The position numbers were made by a program, and so were the translations under genes. A model generated the notes under the pieces. It made no database searches, was not told where the DNA came from, and worked only from the letters and a program-made list of their open reading frames with translations. 64,000 nt of DNA from Candidatus Latescibacterota bacterium (GTDB lineage Bacteria; Latescibacterota; UBA2968; GCA-2709665): assembly GCA_963662665.2 (NCBI GenBank), contig CAXXJS010000030.1:64001-128000 (forward strand), written 5' to 3'. Positions 1 through 64,000 of this stretch are shown piece by piece (position 1 is the first letter of the stretch; each line of letters starts with the position of its first letter).

Positions 1-2
1 GG

Positions 3-188
3 GACCCGAGCACACGCGTACGGTTGTCCACAACCGGAGACGCCATCGTTTTTGCGTTTTCGGATCAAAACCTGAACGATCAGGTGACGGCTGATGAAAA
101 TGGATTCGAGATTCACGCAGGAAATGACCGACACGCGTTCGACGTGAACGGGGAGGTGGAGGAAATTTTGTCTGTGCGTCAAATATGA
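3..188 (+). CDS. 3' end of an unidentified gene (partial, runs off the window)
   Basis: Open frame from the window edge (DPSTRVRLSTTGDAIVFAFSDQ...EEILSVRQI) to TGA at 186-188; convergent with hsdR. Confidence 0.4.
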   Translation, partial: DPSTRVRLSTTGDAIVFAFSDQNLNDQVTADENGFEIHAGNDRHAFDVNGEVEEILSVRQI

Positions 189-245
189 CGCTCTTTAAAT
201 CTTTCAGGGCTATCGAATTTCAACCACCCATAGAGGTCATGCGAC

Positions 246-3200
246 TTAACTAACGACTTCCAGAAGCTCAGCGACAACCTGAAGCTTCCCCTCTTCCCTC
301 TCTCTCAGGACGATGGGTTCGAATTCGGGATTGTTGGGACGGAGCGTAATGAGTTCGTGCCGCCAGGATTCGCCATATTGGATCTTCTCGCTGTGATAAC
401 GCTTGATGGTGTAACGCTGGCCAGTTTCGGGATCGGTTGCGTCGCTGAGTTGCACCAGGACGGTCTTTCCCTGGCGTGTGCCTTCCACTGGAGCACGAAA
501 TAAACCATACGCTCCGTTGGGTACCGCGGGTTCCATTGATCGTCCTACGATCTGCGCGACAAACATACCTGGCCGGAGGCGATGGCGTGAATTCACGGAT
601 GCCCATTCGAATTCGCCGTCCTCGACGTGGTGCGGATCGCCGAATGCGCCAGCGGCCGCTTTGAGTGGAACGAACGGCACACATGAAACGTATCGTTCCT
701 CGGGACTACCTTCAACCAGTCTGAGTGCGGCCGGGAACCCGAGATCTGTCGCTGTTTCTTCTGTTACAGCCAAGTTGGATCGCAGCCGTCCATAGGCCTC
801 GGTGGCCATCCGATTGCGGATAGTATCCTGAAACGAGTCGTCGTTCATATATCGCTGAAAGATCGCCTCGTTTTGATCCATGCGTTCGACGAAGATCTGA
901 TCCAGGAGACTTCTAAACACCAGTTCGAATTTGTCCTTTGGATTTACCGTTGCCGCCTGACGCATTGCGACGTCAGCCATTGCAGCCTCGACGATATGAT
1001 CGAAGAAGAGTTGATCGGCCTGGTTGAAGTCGGTCCCGAAACGCTCGTTGACGACGTCGATCAGCTGGGAGAACGGGACGGACTCTTCGTGTACTTCGCC
1101 GGTGCCGACCTCTTTCGGGCCGTCCAGGGCGTGCGCGTCCCCCTCAGCCAGTGAAATCGAGCCTTCGCTGATCTTCTGCAGCCTGTAGTATTCCAGTTGC
1201 ACGTCGTCGTCAAAATGATAGGCCGGGCCGCTCCTGCGTTTTCGTAGTTTCGGCGACAGATGTCGAAGGAACACATGCAGGCGTTCGAGGTCCGAGTCCT
1301 GATACGGAATGATCTGGCTCAAAAACCCGTAGAGGTTGCGGAACGCCTGAATCTGTCCGCGAAGGAGTTCCGCGCCGTCTTCATTTTCTTCCCACATTTC
1401 GTTAAAGAGTGTGACCGCGGGATCAAGTGCAGCATTCATATCCTTGTGGTCTTGCACGGTCTGACGCTGCCTGGGCTTGAAATATACGGCACAGAACCTT
1501 TTGATTTCCTCATCCAGATAAATACCTGACGCGTCGAGGTCCCCTTTTACTTCGTACATTCTGGCGGGATCGACTTCCTCACCCATCTCCGCGCCTTCGA
1601 AGTAGACTTTGAACGCCTCCCGGATCTCTTCCCGGTCATTGACGAAGTCCAGCACGAATGTGTCCTCTTTGAGAGGATGGGTGCGGTTCAGGCGCGAAAG
1701 CGTCTGTACGGCCTGGATGCCTGCGAGTCGCTTGTCAACGTACATCGTGTGAAGTAGCGGCTGATCGAATCCGGTCTGGTATTTCTCCGCCACCAGCAGT
1801 ACCTGGTATTCCTGTGTCGCGAACTTCTCCGGAAGTTCCGTCTCGCGAATACCTTCGTTCATCTTTACTTCGGTGAACTCGACGCCCGGAAATTTGTCGT
1901 CTTGTACGGTACCCGAGAACGCGACCAGGGTTTTGATCGGATATCGCTTCTTTTCAATGTAATCATCAAAACTCTGCTTATAACGCACAGCTTTGAGGCG
2001 TGAGTCCGTCACCACCATGGCCTTGGCCCGACCGCCGATCTTGTGTCGCGTTACGGTCTGGAAGTGTTCCACCATTACTTCGGTTTTCTGTGCGATATTG
2101 TATGGGTGCAGCTGCATAAAGCGAGCCAGCCCGCGCGCCGCCTGTTTGCGCTCCACGTTTGGATCTTCTTCGCAGGCCTTGAGAAGTTTGAAGTAGGTCG
2201 CGTAGGTCGTGTAATGCTCAAGCACGTCGAGGATGAACCCTTCCTCAATTGCCTGCCGCATCGTGTATTTGTGGAATTGCTCTCCTTCGCGGCCAAACAC
2301 GGCAAGTGTCCTGTGTTTGGGCGTTGCCGTAAACGCGAAGAAACTCAGATTTTCCTGCCTGCCGCGCTTGGCCATGCTACGGAACAATTCTTCGAGATCC
2401 TCGCTCCCCTCCTCCTCAGCGCGTCTGCGCGCCTCTTCCCGAAGATCTCCTCCACCCAGGACCTCCCGGAGATGCGTCGAAGTCTCCCCGCCCTGAGAAC
2501 TGTGGGCTTCGTCGACGATGACCGCACATCGCCGTGAAGGAAGCGTACCGGACCCGGATGCGCCTTCTTCCTCAGCCATCTTGAGCAAATGTTGTGATAC
2601 GAATGGAAATTTCTGAAGTGTGGTGATGATGATCGGGACTGCATGTTCTAGGGCTTCTGCGAGTTGCCTGGACTGTTCGTCGATCTTCTGAACCACGCCA
2701 TGCTTGTGTTCAAATTGGTAGATGGTGTCTTGCAGTTGCTGGTCCAGGACGACGCGGTCAGTCACAACGATCACGCTATCGAAAACGCGTTCATTCTTCC
2801 TGTCGTGCAGGGAAGCGAGGCGGTGCGCAAGCCAGCCGATTGTGTTGCTCTTACCGCTGCCAGCCGAGTGTTCAACAAGGTAGTTGTTCCCCACGCCCTC
2901 GTCCCGGGCCGTTTTTACCAGTTTGCGAACAGCGTCGAGTTGGTGATATCTCGGGAAAATCATCGACTCGACCTTCACCTTGTGGCCCTGGTCGTCGCGT
3001 TTTTCCTCGATCTGCAGATGGATATAGCGAGCGAGAATGTCGAGCAGACTGTCGCGTTCGAACACTTCCTCCCAGAGGTATGCCGTCCGATAGTTCCGCC
3101 CGTTCGGATCGGGCGGGTTTCCCGCCCCACCATCATTGCCTTTGTCGAATGGCAGAAATTGAGTCGCTTCCCCGGCCAGTCGAGTGGTCATGCGTACGCA

Positions 3201-3782
3201 CTCGGTGTCGACTGCGAAATGAACGAGCGAACGCCGCTTGAAATCGAAGATCGGCTCTCTGGGATCACGGTCCAGACGATACTGGCGCATTGCGTCGTCG
3301 ACCGTCTGCCCCGTCAGCGGGTTTTTGAGTTCAACCGTAGCGACTGGTATACCGTTCAGACTTAACGTTACGTCGAGTGACTTCTCCGATCGAGGTGAGT
3401 ATCGAAGTTGGCGGGTGATTCCCAGCCGGTTTGCTGCGTAGCGTGCTTCGAGTTCCGGGTTCAACTCGTGCGCCGCTTTGAAGAACGCAGGGTACAGCGT
3501 CCGCCCGTAGCACTTGAAGCCGTGTCGCATAGTAGCCAGCGAACCGTTCACGTCCATCCATTTGCAAAGGTCCGTGAAAACCTGCTCTCCAGTTCTATCT
3601 CCGTGCAGCGCTTGCAGTCTGGCCCATTCTTTGGGTTGTGTCTCGCGAATGAACGCCAGAATGACGTCAGGAAAGATCGCCCGGTCCCGGTCAAAACCTC
3701 CTGCGGCGACGGTGACGTAACCATTCGCCAATAGATGTGATTCGATGACGGTCTCGAAGGCGGCTTCACTGGTTTGGTTCAT
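246..3782 (-). CDS. hsdR: Type I restriction enzyme subunit R with C-terminal S24 (LexA-like) peptidase domain
   Basis: Nuclease motif LDVTLSLNGIPVATVELKN, Walker A HSAGSGKS, DEAH box, FTATP, QTGFDQP, QTLSRLNR; tail PLKAAAG...GRSMEP...TIKRY. Confidence 0.95.
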   Translation of the reverse strand: MNQTSEAAFETVIESHLLANGYVTVAAGGFDRDRAIFPDVILAFIRETQPKEWARLQALHGDRTGEQVFTDLCKWMDVNGSLATMRHGFKCYGRTLYPAFFKAAHELNPELEARYAANRLGITRQLRYSPRSEKSLDVTLSLNGIPVATVELKNPLTGQTVDDAMRQYRLDRDPREPIFDFKRRSLVHFAVDTECVRMTTRLAGEATQFLPFDKGNDGGAGNPPDPNGRNYRTAYLWEEVFERDSLLDILARYIHLQIEEKRDDQGHKVKVESMIFPRYHQLDAVRKLVKTARDEGVGNNYLVEHSAGSGKSNTIGWLAHRLASLHDRKNERVFDSVIVVTDRVVLDQQLQDTIYQFEHKHGVVQKIDEQSRQLAEALEHAVPIIITTLQKFPFVSQHLLKMAEEEGASGSGTLPSRRCAVIVDEAHSSQGGETSTHLREVLGGGDLREEARRRAEEEGSEDLEELFRSMAKRGRQENLSFFAFTATPKHRTLAVFGREGEQFHKYTMRQAIEEGFILDVLEHYTTYATYFKLLKACEEDPNVERKQAARGLARFMQLHPYNIAQKTEVMVEHFQTVTRHKIGGRAKAMVVTDSRLKAVRYKQSFDDYIEKKRYPIKTLVAFSGTVQDDKFPGVEFTEVKMNEGIRETELPEKFATQEYQVLLVAEKYQTGFDQPLLHTMYVDKRLAGIQAVQTLSRLNRTHPLKEDTFVLDFVNDREEIREAFKVYFEGAEMGEEVDPARMYEVKGDLDASGIYLDEEIKRFCAVYFKPRQRQTVQDHKDMNAALDPAVTLFNEMWEENEDGAELLRGQIQAFRNLYGFLSQIIPYQDSDLERLHVFLRHLSPKLRKRRSGPAYHFDDDVQLEYYRLQKISEGSISLAEGDAHALDGPKEVGTGEVHEESVPFSQLIDVVNERFGTDFNQADQLFFDHIVEAAMADVAMRQAATVNPKDKFELVFRSLLDQIFVERMDQNEAIFQRYMNDDSFQDTIRNRMATEAYGRLRSNLAVTEETATDLGFPAALRLVEGSPEERYVSCVPFVPLKAAAGAFGDPHHVEDGEFEWASVNSRHRLRPGMFVAQIVGRSMEPAVPNGAYGLFRAPVEGTRQGKTVLVQLSDATDPETGQRYTIKRYHSEKIQYGESWRHELITLRPNNPEFEPIVLREREEGKLQVVAELLEVVS

Positions 3783-3911
3783 GTATTCTCGTAAGCATCA
3801 ATTTGGTCATTCGTGATCTTTGATTTGCATCTTGCAGAGAAACTGAGGCGGAGCTTTTGGAAAGCCATAGTATTGGTGCGACTTGGTGATCGTCAGTAGC
3901 TCCTTTACAAC

Positions 3912-5045
3912 TCATGCTGGTTCATGGTTTTTCAGATAGAGAACCCTTATCTCGCGGCCCGTGATAGCGACTTCCTCTATTTCCTCATCACAGTAAAATC
4001 TGTAACCCCCGCCGACCTCCAAACCATCTAGACTTGGCCCCCCTCCCTTAACCTTGCCCGAACGTTTTCCTTCGTTCGTGAGCAATCCCCAAGAGCCGTT
4101 TCCACGGTTAAATCTCTCGAAGGTTCCCTCCAGCGTTATTGATTCACTTCCCAGATTCGTAACACTCGAAAGCGTTTCTATCAGCTGGCTTGCCTCGGAC
4201 TGCGATACCGCGCGGCTGCTTGGGCGTTCTGATTTCGGTTCGGCCCACGAGTAGCGCAGCCCCGTTTCTCGTTCAACCAGAAAACGCAAGAGCTTCAGGT
4301 ATGTCCCTGCCAGGTGCCCACGTTGTTCCTTTACGGTGAGAAGTGTTTTCTGAGGGTTCGCAGTATCCTCAAATAACACATCGATTCGTCGCAGTGCTCT
4401 CGCAAGTTTACTGCCTCCGAAAAAATCCGCCATACTCGCGGCTTCTAGGACAATCTGAAATGATCCGGCTGCCGCTGGAATAACGACATCCATCATGTCT
4501 TCGTCCGGCTGCCGATAGCGAGGATCATCTCCCTTCATTTCTGCTTTGTAAGCGTACTTGACCATGCCCTGAACGAGATTCAACATCCCTGCGAGCGTAT
4601 TCACACGGATACGATGTTGCATCGCCGCCTCTGGTGGCTCTGCAACGACCTTAAGTACGAGGTTGTTGCGCTCCCGGGCTTCCCTGAGCACAGAATCGTC
4701 AGGAGAGCGGTCGTGTAACACAAAACCAGCATCTGGAAGAAATCCACTATCCATGAGCGTAGTAGACAGATTATTAAGCACTAGTGGATGGTCCAGGTCC
4801 GTATCTAATGTCGCCAGAAACCGTTCCTCTTCGTCCGATTTTATCAGCAATGAGCGAAGATCGACTGCGCCTGAACGGAACTCCCGCAATTGCTCGGGAG
4901 CGACACCGGCCACGAGATAACGTTCACTTAGATTATCAGACTCCACCATGACCGCAACATAGTGTCCACCGATCGCATCGTGGGCCTCGAAGACCTGGGG
5001 GCCATCGTAATAGAATAGAGTCCTGGTGTGTCGGATCTTTTTCAT
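3912..5045 (-). CDS. Hypothetical protein, DUF6575-like N-terminus
   Basis: 377-aa ORF; N-terminal LFYYDGPQVF..D..G.HY pattern recalled as DUF6575-like; ATGA overlap with the upstream small ORF. Confidence 0.65.
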   Translation of the reverse strand: MKKIRHTRTLFYYDGPQVFEAHDAIGGHYVAVMVESDNLSERYLVAGVAPEQLREFRSGAVDLRSLLIKSDEEERFLATLDTDLDHPLVLNNLSTTLMDSGFLPDAGFVLHDRSPDDSVLREARERNNLVLKVVAEPPEAAMQHRIRVNTLAGMLNLVQGMVKYAYKAEMKGDDPRYRQPDEDMMDVVIPAAAGSFQIVLEAASMADFFGGSKLARALRRIDVLFEDTANPQKTLLTVKEQRGHLAGTYLKLLRFLVERETGLRYSWAEPKSERPSSRAVSQSEASQLIETLSSVTNLGSESITLEGTFERFNRGNGSWGLLTNEGKRSGKVKGGGPSLDGLEVGGGYRFYCDEEIEEVAITGREIRVLYLKNHEPA

Positions 5046-5419
5046 TGGGTTTCCACTACACAGTTGGCCAAGATGTCAAAATCTGCTAGCGGCCACCAGG
5101 TATGATGTGACCGGTGTCCTGTCTGTAAAATGGAGCCTGCACCCGTTTCAAGTACTACTCGGCAAATTAAACGTTCGCGTAGGCTCGGGAGCATCAACGC
5201 CTTTTGGGAATGGCTTCGTTCAGCAAAAACAGATAGTCCCCTGGCCTGGCACTCGGAGATCTTGCCGAAGTCACGGTCCGGATTTTCAGCTCGCTGGGAT
5301 GCGAAGTCCTCCTCCGTCGGTGGGCTGGTTCGCACCAAGCGAAAAACCACTCGTGTTGCTGTAATGTCTTCTGCGACATCAGGTGGGCAACCTTCAGGTA
5401 ACTGCTCTCGGTAATTCAT
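5042..5419 (-). CDS. Small hypothetical protein with ADP-ribosyltransferase-like motif spacing
   Basis: 125 aa; LPEGCPP, VFRLV, CQARGLSVF, HHTWW; translationally coupled to 3912..5045. Confidence 0.6.
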   Translation of the reverse strand: MNYREQLPEGCPPDVAEDITATRVVFRLVRTSPPTEEDFASQRAENPDRDFGKISECQARGLSVFAERSHSQKALMLPSLRERLICRVVLETGAGSILQTGHRSHHTWWPLADFDILANCVVETQ

Positions 5420-5436
5420 AGGCTGACAGAGATTGC

Positions 5437-5805
5437 TTAGCTTGGTCGTTCAAGGCAATGCCGCCCTGGACGTCGAATTCTCCGGTCACCGAGGCAGTTT
5501 TGTGCGCGGAGCCGCGTTCTTTGATCAGAGGAAAAATATTGCTCGCGCTGGCTCGTAGCCAACAAGCCATCTGCGTCCATCCATTTGCACAGATCCGTCA
5601 AATCTTGTTCTCCCGTTCTGTCACCGTGGAACGCGTTGCGCCTAGCCCATTCCTTGGGCTGAGTCTCACGGATAAACGCAATTACGACGTCGGGCAAAAT
5701 CGCACGGTCGCGGTCGAAACCGCCTGCGGCGACGGTGAGGTAACCATTCGCCATTAGATGTGATTCAATGACCGTCTCAAAGGCAGCTTCAGTGGTTTCG
5801 CTCAC
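5437..5805 (-). pseudogene. hsdR: Truncated duplicate of the hsdR 5' end
   Basis: First ~84 codons (MSETTEAAFETVIESHL...DLCKWMDADGLLAT) nearly match HsdR residues 1-84, then similarity stops abruptly. Confidence 0.9.
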
Positions 5806-5865
5806 GTATCGACTCCCAAAAGGAACAGCGTCCAGTTGCGTCGTTATATCTTGAGTTTGGTTGTA

Positions 5866-7455
5866 TCAACCTTTGGACCTCTCACGTCTCCGAAGCCATT
5901 CGGAGTTATCTGTCGCTACGCGTGATAATCCTGATGCGAAGTGTTGTGCCACCCGCTGAGCGAAATCAGCTTTAAGATCTCCGATCCATTTGAATCTCAT
6001 TCCATCCGTGCACGTAAAGAAAAACTGTCCATCTGTGGCTTTCTCTGCAACTACGCACTTCTTAGAGTCATCCGGCGCAAACTTCGGCAGCAGCCATTGA
6101 GAAGGATTCGTGCATACGCTTCGACGTATATAGCCATCCTGGGCGTTTTTTACAACAACCTGAGTTTGTTTTTGCTGCGGGTTTATCAACGGTAACAAAG
6201 GGAAACACTCGTCACTTTGCAAGCGAACACTGTCACATCTCGGCCTCACACAGAGAAAGAATCCCCCTCCACCGTCGAGATTCTCTTGCTCAAGAGCAGT
6301 ACCCAATTGCAGTATGGGTGGCAGAGAATTGCTTACTGTCCGAAAGTTAAACATCCAGGCAAGCTGATGATCAAGGTCTTCCGATCCGTTTCCACTATTC
6401 GCAAATTTAGAGGATAGGGACCTGTAGTCTTGTCCGCTCAGCGAACTTAGATCTATGCCTTCCTTAAGTAGACGCAGAACATCGCTAAAGGATAGTTCCT
6501 TCTTCGGAAATTTAAATTTCATTTCTTGGCTGAAGTTCGAGTACAGCCAATCACTGACCGCATCGAGGCTCGCCGGATTCACTTCCATTATTGCGTCATC
6601 CATTATCGAATTCAACTCGCTATCAAGTAAGCTTACCATGTGCTGTTGAGAATCTTCCGGCGAGGAAAGACACGCACGATGTGCGAGGAACGCCGGATCA
6701 AGGTCTGCTGAAAAGGAATCGAGGACTCGATGTGCGTTCTCACGTACTGCTGCAAGTGATGTGAGCGCAATACTGGGCAGTAACCCCTTTGTCATATCTG
6801 CGAAGTCTTTAATGAGACGCTTCGCAATTTCACCCTCCGAAATTGCTCTATCCGTCAGCTCTGAGGGCAACAACGTCCCGGATTTCGCGTATATAACGAT
6901 ATGACAATGCCCATAGAAGAGATCGACACTCTGACCACACGGTTCAAAGTTCCAGCCTTGGTTACTCAACGCCCGCTTAATGCTCGTTTGTATTCCAATC
7001 AGGTCGTTTTCTCCGGTATAAATAGCGACCAGACGCAATCGGGCGACTTCGCTATTTTGCAGGAGGTTTTTCAACAATTTAAGGGTCCTCGCCCCATCGT
7101 CGTCGTGCAACTGCCAGTCCAATATCACAATGTCAGCCCGTCTCGCGGCTGGTAGTACACTAGCAACCAACGAATCATTTTCCCAAGGTGCCGTTACGGC
7201 GCAGATCAACCCTCGTTTGGCGAAGGTTTCTACTATCGTTCGTGCGTCCAAGCTGTGGGTAGTAGCCCTTCGTCTTGCATTTCTACCGTCAGGGACGGTT
7301 CCAACCGTGCGACGACTCGGAGTCTCCAAAGACTCGGTTGGCTTAGGCAAATCCGAAATCTGTGCTTCGTCATCCACGATTACGGCGGTAAGAAGAAATC
7401 GCTCTGCAATCTCAGCACATCGTTTCTCAAAATCGTCCATTTCAGTTGTTTCCAT
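5866..7455 (-). CDS. Response-receiver domain protein with an uncharacterised C-terminal domain
   Basis: VIVDDEA, ADIVILDWQL (phosphoacceptor Asp), IYTG; RBS AAGGAG before ATG 7455; overlaps the kinase stop. Confidence 0.8.
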   Translation of the reverse strand: METTEMDDFEKRCAEIAERFLLTAVIVDDEAQISDLPKPTESLETPSRRTVGTVPDGRNARRRATTHSLDARTIVETFAKRGLICAVTAPWENDSLVASVLPAARRADIVILDWQLHDDDGARTLKLLKNLLQNSEVARLRLVAIYTGENDLIGIQTSIKRALSNQGWNFEPCGQSVDLFYGHCHIVIYAKSGTLLPSELTDRAISEGEIAKRLIKDFADMTKGLLPSIALTSLAAVRENAHRVLDSFSADLDPAFLAHRACLSSPEDSQQHMVSLLDSELNSIMDDAIMEVNPASLDAVSDWLYSNFSQEMKFKFPKKELSFSDVLRLLKEGIDLSSLSGQDYRSLSSKFANSGNGSEDLDHQLAWMFNFRTVSNSLPPILQLGTALEQENLDGGGGFFLCVRPRCDSVRLQSDECFPLLPLINPQQKQTQVVVKNAQDGYIRRSVCTNPSQWLLPKFAPDDSKKCVVAEKATDGQFFFTCTDGMRFKWIGDLKADFAQRVAQHFASGLSRVATDNSEWLRRRERSKG

Positions 7456-10417
7456 TTGACTCCTTTGGTGCAACAGACACGGGGCCAATGGCAAAGGTAG
7501 CGCCTTTCATATCGTTGGTAGATCTCAAATACAAATCGTAACCTACGCGCCGAAGCACCTCTCTGGCAATGTGCAGCCCCATTCCACGTCCTCCCGGCTT
7601 TCTCGTAAACCCTAACTCAAATATCGCATCTCGATCACTTGGATTCACACCGGGCCCTGAATCTGAAACCAAAAATGTGCCATCTGTCGCGTCAAGGACG
7701 ATCCGGCGCTCGTCCGCAGGATTGTTCTGTGAGACCCAATAGACTGCGTTGTCGATGAGATTCACGAATACCGGATAGAAGGATGAAGGGAAACCATGAA
7801 TTCTCATTCTGGAAAATGCCTTGGTTTGTTGGAATTCTATTTCGTGACCTGTGAATCTCTCCTCGAAAAGGTCATTTAAGAAGGTGTAGATATCAGAACC
7901 AGGAATATCCACTGCTTTTCTCTGAAGCCTTCGATGTAGTGGTGTAAACAGCGTCAGGTATCCGTCCAAATGATCGAAGCTTGCACGAATGTCGTTGTAA
8001 AGTTTTTGGAGATCCTTATTGATGTCTGCCCATGCTCTTAGCCGACGAAGATTATTGCGAATGGAACGAATTGTTGAATTGAACTCGTGATTAATGACCT
8101 CAACTGCCATTCCGAGTTGGGCAAGTTGCAAGTCGCCCTCAACTTCCTCCTCGAGTGAGAGGTTTCGATGTTCGATCGCAACGAGTTGATCCAATACTGA
8201 TGTCTCACCGCTTAAGTCAATAGCTTGTAATTGATCAAAAAGCGATTCAAAAAAGCTAGTTTTGTCTTCCGCAACCGCCAGAATACGCGACTCTAGATCG
8301 ACGCGGAAATCAATTAAGTCCTCATTCGAAAGCCTTGAAACATCAATCCGTTGAAATTCGCCAACGACAGAGCGTAGCGCGGTTTCCACTTCGCTCAGGT
8401 GCGAACTAGCTAATCCTCGGACCTCCTCGGCTACCTTATTCGCTTCTTGTTTTACGCTGGTTCCACCCGCTCTCGTTTTCTTTATAGCATGTCTTGAAAG
8501 CTCATCGAGCGTCGTTTCGACCTGAAGTCTCCGGTCGATGCTCACGCGAGCTTTGTCGGCTTCATCTCTAACAACATCTGAGATCAAATCTCGAGTCGGA
8601 GAAAAGACTGTCTCCGAAAGTTCGGAAAATGCCAAATTGTAGTCATTCCACTCTCTTTGCATTGCCTTGCTAAGTGCTATCCTGGGTCGTGAAATTCTAT
8701 ATCGGGATTCGATCCTTCTAAGTTCCGTTTGGGCATCCTGCTCAACATGGATGAACTCTTGCGCCGCCCTGTGAGGATCCGATATGCGGCAAGCCATCTT
8801 GAGCCTCTGTGTAACATCCTCGCTCAACTTCAGGGCTTCATCATGAGGGTTTTTAGATGACACCTGTTCAAAAAACCAGACTAAATCTTTCGACAACTTC
8901 CGTTTCTTGATGGATACGAACCGTTCACGTCGTTTTCTATCCGAATCAACTTTTGAGAGTTCCTCCTTTTTCTTTTCAAACCTTTCGCTGTGGACACCTT
9001 CCTTTCGGAAAAAATCCGCAGCCATCTGCAAAAAAAAGTGCTTCAAAATGCTTTTGAATTGTCGATAAGCCTTGTTCTCTCGGAAACCTTCTCTACCAGC
9101 TTTTTCGTTGAGTTGCTGATTGTCTCGGTTGTTTATTTCTATAACACCGAACATTTTTCGATGTGAGAAATAGTAGTAGTAAGCGCTTTTTGTTCTATGG
9201 AGTTCTATATCAAGCCAATCATAATCCGTGTCTCCATACGGTAGTATCCTTATCCCATCCCGATAGATGTACAACCCGCCAATTTTACCCATTTTTTCGG
9301 CCATTCGAGCGTGGTCTTCAGCAGGAAGTGTTGAATGTCTACTCTCTCCCTCGATCGCGGCAAAGCTAATGAAAAAGGGACCGCAGGCGGTTGTGATCCC
9401 TCCCGCACCGGTCCAGGGAATAACGTGACTCTTTACTAATTCCCCATATATTAACACGTCTCCTTTGAATTGGCCGAATTCATCGAATTTTCCTGTGACT
9501 TGATGGTCCGCGTTTTGAAATTGCTCCGGCGTAAAGAACTCGCCTTCCTCGATAAGATCGTCTACGAGGTCGTCTGTCTTGTGGTCTCTGAATGCAGTGC
9601 GTATCACGGGTGACGAATGGTCCGGCGTCATTGTATTGGAGAATCCCAACAGTGCTTTCGTCAATGGTGTTGCCTTTTGGTCCTGAGGTTCTCCGTCGAT
9701 ATCCGTGGGTAGAAGGTCCGATGCAGGAAGAATGATGAAATGTGTACCTGTTCCGCCGCCGCTTAGTGTCGGATCACCGAGATAAGAATCAATGTCCTGA
9801 GGATCGACTCGAAACCCATCGAGTTCCTGTCGAAGACGGCTATAAAATCGTCCGCCAATCTTGTCTTTGAGATGCTCGTTATTTTGGGTGAATGCAGAAA
9901 CCATCTGATACACATCATGGCCTGACGGCAACTTGCCCCCGGGAAAGGTTCGAATGGGAACCTGGATATCTTCTAGATCGATTCCAGGACATTCAAAAAG
10001 GGTCCAGTTAACGAACGCCGCGGTGAGATCGGAGAGCGTACCGCTGTTTCGGGCGCGCGTCAACACAAGTACCTGCGGGCCGATGGTTGAAATTGCCAGG
10101 CGGCCGATGCCCTTTTCGCCCAGCATTGGTCGTTTTTTCTTGCCTGGATCGTGCGGTATCGGTTCCAACCCATCAGCATTGAGTTTGCTCTCGGTCCCGA
10201 TTGTAAGCCAACGGGTAGAAAAATCGTCCCGACTCATCCCAATCCCATCGTCACGTAATACGAACAGACCGTCACTGCGGTAGTAGTCGATCTCTACGCG
10301 GTCGGCATACGCATCGTGAGCATTCTTGAACAATTCACTGATTGCTGTTGGGATTCCCGCAATCTGTTGTCGTCCAAGCATGTCAAGCGTTCGAGCTCGT
10401 GTCTTAAATGTAGCCAT
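7442..10417 (-). CDS. GHKL (MORC/HSP90-like) ATPase fused to a C-terminal histidine kinase
   Basis: N-term ELFKNAHDA, DDGIGM, GEKGIGR; C-term H-box VINHEF, N-box NLIDNAVYW, DSGPGV, GFTRKPGGRGMGL. Confidence 0.88.
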   Translation of the reverse strand: MATFKTRARTLDMLGRQQIAGIPTAISELFKNAHDAYADRVEIDYYRSDGLFVLRDDGIGMSRDDFSTRWLTIGTESKLNADGLEPIPHDPGKKKRPMLGEKGIGRLAISTIGPQVLVLTRARNSGTLSDLTAAFVNWTLFECPGIDLEDIQVPIRTFPGGKLPSGHDVYQMVSAFTQNNEHLKDKIGGRFYSRLRQELDGFRVDPQDIDSYLGDPTLSGGGTGTHFIILPASDLLPTDIDGEPQDQKATPLTKALLGFSNTMTPDHSSPVIRTAFRDHKTDDLVDDLIEEGEFFTPEQFQNADHQVTGKFDEFGQFKGDVLIYGELVKSHVIPWTGAGGITTACGPFFISFAAIEGESRHSTLPAEDHARMAEKMGKIGGLYIYRDGIRILPYGDTDYDWLDIELHRTKSAYYYYFSHRKMFGVIEINNRDNQQLNEKAGREGFRENKAYRQFKSILKHFFLQMAADFFRKEGVHSERFEKKKEELSKVDSDRKRRERFVSIKKRKLSKDLVWFFEQVSSKNPHDEALKLSEDVTQRLKMACRISDPHRAAQEFIHVEQDAQTELRRIESRYRISRPRIALSKAMQREWNDYNLAFSELSETVFSPTRDLISDVVRDEADKARVSIDRRLQVETTLDELSRHAIKKTRAGGTSVKQEANKVAEEVRGLASSHLSEVETALRSVVGEFQRIDVSRLSNEDLIDFRVDLESRILAVAEDKTSFFESLFDQLQAIDLSGETSVLDQLVAIEHRNLSLEEEVEGDLQLAQLGMAVEVINHEFNSTIRSIRNNLRRLRAWADINKDLQKLYNDIRASFDHLDGYLTLFTPLHRRLQRKAVDIPGSDIYTFLNDLFEERFTGHEIEFQQTKAFSRMRIHGFPSSFYPVFVNLIDNAVYWVSQNNPADERRIVLDATDGTFLVSDSGPGVNPSDRDAIFELGFTRKPGGRGMGLHIAREVLRRVGYDLYLRSTNDMKGATFAIGPVSVAPKESNGNN

Positions 10418-10418
10418 C

Positions 10419-11513
10419 TTAGCGGAGTACTCCCACTTCCTTCAGATGTTTGTTGATTTGTCGTCCGATTGATGCTGCCAATTTAACTGGAACAGCATTG
10501 CCGATCTGTCGTGCCATCGAGGCGAGGCTTCCTTCGAATTTGAAGTCACGCGGAAAAGTCTGCAGACAGGCTGCTTCACGGATGCTGATAGCTCGATCCT
10601 GATCCGGGTGTCCGAAACGACCGTTGGAGTAACTGATGCATCTTGTCGTTAACGCCGTGGCCGGTCGGTCCCACGCCATACGGCCGTAGACGTCGCTATA
10701 TCCCGTTGTGTTATTGTGGCATTCTAGACGAAATCTTTCCGGCCAATCTTTACGGCCTCCGCCTTCCGGCGTCGCTCGAATACGCTCCAGATTTAGTTCT
10801 GACAGTCTCGCGGCACGATGATTTAGAAAGGTCTCATGTTCGTCGCCTGCCTCGATCGGTGGAAGATTTCCGATCCAATTCCTGACCGTTTCGTAACTGG
10901 GGTTGTCCGTTCCAGGCCCGTTTGTCTCCGATGGGAGTTCGATTGGACCGTGACGGCTTGCCAGAAGAACAAGGCGACAACGACACTGCGGGATTCCATA
11001 TTTCATGGCCCGCACTTTGCTGTACTTGATATAATCGTAGCCGGCTGAGCGAAGACTTTGAAGGAATTCTCCGAACGGCCGAGTACTCGATTTCTCTTCC
11101 TCAAGACCGGCCACATTCTCGATGAAGACGATGTCTGGTTTGCAGGCTTCGACAAACTCGGCGAACCGGGACAACAGTGTTTTCCGGTCGTCATCTTCTT
11201 TTTCGATTTGCTTCCTGTTATGCCTTGTGAATGGCTGGCATGGCGCGCATCCGCAAAATAACAAGGGGTTAGGTCTTTGCGCATCAACAATTGAACGAAC
11301 TTCAGAGATTGGTGTCTTGCGAATATTCTTGAATACGTAATGAGTCGAAGGGAAATTCGTTTGATAGGTACGTCGAGAGTCAGGATCGAAATCGAGCGCA
11401 AAGACGATCTCCATGCCAGCATCCCTGAACCCACAACTCGCCCCACCGCAACCCGAAAAAAAGTCGAATACTTTGACACTCACGCCATTACCTTTATATG
11501 GGAAATTAACCAT
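10419..11513 (-). CDS. dcm: DNA (cytosine-5)-methyltransferase
   Basis: FFSGCGG (motif I), APCQPF (catalytic PC), ENV, QCRCR, REAACLQTFP, QIGNAVP; start uncertain. Confidence 0.95.
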   Translation of the reverse strand: MVNFPYKGNGVSVKVFDFFSGCGGASCGFRDAGMEIVFALDFDPDSRRTYQTNFPSTHYVFKNIRKTPISEVRSIVDAQRPNPLLFCGCAPCQPFTRHNRKQIEKEDDDRKTLLSRFAEFVEACKPDIVFIENVAGLEEEKSSTRPFGEFLQSLRSAGYDYIKYSKVRAMKYGIPQCRCRLVLLASRHGPIELPSETNGPGTDNPSYETVRNWIGNLPPIEAGDEHETFLNHRAARLSELNLERIRATPEGGGRKDWPERFRLECHNNTTGYSDVYGRMAWDRPATALTTRCISYSNGRFGHPDQDRAISIREAACLQTFPRDFKFEGSLASMARQIGNAVPVKLAASIGRQINKHLKEVGVLR

Positions 11514-11916
11514 CAAAATACCGGCGCATCGACTGCTCAACGAGATCCCGATCCGCTGTCTCACATTCCCATATAATTAAGGACTTCCAACCTGCTTCCT
11601 CCAGAGCAACTACATTTCGCCGATCACGTTCGATATTTCGTGACAGTTTCTCGTCCCAGAAGATTCTGTTTGTTGTAGGACGTCTCGCCTTCGGACAGTC
11701 GTTGTGTCCGTGCCAGAAGCAGCCGTGGACAAAGATCACTTTCCGGTGCCGGGGAAATACCAGATCAGGCTTTCCAGGCAGACCATCGTCGTATAAACGA
11801 AAGCGATAGCCCAGATTATGGGCGATTTTTCGGATGCGATTTTCAGGCTTTGTGTCCTTGTCCCGGACTCGCCCCATAATTTCGCTTCGTTTCTTTTGGT
11901 TGTAAATATCTGCCAT
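11506..11916 (-). CDS. vsr: Very short patch repair endonuclease
   Basis: MADIY..RSEIM, DTKPE, LPGKPDLV, FVHGCFWHGH, IIWECE. Confidence 0.96.
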   Translation of the reverse strand: MADIYNQKKRSEIMGRVRDKDTKPENRIRKIAHNLGYRFRLYDDGLPGKPDLVFPRHRKVIFVHGCFWHGHNDCPKARRPTTNRIFWDEKLSRNIERDRRNVVALEEAGWKSLIIWECETADRDLVEQSMRRYFDG

Positions 11917-11934
11917 GACGTAAACGGAAAACTG

Positions 11935-11971
11935 ATTATATAGAATAGCGAAAATGTGTTGCCTCAGACAA
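11935..11971 (-). promoter_or_regulatory. Putative sigma70 promoter of the vsr-dcm-kinase-receiver cassette
   Basis: Minus strand TTGTCT-N18-TATTCT, immediately followed by TATAAT, just upstream of vsr. Confidence 0.35.
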
Positions 11972-12014
11972 GGCTGGGTCTCATTCGCATGATATTTTCG
12001 GTGATTGCCGCAGT

Positions 12015-13286
12015 TTAAGCGGATTCTGAGGAATTGATTGAGATCTGTCCGTTCACGGCAGCCGCGATAAGGGCAGAGCGGCGCTCCTTGAGGAGTGAAA
12101 TGGTGCGTTCTGTAGATTTGCGGACGCTATCGATTTCGGCAGTGTGACGAGCGATGTGGTCAACGACGCGCTTCTGCTCTTGATCGGGTGGTGTGAGGAG
12201 CGGCATCTCACTCAGGTTCGATGCTGAAATCGACGCCAAATTAGTAGACTGCTTAGCGCGGCTTTCAAAATACGCCTTGGCTACTTCACTTGTAGTATAG
12301 GTGTTAAGCCAGTCAGGCGATACCCGCCGTGGTCGCACTGCGAATACGTGGTTTTGATGTAAGCAAGGGTTGATCTGACCAGTCCAGATTGCTCCGCGCC
12401 CCAGCTTGTCCGCGTCTCCGCCTTCATTCATTAAAACGTCTCCGGCCCGAAGGTGGCACAGAGAGGCCTCTTTGTTCGGCACGGAAATAGACTTCACTTC
12501 GGTAAGATCAAAGTAGCCATCTTGAACATTCGCAACCCGCAGATAGGGAAACTCCCTCGTCGACTTGTTTCCAAAGCTTTTGCCCAAGGCAATCCCGGTC
12601 TGGACGGACGCTACGAATTTGAGACGAGTCACCTTCCAATGCGCCGGGATCTTGCCTAGCCAAGAGATGCCCGAGTGGCGGAACGGGACGTTCGGGTCGA
12701 GACCACGGGTCACGGCGCGGGTGATGAGCGCACGGCGCTTCTCGGCAACCAGGTCCAGCAGCCGTACGTTCTCCTTTACAAGCTCATCCAGCCTCGATGT
12801 CTCGTGGTCGAGATAGTCGGCGATGGCGCGTTGCTGATTCGGACCCGGGATCTGAATACGTAGATTAGCAAGGAACTCTCCGTTCACATGCGGAATACCC
12901 ATTCCAACTGTCTCGGCTTTAATCGTATCTTCCTGTGATTTACATGCCCAAAACAAAAACCTCGGATCAACAAATTTAGGAATGACGAGCGCGGCTGTCG
13001 ATGAGACAATACCCCGCTTAGCCCTTAGAAATTCCCCCGCATTTGATCCATCCCACAAGAGTAAGGTGTCGTTTTCGGAAGCCACAAGGGCATTGGGACC
13101 GAGACTGACGAGCGTCGGGTCATTAATCTCTCCGCGAAGAAACTCCATCGTGAGATAAGGTGCGACTTCGACATTGAGACCTGCCTGATCAACTGAAGTT
13201 GGTAAGTTTCCTTTGTGGACATCGGCCAGGTATCGAAATCGAACTTCCTTCCACATTTCCGTGGCTGTTTTCGTAGCGGCGTTCAC
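12015..13286 (-). CDS. hsdS: Type I R-M specificity subunit
   Basis: Two TRDs with conserved repeats (PGPNQQRAIADYLD...ALITRAVT; PPDQEQKRVV...ERRSALIAAAV); GTGA overlap with the hsdM stop. Confidence 0.93.
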   Translation of the reverse strand: MNAATKTATEMWKEVRFRYLADVHKGNLPTSVDQAGLNVEVAPYLTMEFLRGEINDPTLVSLGPNALVASENDTLLLWDGSNAGEFLRAKRGIVSSTAALVIPKFVDPRFLFWACKSQEDTIKAETVGMGIPHVNGEFLANLRIQIPGPNQQRAIADYLDHETSRLDELVKENVRLLDLVAEKRRALITRAVTRGLDPNVPFRHSGISWLGKIPAHWKVTRLKFVASVQTGIALGKSFGNKSTREFPYLRVANVQDGYFDLTEVKSISVPNKEASLCHLRAGDVLMNEGGDADKLGRGAIWTGQINPCLHQNHVFAVRPRRVSPDWLNTYTTSEVAKAYFESRAKQSTNLASISASNLSEMPLLTPPDQEQKRVVDHIARHTAEIDSVRKSTERTISLLKERRSALIAAAVNGQISINSSESA

Positions 13287-15268
13287 GCCGTCACCTCGCG
13301 AAGCAATCGGATGATCTTCTCTTCCGCCTTCTTCAGGTCCGCGTCGATTTCCTCCAGCGGTCGGGGTGGCGTGCATTTGTAGAAGTGCCGATTGAAGTTG
13401 ATCTCGTAGCCGACCTTGTCCTTTCCGCGGTCCATCCAGGCGTCGGGGACGTGAGGGCGGACCTCACGTTCGAAGTAGGCGTCGACGTCGTCTTTAAGCG
13501 GCACATTCTCGAAATCGCGTAGCGCGGTGTCAGGCTCGTATCCTTTCTCTCGGCCATCCTTCCTGACGGGCTCGCCGTCTGGATCTTTCACGGTGAAGAC
13601 GTCTCGGAAGAGCCTCTGTTCTACCTTCTTCCAGCGCGATTGGCGCTTATGCAGGAGAGCGCTGATATTTTCCCAGGTCGCGTTCCAGTCGCGCTGGGGC
13701 TCGCGCCCGAACACCTTATCTATGTCCTGGACGTCATCCAGCAAGTACGGACATGCATCCAGGAAACGCGCTTTGTCTTCAAAGGTCATCTGATAACGCA
13801 GGCGCAGAGGGCGCTCCACGGTGACACGGGAATAGCCGAAGTCATCGTTGTCGAAAATCTTTGAACGCTCGTCCTCCTGGAAGCGGCCATACAGTTGCAC
13901 GATCTCCTCAACATGCTCTGCGGTTAAATGCCGGCGCTTGTCGCCCAGACTTCGCCTGTTGTCTTCGCTACCGCCCGCCATCCACATATCGCGGGCGTCG
14001 ACCAGCTGAATCCGTCCTTTCCGGTGATCTTTTTTGCGGTTGGTGACAATCCAGATATACGTGGCGATGCCTGTATTGTAGAACATCTGCTCTGGTAAGG
14101 CAATGATGGCTTCGAGCCAATCGTTTTCGATAATCCACTTGCGAATGTCGCTCTCGCCGGAACCGGCGCCGCCGGTGAAAAGCGGGGAACCACTGAACAC
14201 AATGGCCAGACGCGAGCCGTGCTGGTGCTTTGCCGGCTGAACTGGTTCAAACTTATGTACCATGTGCTGCAGGAATAACATAGATCCATCGTTTACGCGG
14301 GGGAGTCCTGCGCCGAAACGGCCCGCGAAACCAAGCTTTTCGTGCTCATTGCGGACGTCGTTGCGTTGTTTTTTCCAGTCCACGCCGAAGGGGGGATTGG
14401 TAAGAAAATAATCAAAGGTGTCGTCCTCGAATTGGTCCTCTGTAAGGCTGTCGCCGTATCGGACACTATCACCGACACCAATGTGGTCGACCTGCTTCAT
14501 CAGCATGTCTGAGGCAGCAGTGGCAAAGGCGCGCTGGTTATAGTCCTGTCCATAAACGAAAAGACGCGCAACATTGTTATGCTCTCGCAGGTAGTTCTGC
14601 GCTTCGGCCAACATGCCACCGGTTCCGCAAGCGGGATCGAGAAGCTTGCGCACTGCACCGGGCGTAGCGAGGAGCTCATCGTCGCTAATGAATAGGATGT
14701 TTACCATCAGCCGGATGACGTCCCGTGGCGTGAAGTGGTCGCCCGCGGTCTCGTTGGCCAATTCATTGAATCGACGAATCAGATTCTCGAAAATAAGTCC
14801 CATCTGGTCGTTTGGGACACGCTCCGGATGGAGATCCACGTCGCAGAACTTCGAGACAACGAGATAGAGGATGTTGGACTCCTGCATTTTCCCGATTTCT
14901 GTCTCAAATTCGAAGTATTCGAAGATTTCGCGAACGTTCTTTGAAAAGCCATGGATGTAGCTGACAAGGTGTTGGGCGACGTGGTCCGGATCGCCTTTGA
15001 GCTTATCGAAGTCGAGGGGTGAGTGGTTATGGAAACGCTGGTCAGCAGCGCTGTTCAACTTGCGTTCGAGCGCACGACCTTCAAACTTGCCTCGGGAGCG
15101 TTCGTACTCAGCAAGCACGCTGGACTTGGTCGGTGAGAGCACGCAGTCAAATCGTCGAAGTACGGTCATGGGCAACATCACACGTTCGTACTGTGGAGGA
15201 CGGTACGGCCCACGTAGCAAGTCGGCGATTTGCCAGATCAGATTCGCGAAGTAGCTGTGGTCAGGCAT
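13283..15268 (-). CDS. hsdM: Type I R-M N6-adenine methyltransferase
   Basis: IWQIADLLRG, AGDHFTPRDV, DPACGTGGML, NPPFG, GYEINFNRHFY. Confidence 0.97.
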   Translation of the reverse strand: MPDHSYFANLIWQIADLLRGPYRPPQYERVMLPMTVLRRFDCVLSPTKSSVLAEYERSRGKFEGRALERKLNSAADQRFHNHSPLDFDKLKGDPDHVAQHLVSYIHGFSKNVREIFEYFEFETEIGKMQESNILYLVVSKFCDVDLHPERVPNDQMGLIFENLIRRFNELANETAGDHFTPRDVIRLMVNILFISDDELLATPGAVRKLLDPACGTGGMLAEAQNYLREHNNVARLFVYGQDYNQRAFATAASDMLMKQVDHIGVGDSVRYGDSLTEDQFEDDTFDYFLTNPPFGVDWKKQRNDVRNEHEKLGFAGRFGAGLPRVNDGSMLFLQHMVHKFEPVQPAKHQHGSRLAIVFSGSPLFTGGAGSGESDIRKWIIENDWLEAIIALPEQMFYNTGIATYIWIVTNRKKDHRKGRIQLVDARDMWMAGGSEDNRRSLGDKRRHLTAEHVEEIVQLYGRFQEDERSKIFDNDDFGYSRVTVERPLRLRYQMTFEDKARFLDACPYLLDDVQDIDKVFGREPQRDWNATWENISALLHKRQSRWKKVEQRLFRDVFTVKDPDGEPVRKDGREKGYEPDTALRDFENVPLKDDVDAYFEREVRPHVPDAWMDRGKDKVGYEINFNRHFYKCTPPRPLEEIDADLKKAEEKIIRLLREVTA

Positions 15269-15420
15269 GGCTGACTATTCTCAACCCGAAGAGTGCGAGA
15301 AAGACAACGTCGGCAATCGATTGCTAAATGTCCGAACGTTTTGTTGGCCGTAATACCTGTAGGCTGTCGTGGCGCAGTGCTCTCTCCGTCAGTGACTGGC
15401 TACACCAGGTTATCGTACAT

Positions 15421-15457
15421 ATTTTCGCCGTATCGCCCAAATTTTCGCCGTATCGCC
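15421..15457. repeat. 17-bp direct repeat (ATTTTCGCCGTATCGCC x2, 20-bp period) upstream of hsdM
   Basis: Identical copies at 15421-15437 and 15441-15457. Confidence 0.8.
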
Positions 15458-15569
15458 GCCAATTTCTTGGGTAGCCAAGTCGTAATCGTCCGTGTGGGCC
15501 ACTTGACGGATCTCCAATAGAGTTCGGTCTCAGTCTATTGAAGTAAATGGGACGAATACGTCAACCCAT

Positions 15570-16868
15570 TCATAAACCTATCTTCAAGCCTGCCGCAGTT
15601 GCTTTCTTTACCGCAGAGCAGAACCTCTCGTAATCCCGTAGGGTTATCGGCCTATAGTGTGCCACTGCATTGCGGAGTTGTCGCGATTGACGCACCAGTG
15701 GAAGCCATCGCTGTTCCACCTGTATATTGGGACACTTCTGCAGCAGATATTCCAGGTGTCCCCATTGACAGGCAAAGGGCGTCTCTCTCACTTCCTGGCA
15801 TTCTATTACTGTATCCGGCTCCTGCCATTTGTAAGGCCAATTCAATCCGTACGAGTGGTTAAGGTGGGTACATAAGCCCAATCGAATTTCGTCAATTTCC
15901 GCCAAAAGAAACCCTGCTTGTCCTCGCCACAATCGATGATCCAACGTTTCCCTTTGATCCAATAGAGCCAAGACTGCACTATGGCGTTCCAGCCCATATT
16001 CCGGCGTCCAATGAACCATTCCCCGAGCCCAAATCTTATACAATGTATTTGGTAACGCCCAATCCTCTTGCCAAAGTGTGGAATTTCGGGGATGGCTATG
16101 TAGAGGCCAATACTCCAATTCCGTTTGATCCCAGCCACGTCTCTGACCATAGGCCCGCAGTAGGTCCGCTAGTTCGGCGTTATCGCGATATTCCTGAGAC
16201 CAAAGAAAATCCGCCAATCCTATATCAGAGCCCGCAATGGCTGGAATAGTGTGCTCTTTCCATCGGCTTGAGGGACCAGTATCCTGTTCGGATGCCAGTC
16301 GACACAAGAGTCGCATCTCCAATGTCGTGGGGATGCCTTTCCAAGGACGGATAGACAGGAATACATTCGTTTGGGGAAGCAGGCACGTCACTTGCGACGC
16401 TTGCGTTAGCAAACACAATGCCGGGGGGGTCTCTGAGCCACCTTCAGCGGTGGAGTCCCTACCTTGACATACCTGAGCCCACTGCACCATGAAATTTAGC
16501 CAATGCTCTCGATCTTCTTCAGTCAATTCATCGAAACCATCGAGAAACAAAATCTCAGGTAAGTCTGCTTGATTCAGGAGATTCTCTACTGTACGAGGCG
16601 CGTTGGAGGTACCCCAATCGACTTCGAGAATCAGACCTAATGCTCCAGCTGGCGTTTGGGCATCCAATTGGGATATCAAAACATCATGGATTTGTAACTG
16701 CCATTGTCCGAGTCCATCCCATAATTCAGATCGGAGCAGGCTTGATTCCACGCCTTCGGGAAACAAGGCCAAAACACTGCGGCCGTTCCGCAAGTCGTCC
16801 AGTATCAGGTCTAGCAAACGCCGAGCAGTTGGCATCTGCATTACGAATCTGGTCAGTTCCAAGCTCAT
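15570..16868 (-). CDS. Degenerate P-loop-like protein with C-terminal HEPN-type RxxxxH motif
   Basis: 432 aa; LRNGRSVLALFPEG (decayed Walker A-like), ILFLDGFDE, C-terminal RQLRNAVAH; ATGA overlap with the upstream NTPase. Confidence 0.6.
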   Translation of the reverse strand: MSLELTRFVMQMPTARRLLDLILDDLRNGRSVLALFPEGVESSLLRSELWDGLGQWQLQIHDVLISQLDAQTPAGALGLILEVDWGTSNAPRTVENLLNQADLPEILFLDGFDELTEEDREHWLNFMVQWAQVCQGRDSTAEGGSETPPALCLLTQASQVTCLLPQTNVFLSIRPWKGIPTTLEMRLLCRLASEQDTGPSSRWKEHTIPAIAGSDIGLADFLWSQEYRDNAELADLLRAYGQRRGWDQTELEYWPLHSHPRNSTLWQEDWALPNTLYKIWARGMVHWTPEYGLERHSAVLALLDQRETLDHRLWRGQAGFLLAEIDEIRLGLCTHLNHSYGLNWPYKWQEPDTVIECQEVRETPFACQWGHLEYLLQKCPNIQVEQRWLPLVRQSRQLRNAVAHYRPITLRDYERFCSAVKKATAAGLKIGL

Positions 16869-19545
16869 AGATGTCCGATTATTCGGCCCAGGACTGGTTC
16901 AACACGGCACTCTCCATTTCTTATATCTAGGCAACCCAACCGACTCAAGAACTCCACAACCGACATACAGTCCTCGTGGGAAAGGTCGGGTGTTCCTTCA
17001 ACCAAATCGCGCAATGTATCTAAATCTTCGTACGAGAATCTTCCAAATTCCACTAAAGTCCGTAACACCGGTAACGACTCATCCTGAGAAACCAATCCAG
17101 TCTGCTGTAACAATTCGTCACCTAACTCTGATGAGGGACGGTCCAAATCCTCGATTAATGCGTTTGCGAACGAGCGGGGATCGTCATGGTCTTGGCACCG
17201 ACGCAAAAGATCATCCAGCAAGAAAGACCATCCGCCGGTGGCTTTCATCACCATCTGGTAGACCTCGGGCGAATCTAGCTTACCCGCCTGGCTTAGTCGC
17301 TGTCTTATCCCCACTTCGTCCCAGCGGCGGAGGTAGATGGGGTCAACCTTATCTTCCAGACCGGTTCGCCGGTCAGGGGGCACCTTTAGCCACGTCCAAG
17401 CAGCCTCTGGCTTAAGCAGAAAAACCACCTGAAGAGGCCGTCTACGCCTCTGGTTAAAGTCTCTGCACATTTCAGATACGTTCCAAACGCATCGCGCCAT
17501 TTCCCCACCGGTTCCGCGAAGCCGGCCATAGGTTAATGATTGCTCGACCCCTCGTTGCTTTCGGGCGTGGGAATTCAACCAGGCACAGGTTCTGTCGGCT
17601 TGGATCAATTCTTGGGCAGGGATCTTAATGCCTCCCATACGGATTAAAGCGCGGTCCAACACGTCAAACCCTAATGCTTGCGAGCCGAAGACTAAACTCA
17701 CGCCGGACCGCCCTGTTTGTTGCAGACGGCCTTCCTCCACCAGCGTCAACGGACTGTATCTTCGGCCTCGGTCGTCTAATAGTCGGTGATGACTATCAGG
17801 TTGAAACTGAGTCGGCTTAGGTTTATCCAATAGCTCCAGCAGTCGGTCTTCGATGTCCTCCTCGGTACCCATGAGACGGACTAAATTGGGACTGCGTAGC
17901 AAGTATTGATTTTCATCCAAGTTGTGTACCAATATGCCCAAGCCGACCATTTCTCCCAGCAATCCCCTCAATGCTTCAGTGTCGACCTGATCGAAACCCT
18001 GAGGCCACCATTCTCGCGCCAGGCGGAGAAGCTCGTTCACACTGAATGAACGGACATAGCTGTCTCGTTTCTCTTTTTGCACATAAATCATGGCCCACGC
18101 GATGCACTGATACCGTGAATCCAGTGCCAGAGTCCAATCGAGCCTTTCCCGAATGACCTGTCGAGCTTGAGACGATCGATATACCGCTTCGACATCCTCC
18201 GATAGTATCTTGTAAGGCGGTCCAGTTGTGGACCTTTTGGCTTGCAGCCGACGTACGAGTTCATGACAGAAATACTGTATTAGACCCGGATGGTAGTTGG
18301 TGTATGAAAGGACTTTGAGCACCGTGGTCTCATCAACGAACCGATATCCCAGCGTTTCCAATGGCTCTCGAACCAATTGCCGGGCAGACGGGGCTTCGAG
18401 TGGTCCCACTAGCAAGTTTTCCCCAAAATGCGCCAGCGGCTGGTTGGGGATATCGTTGAACCGCTGCACGTTATGTAGACCGGCAAAGACCACCTTGAAA
18501 CGGGATTGCGTATTCTGCATAAGGGATCTGAGTCTTTCGACGACTTGAAAGCTATTCTGAGCATCTGCACCCAATAAGGAATCGGCTTCATCAAACAGGA
18601 CGAGAACACGCCGTTGCGGAGATTCATCCATTGCGTTCTGCATGTGTTTGATGATATTGTCAGGCTGGTTCGCCGTTATGCTGTCCCTAATAAGTGAGTG
18701 TTTCTTAAAGCCATCGCGCAACTTGATCCATAACTGGTCGGGCTGTTCGCCCGCCAGGGCATCCCCCAATAGCTTGATGTCCTCGACCCAAGCAAATCGC
18801 TCCTGATCTGGCTGGTGAAATGTGCGCTCCACTTGGCGCAATAGAGCGGACTTGCCCAACTGTCTCCCACCGAATACGATGCAGCTACCGGCGTTTTGTA
18901 GCTGACGGACCATCCTGTCGCGGCCGTAGTACATTTCGGGCGGTACATTTCCGGCCTGGAACGGTGTATAGGGATTGAGAGCAGCGTAGGGTAAGCTACA
19001 ACGCAGGAATGCTGGAAGGCGGGTATCGTCAAACTTGGCCAAAAATACAAGTAGGACTTCATCTAGAACAACGAGAGCCAATTCCCGTTCTCCAGCGCGG
19101 GTGGCTATGTCGCGTCGCCGCCGCTCAGTTAATCGCCCGAGAAAAAAGACGATGACCGTCTTGGTATCCAGTCCTATGTCACGCAAGAACGCTCCGATCG
19201 AGGCCGCCCCGGGCCGTTCCCACAGACATACTACATTGTAGCAGCCATTGGCTTGCGAGCCCAACTGAGGGATCGGTCGTGCGAGATCGCTGGCCGACGC
19301 ATCTACCTCGCAGTGGAGCCAATCCCGGCCGCGACTCTTCACACTGACGGTCGACGCATTCCCCGGTAGATGAAAACCAAGATATGCCAACAAGACCGGG
19401 ACATGCCGATCGGCAACTGTTGGTTGGTCCTGATGGCGTTTGAGTAGGTGCCAGGATTTAAGTGCCCTAGCGGCTTCATCTCGGCGGGTTTTGGGTAACT
19501 CACCGAACGCCACCTTACCCCAAGTTTTGCCTTTCTCAATCACAC
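16865..19545 (-). pseudogene. 3' part of a large STAND/AAA-like NTPase gene interrupted by IS630
   Basis: NPY...YYGR, Walker A GGRQLGKS, Walker B VLVLFDEAD, YTNYHPGLIQ; joins 20770..23389 in frame when the IS is removed. Confidence 0.85.
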
Positions 19546-19547
19546 TA

Positions 19548-20769
19548 GTACCTATTGACTTCTAAGACTGGGCGTGCTTATAGTTCGATGTCTCCCCTGA
19601 AGACGAAGGAGCCATCGGCATGCCGAAGAAATACGTCGTACGTCTGAGTCCCGAAGAACGGGAACGGCTGCAGGATCTGGTAAGCAAAGGCAAGACGCAA
19701 GCGTACCGAATCAGGCACGCGCATGTGCTTCTCAAGGCCGATGCAGAGGGTCCGGCCTGGCTGGATCGGCAGATCACGGAGGCCTTTTCGTGCAATCGGT
19801 CTACGGTTGAGGGCATCCGGAAGCGTTTTGTGTTGGAGGGCCTGGATTCGGCCCTTGAGCGAAAGAAGCGCGCCCATCCTCCCACCGAAAGAAAGCTGGA
19901 TGGTGCTAAGGAAGCCCGATTGATCGCGTTGGCTTGCAGTGAACCTCCAACGGGACGTAAGCGGTGGACGCTGAAGCTTTTGGCCGATGAGCTCGTAGCC
20001 CTGGAGATCGTCGATAGCATCTCATACCGGACGGTGCAGCGAACGCTTAAAAAAACAAACTTAGGCCTCACCTGAGAACGTGCTGGGTGATTCCGCCCAA
20101 GCAAAACGCCGCGTTTGTCGCCGCGATGGAGGATATCCTGGATGTCTATCAGCGGCCGTACGACGCCCTGAGGCCCGTTGTCAATATGGACGAACACCCG
20201 GTTCAGTTGGTCAAGGAGACGCGTGTTCCGGTCACTACACGTCCGGGCAAACCTGAACGCTACGACTACGAGTATGAACGTAACGGAACCGCCGTGAACT
20301 TCATGTTCACTGAACCGCTTTCGTGCTGGCGCAAGGTCCGTGTAAGACAACGCAAGACCGCACTGGACTGGGCCCAGGAGATCAAGGAGCTTCTGGATAC
20401 GGACTACCGTGAAGCCGAAACCGTCGTCCTGGTGTGTGATAACCTCAACACGCACACGCCCGCGGCACTCTACGAGGCGTTCTCACCCGAAGAAGCTCGC
20501 CGTCTGGCCAGGCGTCTCGAAATCCACTACACGCCCAAACACGGGAGTTGGCTCAACATCGCCGAGATCGAACTGAGTGTCTTGAGCAACCAATGCTTGA
20601 AGCAGCGCATCCCCGATATCGATTCACTCAAAGAGCAGACTTCCGCTTGGACGAATGATCGCAACAACAATAGCAAGGCCGTCCATTGGCGGTTCACGAC
20701 CGACGATGCTCGCATCAAACTGAGAAAGCTGTATCCAGACTACGCCGTGCTTTAGCCGTCAAAGGGTAC
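19548..20769 (+). mobile_element. IS630-family insertion sequence (1222 bp)
   Basis: Imperfect terminal IRs GTACCTATTGACTTCTAAG / GTACCCTTTGACGGCTAAAG; TA duplicated at 19546-47 and 20770-71 within CTAG. Confidence 0.93.
19620..20755 (+). CDS. IS630 transposase (orfA HTH 19620..20075 plus orfB DDE, joined by a -1 frameshift)
   Basis: A7 tract at 20049-20055; the -1 frame reads KNKLRPHLRTCWVIPP; DDE motifs MDE, CDNLNTH, WLNIAEIE. Confidence 0.9.
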
Positions 20770-23389
20770 TAGCCAATTGATTGACATTCCCCAAACTAGT
20801 AAGCCCCGATTCGATAACAGGACTAGCAACTTGGAACTCCGTTAAGATGTCACGCTCGTACGGTGGGGCAAACCACGCGCTCTCCCATTCTCTCTCGCCT
20901 TGGAGGACTTCGCGTAGGTGGGCTAAGCCTTCGTCTACGACTCTGGTGTCGCTCTGTTGAAAAGCTTTATCGAAAAATACCTCTACGGTTCTTAGCTGCT
21001 CAACTTGGATCTTTTGCTCTAGCACTTGCCGAATTTGTGCCCATTGACTCTCCAACTCTTGCAATCGGTCTGCGCGCTTTTGTTTCAATTGCTTCTCAAT
21101 ATCATCTAGCCGTCGGAACAGGGGCCCAAAGCGCAAGGGCTCTTCAATAGCCGCCGTTTCCATCGCGGCACTCATATTGGTACGTTCTTTTTCAACCAGC
21201 AGCCCGTCCACCATACCCTGTTCAATTTCGCTCCGCACTTTGGCGACCCCTTCCAATAAAGCCGTCCGGGATCCTTTGAGAGACTCTTCGTTTCGATCCA
21301 CAAATAACCTGCGCTCCTCGTCGTCCTTTAACGCGCTCTGTAATACATCGGTGAAGCGAAAATCCTGTCCTTCAATACGCATGCTACAGGCCGTACTTAA
21401 TTCACGTTCCTCAGCCAAAGATTGGCGCAAGAACGTGGCGATCTCGGCTTTATTATCCTCTCCAGGATAGCCGTCGTCGTCAAGGGACACTTCAGGGAGC
21501 CATAATAGGCGTCGTGCCAACGCCTGCTGCAACGAGATGCTCTCTCGCCGCATCCACATGTGGGGTTCTTTCATATTTGATTGTTCCTCTAACCCTAACA
21601 TACCTACTACCTGGTCAAAAGCCCGACGAAGAACATAACCACAGGCGGCTTCCGGCTGGGCTTGATCATCTCGTTGCATTAGGTCCAGTTCGGATTTGAT
21701 TTCCGGCCGGACGGTGTGTATATGATCATGCAACTCCTTCACTTGATCCGTCCACCAGTCACCCTTGTTTCTAACGAACTCTTGCTGCTCAATTAAGGAA
21801 CACCAGTTGTCCGCCAATGTTACTGCTTCTTCGACACTTCGTACTAATTGATCTCGGAAAACCCCGGACAGTGGCTTGGACGGTCGAGAAGATGCCAACT
21901 CTTGGTCGATCTGGTGGATGCGGTCTACAATCTGGGCTCGCCTTTGGAAACGCAAAATGCGCTCCCGGACCTGAACTATTTGATCTACTTGGTTATCCTT
22001 TACGGGAGTGAGAATGAAACTTAAATCGCCCTCTCGCTCAACTAGATACCGCAATATGTGAGTCGCCCTCGGGATTATCAGTCTCCGGTTTTGATTATTT
22101 TCCAAGAGCCGGCCAGCGTCTTTTGCAGTCCCGTCGATTTTTTCATTGATAATTGCCTGGTTCTCGACTCCTCGTAGATCGTCGTTTCGGAGAGGAAAGC
22201 CCGCTCTGGCAAAAACCCGGATAGCGTCGGAGAGTGCACCAAAGGCGGGATTGACTTCATCTCTTTGAGGAAGCCACCCGACGAGCCCGGCATGCGGGGC
22301 AATCAAGCTGGGACGAAGTGCCGCAGCCAATCCCAGTAGTTTTTCCGTAGTAGTTTGAGGTGCCCAATCCGAAGCAATTTCCAAAATGTCGCGGACTAAA
22401 CTGTCAGCATCGTCTTCCAACCAACGTGAACCCTGAAGCACGGTGAGCAGTTCAGGCGCAACAGGTACGTCACGACCGGATGCTCTTAGAGAACGAACCA
22501 GCCAATAAGCTCCGGCCGAATCACCTTCAGCTAATAGGCTCCAACTCAATGATTCCCAGTTTTCATCGGAGTCGTCTTTTTGTAAAAGTGCCGCTACATC
22601 CTGAACGGAGCGCAACGTTGGTGGCTTTTTTTCGGGGGGCTGGGGTGCGGACGTGGTCGGCTGGGTAGGCTTTGGTTCGGACTCTTCTCGCTTGTCTAAA
22701 CGTTCGGCTTCGTCCTTTTGCCCTGTGGAACTGGTTTCCCTCTTGGATTCTTCTTCGGATGGATGAGTTTCTTTTTTTTCCTCAAGCTGTTCGTCAGAAT
22801 CTGGGCGGTCGCCAGAAGTACCTTTTCCGGGCTTAGGGGGTTCCGTGCCGGGGTCGTCGTCGTCTTCAACTTCCTCATCTTGAGTCTGTTCCGGCTCCGG
22901 TTTGGTCGCCGCAAACCCCTGGTCGAGTTGCTTCGCCAGTGAATTTATCCGATCTTCCGTGTCGTTCAAGTCCGTCCGATGCTTGCGGGTTTCCTGGAAG
23001 TTTTCAGGCGATTGCTGCTTTAACAAGCGAAGCCCATTTAACTGCTCCAGCAGACTTCCCACCGTTTTCGCACGCTCCGAAACTTCGTCAGTAGGGCAAT
23101 CAGCCGCAAGCCAGTTGGCTATGTCCAAGTTCTCGAATTCAAAAAACACGATCTCGCTGGCGTAGTCCGCTCGCAATTGGTCCAACGCCCGTTGAAGATG
23201 CATGCGTCCGGCCTTCTTCCGCTCGTCGGACTTCCGATCAGCAATGAGCCGTACCTGTTCGACGAATCCGCTGACCTGATCTGATTCCCATTCCGAAGCA
23301 TCGGAAGGCCACTCTCGCAGTTCCTCAATAACATTGGCCCATCGCGTAACCTTCAGGCTCTCGTCATTGTGAATTTTGGCATCTCCCAT
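20770..23389 (-). pseudogene. 5' part of the IS-interrupted large NTPase gene (helical, with an acidic/Pro-rich linker)
   Basis: 874 codons ending NQLAS at the IS junction; continues VIEKGK after the IS. Confidence 0.82.
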
Positions 23390-23454
23390 ATACGATCCTC
23401 AAAGTAGAATAAGCAGGATACGTTCCCGCATCATTTCGACCGTTGCCACCCCCC

Positions 23455-24753
23455 TCAATCCGCGGGGACCATTTCGGGGGCTTTGCGCGCGAAGGTATCG
23501 ATGGGCGGGAGGTTGCGGTCCGGGCCGAGTTCGAGCTGGCGTGGGCCGACCAGGATGTCCAGGTTGTCGCGCGTTTCGGCCATGTCCAGGTAGGCGGTGG
23601 AGGCTTCGACTTCACCCAGGTCCAGCGTATTCCTGATCCAGAGCACTTTGGCGTCGCACGGCTCGATGAGTCCGATGGATTCCAATCCGATCTGCAGGGC
23701 GTCCTCGTCGGTGGGAAAGTGCATGGGGATGGAGGCGGCGGGTGGATGCTGCCCGGTAATGGCGTTGATGTTCGTCGCGTAATGGTCGATTTTCTCGACC
23801 AGCCGGTCCGTGGTGAATTCGGCCATACCCACGCCCACGGCGTTGCCGTGGGTTTTTTCCGTGAGATCCCGAACGAAGATCCGCAGCACGCGAGGCGTGT
23901 CGCCGTCCATCGCACGGCGTTCGTTGCGCTTGCGCCCCACCACGTTGGTATCGATTCCGGAGCCGCTGATATCTTTACCCATTTCATCGATAATCAGCAG
24001 GTCCACGTCGTCGAACGGCAGCCGGGGGCACCAGGCCTTGGCCTTGACCAGAAGTTCCTTCTCCGCGCTTTCGAAATCCCGCGCGGGAACCGCGGCAATT
24101 TGCGCGGTTTCGTCGTAGCCGTTTTCAAGCAGGGCAATACCGAACGAAATCGGCATCTTTTCCCGGACCGTCTTTCCTACAACGCGCACGATCTTGTCGA
24201 AAGAGTGGTGGATTATGGCCCGGTGGTAAATCGTTGCGCCCTTGTGCTTTCCCAGGCCGATGAGCATCATCTTCATCAGTCCGCTTTCGATTTCACCCAC
24301 GAAGCCGGTGTGGGGTTTTACGCGGTTGACAACGACCACGTGGTCGGCCTCGGAGGCGCATTTGTCGAAATAGACCGGCATACCGAAATCGGTGACGCCA
24401 ATTTCAATCACGTCCATGGAGGACCTGACGGGGGCGCCAACCGCTGCTTCGGTAATGCCGTAATCGGCGAGGATCCCGGCCTGACCCTCCGCCGTGCCTC
24501 CGCCGTGGCTGCCCATTGCGGGAACGATAAAGGGCCTGGCGCCCAGCCCCACCATTTCGCTGACAATTGTCGCGATGACCGTGTCCAGGTTGGCGATGCC
24601 CCGTGACCCTGCGGCGATTGCTACGGTGTGTCCGGGCTTGATGGTTTCACCTGGGTTGAGGTTCCGGATTTCGCGCCGCGTGGCGCCCGGAATATCGTCT
24701 ACGCGCGGCGCGTCGAAATGTTGGCGAATCCGAAACATGCTGGGGTATTGCAT
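23455..24753 (-). CDS. LarA/DUF2088-like (nickel-pincer-dependent isomerase superfamily) protein
   Basis: IAAGSRGI, PAMGSHGG, NRVKPHTGF, IGLGKHKGA, GKDISGSGIDTNV. Confidence 0.8.
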   Translation of the reverse strand: MQYPSMFRIRQHFDAPRVDDIPGATRREIRNLNPGETIKPGHTVAIAAGSRGIANLDTVIATIVSEMVGLGARPFIVPAMGSHGGGTAEGQAGILADYGITEAAVGAPVRSSMDVIEIGVTDFGMPVYFDKCASEADHVVVVNRVKPHTGFVGEIESGLMKMMLIGLGKHKGATIYHRAIIHHSFDKIVRVVGKTVREKMPISFGIALLENGYDETAQIAAVPARDFESAEKELLVKAKAWCPRLPFDDVDLLIIDEMGKDISGSGIDTNVVGRKRNERRAMDGDTPRVLRIFVRDLTEKTHGNAVGVGMAEFTTDRLVEKIDHYATNINAITGQHPPAASIPMHFPTDEDALQIGLESIGLIEPCDAKVLWIRNTLDLGEVEASTAYLDMAETRDNLDILVGPRQLELGPDRNLPPIDTFARKAPEMVPAD

Positions 24754-24840
24754 ATGGGGCCTCCGGTAGTCGAGGACGCTGGTCAGGTATCAAGCGGCAA
24801 TTAAACGGGTTTGCCGTTAAGGATCGGATGCGATGGACCA

Positions 24841-25998
24841 TCACATCGCGGCTTCGTACAACGCAATAATGTCCTTGAGTGTGGTGTGGCGGGGGTTGAT
24901 CCGGATATTTCCGCTCTTCATCGCATCTTCCGCCAGTACGGAAATGCCTTCGGGCGGGACGCCGACTTCGGAAAGCGTTCCTGGTATACCCACTTCCGCC
25001 GCCAGGGCTTTCACGGCTTCCACGGCAACGTCGGCGGCCTCCACGTGGGACAGGCCATCGATATTCTCACCCAATGCAGCGGCGATATCGGCGAAACGTT
25101 CCGGACAGGCGACTTTATTGAAGTCCATCACCCGTGTGAGCAGGATGGCGTTGGCAACGCCGTGAGGGACGCCGTAGTGGCCGCCCACGGCGTGGGACAT
25201 GGCGTGCACGTTGCCAAGGCGCGTCTGCGAGAAGGCGATGCCCGCCATATTGCTTGCGAGAAGCATCTGTTCGGTGGCGCCGTAATTGTGGTGGCTTGAC
25301 GCGGCCTGCCGGAGGTTGCGCGCAATAAGCCGGATCGCGTGCAGCGCCAGACCGTCGGAAATGGGGTTGGAGGCAAGGGCCACGTAGGATTCCACCGCGT
25401 GGGTAAGCGCGTCCATCCCGGTGGCGGCGGCGATTGGCATGGGCAGGGCAACGGCCGCATTGGTGTCGAGGATGCCGACGTCGGGAATGACGTGCGGGCC
25501 GCCAACAGTCGCCTTGAAGTGGTTCCTGTCCGTGACAACGGCGAACGGAGTGACTTCGCTGGCGGTGCCGTAGGTCGTGGGAACGCACAACAGGAAGGGT
25601 ATTCGTTTCCGGTCTTGAAGCAGGCCGAAGTGGTCTTCGATTCGGCCCCCGTTGGCGGAAAGCACCCCGGCACACTTGGCGGTGTCCATAGAAGACCCGC
25701 CGCCGATGGCCAGCAGCCAATCGCAGGCTTCTGACTCGTACAGATCGAAACAGGCCTGAACGACGTGAGCCGGAGGGTTTTCTTCCACGTCATTGTAAAC
25801 CACAAACGGGATACCCGCAGCCTCCAGGACTCTGGTGGTCTGCTGCGCCACGCCTGCCTTGACGAGGCCTTTGTCGGTAACGACGAGGGCCTTTTTTTCA
25901 TGGCGTTCGGAGAGAAGCTTTGGTATTTCCGAAACACTGCCGCGGCCGACAATAAGGCGGGTGGGGGAATGGAAAGAAAAGATATTCTGATCGGACAC
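24841..25998 (-). CDS. Iron-containing alcohol dehydrogenase
   Basis: GGGSSMDTAK, VPTTYGTASE, GMDALTHAVE, HAMSH, HGVAN. Confidence 0.93.
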   Translation of the reverse strand: MSDQNIFSFHSPTRLIVGRGSVSEIPKLLSERHEKKALVVTDKGLVKAGVAQQTTRVLEAAGIPFVVYNDVEENPPAHVVQACFDLYESEACDWLLAIGGGSSMDTAKCAGVLSANGGRIEDHFGLLQDRKRIPFLLCVPTTYGTASEVTPFAVVTDRNHFKATVGGPHVIPDVGILDTNAAVALPMPIAAATGMDALTHAVESYVALASNPISDGLALHAIRLIARNLRQAASSHHNYGATEQMLLASNMAGIAFSQTRLGNVHAMSHAVGGHYGVPHGVANAILLTRVMDFNKVACPERFADIAAALGENIDGLSHVEAADVAVEAVKALAAEVGIPGTLSEVGVPPEGISVLAEDAMKSGNIRINPRHTTLKDIIALYEAAM

Positions 25999-26094
25999 GA
26001 AACGTGCTCCCATTAGTAAAGATAGAATCCGAAAATGCCGTTCCATAATTTAGGCGTTACGTCACGTGCGGACAAGCAGATTCAGCGGTAAAGG

Positions 26095-26379
26095 CGGTGA
26101 GACGTGAGAGGGGAGACGGGAGATGATGCCTCCGCGTCTACAGGATATCGCTATGGCCTGGCGATGTCTATCAGCGTTACGGGCGGGACCTCTCCCCGCG
26201 GCCGCTCACCCCCGGGTGAGACGGAAGACGGGAGAGATTGCCTGCCCCGTGCGGTTTCATATCTTGCCAATGGCATTGAGGACGAACCAAACGGGCAAGG
26301 ACATCTTCTACCGTCTCACCTCTACCCTCTTCCCGCTTTCAGGTTTTTCCTCTGCCGGCTTACGTCTTACGTCTCACCG
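26095..26379. repeat. MITE-like element bounded by heptamer-based inverted repeats
   Basis: CGGTGAGACGTGAGA (26095-26109) vs the reverse complement of 26365-26379 (14/15 match); same motif at 56419-56433. Confidence 0.55.
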
Positions 26380-26402
26380 GTTTTAGGGATTGATCCCGGT
26401 AG

Positions 26403-27416
26403 TCAGAAGATCTTGCCGATTTCATCCCGGTCGAATTCGGGGAGATCGGTCCAGCGGTTCTGAACGCGAACCCTGATTCCGAATTCCGGTGATTCCACGC
26501 GGCCGATGATCTCACAAGGGATGCCCGCGGTTCGGATGGCATCGCGAACCCGTCCGGTGTCTTCCGGCGCCAGGCCGATGAGCAGCGCGCCGGAGGAGAT
26601 AACGCCCAGCGGATCGAGTTGGAAGGCGTCACAGAGGAGGCGCGTTTCTTCCGAGGCGAAGAGTGCCTCCGAGTCCAGGGATAACCCGCAGTCCGAGGCC
26701 GCGGCGAGTTCGCGCAGCGCAGTGGCGACACCGCCTTCGGTGGGATCGTGCATCGCGTGTACAGAAGCGGTTTCGCAGGCGATGCGAGCCTCCTTAAGGA
26801 TACTGATTCCCGGTTCGCGAAGGTAGTCACGCGCGATCCTGAGCAGGGCCGGGTCGAATCCCCGTTCGCGCAGTTCGGTTTCTTTCTCCCTGGCCAGGAT
26901 GGCGGTGGCCTCGACCCCCAACCCCCTGGTCAGCAGAATGCTGTCGCCCGCCTGCAGGCCACTCGACCGTACAAGTTTATCGCGCGAGACCTCGCCCAGC
27001 ATCTGGCCGGCGACGATCGGCCGGTCCAGCCCCGCGGTGATTTCGGTATGGCCGCCGCAGAGGGAGACACCGATTTCACCCGCCGCGCGGCGGAGCGAGT
27101 CGAAGATGGTCCGGACCAGCGTTCCGTTCGTCTGGCCTTCCGGCAGGAGCAGCGTGGCCAGGAACCAGCGGGGAACGGCCCCCATTGTCGCAACGTCGTT
27201 CGCGTTGACGTGGACCGCATAGTGGCCGATTTCGTCCGTGGCGAAGGTGATGGGGTCGGTTTTCACCACGAGGCAGGTCTCGCCGAAATCGATGACGGCG
27301 GCGTCCTCGCCCACCTGGGGCCCCACCAGAACGCGCTTGTCTTCCACGACACAATCTCGAAGAAGACCGGAAAGCAAATCCAGCGGGAGTTTGCCGGTTG
27401 GCAGGAAGGTACACAT
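26403..27416 (-). CDS. AIR synthase-related (PurM/HypE-like) protein
   Basis: GEDAAV, KTDPIT, VNANDVATMG, GGHTE, AMHDPTEGGV. Confidence 0.88.
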   Translation of the reverse strand: MCTFLPTGKLPLDLLSGLLRDCVVEDKRVLVGPQVGEDAAVIDFGETCLVVKTDPITFATDEIGHYAVHVNANDVATMGAVPRWFLATLLLPEGQTNGTLVRTIFDSLRRAAGEIGVSLCGGHTEITAGLDRPIVAGQMLGEVSRDKLVRSSGLQAGDSILLTRGLGVEATAILAREKETELRERGFDPALLRIARDYLREPGISILKEARIACETASVHAMHDPTEGGVATALRELAAASDCGLSLDSEALFASEETRLLCDAFQLDPLGVISSGALLIGLAPEDTGRVRDAIRTAGIPCEIIGRVESPEFGIRVRVQNRWTDLPEFDRDEIGKIF

Positions 27417-27475
27417 ATTCGCGGGTTGACTGAAAGGTCGACAGAAGCCTGGGGTGTTCACCGCCACTGGAATTT

Positions 27476-27504
27476 ACGATAGGCCAAATCCGGGGGGTTG
27501 TCAA
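27476..27504 (-). promoter_or_regulatory. Putative sigma70 promoter
   Basis: Minus strand TTGACA-N17-TATCGT upstream of the HypE-like gene. Confidence 0.55.
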
Positions 27505-27613
27505 TGGTTTTGCGGGGTCACATTGCGATCCATCCCGGGAAGGTCGGCAGAACCGTCGATTGGATGATTTTTCAATCCGTGCCGGTTGCCTGTTGACGGA
27601 ACCCGTAGCGGGA

Positions 27614-28666
27614 TCAGGATTCGAAGCAGGATCTGAGCTCTGCTGTGCGGGGATCGGGGCTGAGGGGCGTTGCGAGAATTTGTCGAAGTTGCTCCAGCCG
27701 TGCTTTGGGGTTCCGCCAGCTATGCAGCAACGGATGATGGGGATCGGGCAGGGCACCCAGGAGAGATTGCGCGGCCAGCAGGTGGAAAACAAAGTGGTGT
27801 CCGTCCAGCAGGGCCGCAATCTCCGTTTCCGGCTCTGTTCGGTATTCGGCTGCAAGGGCGGCATATCGCGCGGCAAGCGCAGGCGTCAGCGCGCTGCAAG
27901 TCCTGCCCTCCGGTCGACCTGCGCCATGGGAGGTCGTGTACTGGGTCAACCGGCGCTCGGGCCAGTCCCAGCCGATTTTTGAGAATTCAATAAAACGCAG
28001 GGTTTGCGCGGCCGGGTTGATGACGATGTTGCGGGCCTGATAGTCGGTCGGGCCGGGCAGCGGCGTCGCCCGTTCGAGGAACTGAAGAAGCTCAGCGAGT
28101 ACATTGCGGATTCTGGTGGAACGCTTGCGGATCGCAGTTTCCGAGAGCGCTTCAGCGAGACGCGGCAGGGCAAGAGGTCGGGTGGTTCGCCGCCAGGTCC
28201 GACGCAGTTCCTGCGGGCAGCAACCCGGAAAGGACCGCGGAGAGAAAACTTCGCGCTGTGCGTGAAAGGCGGATTGAATTTGGGAAAAACCCACCACGGC
28301 GAGACTGCCGTAGCCTTCCGCGGCGCCATCCTGGCAGACGTCGTCGAGGGTGTGGTCTCCGCACCATTCGTAAAAAACCAGGTCGTGTTCCAAATCGGCG
28401 GCATAGAGCCTGGGGATGGGTCCATCGGACAGGCACGCGTGGACAAGCTGTTCAACGGCGAGCAGGTCGTGGGGTCTGCCGCGTGTCAGGGGAGCGAATA
28501 CGTGGTGTTTGGCCACGAGGAGTGAGCCGTCGCCGAGAGCGACTCTCCAGACGTTCGGGTGCCGTGGAACGGGCTGGATTTCCGTCACCGCGAAATCGCC
28601 GGGAACGGTGGTGGGAGCGATACGCCGGACGGCCGCGATCAACGGGTCGGTGGAAGGAACACGCAT
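27614..28666 (-). CDS. Aminoglycoside-phosphotransferase/kinase-like protein
   Basis: LVAKHH, PRLYAAD, catalytic-loop-like TDYQARNIV, FIEF in place of DFG. Confidence 0.6.
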   Translation of the reverse strand: MRVPSTDPLIAAVRRIAPTTVPGDFAVTEIQPVPRHPNVWRVALGDGSLLVAKHHVFAPLTRGRPHDLLAVEQLVHACLSDGPIPRLYAADLEHDLVFYEWCGDHTLDDVCQDGAAEGYGSLAVVGFSQIQSAFHAQREVFSPRSFPGCCPQELRRTWRRTTRPLALPRLAEALSETAIRKRSTRIRNVLAELLQFLERATPLPGPTDYQARNIVINPAAQTLRFIEFSKIGWDWPERRLTQYTTSHGAGRPEGRTCSALTPALAARYAALAAEYRTEPETEIAALLDGHHFVFHLLAAQSLLGALPDPHHPLLHSWRNPKARLEQLRQILATPLSPDPRTAELRSCFES

Positions 28667-28683
28667 GGATCGAGAAGGACGCC

Positions 28684-29955
28684 TTACTTCTGCCGGGTCT
28701 GCCTCTTTCGCAGGGTCAGAAATTCCGGTGCTTCACGAATGCAGGAGACAAGGATGCCCAGAGAACGACGGAATGCGCTGAACCCGGTGCGTTGGATCTC
28801 GGCGGCGGCGTCTCCCACGTTCTCAAAGCCGGCGTCCGTCGGGACCGCGACCTCCCAGTTTCTGAACAGCCGGCCCCAGGCGCTTTCCAGAACCTCCCGC
28901 ATGCGTTTCCTGGCGAGAAAAGGGTACCAGAAGCTGTCGTGGTAGAGAACGCTGGCGAGATAGGACCAGGGCGCGAGGAACGTCTTGAGAGACCACTCGA
29001 CGGGCCTCTTGAGAGGTCCCCAGTAGATCTTGTGCTGCATTCGGGAGGCAAAGGTCATTTTACGGAAGGGTCCCGAGAATTGCCAGTTTTCCCCGGCCGC
29101 GGCAATATCACCAACAATCTGAATCCGGCGCGGGTCGCCGCAACCCAGGCCCCGGTCGTGGGCGAGCCGGATGTATTTGATGGAGAGCGGATCCATTCCC
29201 ATCATTTTAGCGGCCACCGCATCGATGGCCACCTGGTCGGCGCCAGCCAGGATTACGTTCTTAACAAACGGAACCATGCACCGTGGGCCGGGTCCGTCTC
29301 CGGCAAACGTGCCGTCCATCACGGCGAATACACCGGGATGGATCTTCTTCTGGATCATCAACAGGTCTACGAGGGTCTCGTGAATGACCGGATGGGTCCA
29401 GTGACGCCGTTCGTTGAGCAGACCGCCGAACGCGTTTTTCATGGCCCCGGTTGTGGTGGTAAATACGTGGGTCTTTACGGTGGGCAGATGGACGATGTTC
29501 TCCCCGATCAGGCGTCTGGGAATGTGAAAGCCTTCCGGATAGACCTGGTTAAGGCATATGAACTCATCGGCGAGGCTGCCCACCGCATCCCGGACGTGGA
29601 TCCATTCTTCGCCTTCATAGAGGTGGATATTGCGCAGGCCGTGGGTGTTTACCACGTTGACCTGTTTGTTCTCACGCTCGCCCAGGCGTGCGTCGATAAC
29701 GACCGTTCGGTTATGGCAGGCGTGGATCAGGTCCTTGCGATAACCGTCCTTTGCCATGGCGCGGATCACGCCTTCGAGTTGCCACGGGGTCGTGGAACTT
29801 CCGGGGTAGAAGAAATGCCAGGAGATATTGACCTTGAGGGCGGTGTCCAGCCCCTTGTCCAGGACGTCCTGGTACCCGGCCAGGTTCATGAGCCTGTGAT
29901 AGTCTCTCAAGACGGTTTCAGGTCTGGTTTTTAGAACGGCAACCTGGCTCTGCAT
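28684..29955 (-). CDS. DUF362-family (putative Fe-S) protein
   Basis: LKVNISWH, LPTVKTH, TGAMKNAFGG, DQVAIDAVAAKMMG. Confidence 0.8.
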   Translation of the reverse strand: MQSQVAVLKTRPETVLRDYHRLMNLAGYQDVLDKGLDTALKVNISWHFFYPGSSTTPWQLEGVIRAMAKDGYRKDLIHACHNRTVVIDARLGERENKQVNVVNTHGLRNIHLYEGEEWIHVRDAVGSLADEFICLNQVYPEGFHIPRRLIGENIVHLPTVKTHVFTTTTGAMKNAFGGLLNERRHWTHPVIHETLVDLLMIQKKIHPGVFAVMDGTFAGDGPGPRCMVPFVKNVILAGADQVAIDAVAAKMMGMDPLSIKYIRLAHDRGLGCGDPRRIQIVGDIAAAGENWQFSGPFRKMTFASRMQHKIYWGPLKRPVEWSLKTFLAPWSYLASVLYHDSFWYPFLARKRMREVLESAWGRLFRNWEVAVPTDAGFENVGDAAAEIQRTGFSAFRRSLGILVSCIREAPEFLTLRKRQTRQK

Positions 29956-30017
29956 TTCGCGTGCTTTCGAGCGGAGGCGGGGAGGCGGTGGGGCCGGCAG
30001 AGGTCGAACGACAACGG

Positions 30018-30887
30018 TTACTCGAAATAAAGGACGGCGACTACGGCAAGAAACCAGAGGCCGCCGTTAATCAGCAGCGATGGGTCGCCCAGAATGGTGG
30101 AAGACGGATTACCTCCCTCGTTCCTGGCGTAGACCAGATAGAGGTAACGCAGAAGCCCGTAAATCACGAAGGGGATGGTGAGGTTGAGATGCGGTGTTCC
30201 GAGCTTCTGTACGACGTCGGGCGACATGGTGTACAGCGCGTATGAAACGAGAGCGCCGGCGGTTACAACGGCAATCATCTGGTCCAGAAACCGCGGCGTG
30301 TATTCATCCAGAATACGTCGATGACCGGCAGCGCCGGATTCCAGGAGGATCAATTCCTGCCGACGTTTGACAAATCCCATAAAGAGCGCCAGCAACACCG
30401 TGCATAGAATGAGCCACGAGGAGATTTCCACGCTGATGACGAGGGCGCCGGCAATCGCCCGCAAAAGGTATCCGGAGGCAATGATCATCACGTCCAGAAT
30501 GACGACGTGCTTGAGAAAGAGCGAATAGGCGACGTTCATCAGTCCGTACGCCAGCAGAATACAACCGAAGGGGACACTCAGCAGAAAAGCAAGCGGGAAG
30601 ACCGAAAGCGCGATCACAATGGAAGCAATCCCCGCGGCGGCGGGGCTCAACCGCCCCGCCGCAACCGGCCGGTTACGCTTTTCGGGATGCCGACGGTCGG
30701 ATTCGACGTCTCGAATGTCGTTCAGAAGGTAAACGGAACTGGAGACAAGACAGAAGAGAAGGAATGCGCCGCCGCTACGCGTGAGATAGCGACCGTCGAG
30801 CAGGTGTTCCGAAAAAACAAGCGGCGCCAGTACGAACACGCTCTTTATCCACTGTTGCGGCCGCAGGGATTGAATGAGTGGACGCAT
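30018..30887 (-). CDS. UbiA-family prenyltransferase (decaprenyl-phosphate phosphoribosyltransferase-like)
   Basis: LRPQQWIK, YLLNDIRDVESDRRHPEKRNRP, YSLFLKHVVILDV, KRRQE; multiple TM helices. Confidence 0.88.
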   Translation of the reverse strand: MRPLIQSLRPQQWIKSVFVLAPLVFSEHLLDGRYLTRSGGAFLLFCLVSSSVYLLNDIRDVESDRRHPEKRNRPVAAGRLSPAAAGIASIVIALSVFPLAFLLSVPFGCILLAYGLMNVAYSLFLKHVVILDVMIIASGYLLRAIAGALVISVEISSWLILCTVLLALFMGFVKRRQELILLESGAAGHRRILDEYTPRFLDQMIAVVTAGALVSYALYTMSPDVVQKLGTPHLNLTIPFVIYGLLRYLYLVYARNEGGNPSSTILGDPSLLINGGLWFLAVVAVLYFE

Positions 30888-30972
30888 TTGGGTGGGGGCC
30901 CGGATGTCGGAATGCAGGGATTGAAGTCTGAACAGGTCGAACGCGCTTCTTGATTCGATCCAGCCACAATCG

Positions 30973-33900
30973 TCAGATTGTCAATCCGAAGTAGATGCGG
31001 CTCTTGTCTATGTCGACGCCCTGGATGCGCTGGCGGGTGGGAAAGGCAATCTGAAAATAACCGTACATCGGAAGTCTGTAGTTGGTGAACATCTGCATCC
31101 GGAGTTCGAAGCCCCAGTCGGTGAGGAACGCGGAGCGTTTGAACCTGTCGTCGGAGTCCAGCAGGGCGCGCAGGCTCTCGAAATTGCCCGTGGCGCCGGT
31201 TTCCACGAAGAGGGTGCCGTAGACTTTATCGAAATGGAATGGAGGCAGTTCTTTCGCCGCGTTCTTGAAGATGGGAAACGTCAGGCTGGCCCTCGCGAGC
31301 AGGGCTTTCCCGCCGGACGTGGAGAAATACGGGTATCCCCTGAGCGTGCCAATTCCGCCAAGATAGTACCGCAGTGGATAATAGAATACGCCTTCCGCAG
31401 ACGAGGTGTTCTCCTGGACGTCTTTTATGGGTTTGTCTTTGTACGCAAGAAAAGCCTGGAGGGCAAACGTGGCTCGCCCGGGAAGGCCGATGAATTCATT
31501 CCACGACACAATGTATTCGTTGATACCCAACTTTGTCGGGTCGGACCGGTACGTCGTGGCGGCAACGCCGTCCTGGTTTAACTGGGTCTGAAATAGCGAG
31601 TCAGTAACGGCGGCGTTGATCCGCCGGTATCTCAACGTGATTGCCCTGCCCCGGGAGGGGTTCACGAACATATCTTTTGAGGGCAGGAAATTGAGGTATC
31701 GCCATCCGACGGCAAGGTCGTTACTCTTGAAGAAGCTGAGGTCCCGGTAGAGGAAATCGTCGAATACAACCTCATCTTCTCCAAGTCCTGGAATCTGGTC
31801 GGTAATATCGGTGATGACGCCGCTTCTGTTCTGAACCAGCCGCGTGCTGTCCAGTATGACCTGGTTCGTAAAGGTGCTCTCCTTGTACTGCCGGCGGCTG
31901 TACGTTATCGAAAGCACCTGACGCCTGCCGATACTCGCTTCAACGCCCATCACAAAATCGTTAAACATGTTTTTGTACGTGTCTTCCTGGGAGAGCGAGA
32001 GATTGGTGAAACTGGTGACGCCCGGTACCAGCCGCAGTGTGTCGTCAATTACGATCTGCAGCGTGCCCGAAGTGGTGTCCCGGCGGGAGTCCACGATGCC
32101 CCGATCGATGAGGCTGTTGATGGTCTGCTGGCTGGCGCCTATGAAGAACCTGGGGGCGTAGGTCCGGTCTTCCGTGTGAACGGCGGGCAGGCCCTTCGTG
32201 TAGAACGCGGAAAAATTGGAGTTGAGGTCCACACCCTTCTTCAGGTTCTTGCCGACCGTAAAGCCGGTGTAGATATTGTCGCTTCCCAGGAGGTCTCCCC
32301 ACGTGGCTTCGGCGCCGACGCTGAGCTGATCCAGTCCGAACCGATTGCCGATGAAGGTCGGTCCCAGCACCAGAATGGGCACAACCCCTATAGAGGCCAG
32401 GCGGGGGGCGTACCGTCCGGTATTGAACAGGTCGCCGACTTTCTTGCCCTTGTAAATGCTGCTATAGTCCCGAACCAGGGAATCGGGCGCCGCGGCCGCA
32501 ACGGCGCCCGATTTCCGTATGCGGTAGATGTTGTAATTGGCTGCGTGATAGCCGGAATAAAGGATCTCGTCGCCGCCCGGCGAGACCGAGGGCGAAAAGG
32601 CGCCGCCGATGACGTTCGTGAGCTGTTCCTGTCTGCCCGTCGCAAGGTCCAGGGCGTAAAGGTTGAAGATGCCCGTCCGGTCGGAGGCGAACACGATTCC
32701 GCCGCCGCCGGGCTGCCAGACCGCGTCGCGTTCATCGGCTTTGGTATTGATAATCACTTCGAAGCCCGCGTTGTTGGCGTAGGCAAGGCTGTCTGGAAAG
32801 GCGACCATGCTGTCCCGGCTCGCGGCTTCAGCCAGCGCGAGGCTGTCCGCCTCCGCCTGGACGCTATCCACCCCGGTTTCGGCTTTCTTCCTTGCGGCGA
32901 TGCGCTCGGCCAGTTCTTCTCTCCCGGTTTTCTTCTTGTCTGTTTTCTTCGGCCGCGGGGTGGCGTCCGCACGGATGACGGCAAGGTCCCGGTCTTCCCC
33001 TCGGAAGATGCTGAAAAGGAGTCTGCCGCCGTCTTCCGACCACCGTGGCGTGTAATATTGTGTGCCGTTGTTGTTATTGGTCAGATAGCGGACCTCTGTG
33101 CCGTCGACGTTAAGGATGCCCAGGTTGGAGGTCCCGTCCCGGTTGCCCACGAAGGCGATCTTCGTGCCGTCGGGAGACACCGCGGGGTCTCTTCCTCTCA
33201 GACCGACCGTGAGCCGGCGTTCTTTTCTCGAGATGAGATCGTAGATGAAGATGTCCCAGTTGCCCCCTGTGGATCTGCTGTATACCAGGCTGTTTCCATC
33301 CGGTGTCCAGGAGAAAGGCAGGTTGACGTATTTCCCGTATTTTCGGCTTCTGGCCACCCTGGTTAATTTTCGCGTGGTCAGATCCATCACCAGCATTTCC
33401 ATGAACGCGTAGTCGCTGCCCTCGTTGCTGATGAACGCCATTTTCGTGCCGTCGGGCGAGTAGGTGGGGAAGTGTTCCACGTTACCCCGGTCTGAGATCA
33501 GTTCGCCCTCCCGTTCTCCCGCAGCGCGGATGGAATCGGCCAGAGCGCCGTATTTACGGCTGAGATGCCCGGCCCATTCGTCGTACAACGTGGGAGCGGA
33601 GATCCCGGTGCTCTTCTTGACGGCGGATTTGAAGTTGAATATGGGCCGGTCGCGGGACATGGCGCGCACCGAGTCCGCACCGTAGGTGTCGGCCAGGTAG
33701 TTCAGGAATGCATAGCCCTGGTTGTAGACCTGTTCCGACTTGAAGCCGTCTTTACCGAACACACCCATGTTCGTATAGGAAAGCAGGTCGTTTTCAAGCG
33801 TGGCCATCCTGAGAAGCATATCCCGGTGGGTATCCCAGAAGTCTCCCCCGTACTTTTCGGATTCAAACTGGGCGATGCCTTCGGCGTACCAGTTGGGCAT

Positions 33901-34539
33901 CGCGGAGTGGTAAAGAGGCAGAAAGAAACTGAAGTCAGGATTCTGGTTGGAGCGGCTGCTCCCGAGCAGGCCGAATACAAAGGGAAGGCTGTTGTGCGAG
34001 GATTTGAGCGTGATGTGGTGGGTGAGTTCGTGGGTGAAGACGTCGCGCACCCAATCGTGAGTGCCTCGCGAGTCCCAGTTGAGTGGCGAGGACCCGAACG
34101 AAATGAGATTGCCCAGGTAGAATGAAGAAGCGTTGCCCAGTATGTCTATATCGGAAACGACCACGTGTATCGGGGCGTAGCGTTCTATGGAACCCGGATA
34201 GTGGCGTGAAATCTTCTCAAAGATGTCGTCCGCAATTTCTGCAATGCGGCGGGCCGTATTCTCGGCTTCCGCGTAATAGATGGCGAAGTACTTCGTGCGG
34301 ATTGCCCGTGCGCCCGGGACATGAAGGCCGAGAAGAGCCGGGAAGAAATGACGCTCGTGTCTTTCCCAGGTGTAGTCGGGCATGGTGCGGTTTAAAGGCA
34401 CATCGGCAATGTCGACGGTGGGACCCTGTTTGAACCTTTTGGGGAATTGCTGGGCGTTGGAAGGGGAAAGAACACCAAACGAAATGGCGATTAAAATCCC
34501 GCTGAAGAGGCTGATGGTAAGGATCGTGGATCGGTTCAC
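30973..34539 (-). CDS. Outer-membrane protein: gluzincin-like peptidase, PD40/TolB beta-propeller and BamA/Omp85-like C-terminal barrel
   Basis: Signal peptide; HELTH and WYAEG; SPDG repeats; LGGIGTLRGY; ends RIYFGLTI; GTG start with AGGAG RBS. Confidence 0.75.
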   Translation of the reverse strand: MNRSTILTISLFSGILIAISFGVLSPSNAQQFPKRFKQGPTVDIADVPLNRTMPDYTWERHERHFFPALLGLHVPGARAIRTKYFAIYYAEAENTARRIAEIADDIFEKISRHYPGSIERYAPIHVVVSDIDILGNASSFYLGNLISFGSSPLNWDSRGTHDWVRDVFTHELTHHITLKSSHNSLPFVFGLLGSSRSNQNPDFSFFLPLYHSAMPNWYAEGIAQFESEKYGGDFWDTHRDMLLRMATLENDLLSYTNMGVFGKDGFKSEQVYNQGYAFLNYLADTYGADSVRAMSRDRPIFNFKSAVKKSTGISAPTLYDEWAGHLSRKYGALADSIRAAGEREGELISDRGNVEHFPTYSPDGTKMAFISNEGSDYAFMEMLVMDLTTRKLTRVARSRKYGKYVNLPFSWTPDGNSLVYSRSTGGNWDIFIYDLISRKERRLTVGLRGRDPAVSPDGTKIAFVGNRDGTSNLGILNVDGTEVRYLTNNNNGTQYYTPRWSEDGGRLLFSIFRGEDRDLAVIRADATPRPKKTDKKKTGREELAERIAARKKAETGVDSVQAEADSLALAEAASRDSMVAFPDSLAYANNAGFEVIINTKADERDAVWQPGGGGIVFASDRTGIFNLYALDLATGRQEQLTNVIGGAFSPSVSPGGDEILYSGYHAANYNIYRIRKSGAVAAAAPDSLVRDYSSIYKGKKVGDLFNTGRYAPRLASIGVVPILVLGPTFIGNRFGLDQLSVGAEATWGDLLGSDNIYTGFTVGKNLKKGVDLNSNFSAFYTKGLPAVHTEDRTYAPRFFIGASQQTINSLIDRGIVDSRRDTTSGTLQIVIDDTLRLVPGVTSFTNLSLSQEDTYKNMFNDFVMGVEASIGRRQVLSITYSRRQYKESTFTNQVILDSTRLVQNRSGVITDITDQIPGLGEDEVVFDDFLYRDLSFFKSNDLAVGWRYLNFLPSKDMFVNPSRGRAITLRYRRINAAVTDSLFQTQLNQDGVAATTYRSDPTKLGINEYIVSWNEFIGLPGRATFALQAFLAYKDKPIKDVQENTSSAEGVFYYPLRYYLGGIGTLRGYPYFSTSGGKALLARASLTFPIFKNAAKELPPFHFDKVYGTLFVETGATGNFESLRALLDSDDRFKRSAFLTDWGFELRMQMFTNYRLPMYGYFQIAFPTRQRIQGVDIDKSRIYFGLTI

Positions 34540-34697
34540 GTGCTTCTCCTGGACTTCGGTGGTGGAATTGGACGGCCTTCGTGAAGTTGAACCGGCTGCC
34601 AGGGCCCGGGTCGACAGCCCTGTTTTGCCCGCGACGGTCACGGTCTGGCCGTAAAGTTACATTATTAGACCTCCAAAGACAACTAACGGTTCCAAGA

Positions 34698-35687
34698 TCA
34701 TGGCATCGGGAGGTGTTGCCGGGTCCGCAGGATACAGGCGACGCTGCGGTTCCCGCCAATTTCAAGCAGTTCGGGCACGATTTTCGTGCAGGCGTCTTCG
34801 CGCTCCGGGCAGCGGGGATGGAAAGGGCAACCCTGAGGCACATTCGACGGGCTGGGTACGTCGCCGGTGAGTATCGTGCGTTGTTTCTTTACGCGCGGGT
34901 CCGGCACGGGAACGGCCGAGAGCAGGGCGCGGGTATACGGGTGTTGTGGATCGCTGCAGAGGGTGTGGCTGTCCGCAATTTCCACGATTCGCCCCAGGTA
35001 CATCACCGCGATGCGGTTGGAGATGTGTCTGACAACGCTCAGGTCGTGCGCGACGAACAGAAAGGTAAGGCCGAACCGTGCCTGAAGATCCTGGAGAAGA
35101 TTGATGATTTGCGCCTGAATGGATACATCCAGGGCGGAGACGGGTTCGTCCGCGACGATAAATTCCGGATTCACGGCAAGGGCCCGGGAAATGCCTATGC
35201 GCTGGCGCTGGCCGCCGCTGAATTCGTGGGGATACCGGCGCGCGTGGGCGGGACGGAGACCAACCGTGTCCAGAAGTTCGGCCACCCGCTCCCTCGTATC
35301 GTTGCCATTGGTGAGTTTGTGGATTTTCAGCGCTTCGGCCAGCATCCCCCCCACGGTCATGCGGGGGTTCAGCGAACTGTAGGGGTCCTGGAAGATGATC
35401 TGCATACGGCGCCTCAGGGCGCGAAGTTCGGAGCGGTTCAGGTTGAAGACGTCGAGCCCGTTGAACAGTACGCGACCCGCGGAGGCCTCGATGAGCCGAA
35501 GGATCGTTCTTCCGGCGGTGGTTTTGCCGCAACCGGATTCTCCCACCAATCCCAGGGTTTCTCCCCGTAGAACGCTGAACGAAACCCCGTCTACCGCCTT
35601 CACGTAACCAACGGTCCGGGAGAAAACGCCGCGGGTGATGGGGAAGTGTTTCTTGAGGCCGTGTACTTCGAGCAATGGCTTGGACAT
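34698..35687 (-). CDS. oppF: Oligopeptide ABC transporter ATP-binding subunit
   Basis: [37 protein letters not shown]. Confidence 0.92.
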
Positions 35688-35697
35688 ATCGATCCGA

Positions 35698-36687
35698 TCA
35701 CGTCGCGGGAGAGGGATTGTCTTCGACCATCCAGCACGCTGCGAGGCGGTTGCCGGCGGCCGGTTCCAGGCGAGGCTCGTCCGTTTCACATATGCCCTCG
35801 GCCAGCGTACACCGGGGAGCGAACCGGCACCCCGGCGGGAAGCGCGTGGCGTCCGGAACGGTCCCGGGAATAACGGAGAGCCGGTTTTTTTCTTCGTTGA
35901 GCGAGGGAATGGACTCCAGCAGCCCTTTCGTATACGGGTGCTGCGGGCTGGTGAAGATTTCATCCACGGTTCCGGTTTCCACGATCTTTCCGGCGTACAT
36001 GACCGCCACGCGGTCCGCGACCTCCGCGATGACGCCGAGATCGTGCGTAATCATCAGGACGGCCATCCCCAATTCTCTTTGCAGCCGGTCCAGAAGTTCC
36101 AGAATCTGGGCCTGAATGGTCACGTCCAGCGCCGTGGTGGGTTCGTCTGCGATGAGCAGTCCCGGATTGCAGCAGAGGGCCATGGCAATCATCACCCGCT
36201 GGCGCATGCCGCCGGAAAGCTGGTGAGGATATACGTTTGCCCGTTCTCCGGGATCCGGTATACCCACCAGGTCAAGCATGTCCACGGTCCTGGCCCGGGC
36301 GGTGCCTTTACCAACTCGCTGATGGAGCATAACGGCTTCGTCAATCTGGTCTCCGCAGGTGAAGACCGGGTTGAGGCTTGTCATCGGCTCCTGGAAAATC
36401 ATCGCGATATCGTTGCCTCTTACACCCTGGAGTGCCGCCTCGTCCAGACGCAGAAGATTCCGTCCGTCGAACCGGATCTCCCCCGATACGATTTCACCCG
36501 GTGGTTCGGGAATCAGACGCATAACGGACAGAGACGTGACGCTCTTGCCGCAACCGGACTCTCCAACCAGACCCAGTGTCTCCCCCCTGTCGAGGGTGAA
36601 GGAGACCCCGTCTACGGCTTTGGCGATCCCGCCGTCCGTGTAAAAGTGTGTCTTCAGATCATCGACGGTTAATAGAGGTTCCGACAT
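35698..36687 (-). CDS. oppD: Oligopeptide ABC transporter ATP-binding subunit
   Basis: [33 protein letters not shown]. Confidence 0.92.
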
Positions 36688-36796
36688 AAATCCGACCGTA
36701 AGTTGAACGTGCGTTTATTTCAAATGCGCCGCGAAACGGATTACCCCGCGTGTCCGTCAGAAACACCGCCGATCGGCAGTCGACCACCTGGCCGGG

Positions 36797-37540
36797 TCAG
36801 AAAAGCGGCGGATTCAGATTCAGCCAGTCTTCCAGAAGGAAGTCCACCCGGCCGATCAGCAGGGAGATGCGTGCCATCACGGTATAACCGAATGAAGCGC
36901 CGAATGAAACCATGAGGAAATAGATGCCAACCCTGGAGATGCCGCCGACGACCCCCTTATGCTCGATGGAGAAATAAAAGTAAATGAGTACGCTCACCAC
37001 GCCGATCAGGATGATCGCCGGGTTCAGCACAGCCCATCCGAAGTCCGTCGATGCCTGAGAAAACGGTCCGATTGTGGGTTCGATCTGCTCGATGATGAAG
37101 GAAGCAACCCGCCGGGGGATGGCCAGGCCGGCGCCGAGCCCCACGAAAAAGGCAAAGGAGATGCGGCTTAGCCAGACTGCCCTGCCGAAAAATCGGGTCA
37201 TCAGAAAGAGACCGAGGCAGGCCGGAACGACCACCCACCAATTGACGCCCGCGCCAGGCGGTGGACGGAAGAGGGGATTGACGACGTCCACGAGAATGCT
37301 CTGATACCAGACCAGGGCCAGTTCGTAGGCGGCGACGACCCCCACGTAGAGGTGCTCGGCCAGCTTGAAGAGCGGATTGTCCCGGTACAGGAAGCTGTAA
37401 AGGGCGAGCGTGATTCCTGCCGCGAGGATAACTCCGAAACCGGACCAGCTTGCATCCAGGCTGCCGACGGCCAGCAGATATCCGTTTACGATGGCGAAGA
37501 GCAGAATAAAGATCGGGAAGACGATGTGTTCTCTGGCCAT
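36797..37540 (-). CDS. Uncharacterised multi-pass membrane protein
   Basis: 247 aa, ~7 hydrophobic segments; SFLYRDNPLFKLAEHLYVG, FGASFGYTVMARISLLIGR. Confidence 0.8.
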   Translation of the reverse strand: MAREHIVFPIFILLFAIVNGYLLAVGSLDASWSGFGVILAAGITLALYSFLYRDNPLFKLAEHLYVGVVAAYELALVWYQSILVDVVNPLFRPPPGAGVNWWVVVPACLGLFLMTRFFGRAVWLSRISFAFFVGLGAGLAIPRRVASFIIEQIEPTIGPFSQASTDFGWAVLNPAIILIGVVSVLIYFYFSIEHKGVVGGISRVGIYFLMVSFGASFGYTVMARISLLIGRVDFLLEDWLNLNPPLF

Positions 37541-37766
37541 GCAGGTGTCCCTTTGGAAGCTGTTTTATAATCCCCAGCGGTCTTCGCGCGGCTGCAAAAG
37601 CGCCGGTCAGCGTTGGTCAAACCCACCCGTATTGAGAGGTCGAGGCTGCGCTCGCTCGCCTCTCTTGGGCAGCTTCGCCCGTCGGCGCTGCGCGCCCCTC
37701 GCGCCTCATAACCGACACCTTTTCGCTCGCGCTCGGGAACTCACCGGTAAATTTAAAACCAGCTTC

Positions 37767-38594
37767 TTACGAGCGTGAGGCGCCGCGGTGCAGAAAGTAG
37801 ACGACGTTTCCCAGCAGGATGAATCCGATGATAACCATATGCGCAACAGACTGCGGGCGCATGCCGCTGACCGCCAGCGCCCGCTTGCCCACCAGAGCTT
37901 CGTATTCCGCAGCGCCCGCAAGCCCTCCGATAAGTCCGTTGAGCTGCCGGGACTGAAGGAAGGGAAAGAAATCGGGCGCCATCACGGCGGTACAACCGGC
38001 CCCAAGGGGAAACCGGTATCGTTCCTGCCCGTACGCGATCCATTCGTCGACGCCGGGATACCCGGCGGCCAGGTCGACCACGTAGTCGAAATCCTTCAGG
38101 GAGAAAAGTTCGCGGGTGAGGGACATTTCGGTGGTGGAAACTCCCCGGATGTCTTCGGGAAACGCGGCGTGCAGATCCTGCCCCATGTTCAGGATAAGGA
38201 TCGGGCCGCCGGCCTTGAACCCGAGGAATGCATAGTCAGTACCGTTAACCCGTCCGTATTCTTCGGCCGCCGTATCAAACGCCTGCATCGCGAGCCCCAC
38301 GGCCTCGGTGATGAGGGTCACGCCCACAACACGGATGTTCCGGCTGAAGCAGTGTCGCAGAATGGCGAGGGCCATGGGCTGAAGTTCCGGTTGCGAACTC
38401 GGGCCGTAGTCGAAGGAGATGAGTACGACGGCATCCGGCTTTCCGGCCAGGCTCTCCACGGTGTCGTAAACCGCGCGCACGTTGGGCGTGGCTTTGATGG
38501 GCAGTTCGAAGCCGATAAGCAGCGGAATACACACCGCCAGAAATACGGCCAGGTAGATGATGCGACGGTCGATGTTCAGAAGGCGCTCGATCAT
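37767..38594 (-). CDS. Uncharacterised membrane-anchored protein with a soluble alpha/beta domain
   Basis: 275 aa from MIERLL; ATGA overlap with the upstream gene; FDYGPSSQPELQP, GLIGGLAGAAEYE; TM segments at both ends. Confidence 0.8.
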   Translation of the reverse strand: MIERLLNIDRRIIYLAVFLAVCIPLLIGFELPIKATPNVRAVYDTVESLAGKPDAVVLISFDYGPSSQPELQPMALAILRHCFSRNIRVVGVTLITEAVGLAMQAFDTAAEEYGRVNGTDYAFLGFKAGGPILILNMGQDLHAAFPEDIRGVSTTEMSLTRELFSLKDFDYVVDLAAGYPGVDEWIAYGQERYRFPLGAGCTAVMAPDFFPFLQSRQLNGLIGGLAGAAEYEALVGKRALAVSGMRPQSVAHMVIIGFILLGNVVYFLHRGASRS

Positions 38595-39247
38595 TGTCCT
38601 TCCTCTCCTAAATAGGACCTTTCGATGCCGAAGATGATGCGCAGGGCCGTGGCGATGGCGCCGAGGCTCACGCCCAGCAGGATGCCGCGGCGGGCGGCCA
38701 GGTTGGGTGTGGCCATCAGCCACTGGGAGATCGTGGGCAGGTGTTCCGAGATGAGGGCGCCGATGGGAACCCGGCCCAGCATGACGAGCAAGGCGGCAAC
38801 AAGCAGCACAACGGCCTCGACCGAACGCGCGCGAAAGGTGCGGTAGGCGGCCGAAGCGATAAAGAAGGCGAGGAGAGAGAACATGGTGGCCCCGCCAGCC
38901 ACGTGGATGTGTGTATACATCCAGTTCAGGTCCAGGCCGTCGCCCTGTGCCATTGCCTGAAGGGGTCCACGTCCGTGGTTGTAGACAGCCAGCAACGCCG
39001 TGACGATAAATCCGACGAACACGACTGCGCTGAACGCCCACCCGGCCTGTTTGCGCTTCACCCGGTTCCAATGCATCTGCAACAGGCTGTGAATACCGAG
39101 GAACAGGGCGAAGGCGGCGATGATCCGGTACCAGGTGGAGGTTGTGATCTCAACCGGCTGGGCCACGGGAATATAGTAGGTGAAAATGCCGATGACACCG
39201 GCTGTAAAGGCCACGAGCAGCGGCAGGGAGCGTTGGAGGAAATACAT
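38591..39247 (-). CDS. Uncharacterised multi-pass membrane protein
   Basis: 218 aa; ATMFSLLAFFIASAAYRTFRARS, RGILLGVSLG, GIERSYLG. Confidence 0.82.
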   Translation of the reverse strand: MYFLQRSLPLLVAFTAGVIGIFTYYIPVAQPVEITTSTWYRIIAAFALFLGIHSLLQMHWNRVKRKQAGWAFSAVVFVGFIVTALLAVYNHGRGPLQAMAQGDGLDLNWMYTHIHVAGGATMFSLLAFFIASAAYRTFRARSVEAVVLLVAALLVMLGRVPIGALISEHLPTISQWLMATPNLAARRGILLGVSLGAIATALRIIFGIERSYLGEEGQ

Positions 39248-39330
39248 TCGGGTTTCTCCGCACGAAATGGCTGATGAATGGTGACGTATTTCCGGGACGG
39301 GTCATTGAGATGGACGCTCTAACGACCTTG

Positions 39331-40569
39331 TCATCCCGGGATCGGCCAGAAACCGATTCCGGCCAGTACCGATCCCAGCGTCAGAATGAGGATCAGGATT
39401 CCCTTCCCCAGATCCTGCCCCTTCAGGCTTCCCAGAAGTTTGGGGTCTCTTGATAGATACGCGCTGGCGGCGTAGAGTTCCTCCCCCATCAACGTATAGT
39501 CACAGGTGGTGATAAAGAACGGAAGCTGTGTATAGGCGTCGGTCGCGGCGATCTGGATGGCGCCGGTCGTGGATCCGGTCTCTGCCAGGAGCAGGGCTTC
39601 CGCGTAGAAATATCCCATTAGTAGATTGGCTGCCGGCTTCTCCCGGACCATCAGGCCCTCCAGCGCGGCCGCGTAGCTGAACTGATCGGCGGCCGCCAGA
39701 AAGACGTTGTCCGGATTGAACGCGTCGGGTCGCCCGGCCTCGATGCAGGATTCCTTGACCACTTCCTGGCTCACGGACATGACAATCGGGTCCCGGTTGC
39801 CCACCTTGAGCAGCGTATCGTATTCGGCGGTTCTTTTCGCCACCTGGCCGAGAATATTCACGGCGGCAATGGTGGAGGGACTGCCCATGTCCTGCAGACC
39901 GTGGATGAAAAGCACTGGTTTTCCCATTTCGGTTGCCCGGCCGAGTGCTTCGTCCAGAGCGTCCAGACCGGCCAGCCGGCGGATATAGAGGTTCTTGCGT
40001 CGGGCAATCCGGATATAGACGAGGATCATTATGGAAAAGAGTGCGGCCAGTGCGAAATTTGGGAGCTTGGTCCAGTTGAAAAAGTTGCCGCGAGCCTGCG
40101 TCTCGACAACCGTGTGGCCCGCGCCGTGGACTCCGAGACGAATGAAATAGGGCCGGTTGTTCTCAATCCTGATGCGGTCCCGTTTGTCAGGAACGCGGTA
40201 GGACTCGATGTGGACGAAGTGACGGTTGCGGCTTTCCTCCCCCCTTCCGAACGTAGCCGGTTCGTCGGCCATCGTGGGAGCCGTTTTCGGATCCAGTTCC
40301 GCGATGTTATAAAATACGCCGTCCGCCGATTGGGAGATGCCGATACGATAGCGGGCGCTGTCCGGCAGGAAGTCGTTTCGGCGCCAGGTGAGCGTGATGC
40401 TGTGACCCTGGTCGTTGGGCGTGTCGAACGCCCGAACGTCGGCGGGTACCTGATCCGCCGCGGCGGGCGCGGCGGCGATGACAAGAGCGTAGAGTAAGAA
40501 TAGATGCGCCATTTCGGGTCTCCAGGCGGTCTTTTCAGGCCCGCCGGATTTAAGACTGCTTCTTATCAC
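39331..40569 (-). CDS. Membrane protein with N-terminal Fn3-like domain and C-terminal DUF6754-like domain
   Basis: Signal-like N-terminus; AFDTPNDQGHSITLTW; IRRLAGLDALDEALGRATEMGKP; DYTLMGEELYAASAYLS. Confidence 0.75.
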   Translation of the reverse strand: MIRSSLKSGGPEKTAWRPEMAHLFLLYALVIAAAPAAADQVPADVRAFDTPNDQGHSITLTWRRNDFLPDSARYRIGISQSADGVFYNIAELDPKTAPTMADEPATFGRGEESRNRHFVHIESYRVPDKRDRIRIENNRPYFIRLGVHGAGHTVVETQARGNFFNWTKLPNFALAALFSIMILVYIRIARRKNLYIRRLAGLDALDEALGRATEMGKPVLFIHGLQDMGSPSTIAAVNILGQVAKRTAEYDTLLKVGNRDPIVMSVSQEVVKESCIEAGRPDAFNPDNVFLAAADQFSYAAALEGLMVREKPAANLLMGYFYAEALLLAETGSTTGAIQIAATDAYTQLPFFITTCDYTLMGEELYAASAYLSRDPKLLGSLKGQDLGKGILILILTLGSVLAGIGFWPIPG

Positions 40570-41687
40570 GCTTCGATCCTTTCGGCGTTTGCGCGCGGTA
40601 TCACCGCCTGTTGTCCGTTCTCGAACCTGACTTCCAGGACGCGTACCCGGATTTCCGATTCGACGGCTGCCAGTTCGGAAGGCAGAGCCGTGATCACGCC
40701 GGTCTTTCCAAAATAGGGCGCCCGGATCGTCCGGATCGGGTCTCCGATGGAAAGGCCTTCCAGATCGGCTGAATCCTCGGACACGGTGGAAACTCGCGGG
40801 TCCGGAACGATGATTTCCGGACGAAGCACGCCGGCACGGATCTGGGTTGCGCCCGAGATCGAGGCCTCGTTGCCGTTCCTTTCGTTCAGGATGTCGAAGG
40901 TCTTCCGGGCCATCGCGATGTCGCCGAATCCTTCGGTGACCACGACGGTGAGGCCGATGTCCTCGGTGCCGGTAATGGCGACGCCGAGGTCGTAACCAAG
41001 CAGGTTCCGCAGGTCGTGGTCGCGAATGCCTCCGCCAATGAGGCCGGCCACGCCGATTTCCGCTGCGCGCCTGATGAGATCCAGGGTAACGAGGCCCCCG
41101 GCGACGAGAATCTTCCCTGCGCAGGACGCGTCGATCCGATCTTCCGGGAGCCGCTCGTCGGGGGTTGCGGCAAGCGTATGGATCGGACCCCAGCTTTCGC
41201 CGCCAATGCCGAAAATACCCTGAAGAAAGGCGCCCGCGGTTTCAATTACGACCCCTTCGCCTGGTATGGTTTCCACGACGTCACCGTCCACGTATGCCCG
41301 TACCTGAACGGGACGCGGTGGGCCGCGCAGGATGACCTGACCGGTCACGGGCGATACGCTTTCCACCGTGCCCGTGACGGGCGATTCCACCGTGGTTTTG
41401 AACCACCTGATGAACGGCCTGGTTTCGGCAATGGGTTCCCCGGCCCGGACCGGCTCTCCGTCTTTTTTGAGCATGAGGGTCGGAAGTTCGTTGGGGGTCA
41501 CGCCCAGCCGGTTGACCAGGTTCAGCGGGGTCACGTCGCCCGGAAGATCCGTCCGGGCGACGACCCGGTCGCGCAATACGGATTCACCTTCCGAAACCAG
41601 CACCTCTCCGGCCAGCGGCAACTGGCGAAATTTACGTATGGTGGCCCTGCGGGTAACGCGCAGGCCCGGGGTGTATGTATGCGCCAT
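40566..41687 (-). CDS. Uncharacterised protein with barrel-sandwich-hybrid repeats and a KOW-like C-terminus
   Basis: MAHTYTPGL; VSEGESV..., KKDGEPVRAGEPIA...VESPVTGTV; TQIRAGVLRPE; IGDPIRTIRAPYFGKTG. Confidence 0.75.
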   Translation of the reverse strand: MAHTYTPGLRVTRRATIRKFRQLPLAGEVLVSEGESVLRDRVVARTDLPGDVTPLNLVNRLGVTPNELPTLMLKKDGEPVRAGEPIAETRPFIRWFKTTVESPVTGTVESVSPVTGQVILRGPPRPVQVRAYVDGDVVETIPGEGVVIETAGAFLQGIFGIGGESWGPIHTLAATPDERLPEDRIDASCAGKILVAGGLVTLDLIRRAAEIGVAGLIGGGIRDHDLRNLLGYDLGVAITGTEDIGLTVVVTEGFGDIAMARKTFDILNERNGNEASISGATQIRAGVLRPEIIVPDPRVSTVSEDSADLEGLSIGDPIRTIRAPYFGKTGVITALPSELAAVESEIRVRVLEVRFENGQQAVIPRANAERIEA

Positions 41688-41753
41688 GGCTTCTATTTAA
41701 CGTGGCCGGCATGTCGCGCCGGCGGCTGTTAGGACCTTCGGCGTGTCCCGTTC

Positions 41754-42824
41754 TTAGATTTTCATCTTCGGATCCAGGGCGTCCCTCAGGCCGTCGCCAA
41801 GCAGGTTGTAGAGGGTTACAGTAATAAAAATGGCAAAGCCCGGCACGATGACCAGCCACCAGGCCGCGGTATTGTTCCGGGCGCCCGCAAGGATCGCGCC
41901 CCAGGTGATGGCCTCGGCTGGTACGCCGATGCCGAGAAAGCTGAGGCCGGATTCGGCCAGGATAGCGCCCGCAACCCCGAACGCCGCCGGTATGAGTACT
42001 GGCGCGATGGCGTTGGGCAGAATGTGGATGAACATGATCCGGCCGCTGGAATATCCCAGGCTCTTCGCCGCCGAAACAAAGTCGTAGCTTCTCACCTGCA
42101 GGAATTGCGACCGCGTGAGCCGGGCAATTCCGACCCATCCTGTAAAGCCGAGGATAATCATCACGAAAAAAAGGCTGGGCGGGAAAAACGCGGCGACCGT
42201 GATGATCAGAAAGAGGGCGGGTATGGCGGCCCAGAGCTCAAACAAGCGGGAAAGAATCAGATCGGGCCAGCCCCCGAAATAGCCAGCCAACGCGCCAAGC
42301 GAGACGCCGATGATCATTGAAATCGCCACCGAAATCAGCCCGATCGTGAGCGCGTAACGGGTTCCGTGGATCAGCCCTGAAAGTACGTCGCGACCCAGGC
42401 GATCGGTGCCGAGAAAGTGGGTCGTGCCGGGCGGTTCGTATTTCTCGCCCAGATTTACGTCGCTGGGGCCATAGGGGACGGGCGGGAAAATGGCGTATTC
42501 GGACCTGAGGCGTTTGAAATTCCTCCGTCTCCTGAGTGGTTCCGGCCAATCTGCCACTCCGAGATAGACGGCGTACTGACGAAAAGCGGGGAAATAGGTC
42601 TTGCCCCTGTATTTCATATAGAAGGGCTTGTTGCCGGCCAGGAAATCCGCGAACATCGCCGTGAGCGCAAGAACGCCGATCGCCGCCAGGCTGAAGAGTG
42701 CGGGGCGGTTTTTTCTGAACTGCCGCCAGACAAGCTTCGAATAGGTCTGGCTCTCCTGGACTGCCTCGGATTCGGGCGTTCCAGCGTCCGCTTCAGTCAG
42801 GTCGCGCTTGGGAGTGGCGGCCAT
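41754..42824 (-). CDS. oppC: Oligopeptide ABC transporter permease
   Basis: HFLGTDRLGRD, AAKSLG...HILPN, NLLGDGLRDALDP. Confidence 0.92.
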   Translation of the reverse strand: MAATPKRDLTEADAGTPESEAVQESQTYSKLVWRQFRKNRPALFSLAAIGVLALTAMFADFLAGNKPFYMKYRGKTYFPAFRQYAVYLGVADWPEPLRRRRNFKRLRSEYAIFPPVPYGPSDVNLGEKYEPPGTTHFLGTDRLGRDVLSGLIHGTRYALTIGLISVAISMIIGVSLGALAGYFGGWPDLILSRLFELWAAIPALFLIITVAAFFPPSLFFVMIILGFTGWVGIARLTRSQFLQVRSYDFVSAAKSLGYSSGRIMFIHILPNAIAPVLIPAAFGVAGAILAESGLSFLGIGVPAEAITWGAILAGARNNTAAWWLVIVPGFAIFITVTLYNLLGDGLRDALDPKMKI

Positions 42825-43023
42825 TAATTCACCTTGATGCGAAATTCTTCGAGGAAGTAAAACCGAATATATGCAAGTAGATAAAGGCGATTTGACTTCA
42901 GATTAGCAGGATACACCAGGTCGCTGGACGTGGACTGAAAAAACGTCCTTTTTGACGACCGTTACGCCCCGTTTCAGGGGTTTTCGTCGCGTCGCCGAGT
43001 TGCTGTTTTTCTCGAATTGGGGT

Positions 43024-44325
43024 TCATCCCTGCAGACGAGAAAATTCGATTCGCGGATCCACGACTTTCAGAAGGATGTCCGCCAGCAGAATGCCAAGCA
43101 ACGAGAGAAACGACCCGATGGTCAGAATGGCCATAACCATGGGATAATCGCGTACGAGTACGGATTGAACGCCCAGAAAGCCCAGGCCCGGTATGGTGAA
43201 AATGGTTTCTATAAAGACCGAGCCGGCAATCATTGCCGGAAGCAGATTCGCCAGAATGGTGACGATGGGGATCAGGGAGTTGCGGAACACGTGCCTTAGA
43301 ATTACGACTTTTTCGGGCAGCCCCTTCGCCCGCGCGGTGCGCACGTAGTCCAGCCGGAGGTTCTCCAGCATGCTGGTGCGCATAAAACGTGACAGGCCCG
43401 CGAAGCTGGCATAGCTGGAGGCCAGTACCGGCATGGCCATGTGGTGGGCGTGATCGGTTAACAACCGCCAGAAGCTCCAGTCGGAGGAGGCGTTCAGGGA
43501 CTGGATGCCGGAGGCTGGAAACCAGTATAGGAATTCCTTGTTGCAGAAAAACACGATGAGCAGCATGCCAACCCAGAACGATGGCATGGACCACAGGATG
43601 AAGGTTCCCGTGGTGAGCGTGCGATCGGTCCGGGTGTCCTGTTTGACGGCCAGCCAGATACCCAGCGGAAGTCCGATGACATAGGCGATGATCAGGCTGA
43701 TGACGTTGATTTCAATGGTGATGGGCACCCGCGCCATGATATGGGAGATGACCGGCTGCTGATCTTTGAAGGATCGACCGAAATTGAGCGTGACAAAGCG
43801 CCGATCGAAGATATGGAAGAGCAGCAGACCGGCGCCGTTATACTCGTAGTTATTCCGGAGTTTGACTGTTTTGCTCTCCCAGAAAGAGGAAAGGACGAGC
43901 GCTTCCGCCTCGTCCGGGTGATATTTTTCGAAACTTCGAAGGAATCGGGCTTTCCGCGCCTCGTATTCCAGTGCTGCCAACTCTCTTCGCTCGTCCTGGT
44001 CCAGGTTCGCGAGAAAAAGGTCGACGCGCCGGCCCATACGTTCGAAATTGTTCAGCGGCTCCACGTGAAGAATCAGATTCGATAACCAGGTCAGGTACTG
44101 GACGTGCAGCGGCTTGTCCAGGCCGAGCTGACGACGAAGTTCCTCGCGTGTTTTCTCAAAGTCCGACTTCCGGTCCGTGGAGATGCCCTCCTCTCCCGCC
44201 ATGCCGCCGAGGAAAAAGTCCACCGGGTCTCCCGGCGCGAGGTGCATGATAAGAAACGAGATGAGCGTGATGCCGATCATCGTCGGGATCATCAGCAGGC
44301 TGCGCTGCAGGATGTATTGAATCAT
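43024..44325 (-). CDS. oppB: Oligopeptide ABC transporter permease with a large insertion
   Basis: LAPGDP, LGLDKPLHVQY, DYVRTARAKGL, RHVFRNS, ILLKVVDPRI. Confidence 0.9.
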   Translation of the reverse strand: MIQYILQRSLLMIPTMIGITLISFLIMHLAPGDPVDFFLGGMAGEEGISTDRKSDFEKTREELRRQLGLDKPLHVQYLTWLSNLILHVEPLNNFERMGRRVDLFLANLDQDERRELAALEYEARKARFLRSFEKYHPDEAEALVLSSFWESKTVKLRNNYEYNGAGLLLFHIFDRRFVTLNFGRSFKDQQPVISHIMARVPITIEINVISLIIAYVIGLPLGIWLAVKQDTRTDRTLTTGTFILWSMPSFWVGMLLIVFFCNKEFLYWFPASGIQSLNASSDWSFWRLLTDHAHHMAMPVLASSYASFAGLSRFMRTSMLENLRLDYVRTARAKGLPEKVVILRHVFRNSLIPIVTILANLLPAMIAGSVFIETIFTIPGLGFLGVQSVLVRDYPMVMAILTIGSFLSLLGILLADILLKVVDPRIEFSRLQG

Positions 44326-44404
44326 CTGGCTTCAGGCCTCTGCGTACGGACGTCGCTTGATTGCGTATCGCGAAAAGGTCCGGTTTTTCCCTGCCGCCGT
44401 GGTT

Positions 44405-46246
44405 TCATTGATACAACCGGTTGCCCGCGCCCACCCACCATTCCTGGGTGTCCGCGCCAATGGCATACCAGTTATCACCCACGAAACGCCTGTTGTAGGA
44501 TATGGCGTTGCGGGACTTCCAGAGGAACGTATATGGCTGTTCGTCGTAAAGGATTTTCTGGAATCGCCGGTACAGTTGAACGCGCTTGTCCATATCGAAT
44601 TCCCGGCGGTAGGTTTCCAGGATGCCGTCGACTTCCTCGTTCTTGAAACCGATGTAGTTCGAACCCTGGCCCTCGGCCTGTGACGAGTGCCAGATCTGGT
44701 ACGAATCCGGCGGAAGGCGTAGGCTGCCCGTCCACCCGAGGGTACAGGCGGCGAAATCCTTTTTGCGTACCACCCGGTCCAGAAATATGGTCCAGTCGAG
44801 TTCGCGGACCTCGCAGGCGATTCCGATGTCTTGAAGTTCGTACTGTAGTGCCAGGGCGATGTCTTTACGAAGCTGGTTGCCTGAATTGACCAGGAATTCA
44901 AACTTGAAGGGCATCTTCTCGCCGTCGACGTCCTTATCCAGGATGCCGTCGTTGTCGCTATCTGCCCAGCCGGCCTCCTCCAGAAGGACGAGCGCTCTGT
45001 CGGGATCGTACGGGTGGGGTTCGAGGCTGTGGTTGTATTCGGGCCGGAATTTGTGAATGGGCCCCTCAACGGTTTCCGCCAGACCGAACATGAGGTTCAA
45101 TACCATGCTCTCGCGGTCGGTGAGGTACGTCATGGCTTTGCGGACGCGCTTGTCACGAAAGATGGGGTGCGCGTTATTCCAGCCTATATACACGTACCCC
45201 GAAGAATATACCACGCTCTTCTTGAATCGGTCCATAAAGTCCGGAGACCAGCTCTTGTCCTTGAATTGCAGGGGTCTGAGCCCGAAGTAGTCGATGTTCC
45301 CGTTCGTGAGTTCGATGAACGCGGCCTCCTGGTCGTTCACGATCTTGAAGACGACTTTTTCCACGTATCCCTTGTGCATCAGATCCGCGCGGTCCATTCC
45401 CCAGTAGTTGTGGTTCCGGGTAAGGATAACCTTCTGCCCCGTGACCACGTCGTCTTCCCACTTTTCTACGAGATAGGGGCCGGAACCGAGCATTTTTCGG
45501 TGGTATCCGGTGTTGAATTTCTCGGCAAACTGCTGAACGCGTTCGGCATGCGGCCCGGTTTCCCAGGTTCCGTCGATCAGGCTGCTTGCATCGACAGGAT
45601 CAAGCAGGCCGTCCGGGTCGTAGAAATGTCTGGGGAGAATCTGCAGGCTGCCCAGGGAGATGTTGTTCCGGAAGTAGGGTTCCCGGCAGATGAAGCTGAT
45701 TCTGTATTTACCCTCCTGCCGGACGTCACTGATGGCCGAGTAATAATTGCGGAGCGACGCGGCAAGAACCTTCGGGTTCTTTATGACCTTTATGCTGAAG
45801 AGGACGTCGTTTGCCGACAGCGGCTTGCCGTCGGCGAAATAAACGTCGTCGCGCAGGTCGAAGGTATAGGTGAGCTTGTCTTCGGATACCGCGGGAGGTC
45901 CCTTTGCAATCAACCCTCTGAGTTTATAGGGTGACTCGTTCTCCAGGTCGAGGAGGGATTCGAAGACGTACTGATGAACCGCTGATGCGCCGGAGTCATT
46001 GGAGACGTAGGGGTTGAAATTCTCCGGATCCGACAGGAAGTGGCGGACCATCCAGTCGCCGTATTGCGGTTTGTCGTCGCCGGAGTACATGGCAGGCACC
46101 CTGTCGGTTCCATCCAGTACGATCGCAGGGGCTTCCCTTGTATCAATCAGCGTTCTCTGAACCTTCTGCCATGGGGTCTCGCCATTGCAGGCCGCCGTTA
46201 AGACACAAAACAGCCCCAGGACTGCAATTCCGCGCCCGTTACCCAT
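44405..46246 (-). CDS. oppA: Peptide-binding lipoprotein (solute-binding family 5)
   Basis: Lipobox LTAAC; YTFDLRDDVYFADGKP, GSGPY, DKRVRKAM, NYIGFKN. Confidence 0.9.
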   Translation of the reverse strand: MGNGRGIAVLGLFCVLTAACNGETPWQKVQRTLIDTREAPAIVLDGTDRVPAMYSGDDKPQYGDWMVRHFLSDPENFNPYVSNDSGASAVHQYVFESLLDLENESPYKLRGLIAKGPPAVSEDKLTYTFDLRDDVYFADGKPLSANDVLFSIKVIKNPKVLAASLRNYYSAISDVRQEGKYRISFICREPYFRNNISLGSLQILPRHFYDPDGLLDPVDASSLIDGTWETGPHAERVQQFAEKFNTGYHRKMLGSGPYLVEKWEDDVVTGQKVILTRNHNYWGMDRADLMHKGYVEKVVFKIVNDQEAAFIELTNGNIDYFGLRPLQFKDKSWSPDFMDRFKKSVVYSSGYVYIGWNNAHPIFRDKRVRKAMTYLTDRESMVLNLMFGLAETVEGPIHKFRPEYNHSLEPHPYDPDRALVLLEEAGWADSDNDGILDKDVDGEKMPFKFEFLVNSGNQLRKDIALALQYELQDIGIACEVRELDWTIFLDRVVRKKDFAACTLGWTGSLRLPPDSYQIWHSSQAEGQGSNYIGFKNEEVDGILETYRREFDMDKRVQLYRRFQKILYDEQPYTFLWKSRNAISYNRRFVGDNWYAIGADTQEWWVGAGNRLYQ

Positions 46247-48041
46247 CGTTCGTCTCCTTGTGCCGGGGATAGAGGTCCAATGCCCTGTTCCAGGCGGCAA
46301 TCCGCCCGGCCCGATCCGTGTCTGAAAATGGAATCGGTCGGCCGCGTCCGTCCAGAATCAGACCGGCCACGCCACCCTTCACGGTCTGGCGAATCGTCTG
46401 GCCCGGTCCGGCCCCGGCATTCCAGCCGGATTCGGGATGCAGCGTGACGGCGGCCTCCTGGTCAGGGTTTACGTTGAACAATTGAAGCGCCCCGACTTTC
46501 AGTTCCCCGGCCCTTGTGCTGCCGGCAAGGCCGATTTCATACGCTGCGCAGACTTCACCCGGTTTTCCCTGTCCGGCAGGGGCAACGCAGGTTCCCAGGT
46601 CGACCAGGCAGTCCCGTTCGAAAACTTCGGCGGCGGCCGGTTCGTTGACGCTTGTCAGGACACCCAGGTGGGGCATCATAAAGATGCTGTCAACGGCCAA
46701 TCGCGTAAATCCCTGGGGCTGGAAAGCGTCGATGAGCATGGCAGCCGACTGCGCGCGCCGGGGCGCGTGGGAGAGAACGCCGCCGCTGCCCACCAGCAGG
46801 TCCAGGTCCGGCATATGAATGAGACTCTCGCCGGTACCGCTCTGGTCGAAAGCGTCGGAGAGGGTACGTTCCGTCTGCACGCCCTTGAGGCCCACGGCAA
46901 GGGCCCTGTGCTGCTCGAACGCGAGGCGCAATGCCTCGCGGGCGAGGGCCTGTTCGAGTTGGAGTTCCTCCAGCGTCTGAGGGACGGTCGTTGGACGGAT
47001 CATCTTGTTCTTGACGCGGTCCCTGAGGTCGGCCTCTTCGATTTCGAAAGGTACCCAGCGCATCACGTTGGCCAGACCGGCCTCGGCCAGCACGTTGGAG
47101 ACGCTGTACGACATGCCCAGATTCGCGCTTACGGTACGGTTGAACAACTCGCCGAAGACGCTGAAGACGTCGGTGGTCGCCCCGCCGATATCCACACCCA
47201 AGACGTTGATGTTCCGGCGACGGGCCACGGTCTGAATGAGCAGGCCGACCGCGCCGGGGGTGGGCATAATGGGCGCGCCCGCCCATTCCATCAGTTTGGG
47301 GTACCCGGGCGCCTGCGCCATCACGTGTTCCAGAAAAAGGTCGTGGATGACCTGGCGCGCCGGTCCCAGGTTTTCGCGTTCGAGCTGGGGGCGGATATTG
47401 TCCGTGAGTTTCAGTGCGGTTTTTTCGCTCAGGACCTGCCGGACATTCTGGCGGGCGTCTTTGTTTCCTGCATAGATCACGGGCAGCCGGAAGCCGGCGC
47501 CGAACCTGGGTCTGGGGTCCGCCGCGGCGATGAACTCGGCGAGTTCCACCACGTGACTGACGGTTCCGCCGTCGGTTCCGCCGGAGAGAAGCACCATGTC
47601 CGGTCTCAAATGGCGGATGCGTTCGACCTTCTGGTGCGGCAGACGGCCGTCGTTGGATGCAAGCACGTCCATCACGATGGCCCCCGCGCCAAGGGCCGCT
47701 CGCTGGGCGCTTTCGCCGGTCATTGCCTGGACAACGCCGCCCACCATCATCTGGAGGCCGCCTCCGGCGCTGCTGGTGGACACGTAGATGTCAACACCGC
47801 GGCCTTCTGAGGCGGGCGTGATAATGCGTTCGCCGTCCAGGATGGCCCGTCCGGAGAGTTCTTCAACTTCCTGGATGGCGTTGAGCACGCCGCGAGTGAC
47901 GTCTTCAAAAGGTGCTTCGACCGTGGTGGGCGCCTCGCCGCGAGAGGTTTGCCTGTAGCACGCCCCCTTTTTTTCAATAAGGATTGCCTTCGTTGTCGTG
48001 CTGCCGCAGTCCGTCGCGATAATGACGTCAGGTCTATCCAT
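46239..48041 (-). CDS. GlmL/MutL (glutamate mutase L)-like ASKHA-fold ATPase
   Basis: TDCGSTTTK, SSAGGGL, GGTDGG, MPTPGAV, VDIGGATTDVFS, RTVSANLGMSYS, GSGGVLSHAP. Confidence 0.8.
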   Translation of the reverse strand: MDRPDVIIATDCGSTTTKAILIEKKGACYRQTSRGEAPTTVEAPFEDVTRGVLNAIQEVEELSGRAILDGERIITPASEGRGVDIYVSTSSAGGGLQMMVGGVVQAMTGESAQRAALGAGAIVMDVLASNDGRLPHQKVERIRHLRPDMVLLSGGTDGGTVSHVVELAEFIAAADPRPRFGAGFRLPVIYAGNKDARQNVRQVLSEKTALKLTDNIRPQLERENLGPARQVIHDLFLEHVMAQAPGYPKLMEWAGAPIMPTPGAVGLLIQTVARRRNINVLGVDIGGATTDVFSVFGELFNRTVSANLGMSYSVSNVLAEAGLANVMRWVPFEIEEADLRDRVKNKMIRPTTVPQTLEELQLEQALAREALRLAFEQHRALAVGLKGVQTERTLSDAFDQSGTGESLIHMPDLDLLVGSGGVLSHAPRRAQSAAMLIDAFQPQGFTRLAVDSIFMMPHLGVLTSVNEPAAAEVFERDCLVDLGTCVAPAGQGKPGEVCAAYEIGLAGSTRAGELKVGALQLFNVNPDQEAAVTLHPESGWNAGAGPGQTIRQTVKGGVAGLILDGRGRPIPFSDTDRAGRIAAWNRALDLYPRHKETNDG

Positions 48042-48387
48042 TAAGTTGGTTTTCCGACTCCACGAGGGAATCGATCAGCGTCTGCACACTCTGCCGTTTT
48101 TCCAGAAAACGCACAAATCGACCATATTCCACGCCCGTGAAGATAAGGGTGACAAAGGGTGAAAGAAAAGTCAAAAACTGACTGCCTATGAAGTTGAAGG
48201 GACGGCTGGCTTCCAGCACCATCAACGCAGGCGTGGTCATTTGCCTGCGTACCACGAATTCCGCCATTTTCGTCGCGAGAGCCCTCTCTTCCCGCGTGAT
48301 GCGATCTTCCGGCGGATTGACGGCGAACGCGTGTTCGCACCAGGCTCTAAGACGCTGCATCCGTGAGTCGGGTCCGGACATAGGCAA
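48034..48387 (-). CDS. Small hypothetical protein
   Basis: 117 aa; VVRRQMTTPALMVLEASRPFNFIGSQ; overlaps both neighbours. Confidence 0.7.
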   Translation of the reverse strand: MPMSGPDSRMQRLRAWCEHAFAVNPPEDRITREERALATKMAEFVVRRQMTTPALMVLEASRPFNFIGSQFLTFLSPFVTLIFTGVEYGRFVRFLEKRQSVQTLIDSLVESENQLNG

Positions 48388-48787
48388 TGACCTCGTCCCG
48401 ATTGTCGTGAAGGCGCAAAAAACAGCCGCGAAACGGATCGAGCCGGTGCGGGCTGGCGAATGGGCTCAGGAAGACGCCGTCGGGGGCGACGGTATGACGT
48501 CGAATCCGGCTCCAGGGAATTCTCCGTCGCGTGCCTGCGTGTGCAATCAGGATATGACTCTCCTGAAGCGCGTATCGCGTGGGGAGGAAGTAGCGGGACA
48601 TCGAGGCCGTGAGCAACACCGCAGACATGAAACCGAATGCCGGCGCTTCGAATGCGATGGCAACGAGAATCGAGAGCCCAAGCACACTGAGGATGAGCAG
48701 GACCGTTTTCACCGGCGGTTCATGCAGGAGAGGATGGACGGTCCAGCGGAGTTCGGAGGTCGTTCGGGGCGTCCCGGGCTTGTCCAT
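48347..48787 (-). CDS. Hypothetical membrane protein (2 TM plus PH-like domain)
   Basis: WTVHPL, two TM segments, YFLPTRY, GVFLSPF...RLDPFRG. Confidence 0.7.
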   Translation of the reverse strand: MDKPGTPRTTSELRWTVHPLLHEPPVKTVLLILSVLGLSILVAIAFEAPAFGFMSAVLLTASMSRYFLPTRYALQESHILIAHAGTRRRIPWSRIRRHTVAPDGVFLSPFASPHRLDPFRGCFLRLHDNRDEVIAYVRTRLTDAAS

Positions 48788-48868
48788 GCGTTTGGTGAAT
48801 CGACGGCGTGGCAACGTGGGGAAGGCTTGCGGGACCTGCGCTCGCCGGTGGAAATGCGGGGTCGGCGT

Positions 48869-49777
48869 TCAGATGATGCGTCGGACAACCCGGGGTTTCT
48901 GCGGCCGGTCTCCAAAGTTCCAGGCGTCCGTACCGTATTTTGTCGCAATGAGGCGTTCGACGTCGGCCCTCTCGTCCGGAGTCAACGGCGCTTCTACCAT
49001 TGCTATATCGAGGGTTTTCTCAAAACCACCCCGGAGGGCGTGCGCAACCGTGTCGAAATCAGCGGGTCGACCTGCCTCCGTCAGGGAGATGGTGTGGCGG
49101 TCCAATTCCCGTCGAAAGCGCTCTTTCAGCGCCTTTCCCCTGTCAGGCATAAGATCGATCAGGCGTTTGTGTTCCGGGCCCAGAAGGAGCGAGCCGTGTT
49201 GAAGCAGCACGTCGCCGATGCGACGTTGGGCGCTTCCGATGATTTTCCTGCCGCCCAGCGTCACCTCGTACTGCGTGGTGCTCGAAAAACAGGGCGACGT
49301 CAGACCCTCGCCGCGCGGCGACGAAACAGGAGTGCGGCGAGGCTCGAACTCTACGTCCACGTCGAGCAGTCGAAGGCCCGCAACGAGGCATGCGCTGATG
49401 TTCCTGTAGGACGCCTGTATCGACCCGCCCAGCAGGGGGTCGTCGGCCCGGCACAGGACGCTGTAGGTCAGTTCGTTCCAGTGGAGAACGGCGCGTCCGC
49501 CGCTCGGCCGGCGGACAAGGTGAATACCGCGCTCCCGGCATCGACCCGCGTCGACCTCACGGCCGATCCTCTGGGCATAGCCGAAAGAGACGGCCGGCGG
49601 CGTCCAGCCGAAAGTTCGGACCGTGGGCGGTGCGGTCTCTTTCTCAACGCCGCGGACGACGGCTTCGTCCACGGCCATATTAGAAAAAGCGTTTCCTGAC
49701 CGGGTGTTCAGGAAACGCCATTTACGCGATCTAGTGTCCTGTCCCAAAAATACCTCACCATTCTTCCGACGATTCAT
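48869..49777 (-). CDS. Lipoate-protein ligase A / LipM-like octanoyltransferase
   Basis: NMAVDEA, VRRPSGGRAVLH, ELTYS, RKIIGSAQRR, QHGS. Confidence 0.9.
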   Translation of the reverse strand: MNRRKNGEVFLGQDTRSRKWRFLNTRSGNAFSNMAVDEAVVRGVEKETAPPTVRTFGWTPPAVSFGYAQRIGREVDAGRCRERGIHLVRRPSGGRAVLHWNELTYSVLCRADDPLLGGSIQASYRNISACLVAGLRLLDVDVEFEPRRTPVSSPRGEGLTSPCFSSTTQYEVTLGGRKIIGSAQRRIGDVLLQHGSLLLGPEHKRLIDLMPDRGKALKERFRRELDRHTISLTEAGRPADFDTVAHALRGGFEKTLDIAMVEAPLTPDERADVERLIATKYGTDAWNFGDRPQKPRVVRRII

Positions 49778-49912
49778 CCCGTCTCGCTACGTTGCCATCG
49801 CTCGCCGACCTTGCCCAGGTCGCCTGCGCTCTGGCGCCTTGCGAGCCGGGCGACTCGACGGCCGAATTCAGGCAACTTATTTCCGGGACAGAACACTCGT
49901 TGCCTGCATGGT

Positions 49913-50671
49913 TCAGGAAACCCCCAGCTTCTCCAGCGCCTCTTTCGCCGCCATCTGTTGTGCTTCTTTCTTGCTGCGGCCCTTTCCGAAGCCAATGCGT
50001 TCACCGCTGACAAGGACCTCAACACTGAACGTCTTATGGTGATCCGGTCCCTCTTCCGAACTGACCAGGTAGCGAGGATGTCCCCGTCCTTCGCCCTGCG
50101 TATGCTCCAGGAGGGCGCTTTTGAAGTTGAGGTAGCTGTCGTTGGCCACAATCGCCTCGATATTGCAGAGGAGGTGGCGCTGCACGAACGTGGCCGCGGC
50201 CTTGAGGCCGCCGTCGAGGTAAATCGCGCCGAGAATGGCCTCAAAAGCGTCGCCGATAATGGAAGTCCGATCTCGTCCACCGGCCAGATCCTCTTCCTTG
50301 CTGAGCAGCATGTGGTGTCCGAGCCCGATGGCGCGGCCCCTCTGGGCGAGAATGACTTTGCTGACGAGTACCGATTTGATCTGGGTGAGGTCGCCTTCCC
50401 GTTTGCTCTGAAATTTCCTATACAGGTTCTCGGTGACCAGCAGATCCAGTACGGCGTCCCCCAGAAATTCCAGCCGTTCGTTTGAGGCGATACTCGCTTC
50501 GTCCATTGAGTAGGCGTAGGAGCGGTGTTTAATCGCCTGGATCAGGAGTTGGGGATCCGAAAATCTATAGCCGAGTTCTTCCTGAAGTCGTTCCGGCGAA
50601 AACACTTCCCGGTCGCTCGCGAGCCAGCGTGAGACAGCATGTCGTATTCTGACGAGTCCGATCGGATGCAT
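49913..50671 (-). CDS. rnc: Ribonuclease III
   Basis: NERLEFLGDAVL, DAFEAILGAIYLDGG, dsRBD GPDH...SKKEAQQMAA. Confidence 0.97.
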   Translation of the reverse strand: MHPIGLVRIRHAVSRWLASDREVFSPERLQEELGYRFSDPQLLIQAIKHRSYAYSMDEASIASNERLEFLGDAVLDLLVTENLYRKFQSKREGDLTQIKSVLVSKVILAQRGRAIGLGHHMLLSKEEDLAGGRDRTSIIGDAFEAILGAIYLDGGLKAAATFVQRHLLCNIEAIVANDSYLNFKSALLEHTQGEGRGHPRYLVSSEEGPDHHKTFSVEVLVSGERIGFGKGRSKKEAQQMAAKEALEKLGVS

Positions 50672-50735
50672 CCTCCCGATTTGGCGCCTGTACGGGACCG
50701 CAAAACAGCAAGAAAAACCCGGTCTCGTTTGTGTT

Positions 50736-51989
50736 TTACCGGCCGTCGTATTTTTGCAGGGCGAGGACCGCGTTGTGCCCGCCGAATCCGAAGGAGTTGT
50801 TCATCGCCACCCTCACAGGCATTTCACGGGCCGCGTTGGGCACGTAGTCGAGGTCGCACTCCGGGTCCGGATGTTCATAATTGATGGTAGGAGGTACCCG
50901 GCCGTGATGGATGGCCAAGAGGCAGGCTATACTTTCAATTGCGCCGGAGGCGCCCAGCAGGTGGCCGGTCATGGATTTGGTGGAACTGACCGCGGCGTGT
51001 TTCGCGTGATCTCCCAGGACGGATTTTATGGCCGCGGTTTCGGTCCGGTCGCCAATCGGCGTTGAGGTACCGTGGGCATTGATATAGTCCACGTCCTCGG
51101 GGTTCAGGCCGGCCTGGTTCAGGGCGATTCTCATGGCGCGGGCGCCGCCCTCGCCGCCCGGGGCCATGTCGGTGACGTGATAAGCGTCGGCAGTGAACCC
51201 CACCCCCGAGATTTCGGCGTAAATTCGTGCGCCCCTCCGACGGGCGTGTTCCAGTTCTTCCAGTATAAGTGCGCCCGAGCCCTCACCGAGCACGAATCCG
51301 TCGCGTTCGACGTCGAACGGGCGACTGGCCCGCTGCGGGTCCTCGTTACGCGTGGACAGCGCCTTCATGGAAGCGAAGCCCCCCAACGACATCGCGCTCA
51401 CGGCCGCTTCGGCGCCGCCGGTGACCATGACATCGGCTTCGTTGTGCCGGATTTCCCGAAAGGCGCTTCCGATAGCGTGCGCTGCCGAGGAGCAGGCGGA
51501 CACGGTGGTGTAGTTCGGTCCCCGGGCGCCGAGCAGGATGGAAACCTGTCCCGACGTCATGTCCGGAATCATCATGGGGATGAAGAAGGGGCTGATCCGC
51601 CGGGCGCCTTTCTGCATGAGGACGGTGTGCTGCTCTTCAAAGGTCCAGATGCCGCCGATGCCCGAGCCGAAAACCACGCCCATCCGGTCGGGGTTCCCCG
51701 CGTCCACGTCCAGTTCCGCGTCCGTTACGGCCATCTGCGCGCAGCAGATTGCATACTGGGTGCACAGATCGTTGCGCCTCGCCAGCCTGCGGTCGAGACC
51801 GAATCGTTCCGCGTCGAAGCCCTTCAGTTCGGCTCCAAACGTGACCCGGAAACCCGTGGGATCGAATCGTCTGATGCGATCGACCCCGCTTTCTCCGTTG
51901 AGCAGCGCATCCCAGTAAGCGTCGGTATTCAATCCATTGGGAGCGAGGACGCCGAGGCCCGTAACCACAACCCTTCGGTTTCCGTTCAA
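50736..51989 (-). CDS. fabF: 3-oxoacyl-ACP synthase II
   Basis: RRVVVTGLG, SACSS, NAHGTST, KSMTGHLLGA, NSFGFGG. Confidence 0.97.
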   Translation of the reverse strand: MNGNRRVVVTGLGVLAPNGLNTDAYWDALLNGESGVDRIRRFDPTGFRVTFGAELKGFDAERFGLDRRLARRNDLCTQYAICCAQMAVTDAELDVDAGNPDRMGVVFGSGIGGIWTFEEQHTVLMQKGARRISPFFIPMMIPDMTSGQVSILLGARGPNYTTVSACSSAAHAIGSAFREIRHNEADVMVTGGAEAAVSAMSLGGFASMKALSTRNEDPQRASRPFDVERDGFVLGEGSGALILEELEHARRRGARIYAEISGVGFTADAYHVTDMAPGGEGGARAMRIALNQAGLNPEDVDYINAHGTSTPIGDRTETAAIKSVLGDHAKHAAVSSTKSMTGHLLGASGAIESIACLLAIHHGRVPPTINYEHPDPECDLDYVPNAAREMPVRVAMNNSFGFGGHNAVLALQKYDGR

Positions 51990-52060
51990 AGGTACCTTCC
52001 CCCGGGTTTATTTTTTGCTGCGCCGCCGCGATGCGGCGCTGGGGTTATCCGAGCGGCAGG

Positions 52061-52303
52061 CTATTCATTCAGACGTTGTTTGAGATAGTCCGTGACGTCA
52101 CTGACGGTTTCCAGCTTTTCGGCGTCTTCGTCGGGAACTTCCATATCGAATTCCTCTTCGAAGGCCATCACGAGTTCAACCGTGTCAAGCGAATCGGCAC
52201 CGAGGTCATCGATAAAATGGGCTTGCGGGGTGACGCTGTCAGCGTCCACACCCAACTGATCTACGATGAGATCGACGACTTTCTGCTGGATATTCTCAGC
52301 CAT
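52061..52303 (-). CDS. acpP: Acyl carrier protein
   Basis: [20 protein letters not shown]. Confidence 0.98.
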
Positions 52304-52389
52304 GGCAACTATCTCCCTGTTTTATGGCGAACGGTGGGTCCCCACGTGCGAATGGGCGCGACCCACGTTCACGTCTGTCGCAAGACGGT

Positions 52390-53136
52390 TCACATTACCA
52401 TCCCGCCGTCCACAACCAGGACCTGCCCGGTGATATAGGCAGCGTCGGTCGAGGCCAGGAACGCGACCGCTGCCGCGATATCTTCGGGTTTTCCAGGCGC
52501 GCCCAGCGGAACCTGTTGAAGTATCTTCTGTTTAAGGTTTTCCGGAAGGTTTTCCGTCATTTCGGTGGGTATATACCCTGGCGCGACCACGTTGGCGGTG
52601 ATACCCCTGCCGGCCAGTTCTTTGGCGGCGGTCTTGGTAAGGCCGATGAGCCCGGACTTCGCCGCGGTGTATCCGGCCTGTCCGGGGTTTCCCATCAGGC
52701 CTGTTACGGATGAAATATTGATGATCCGCCCGGTACGCGCCCTGATCATTGGCCGCACAGCCGCCTGCATGCACAGAAACGCGCCCTTCAGATTGACGTT
52801 GAGGACGGCGTCCCAGTCGTCGGGCTTAAGGCGCATGAGCAGTCCGTCGCGGGTAATACCGGCGTTGTTGACCAGAACGTCCAGCCCGCCCCAGCGGTCC
52901 AGAACGGTTTTGAAAAGGTCTTTGACGTCGGCCTCGCTCGAAACGTCGGCCTGGAGGGCAACCGCGCTGCCGCCGTTGCTTTCAATGGCTTCGGCGACCG
53001 CCTCTGCACGGTCGAGGCTACGACTGGCGCACACCGCCACCTTCGCGCCTTCTTCCGCCAGGCGGTAGGCGATGGCCTCGCCAATGCCGCGGGATCCACC
53101 CGTGACGATCGCGGTCCTGTCCTTGAGGCGATTCAT
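52390..53136 (-). CDS. fabG: 3-oxoacyl-ACP reductase
   Basis: TGGSRGIG, NNAGITRD, YTAAK, VDGGM; ATGA overlap with fabD. Confidence 0.96.
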   Translation of the reverse strand: MNRLKDRTAIVTGGSRGIGEAIAYRLAEEGAKVAVCASRSLDRAEAVAEAIESNGGSAVALQADVSSEADVKDLFKTVLDRWGGLDVLVNNAGITRDGLLMRLKPDDWDAVLNVNLKGAFLCMQAAVRPMIRARTGRIINISSVTGLMGNPGQAGYTAAKSGLIGLTKTAAKELAGRGITANVVAPGYIPTEMTENLPENLKQKILQQVPLGAPGKPEDIAAAVAFLASTDAAYITGQVLVVDGGMVM

Positions 53137-54047
53137 ACCGTAAGACTTTCCAGGTCGTCGAGGGTTCCTGCCGACGAGACGGCGACGCGCCTTTCGATTC
53201 TTCGCATCAGTGCTTTCAACGTATTTCCCGGACCGGCTTCGATTGCGCGGTCCACGCCTTCGGAAACAAGCCGCGCCATCGAATCCGTCCATCGAACGGG
53301 CGAGACGACCTGTTTGATAAGAAGATCCTTGAGCAGGTCCGGATCGGTCGTGGGTTCGGCCGTTGTGTTCGGCACCACCGGAACGCGAGCCGGCGAGAAG
53401 GGCACATTTACAAGGGCCCCCGCTAACGTGCCCAGCGCGGTTTGCATGAGACCGGAGTGAAAGGCGCCGCTGACCTGGAGCTCCAGAACCCTCCTGGCGC
53501 CTTCATCCGATGCCTTGCGCATGGCCCGTTTCACGGCGGTGGGCTCGCCCGAAATGACGACCTGCCCCGGGCAGTTGAAATTGGCGGGCACGACGTTGGG
53601 TCCGAGCGACTCGCAGAGTTTTACGACCTCGCTGTCGCTCAGGCCGATGATGGCCGCCATAGTACCCGGGTGCATCTTCCCCGCGGCGTGCATCGCCCGT
53701 CCCCGGATCCCCACGATCCGGACGCCGTCTGCCAGAGACATCACCCCGGCGGCGACAAGCGCCGCGAGTTCGCCCACGCTGTGTCCGGCCACGAAATCGG
53801 GGTGGATGCCCCTGTCTTTGAGGATCTCGAATACCGAGATGCTGTGCGCGAAGATGGCCGGTTGCGTGATGGCCGTTTGCTTCAGGGACTCTTCCGGGCC
53901 GTCGAAACAGAATGTCTTCAGGCCGGTCTCGGAAATCCGGTCGGTCAGATTGAATACGTACTGGGCGATCGGGGAGGAGCTGTAAAGATCGCTGGCCATC
54001 CCCACGTATTGTGCGCCCTGGCCGGGGAACAAAAAGGCTAAGGACAT
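53133..54047 (-). CDS. fabD: Malonyl-CoA:ACP transacylase
   Basis: FPGQGAQ, GHSVGE, VSGAFHS, SPVRW. Confidence 0.97.
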   Translation of the reverse strand: MSLAFLFPGQGAQYVGMASDLYSSSPIAQYVFNLTDRISETGLKTFCFDGPEESLKQTAITQPAIFAHSISVFEILKDRGIHPDFVAGHSVGELAALVAAGVMSLADGVRIVGIRGRAMHAAGKMHPGTMAAIIGLSDSEVVKLCESLGPNVVPANFNCPGQVVISGEPTAVKRAMRKASDEGARRVLELQVSGAFHSGLMQTALGTLAGALVNVPFSPARVPVVPNTTAEPTTDPDLLKDLLIKQVVSPVRWTDSMARLVSEGVDRAIEAGPGNTLKALMRRIERRVAVSSAGTLDDLESLTV

Positions 54048-54105
54048 AGGTGTCCACGAACGTGATTGTTTGTGGATTCCGGCGACCGGCGCCGGAAGGA
54101 CAGTT

Positions 54106-55107
54106 TCAGTACGCCCATTTCAGAAGGGCGCTTCCCCAGGTGTAACCCGCCCCCGCGCTGGCCACTACGATGTAATCGTCCCGTTTGACGCGGTTTTGTT
54201 CGACCGCTTCGGAAAGTGCGATGGGGATTGTCCCGCAGGTCGTGTTCGCGTATCGATCGATGTTGATCAGCACACGTTCCGGCGCCAGCTTCATTCTGCG
54301 AGCCGTGGCGTCGATGATGCGTTTATTCGCCTGGTGAGGCACAAGCAGGGTGATATCGTCGCCGCAAAGCCCGTTGCGTTCCAGCAGGTCGGCCGACACC
54401 GCGGCCATGCTGCTGCTGGCGAACTTGAGGACACGGGCGCCGTCCTGGTGGACGTAGTGCATTTTCTTGTCTACGGTTTCGTGGCTGGCCGGATGCAGGC
54501 TGCCGCCGGCCGGCTGACAGAGGTACTGGCCGCCCGATCCGTCCACCTTCAGGATAAAATCCTGGATGCCGGCCCCCGAATCATCGGGTTCCAGAAGGAC
54601 GGCCCCCGCGCCGTCTCCGAACAGGACGCAGGTATCCCGGTTGGTATAATCGACGACGGAACTCATTTTGTCTGAGCCGATGACCACCACTTTCCCGTGG
54701 GCTCCGCTCTCGACAAACTGGGCGCCAACGACCAGGGCGTACAGGAAACCGCAACAGGCGGCGGAAAGGTCGAACCCCCAGGCATTACCAGCCCCCACGT
54801 TGTGCTGCACGAGGCACGCCGTGGCGGGGTACATCATGTCAGGCGTTACGGTTGCGACAATTATCAGGTCGATTTCGCCGGCATCAAGGCCTTTTTGTTC
54901 AAGCAGGCACTGCATCGCCCGGGTGGCCATGTGGGAGGCACCCAGGCCGTCCTCCAGGATACGTCGTTCTACAATACCCGTTCGCGATCGAATCCAGTCG
55001 TCCGATGTATCCACCATCTGTTCCAGGTCGGCATTCGTCAGCCGGCGTTCGGGGAGAAAACGGGAGACGCCGGTGACGGAAGCATTGACTTTTTTATTCA
55101 TAGGCAA
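54106..55107 (-). CDS. fabH: 3-oxoacyl-ACP synthase III
   Basis: WIRSRTGI, AACCGF, FGDGAGA, PHQANKRI, YANT. Confidence 0.96.
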   Translation of the reverse strand: MPMNKKVNASVTGVSRFLPERRLTNADLEQMVDTSDDWIRSRTGIVERRILEDGLGASHMATRAMQCLLEQKGLDAGEIDLIIVATVTPDMMYPATACLVQHNVGAGNAWGFDLSAACCGFLYALVVGAQFVESGAHGKVVVIGSDKMSSVVDYTNRDTCVLFGDGAGAVLLEPDDSGAGIQDFILKVDGSGGQYLCQPAGGSLHPASHETVDKKMHYVHQDGARVLKFASSSMAAVSADLLERNGLCGDDITLLVPHQANKRIIDATARRMKLAPERVLINIDRYANTTCGTIPIALSEAVEQNRVKRDDYIVVASAGAGYTWGSALLKWAY

Positions 55108-55157
55108 GGGTAGCGATTCAGGGATAAACTAACGGGTTGCACCACCGGGTCGGGGGA

Positions 55158-55340
55158 TCAGACGCTTTCGCCTTCTGTCACTTCGCGGCCGTTGTATTGC
55201 CCGCAGTTGGCGCAGACCCGGTGCGGTCTGCGCGGCTGGCCGCAGTTTGGACAGTCGGAGAAAGCGGGTCTTGAAAGCTTCCAGTGGGTCCGCCGCTTGT
55301 TCCTTCTGGAATTGGAACTTCTGCGTTTCGGGTGTGCCAT
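55158..55340 (-). CDS. rpmF: 50S ribosomal protein L32
   Basis: MAHPKRR...[18 protein letters not shown]. Confidence 0.97.
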
Positions 55341-55354
55341 TTATTCATGCTCCT

Positions 55355-55867
55355 TCAGGATTGATCTTTGAGGGCCCTCAGGGCTTCCCAGCGGGGGTCT
55401 GTTTGTGTTGACGTACAGTCGCACTGCGTCTGGTTCAGGTTCTCCCCGCACGTTGGACAAAGACCTTCGCAGGACGCTTTGCACAGGGGATTCAGCGGCA
55501 ATTCAAGCAGAATATAGTCCTTGATTTCCGCACCCAGATCCACCTTGTCTCCGGACTCGTCCAGCCAGATCAGCGTTTCGTCTTCATCGTCCTGCATGGA
55601 TTCAGGACGATTCTTCTGGAAGACGAACCTGAAATCGGACGAGAGGGAAAACGAGACGGGTTCCAGGCATCGCACGCACTCGAGCTTGAGGTCGGCGTGT
55701 GTCTCTCCGCTTGCCGAAATGGATTCGCCTAACTTGACGAACTCGATCCGCGTTTTGATAGGACCCACGAATTGCAGATCCTCGTCCTGGATGTACAACT
55801 CTTCGGGGGCTTCTTCCCAGTCCAGACTGACCGTACCCTGGTCGAGTTCGTTGAGTTTGACGATCAT
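55355..55867 (-). CDS. yceD: DUF177/YceD family protein
   Basis: CVRCL, PLCKASCEGLCPTCG, DPRWEAL; upstream of rpmF. Confidence 0.9.
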   Translation of the reverse strand: MIVKLNELDQGTVSLDWEEAPEELYIQDEDLQFVGPIKTRIEFVKLGESISASGETHADLKLECVRCLEPVSFSLSSDFRFVFQKNRPESMQDDEDETLIWLDESGDKVDLGAEIKDYILLELPLNPLCKASCEGLCPTCGENLNQTQCDCTSTQTDPRWEALRALKDQS

Positions 55868-55882
55868 CCTGGCGTGTCCGTT

Positions 55883-56293
55883 TTAAACGCGTTCACCGAA
55901 GAAAAAGGCGATTTCCCCGGCCGCGGCCTCGGGTGAGTCCGATGCGTGTACGGCGTTGCGCTGTACGTTCGTCCCGAAATCCCTGCGAATGGTGCCCTCA
56001 GCGGCCTGGGACGAGTCGGTGACGCCCACAACTTCCCGCAGCAACGACACCGCGTTTTCCCGCTCCAGCGCGAGCGGCACCACCGGGCCCGTGGTCATGA
56101 AATCGATCAGCCCGTCGAAAAACGGTCTGCCGTCGTGTTCCGCGTAAAACCGGACCGCGTCCTCCCGCGTGAATCGCGTCATTTTCAGGCGCCTGATCTT
56201 GAACCCTCTGTCTTCCACGCGTTGGATGATGGCGCCAATGGCGTTCCTGGAAACCGCGTCCGGTTTGATTATCAGCAATGTGGTTTCCGTCAT
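55883..56293 (-). CDS. ndk: Nucleoside diphosphate kinase
   Basis: TLLIIKPDAV, FYAEH, GTIRRDF, NAVHASDS. Confidence 0.97.
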   Translation of the reverse strand: MTETTLLIIKPDAVSRNAIGAIIQRVEDRGFKIRRLKMTRFTREDAVRFYAEHDGRPFFDGLIDFMTTGPVVPLALERENAVSLLREVVGVTDSSQAAEGTIRRDFGTNVQRNAVHASDSPEAAAGEIAFFFGERV

Positions 56294-56355
56294 CAACCCC
56301 GCGCTTTCCTTCCGGGTTCGAGAAGTCAAGATTGCGTATCACGCTGAAGATGAAG

Positions 56356-56384
56356 AAGATAGATTTTCTCAATGGATTTGTCAA
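56356..56384 (-). promoter_or_regulatory. Putative sigma70 promoter of the ndk-yceD-rpmF-fab operon
   Basis: Minus strand TTGACA-N17-TATCTT. Confidence 0.6.
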
Positions 56385-56403
56385 TATCAAACTTCGTTTT
56401 TGG

Positions 56404-56450
56404 GCGGTCAGCTATCAGCGGTGAGACGTGAGATGGTAGACGGTAGAAGA
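56404..56450. repeat. Degenerate heptamer tandem array
   Basis: GCGGTCA GCTATCA GCGGTGA GACGTGA GATGGTA GACGGTA. Confidence 0.6.
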
Positions 56451-56729
56451 AATCCTTGCCCAATCTGCTCTTCCTCTATGCCTCCGGTCTGAACCGAAAC
56501 CTCAAAGGGCAGGCAATCTCTCCGGTCTCCCGGCCTTTCGAAAAAGAGCAGGGGAATAGGGGACGTTAAGGGGTGGGGAGAATCCGAGTCGTTCCAAATA
56601 CAAATACCTCCTGGAACACAGTACCATTGGAATAGATGTCCGTCAACAGGCAACCTGTCAGATTCACCAGGCCAAACCGCAACTGGACAATAGCGGGTTG
56701 GACTCTCAAGTTGAAGTCCGCTTCCCGGG

Positions 56730-57074
56730 TCAGGATTTCTTAAGCAGCGTTTTCAGATGGTATCCCGCCACCGCGGCGAGCGCCCCCACAATGCCGCCGA
56801 TCAATGCCGTAAGTGCGACCAGCGCGGAGGGATGCGAAAGGCCGGCGATCCCCGCGATCTTCACGGTGAGGATGCCACCGGATTTCACGTGGATGTAGCC
56901 TGCCGCGGCCAGCCACAGGATTCCCGCGCCCGCGAATCCGGATCCCAGCGCCTTCCAGGAGGAAGGTCCCTTCCAGAATCCTGCCACGAATCCCGCCACG
57001 CCGATTCCCCACCAGGGCAGCGTCAGTCCGGCAATCAGGCCGAATACGAGTACGTATAAAGCGGTTGAGATCAT
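56730..57074 (-). CDS. Small hydrophobic membrane protein
   Basis: 114 aa, LPWW motif, ~4 TM, Gly-rich. Confidence 0.75.
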   Translation of the reverse strand: MISTALYVLVFGLIAGLTLPWWGIGVAGFVAGFWKGPSSWKALGSGFAGAGILWLAAAGYIHVKSGGILTVKIAGIAGLSHPSALVALTALIGGIVGALAAVAGYHLKTLLKKS

Positions 57075-57083
57075 ATAAAGAAA

Positions 57084-57209
57084 GCAGTCAGCAATCAGCT
57101 ATCAGCTCTCAGCCGTCAGCTAAAACAGGTTAGCGATTTAGTATAGCAATACCAATAAGCGATATCCGCGCCGCCGAAGAACCCGTAGGGGCGACCCTTG
57201 TGGTCGCCC
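57084..57209. repeat. Composite repeat copy 1: 5x GCNNTCA heptamer plus GTAG-type REP hairpin
   Basis: Heptamers 57084-57118; GTAGGGGCGACCCTTGTGGTCGCCC 57185-57209. Confidence 0.8.
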
Positions 57210-57222
57210 GCGACCTTGTATC

Positions 57223-59643
57223 TCACGGTTTTCCCGCCAGTATCAACCGTTCCTCGATACGTCCCTCGCCGTCCTCCGGCGTTTTCATGAAGAGCAGTTC
57301 GTCAAGTTCACCCCGCACCCACGTGTCGACGAACGTGTCGTAGTGACGGCTTCCGGGGTTGCCGGATTGTCCGCCCGGATAGATTCCCCAGGCCTTTACG
57401 TCAGGACCGAGGGAAACGACCATGCGCCAACTGGGACCGTGTCCCCGGTTCGTCGCATTGACGATGTCGCGGCCCCCGCCAACGAAAAGGTTCATGCGTG
57501 AGAATTCAGGTATCCTTAATAGATGTCTGATCTCTGCACCCTTGTAGCGTCCCCATTTCCAGGCCTCGCCGATTGGGCCCAGTCTGCCGGTTAACTGGCG
57601 ACTCGTTGACTCAAACGTACTGCGGGCAAGATCGGGCAGAGTCTCAACCTGCTCCGTCCGTGTGTCGTCATACCATCTGGCGTTTGGCTCATCGAGAATC
57701 AACCTGACGGTTCGATCGCTTGAAGGGAATTGAAGATTTGTCTCCACGCCGCCGAATTCGTCGTTCCAGATGGCTCTGTAGAGGTTTCGCCACCAACTGT
57801 CAAATGCTGTGGGGGCGGTCTTGCCGGCATTCGCGGAATAACCCCAGTCCCTCAGCGTCCGGTAGACGGCCGCCTGATCGGGACTGAGTGACCGCGGCTC
57901 GATAAACGCCAGCAGGGCGGGCAGCACAAACTGCGCCCGGAGATGCTTCGTGTCGAGTTGCAGCGACCGGAAGTCGTCGGGTGTGATGTCCTTCATTTCC
58001 GCCAGGCGCTCGTTGATTCGCCGCGCGCGCATAGGGGAGGAATAGCCTGCTTTCAGCCAATACGGATAGGACGGATCCGCGGGGCGCTGATTGGCGGAAC
58101 TCACGAACCCGCGTTCGGGATTCTTGACATGGGGTTTGTGGGCGTGCGGTATCCAGTCCTGCCAGTCGTGCAGCGGGTCCGACCCATCGGCAATGAAGGC
58201 CCCCTGGCCCTCCCACCTTACCGGGAATCGGCCGTTGTGCCAGATTGCGATATTCCCTTCAACGTCCGCATAGGCGAAGTTCTGACCGGGAGCGGTGAGG
58301 TGGGGGAGCGCTTCGACGAAATCGTCGTAGCCGCGTGCACGATTGAGCCGGAGACAGGTCAGCCACGCGTTCCCGCCGTCATGAGCCGCCCACCGGAATG
58401 CATGGCGTTTCGGCACCCGCGAGTCGGACGGCGTGTAGCTTGAATCCCATACGACCGGTCCATGATGGGTGTACCGCACGGTGTCGCGGAAGGTCCCGCC
58501 GCCGCGCACCCTGATTTCTTCGATTACCGTTTCCACGCGCCGCCACCTGTCGCCGTGGCGGTATTCCTGAAGCGTGTCGTCCTTGAATGTTATCTCGTAC
58601 CAGTCCGTTACGTCCGTTCCCGCATTCGTGAAGCCCCAGGCGATATGGCGATTGAATCCGATGACCACGCCCGGACCTCCCGGAAGGGATACGCCGTACA
58701 CGTTGAGCGTGGGACTGACGAGTTGAATCTCGTACCAGAGAGACGGCAGGGAAAGGCCCAGGTGCGGGTCGTTCGCCAATATGGGATACCCGCTGGCGGT
58801 CCTGGTTCCGGAAACCGCCCAGTTGTTGCTTCCGATTCCCGCGCTGTTTTCCGTGCCGGTCGACCCTTGGATAAGCGGCGTATCAGGCCGGATGACCTTA
58901 CGGGGCTCGAAGTCCCACGGCGTTGCCCGGGGGATCACCGTGTCGTCGCTTCCGGATGGATACGAGAAGAGGTCCCGCACAACGTCCTCGCCGAATCGGT
59001 CGAGTGTATTGTTCATCCTGAGGTCCGCGTTTTGCCCGCTGAGTACCCACGCCATGGATTTTATCAGGATTGCGCATTTCAACGGCGTCCAGGGCTCGGG
59101 GTCATAACCCAGGAGTTTGTACTCGATGGGGTAATCTCTCTTGCGCAGGCCGCCGATGTACGCGTTGACGCCCTCGGTGTACGCCGTAACGGCAAGACGG
59201 GTTTCCGGCTCCGCCATGATCTCCCCGAGCGTGTTTTCGGCGCCGTATACGAGGCCTACGCGCCTCTGATACCGGTCGCGTTCCAGTGCGCCGGATCCCA
59301 GGATTTCCGCAAGGCGTCCACCGGCGGCGGCGGTCTGGAATTCCATCTGCCAGAGGCGGTCCCTGGCCGTTACGTATCCCTGTGCGAAAAACAGGTCCCG
59401 GTCGTTCTGCGCGAAGATATGCGGCACGCGGCGTTCGTCATAGTGGACCGTCACGCGTTCGAGCAGTCCCGCGAGCCGCGGTTCGCCGTCCGCGAACGAA
59501 TCCCGCGTTTCGGCATTCTGCCAGAAACCGTGGAAGGGACTCAGGAACCTCCCCGCGGCGGGAAACCCGCCCATGCGCGTGTCCAGAGCCAGAACGACGA
59601 TCACGGTAATGACAACGGCAGCGAGGGATTTGAATAAAGGCAT
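57223..59643 (-). CDS. Penicillin acylase family (Ntn hydrolase, S45)
   Basis: VPHIFA, QGYVTARDRLWQM, nucleophile GSNNWAV, ANDPHL, PGGQSGNPGS. Confidence 0.93.
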   Translation of the reverse strand: MPLFKSLAAVVITVIVVLALDTRMGGFPAAGRFLSPFHGFWQNAETRDSFADGEPRLAGLLERVTVHYDERRVPHIFAQNDRDLFFAQGYVTARDRLWQMEFQTAAAGGRLAEILGSGALERDRYQRRVGLVYGAENTLGEIMAEPETRLAVTAYTEGVNAYIGGLRKRDYPIEYKLLGYDPEPWTPLKCAILIKSMAWVLSGQNADLRMNNTLDRFGEDVVRDLFSYPSGSDDTVIPRATPWDFEPRKVIRPDTPLIQGSTGTENSAGIGSNNWAVSGTRTASGYPILANDPHLGLSLPSLWYEIQLVSPTLNVYGVSLPGGPGVVIGFNRHIAWGFTNAGTDVTDWYEITFKDDTLQEYRHGDRWRRVETVIEEIRVRGGGTFRDTVRYTHHGPVVWDSSYTPSDSRVPKRHAFRWAAHDGGNAWLTCLRLNRARGYDDFVEALPHLTAPGQNFAYADVEGNIAIWHNGRFPVRWEGQGAFIADGSDPLHDWQDWIPHAHKPHVKNPERGFVSSANQRPADPSYPYWLKAGYSSPMRARRINERLAEMKDITPDDFRSLQLDTKHLRAQFVLPALLAFIEPRSLSPDQAAVYRTLRDWGYSANAGKTAPTAFDSWWRNLYRAIWNDEFGGVETNLQFPSSDRTVRLILDEPNARWYDDTRTEQVETLPDLARSTFESTSRQLTGRLGPIGEAWKWGRYKGAEIRHLLRIPEFSRMNLFVGGGRDIVNATNRGHGPSWRMVVSLGPDVKAWGIYPGGQSGNPGSRHYDTFVDTWVRGELDELLFMKTPEDGEGRIEERLILAGKP

Positions 59644-59646
59644 AGA

Positions 59647-59764
59647 GCTGTCAGCTCTCAGCAGTCAGCGATCAGCTTGAACCGGTGAGCGATACGGATA
59701 CCCGATATAAACCTGCGATATCAGCGCCGTCGTAGGATTTGTAGGGGCGACCCATGGGTCGCCC
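59647..59764. repeat. Composite repeat copy 2: 4x GCNNTCA heptamer plus GTAG-type REP hairpin
   Basis: Heptamers 59647-59674; GTAGGGGCGACCCATGGGTCGCCC 59741-59764. Confidence 0.8.
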
Positions 59765-59799
59765 GCCCGTCAGATATTTCCTTCGCGCATGTTGATCGC

Positions 59800-60255
59800 T
59801 CACCCTGAACGGCTGTCTCTAATGGTAATCCGCTTTGCCTCCGCGAATGCCATGACTGCCTCGATTATCTGTGGTTTGACGGTCTGGTTGTCGTTATAAC
59901 TCATCGCGCTGAAGTCGATCTTTATGTTCCTGCCATTGGCGAGCACGAGTTCGAGTTTCATCAACTGAACGTCAATTTCGGAGATCGATTCCCAAGGAAC
60001 CCTTCGGTGTCTGAATAGACTTCTTTCAATCTCCAGATTGGCATCGGAAACTGTGATTATGTATTTGTTTATGCGGTGTATTAGACCCATAAAGGGCAGC
60101 GTGATGAGACCCAACACCAGTTGAAGGGCGCCCTGGAACGGCTTATCCTCTATGTTCGAGATTCCGAGAACGATCAATGTCACACCGTATGAAACCCAAA
60201 TTACCCGAAACAAACGCGTCACGGGCACAGTAAGATCAAAAGTCCGCTCTTCCAT
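59800..60255 (-). CDS. Hypothetical membrane protein (2 TM plus PH-like), paralog of 62461..62913
   Basis: RBS AAGGAGG; MEERTFDLTVPV...WESISEIDVQ...MSYNDNQTVKPQII. Confidence 0.75.
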   Translation of the reverse strand: MEERTFDLTVPVTRLFRVIWVSYGVTLIVLGISNIEDKPFQGALQLVLGLITLPFMGLIHRINKYIITVSDANLEIERSLFRHRRVPWESISEIDVQLMKLELVLANGRNIKIDFSAMSYNDNQTVKPQIIEAVMAFAEAKRITIRDSRSG

Positions 60256-60630
60256 GGATCCGTCCTCCTTCTTTATACGAACAGTAGCGTATTGATCACG
60301 TGCGTCCGGGCGCAATACGATTTCGATCCCGCGACTGACCGGAGTTCAGGTTGATTCGGCCTGGACACATCGTCTACGAACTACGGATAATATAAGCCCG
60401 TAGGCTTCAAAGGGAGAACCAAAGATTCAGCGGCGGCCGTCCCAAATAGCCCGCGTTACACGAGTTGTCTTTCTCTTTTTTTCACTCGTAATTATATTGT
60501 GGAAATGAAAGGAGTCGTCTGCGGAACGGAAAGATCATATCCGTAGACGTGGGCGGCCCTGCGGTTTTGACCGCAACAGGTGAGATCGAGGTCGTCGACG
60601 ACTGGCTTGAAGTCGAAAGGTGACTGGGAA

Positions 60631-61398
60631 ATGAGACTACTGATCGTCGACGGATGGACACGGGAAGGGAACGTTTCGCACACGAACGCGGGGGTAGAGG
60701 AGCAGGCCGATGTCTTCGAGTCGCTCGTTCGGGAATGCTCGCCCGATGCGGAAATTCGGATTGTCCACACGTTCGGCGACGGCGGACCGTCAGACCTGGA
60801 CGTCAGCGAGTACGACGCGGCGATCTGGACTGGCGGGGGCGGTAATATCTACGAAGACAACCCATTTAACCGGCGCCAACTCGAGTTGGGCGAGCGCGTG
60901 CTTGCAAACGTACCCCGCGTCTGGGGCAGTTGCTGGGGGTTTCAGGTCATCACGACCGTCTGCGGCGGGGAGGTGGCGCCGGCCCGAACGCCGGAAATCG
61001 GCATCGCGACCGGCATTTCGGTCCGATCCGCGGATTTCGCTGAGACTCTGTATCGCGGCAAGCCGCACACATTCGATGCCCCCGCTCATCACTTCGACGA
61101 GACCGCCCGGCTGCCTCGGAAGTTCGAGATTGTCGCAGAAAATGCGACAACGCTGCAGGCCGTCGTATCAAAGGACCGGCGCGTCACCTGCACCCAATAC
61201 CATCCCGAACTGCCCTACGACTACATTGGAAAGCTGATGCAGCACTGGGCGCCGAATTACACGTCAATGTTCGCGAAGGATGACTTCCGGAATCTGCTGG
61301 CGGGTTTGAAGAAAAAAGAGAAGGAAGAAAACAGCCTGAGGAAAATCGAATTCAGAAACTGGCTGGAATTTGTAAGGAAGGGCACAGAGATTAGCTAA
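60631..61398 (+). CDS. Class I glutamine amidotransferase-like protein
   Basis: WTGGGG, nucleophile GSCWGFQ, QYHPE triad. Confidence 0.85.
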   Translation: MRLLIVDGWTREGNVSHTNAGVEEQADVFESLVRECSPDAEIRIVHTFGDGGPSDLDVSEYDAAIWTGGGGNIYEDNPFNRRQLELGERVLANVPRVWGSCWGFQVITTVCGGEVAPARTPEIGIATGISVRSADFAETLYRGKPHTFDAPAHHFDETARLPRKFEIVAENATTLQAVVSKDRRVTCTQYHPELPYDYIGKLMQHWAPNYTSMFAKDDFRNLLAGLKKKEKEENSLRKIEFRNWLEFVRKGTEIS

Positions 61399-61422
61399 TT
61401 CAGAAACAGGTGATCCGCCCCT

Positions 61423-62403
61423 CTGTCATTCTGAGCGAAGTCAAAAATCGCGCACCGAAGCGTGGTCATTGCCTGCATTGAGCTTGTCGAAATGCCCGCG
61501 CTTCGCTACCCCTCGACGGGTTCAGGGACCACCCTGCGCCGACCCGTCGACAACCCTTCGACAGGCTAAGGACAACGGCTCAGGGAGCGGCGCAGGATGC
61601 TCGCGCCCATCTGCGGATGCGGCCGCGTGACGTGGCAACGGCTGTGCCGCCTGGCAGGCACGGCCCCGTGACAGACCCCCAGTCATCAACCGATGCCGCA
61701 GTAGATCCTTCGTCAGCCGACCTGCCATTGATTCTCCGGCAGGCCGGACGTCTTCCTCAGGATGACAGTACGGGCTAACGAATGACGAATACATTTCGAC
61801 GATGGCTATTGCGAAGCATGTCATTCTGAGCGCAGCGAAGAATCTCCCGTCTGTTCGGCTGTCCTTGACACCAAAACCGCGCTAATCACATTTGCGCGGG
61901 GACTTAGCCGGCAGCGACGTGGGCAGACAGGAATGTCTGCCCCACCCTCACACACGCATACTCAGAGTATGGGCGCAAGTGTGACGGATGCATTTCTCGC
62001 ATTACGATCGGCCGCCCTGTCATTCTGAGCGGAGTCGAAAATCGTGCACCGAAGCGTGGTCATTGAGCTTGTCGAAATGCCCGTATATCGGGATCCCATC
62101 AACACACGCGCCACTTCGGCCTGACCGTGTATGTGCAATCGTGCCGCCTGTCGCGTCAATTGAGTGCCAGGAAGCCTGGGGATCAACCGATGCCGCAGTA
62201 GATCCTTCGTCAGCCGGCCTGCCGATGATTCTCCGGCAGGCCGGACGTCTTCCTCAGGATGACAGTACGGGCTAACGAATGACGGATACATTTCGACGAT
62301 GGCTATTGCGAAGCATGTCATTCTGAGCTCAGCCGAAGAATCTCCCGTCTGTTCGGCTGTCCTTAACGCCAAAAACGCGCGAATCACATTTGCGCGGGGA
62401 CTT
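61423..62403. repeat. Duplicated composite palindromic (MITE/REP-like) repeat region
   Basis: Block A 61423-61498 / 62017-62083; block B (~220 bp) 61685-61905 / 62182-62403; TGTCATTCTGAGC x4 with inverse CTCAGGATGACA x2; REP-like hairpin GGGCAGACAGGAATGTCTGCCC at ~61921-61942. Confidence 0.85.
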
Positions 62404-62460
62404 CGTCAGAGTGCGGGTGTGCGCGACTGGGATGGTGCGTCAATATCCGACGCGGTCTCA

Positions 62461-62913
62461 TCAGCTTGTATTGTCTATGACGGAAATCCCCTTCGCCTCC
62501 GCGAACTCGGTCAGCGCCGCGATGATTTGGGGTTTTACGATCTGGTTGTCAGTATAACTCATGTTGAAGTTCCACTTCATGTTCTTCCCCTCCATGAGCG
62601 CTATTTCGAATTTCATCCGTTGTACATCAATTTCAGAAACAGACGCCCAGGGAATTTTTCGCGCCCTGGAGAGACCTTTTTCCAATGTCAAATGCGAATC
62701 GTCAAACGCGATGACATACCGGTTCGCGCGTGGCATAAGAACAATGAAGAGCAGGAAGAATAAACCGCAGGCCATCTGCGAGAAGCCCAGTACATCGTCA
62801 TCCCGCTCGATGCTGAAAGCGCCGCTGGCAAGCTGGATCGCACCAAAAGCGCTCCAACCTGCTAATAACAGACGGGATACAGGTACGGATAGATCGAAAG
62901 TGCGCGATTCCAT
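62461..62913 (-). CDS. Hypothetical membrane protein, paralog of 59800..60255
   Basis: MESRTFDLSVPV...WASVSEIDVQ...MSYTDNQIVKPQII. Confidence 0.75.
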   Translation of the reverse strand: MESRTFDLSVPVSRLLLAGWSAFGAIQLASGAFSIERDDDVLGFSQMACGLFFLLFIVLMPRANRYVIAFDDSHLTLEKGLSRARKIPWASVSEIDVQRMKFEIALMEGKNMKWNFNMSYTDNQIVKPQIIAALTEFAEAKGISVIDNTS

Positions 62914-63135
62914 GGATCTGCTCTTATCTTCAATTCGATTGCAACTGTCAAGAGGCCGTCGCCGCCGAGAATATTGTTGACCTCGTACAAACTGAAGAGA
63001 CTAATGGCTATCTGGAATACACTCAAAAGGAACAAAAACACGACGGACAACCATTCCTGAACGAAACCACGCGTTTATAATGTTGGAATCCATCCATAGC
63101 CTCGCTCGAGCTTCGACCTTTTAGGAAAACGAATT

Positions 63136-63927
63136 CTATAATGTCATGCGATTTACGATCTCCTTCAAATCCTCCTTTGTCATCCCCTCTGACAACCATC
63201 CCGCAGCAAAAGAAACATCATTCGAATCCGGCAACTGTGCCTTGCTCAATGTCCGCAACTTGATTTTGGCAGGAACTGCTGAGGCCTCGCCCACGAACAG
63301 TGCTTCCTGCCTCGGAAGCGATGATAGCATTTTAGTCATACCCGCGAGACTGTCGGGCAAGAATCGAGCGACGTGCTCTTGATCCAAGCTGTTGGTCAAT
63401 CGCAAGACAACCCACGAATTGCATTGGGAGATCACGGTACCCTCAATGTCCGCCGGACGCTGCGATACGAGCATCAACCCAAGACCATATTTTCTTCCTT
63501 CGCGCGCAAGCCTGCGGATAGCGCTTTGGGCGACTTCGTACTGCGCGTCGCCCCGATTAGGCACATACCTATGCGCTTCTTCGCATACGAAAAGTATGGG
63601 GTCGCGCTCTCTTTCGTCTCGATATTGGTGGAGTTTGTATTGAAAAAGCAAACGGGCAATCGCGCCAGTCAAGGGACCAGCCACTTCGTTAGGAAGTCCC
63701 GAAATGTCGACAATCTTTAGGTAGGCATCATCACTTCCCTGCACATTTAGGAATTGGTTTACGATCTGGACGAGGGTGGGTGCTCCTCCAACATGCTCAC
63801 GCATCAGGAACTTGATGCGTGAATCAGTTGTAAGCAAACGAAATTTATTTAGTATGGACGCATAGTCTTTTTGGAAATCTGATGGGGTTACATCCTCCCA
63901 GCCACCATTCTTTCTAGCCTGACCTAT
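63136..63927 (-). pseudogene. C-terminal half of a HerA/DUF87-like ATPase (5'-truncated)
   Basis: IVDISGLP, Walker B FVCEEAHRY, REGRKYG, VSQRP, SQCN; no Walker A; in-frame TGA at 63928-63930. Confidence 0.75.
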
Positions 63928-64000
63928 TCATGAATCGTCAGGGATTGCAGATTCGTGCAGCAGAAGCAGCTTTCGAGTGAGTCTAAGAACGCAGGAGAAA

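Follow-up and report, generated by a model that had tools for sequence, protein, structure and literature searches.

The window analysed here (the whole 64,000-nt stretch of DNA) encodes on its minus strand a pair of adjacent genes, whose products are a 1766-aa STAND-type NTPase and a 432-aa partner that joins an inactive STAND domain to a probable HEPN domain. We favour, with reasonable confidence, the explanation that these two genes are a self-contained counter-invader module of the anti-phage, abortive-infection type, which has been inactivated in this genome by a recent IS630-type insertion. The module is real and its function probably defensive; its likeliest identity is an anti-phage system in a form that has so far been predicted only on paper. 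The family to which the pair belongs is large and unannotated. If it acts against phages, it would represent a class, hitherto only predicted, in which the effector sits on a separate chain and is delivered via a dead ATPase module, and it would also provide a test case for the role of inactive STAND domains, a question shared with BrxB in BREX.

The large gene is present in two pieces. Its 5′ ORF lies at 20759-23389 (minus strand, 876 aa), of which the stretch 20770..23389 (residues 1-874), assessed by Pfam, conservation and alignment to the intact 1766-aa homologue P0097, is left once the part belonging to the insertion sequence is taken away. The 3′ piece at 16865..19543 (minus strand, 892 aa, first codon GTG) supplies residues 875-1766 of the whole protein. 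When the IS630-type element is removed, the frame runs on across one TA (...NQLAS/VIEKGKTW). The N-terminal piece aligns with residues 1-876 of P0097 at 62% identity and the C-terminal piece with residues 875-1766 at 79%, and many unbroken homologues of 1756-1768 aa exist. Because of these alignments and intact homologues, with which both pieces are collinear, the reconstruction of one 1766-aa protein from two ORFs (874 + 892), as proposed in the first-pass annotation of this DNA, is correct. The partner gene follows at 15570..16868 (minus strand, 432 aa), and its ATG overlaps the TGA of the large gene; the coupling by ATGA noted earlier can be read directly in the sequence.

The interrupting element occupies 19548..20769 on the plus strand (1222 bp) and possesses imperfect terminal inverted repeats. 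It is flanked on both sides by TA (19546-19547 and 20770-20771), and TA duplication is the mark of IS630/Tc1-mariner elements. Its transposase is spread over two plus-strand frames, 19620-20075 and 20087-20755, with an A7 run (20048-20054) between them, and the second frame encodes a DDE_3 transposase (PF13358, E 2.4e-22). The transposase, the terminal inverted repeats and the TA target duplication together place the element in the IS630 family. Four full-length copies with about 100% identity are found in the 4.86-Mb assembly, while the insertion site is uninterrupted in the nearest relative, locus L001. The insertion into the large gene is recent and the module is knocked out in the present genome, where the system has been broken by a currently active IS.

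The N-terminal part of the large protein comprises a conserved domain (residues ~1-160), a variable acidic/Pro-rich linker (~160-260) and a conserved helical region (~270-874). The linker, already recognised in the first reading, is the least conserved stretch of the protein, and no Pfam family matches the 5′ piece (residues 1-874). In the C-terminal piece, a strongly conserved alpha/beta region (18989..19426, minus strand; C-piece residues ~40-185), for which Pfam and PDB searches gave no relative, precedes the active STAND/ORC-Cdc6-type ATPase module with its lid and winged-helix-like region (17819..18991, minus strand; C-piece residues ~185-575). This module matches AAA_22 (42.4 bits against a cut-off of 27, E 1.1e-10) and nSTAND1 (30.3 bits against 27.1, E 4.3e-7) over C-piece residues 185-447, and its assignment as a STAND-type NTPase is thereby borne out above the Pfam cut-offs. 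The Walker A motif GGRQLGKS (18848-18871, minus strand) and the Walker B motif LFDEAD (its DEAD at 18581-18592, minus strand) are both present as described before, with G225, G226, R227, Q228, G230, K231, D318, E319 and D321 invariant in 64 aligned relatives and R361 conserved in at least 90% of these 64 rows. Among 25 large homologues, all match AAA_22 and AAA_16 at E<=1, and only one matches nSTAND1.

The large protein probably carries a second, decayed AAA+-like module at its C-terminal end (16868..17791, minus strand; C-piece residues ~585-892). Here, hhalign aligned the Walker A region with that of the active module (E 0.004, probability 8%), and the nearest Atlas clusters by language-model features are AAA_22/NACHT/nSTAND (scores 0.90-0.92). 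The second NTPase-like region named in the first-pass annotation therefore stands as a lead only.

The N-terminal domain of the partner (15999..16868, minus strand) was modelled with AlphaFold2 (mean pLDDT 90). Foldseek matched it to ORC2 (1w5s_B, E 1.5e-5), and VIA matched residues 1-307 to Cdc6 (1fnn_B, Z 10.9, rmsd 7.3, 250 aligned), PAB2304 (2qen_A, Z 10.6), Avs5 (9jap_A, Z 10.0), TnsC (Z 9.9), Avs3 (Z 8.6) and BrxC chains (Z 8.3-8.4), with MuB also among the matches. GK[ST] is absent from the whole 432-aa protein, and the Pfam model iSTAND (PF19995) gave no match in the 81 partners scanned. The N-terminal ~300 residues thus adopt an ORC/Cdc6/STAND-like fold without a P-loop and represent an inactive STAND, in agreement with the decayed P-loop NTPase suspected from the sequence at first.

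The C-terminal domain of the partner (15573..15983, minus strand; residues ~296-432) is probably a Swt1-like HEPN domain and a predicted RNase. Its RNAVAH motif, placed correctly in the earlier reading at 15657-15674 (minus strand), corresponds to residues 399-404. R399 and H404 proved invariant in alignments of 31, 81 and 86 relatives, and N400 is at least 90% conserved in the 86 rows, which reach down to 17% identity. HEPN_Swt1 (PF18731) is the commonest Pfam match of the partner members (22/81, best E 0.0018, all below the Pfam gathering score), followed by a family with 3/81, whereas the partner of the present locus has no Pfam match at all and none to HEPN_Swt1 at E<=5. The nearest Atlas cluster of the domain is 'Swt1-like HEPN' (score 0.92, 184 shared features). 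Folded alone, the domain reached a pLDDT of 90, and Foldseek gave nothing at E<=0.001 with this model. In the wide VIA search with the domain alone, ranks 1, 2, 3 and 6 were taken by SsR10, 9fcv (C-terminal residues 1000-1125 of a CRISPR Cas nuclease-crRNA complex), Csm6 and the HEPN protein AF_0298, with Z of 6.6-5.8, and the top 50 also include AbiA, HI0074, the sacsin HEPN, Cas13bt3, SeCsm6 and SO_3166. Among these, SsR10 and the regions matched in 9fcv, Csm6, AbiA, HI0074, Cas13bt3 and SO_3166 are HEPN domains. About 10 of the top 50 are HEPN structures, at Z of 4.9-6.6, a range that is common by chance in helical bundles. Taken together, the domain probably behaves as a Swt1-like HEPN, as the invariant RNxxxH and the Atlas cluster suggest. 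The partner contains an additional conserved element in the first long helix of the domain, the sequence HRLWRGQ (residues 311-317) together with R329, in which the arginines R312, R315 and R329 are conserved in the 86-row alignment. To our knowledge, such a helix has not been described for Swt1-like HEPN domains.

In the favoured reading, the 1766-aa protein would serve as sensor and switch and the 432-aa protein as the effector arm, whose inactive STAND may dock onto the sensor at its ATPase modules. An invader cue would be sensed by the module, ATP-dependent assembly would then gather partner molecules, and their HEPN domains would pair to yield an active RNase. Cleavage of RNA would stop the growth of the infected cell. 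For this scheme, we infer the binding of the two proteins, HEPN dimerisation in trans, RNase activity, a trigger and a defence phenotype.

The pair is near-obligate, tightly coupled and patchy in its distribution. Conservation of the gene pair, asked for at the outset, was found almost throughout: of the 19 genome loci located with the partner, 18 have the large gene immediately upstream, and a full partner follows directly downstream in 66 of the 67 metagenome loci located with the large protein that offered at least 1300 nt of room. A 4-nt start/stop overlap occurs in 48 of 79 distinct pairs. From sequences clustered at 50% identity, the partner profile retrieved 2557 representatives, of which 858 reach E<=1e-30. 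Metagenomes contain more than 456 relatives of the large protein, and the family spans many phyla. Neither protein matches any PADLOC model, as the check proposed earlier has now established, and the family has neither an NCBIfam match nor a relative with a solved structure. Relatives are present on 25 plasmid records. None was found in 50,697 phage records, which argues against a link to prophages. In loci L002-L006 the pair interrupts a sugar ABC operon, each time at a point that may differ from locus to locus, and in L013 it lies between def and fmt.

The system had been called undescribed in the first-pass annotation, a claim that has to be withdrawn in part of its sense, as an analogous combination of an active STAND with an inactive STAND-HEPN or STAND-GT4 protein, from another STAND family, was predicted by Kaur, Iyer, Burroughs and Aravind (eLife 2021; PMC8195603). 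In the portions of that work dealing with the nSTAND2 conflict system, a computational prediction only, it appears as a mobile two-gene operon with a STAND module in both products, one of them eroded in its NTP-binding motifs and fused to a variable effector, mostly GT4 or a HEPN RNase; a hetero-multimeric ring is predicted, and a conserved arginine finger in both modules belongs to the description. The pair studied here likewise consists of two adjacent genes that each carry a STAND module, one inactive and joined to a HEPN effector. Judged by eye from the alignment in the supplement of that paper, the inactive module is N-terminal (~1-320) there, as in the partner. In contrast, the active module here is AAA_22/nSTAND1-like and located ~1060 residues into the 1766-aa protein, the large protein seems to carry a second decayed module, and the effector is always HEPN and never GT4 in the 67 metagenome loci. 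The Pfam model nSTAND2 (PF20702) has no match in the present genome at E<=10, does not turn up when 81 partners and the proteins of the window are scanned with Pfam, and is not among the best 25 of the 42 Pfam families of 25 large homologues. By this model the pair appears distinct from the nSTAND2 family, while individual members may overlap with those of Kaur et al.

With Avs/AVAST and the bacterial NLR-like STANDs, the pair shares the STAND ATPase switch, long non-catalytic regions and an expected oligomerisation-activated effector, and the structural matches given above for the N-terminal domain of the partner include both Avs5 and Avs3. An Avs protein, however, unites effector, ATPase and sensor in a single chain, whereas the effector here is on a second chain with an inactive STAND. 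Membership of Avs/AVAST was rejected on this two-gene arrangement and on the absence of any match of the pair to an Avs model in PADLOC.

Defence genes are over-represented beside the pair relative to control ORFs, in line with the defence setting expected at first. Of the 119 ORFs that are nearest neighbours of the pair at 53 metagenome loci, 33 matched PADLOC at E<=1e-10, versus 10 of 119 control ORFs (Fisher p 1.6e-4), a comparison in which the neighbours stem from short contigs and the controls from eight mid-contig regions of one genome, that of the present locus. The neighbours matched include SoFic, a type I REase, Cas3, QatA, DrmD, DruF, PglX, PglZ, HmaB and PDC-M16A/B. Defence neighbours also occur at 6 of 18 genome loci (type I R-M, BrxA, PDC-M34B, a Dsr2-like protein, HerA/SWIM and DruE), while housekeeping genes, not defence genes, flank most loci of the clade to which the present pair belongs (L002-L008). 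The R-M island reported next to the pair is confirmed for the present locus and its closest relative L001, where hsdM and hsdS lie 300 nt downstream on the same strand, and does not extend to most relatives, which are flanked by other genes.

These neighbourhoods bear on a distinctly unlikely alternative, in which the pair would supply the ATPase core to a BREX-like or R-M-like system linked to DNA modification, with HEPN as a back-up effector. Functionally, it would then correspond either to BrxC/PglY together with BrxB, an inactive STAND, or to the DUF499 ATPase of Hma with its fused HEPN. A methyltransferase would be needed alongside it, as would a nuclease or phosphatase, and here the adjacent type I R-M would take these parts. 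One divergent subclade indeed sits at the BrxC/PglY or DUF499 ATPase position of BREX-like or Hma-like operons. In the operon assembled from L096 and L095, which overlap with 99.98% identity over 4343 nt, the order is kinase (STK_OB), PglX-like MTase, large gene, partner, PglZ-like gene and a 349-aa gene. At L093 the pair is followed by an SNF2 helicase, a PglZ-like gene (53% identical to that of L095) and DUF1848, and at L078, L076 and L080 it lies between DUF4276 with a DUF1156/HmaB-like MTase on one side and a PLD-SNF2 helicase on the other. BrxA is directly upstream of the pair at L009. This embedding of the subclade fits a DNA-modification-linked role better than stand-alone abortive infection. 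The architecture is also shared with what PMC12839542 describes: in BREX, as here, an inactive STAND accompanies an ATPase of the ORC/Cdc6 type, and in Hma-type ('BREX-related') systems HEPN is fused to DUF499 ATPases, comparable to the HEPN attached to the ATPase arm here. BrxC chains are, moreover, among the structural matches of the partner.

Such contexts, however, account for only ~8 of ~71 loci and involve divergent members (26-33% identity), while most pairs stand alone among unrelated genes, without PglX, PglZ or a helicase. The R-M adjacency is limited to the present locus and one close relative, and adjacency alone weighs little because defence genes cluster anyway. The partner differs further by keeping a helical lid region and by its C-terminal HEPN. 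The pair matches no model of BrxC, PglY or HmaC (best BrxC match in the PADLOC scan E 0.028, 10.4 bits), the large proteins from BREX-like contexts match none of them either, and DUF499 is not among the best 25 of the 42 Pfam families of 25 large homologues. Membership of the present locus in BREX was rejected, since no BrxC/PglY model matches and PglX and PglZ are absent from the 64-kb window.

Both kinds of context would be accommodated if the pair were a portable immune core, acting as a stand-alone RNase abortive-infection switch in some genomes and as a plug-in at the BrxC/PglY(+BrxB) or DUF499 position in others, an idea that we consider unlikely but not far-fetched. It would form an evolutionary and mechanistic bridge from NLR/Avs-type sensing to BREX-type self/non-self systems, and three AAA+ modules, one live and two dead on two chains, would make up an ORC-like mixed ring. 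Whichever way the subclade is read, its BREX-like and Hma-like contexts offer a way into the exchange of ORC/Cdc6-type ATPases between immune systems.

Improbable, in our estimation, is a selfish addiction or mobility module that does not serve host defence. HEPN domains are common toxins, and in one form of this explanation the HEPN toxin would be restrained by the large protein in a toxin-antitoxin-like manner; a 1766-aa antitoxin would nevertheless be without precedent. Moreover, the IS knock-out of the large gene is tolerated here with the partner intact, which disfavours a simple toxin kept in check by the large protein, unless expression of the partner depends on that protein. In the other form, a TniB/TnsC/MuB-like ATPase pair would serve an unrecognised mobile element. 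The Pfam match to TniB in 7 of 25 large homologues (best E 3.6e-5), the TnsC and MuB matches of the partner, and the occurrence of the cassette inside conserved operons and on plasmids agree with this form, yet at the loci examined the pair is accompanied by no transposase, integrase or repeats.

Very improbable is a role outside conflict, as a complex for RNA processing with a housekeeping or regulatory task: Swt1-type HEPN domains do act in eukaryotic RNA surveillance and many flanking genes are housekeeping genes, but within the phylum only 13 of 168 genomes have the pair and within the genus only 3 of 15, its genomic positions vary, its neighbours are enriched for defence genes, and it is dispensable in the present genome, as it is broken there by the IS.

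The feature in the window is real and belongs to a large, uncharacterised family of gene pairs, here in a copy interrupted by an IS. On the minus strand, an ORF of 876 aa (20759-23389) and an ORF of 892 aa (16865-19543, first codon GTG) form the 5' and 3' pieces of the large gene, separated by a 1222-bp IS630-type element (19548-20769) whose terminal inverted repeats are imperfect and which is bordered by TA at either end. The frame runs through the single TA of the insertion site as ...NQLAS, then VIEKGKTW. In the closest relative, the corresponding locus (L001) is flanked by the same genes and its site is empty; intact homologues, 1756-1768 aa in length, number in the dozens. The N piece aligns with residues 1-876 of one of 1766 aa (P0097; 62% identity), end to end with the C piece (residues 875-1766; 79% identity). 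Therefore, the two ORFs are one gene, and the reading as separate genes is ruled out by the intact homologues and the empty site. The TGA of this gene overlaps the ATG of the partner gene (ATGA), which encodes a 432-aa protein (15570-16868, minus strand) carrying RNAVAH at residues 399-404 (15657-15674). The first-pass annotation had read the split gene, the overlap and this motif from the sequence, and every checkable detail of it was right.

The element itself carries a DDE_3 transposase ORF on the plus strand (20087-20755; Pfam E 2.4e-22) and an upstream transposase ORF in a different frame (19620-20075), and the A7 run between both may be a programmed frameshift site. Four full-length copies of ~100% identity are present in the 4.86-Mb, 66-contig assembly (the others at C40:119569-120790, C10:236035-237256 and C5:20537-21758 of G000), and thus the element is active or recently active. 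In the same assembly, a homologue of the candidate-defence protein PDC-S06 occurs in three minus-strand pieces (12103-12687, 15956-16531 and 18360-19223 of locus L103, C40:204787-224786) with plus-strand ORFs between them, and may likewise have been disrupted by insertions.

The large gene and its partner form a near-obligate unit and are translationally coupled. A partner-based genome search gave 19 loci in Latescibacterota, Binatia, Chloroflexota, Acidobacteriota, Entotheonella, Myxococcota and Spirochaetia. In 18 of these, the partner is immediately preceded by the large gene; the nineteenth is a partial match, to the HEPN part only. Searching metagenomes with the large protein yielded more than 456 relatives; among the 80 best loci, 67 have 1300 nt or more of downstream sequence, and a full partner is present in 66 of those 67. 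A 4-nt start/stop overlap was observed in 48 of 79 distinct pairs, and in the remainder the nearest in-frame start codon lies at most 38 nt from the stop. The partner profile matched 2557 cluster representatives (858 at E<=1e-30), and the 150 best range in length from 343 to 460 aa. The proposed gene-pair synteny is thus borne out in both data sets. The sole locus without a partner, L062 (7627-15942), encodes a short 768-aa variant consisting of only the two ATPase-type modules; on either side are genes for a QatA-like KAP NTPase and a HATPase_c_3 protein and, further out, a type II helicase-like gene. At two Latescibacterota loci, a 395-aa AAA_16/ATPase_2/nSTAND1 protein is encoded beside the pair (L003, 13168-14355; L006, 2511-3698).

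The ATPase is the sole part of the large protein recognised by Pfam (AAA_22, 42.4 bits against a cut-off of 27; nSTAND1, 30.3 against 27.1, at C-piece residues 185-447). Among 25 diverse full-length homologues, AAA_22 and AAA_16 match all 25, followed by ATPase_2 (16), nSTAND6 (8), TniB (7) and iSTAND (2). Across 64 aligned relatives, no variation occurs at the Walker A and B residues, and conservation peaks from the alpha/beta region preceding the ATPase to the end of this first module. Within the N-terminal 874 residues, a head of moderate conservation is followed by a variable acidic/Pro-rich linker and then by a conserved helical region; no Pfam family or PDB sequence relative of this part was found, and a PDB profile search with the full-length large protein (A4) returned no match below E 0.3. 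The first-pass annotation had also seen a second, decayed NTPase-like region. Such a module is probable at C-piece residues 585-892, where hhalign weakly aligns the Walker A regions with those of the first module (E 0.004, probability 8%) and the language-model neighbours are all AAA_22/NACHT/nSTAND clusters (scores 0.90-0.92). Neither the alpha/beta region nor the partner N-domain showed an hhalign relation to either module (probability <2%).

The window partner matched no Pfam, PADLOC or NCBIfam model. Its AlphaFold2 model, built on 81 relatives, reached a mean pLDDT of 90. Residues 1 to ~307 of this model match ORC2 (1w5s_B, Foldseek E 1.5e-5), Cdc6 (1fnn_B, Z 10.9), the archaeal ATPase PAB2304 (Z 10.6), Avs5 (Z 10.0), TnsC (Z 9.9) and BrxC (Z 8.3-8.4), and FPEGVESS occupies the P-loop position. 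The N-domain is thus an inactive STAND module.

For the C-domain, sequence evidence and weak structure matches both point to a HEPN domain. R399 and H404 of the RxxxxH motif, the conservation of which was at issue, do not vary in any of three alignments (31, 81 and 86 relatives), of which the largest (A6, with 56 metagenome partner rows) extends to 17% identity. A crude regular expression, R[ND]xxxH, recovered 56 of 61 distinct metagenome partners; for the other five it returned a different string or none. HRLWRGQ (residues 311-317) and R329 are nearly or fully invariant as well. HEPN_Swt1 is the commonest Pfam match among partner members (22 of 81, best E 0.0018; next family 3 of 81), and among Atlas clusters 'Swt1-like HEPN' is the closest (score 0.92, 184 shared features). 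The C-terminal 148 residues folded alone gave a pLDDT of 90. Foldseek with this domain found nothing at E<=0.001, and the PDB search with its sequence profile (A3) returned only chance matches to fluorescent proteins (E 0.18 or worse). A structure search independent of Foldseek placed SsR10, a CRISPR Cas nuclease-crRNA complex, Csm6 and AF_0298 at ranks 1, 2, 3 and 6. These four and others among the top 50, ~10 structures in total, are taken by us to be HEPN structures, although HEPN is named in only two of their entry titles; all have Z of 4.9-6.6, which is not decisive alone. In locus L019 (3826-6226), a 254-aa protein matches only the HEPN part of the partner (residues 251-422, 39% identity) and adjoins an IrrE/M78 peptidase (RmrA/CapP-like) and a DUF4411 gene; the partner-type domain therefore also occurs in another context.

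The pair is patchily distributed, with 13 carriers among the 168 genomes of the phylum and 3 among the 15 of the genus. In related Latescibacterota (L002-L006), its position within one sugar ABC-transporter operon varies: it lies between the ATPase and permease genes in L002 and L005 and between the binding protein and ATPase genes in L003 and L004. In an Entotheonella genome (L013), it is placed between def and fmt. These variable insertion sites are typical of a mobile cassette. Relatives were found on 25 plasmid records, and none on phage records.

Defence genes are suggestively enriched beside the pair. PADLOC matches lie nearby in 6 of 18 genome loci. In 53 metagenome loci, the two nearest ORFs on each side were collected, and 119 remained after removing 25 that were duplicates or shorter than 118 aa. 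Of these, 33 matched PADLOC models at E<=1e-10 and 23 at E<=1e-30, compared with 10 and 5 of 119 control ORFs from eight 20-kb mid-contig regions (Fisher p 1.6e-4 and 4e-4, respectively); since the control is a single genome, the window's own, and generic ATPase matches occur in both sets, the expected association with defence islands is suggestive rather than exact. In the window, the pair indeed adjoins a restriction-modification island of lower G+C than the upstream housekeeping genes: hsdM (13283-15268) and hsdS (12015-13376) follow after 300 nt on the same strand. A scan of this gap for promoters and terminators found nothing, which speaks neither for nor against a shared transcript. Beyond hsdS, also on the minus strand, lie genes for a C5 cytosine methylase (10419-11564), a 991-aa HATPase_c_3/HEF_HK/HATPase_c protein (7442-10417), a Response_reg_2 protein (5866-7494) and a DUF6575 protein (3912-5045), and then hsdR (246-3782). 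The type I system (246-15268) is thus split, with four genes between hsdM plus hsdS and hsdR, and the hsdR product bears a C-terminal Peptidase_S24-like domain (residues 1041-1170).

Counter-invader defence is the most likely function of the pair and a fairly probable one, in which the HEPN domain would be the effector and the ATPase would act as the switch; a trigger, binding of both proteins and RNase activity would be its proposed steps. The main rival reading is that the pair is a component of a BREX-like system rather than a stand-alone defence. In a subclade, the pair takes the position of the BrxC/PglY or DUF499 ATPase. Combining L096 and L095, which overlap at 99.98% across 4343 nt, gives the order kinase (STK_OB), PglX-like methylase, large gene, partner, PglZ-like gene and a 349-aa gene. 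In L093, the pair is followed by a SNF2 helicase, a PglZ-like gene (product 53% identical to that of L095) and DUF1848. L078, L076 and L080 share the Hma-like order DUF4276, DUF1156/HmaB-like methylase, pair and PLD-SNF2 helicase, and BrxA lies upstream of the pair in L009. The large proteins of these BREX-like and Hma-like operons matched none of the BrxC, PglY or HmaC models. NCBIfam and PADLOC scans of the three window proteins gave marginal matches only (BrxC 0.028, mad8 0.03, PDC-S01 0.038, DS41_1 0.074), with Sll1717 ATPase at 0.0019, far under its cut-off. A 2026 BREX diversity survey describes two such pairings: ORC/Cdc6-type ATPases occur with inactive STAND modules, and DUF499 ATPases carry a fused HEPN (PMC12839542).

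Neither protein is covered by a model in PADLOC 2.0.0, in line with the proposal that no named system matches. The proposal of an undescribed system is overstated, since an analogous two-gene operon has already been predicted computationally. In Kaur et al. 2021, the nearest printed description, a mobile two-gene operon has a novel STAND module (nSTAND2) in both proteins, one module being eroded and fused to GT4 or HEPN, and a hetero-multimeric ring of both is predicted, the same logic as in the first-pass annotation (PMC8195603). By the Pfam model PF20702, the sole membership test, the pair falls outside the nSTAND2 family: there was no match at E<=10 in the window's own genome, none in Pfam scans of the window proteins and 81 partners, and none among the 25 of 42 families listed for 25 large-protein homologues. 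By eye, the published nSTAND2 alignment resembles the pair in element order and, in one subgroup, shares a GRS-hLhLhP-[EQ]G stretch with it; this was given no weight. The STAND-relevant papers found on nSTAND2 are computational, and the literature search found no experiment on a STAND and inactive-STAND-HEPN pair, where subscription journals and PDF supplements may hold more. The pair is thus a variant of a computationally predicted kind and does not represent a fundamentally new type of system.

Plasmids of Azospirillum (L101, 1978-13424) and Brasilonema (L100, 4810-15069) carry distant relatives that differ in architecture. One of them, of 2289 aa, is followed by a helicase and has no partner. 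The other is a 2403-aa protein annotated as 'RNaseH domain-containing'; its gene overlaps by 4 nt the next one, for a 557-aa 'AAA family ATPase' in which a HEPN-like stretch matches the partner C-domain profile at E 8e-12.
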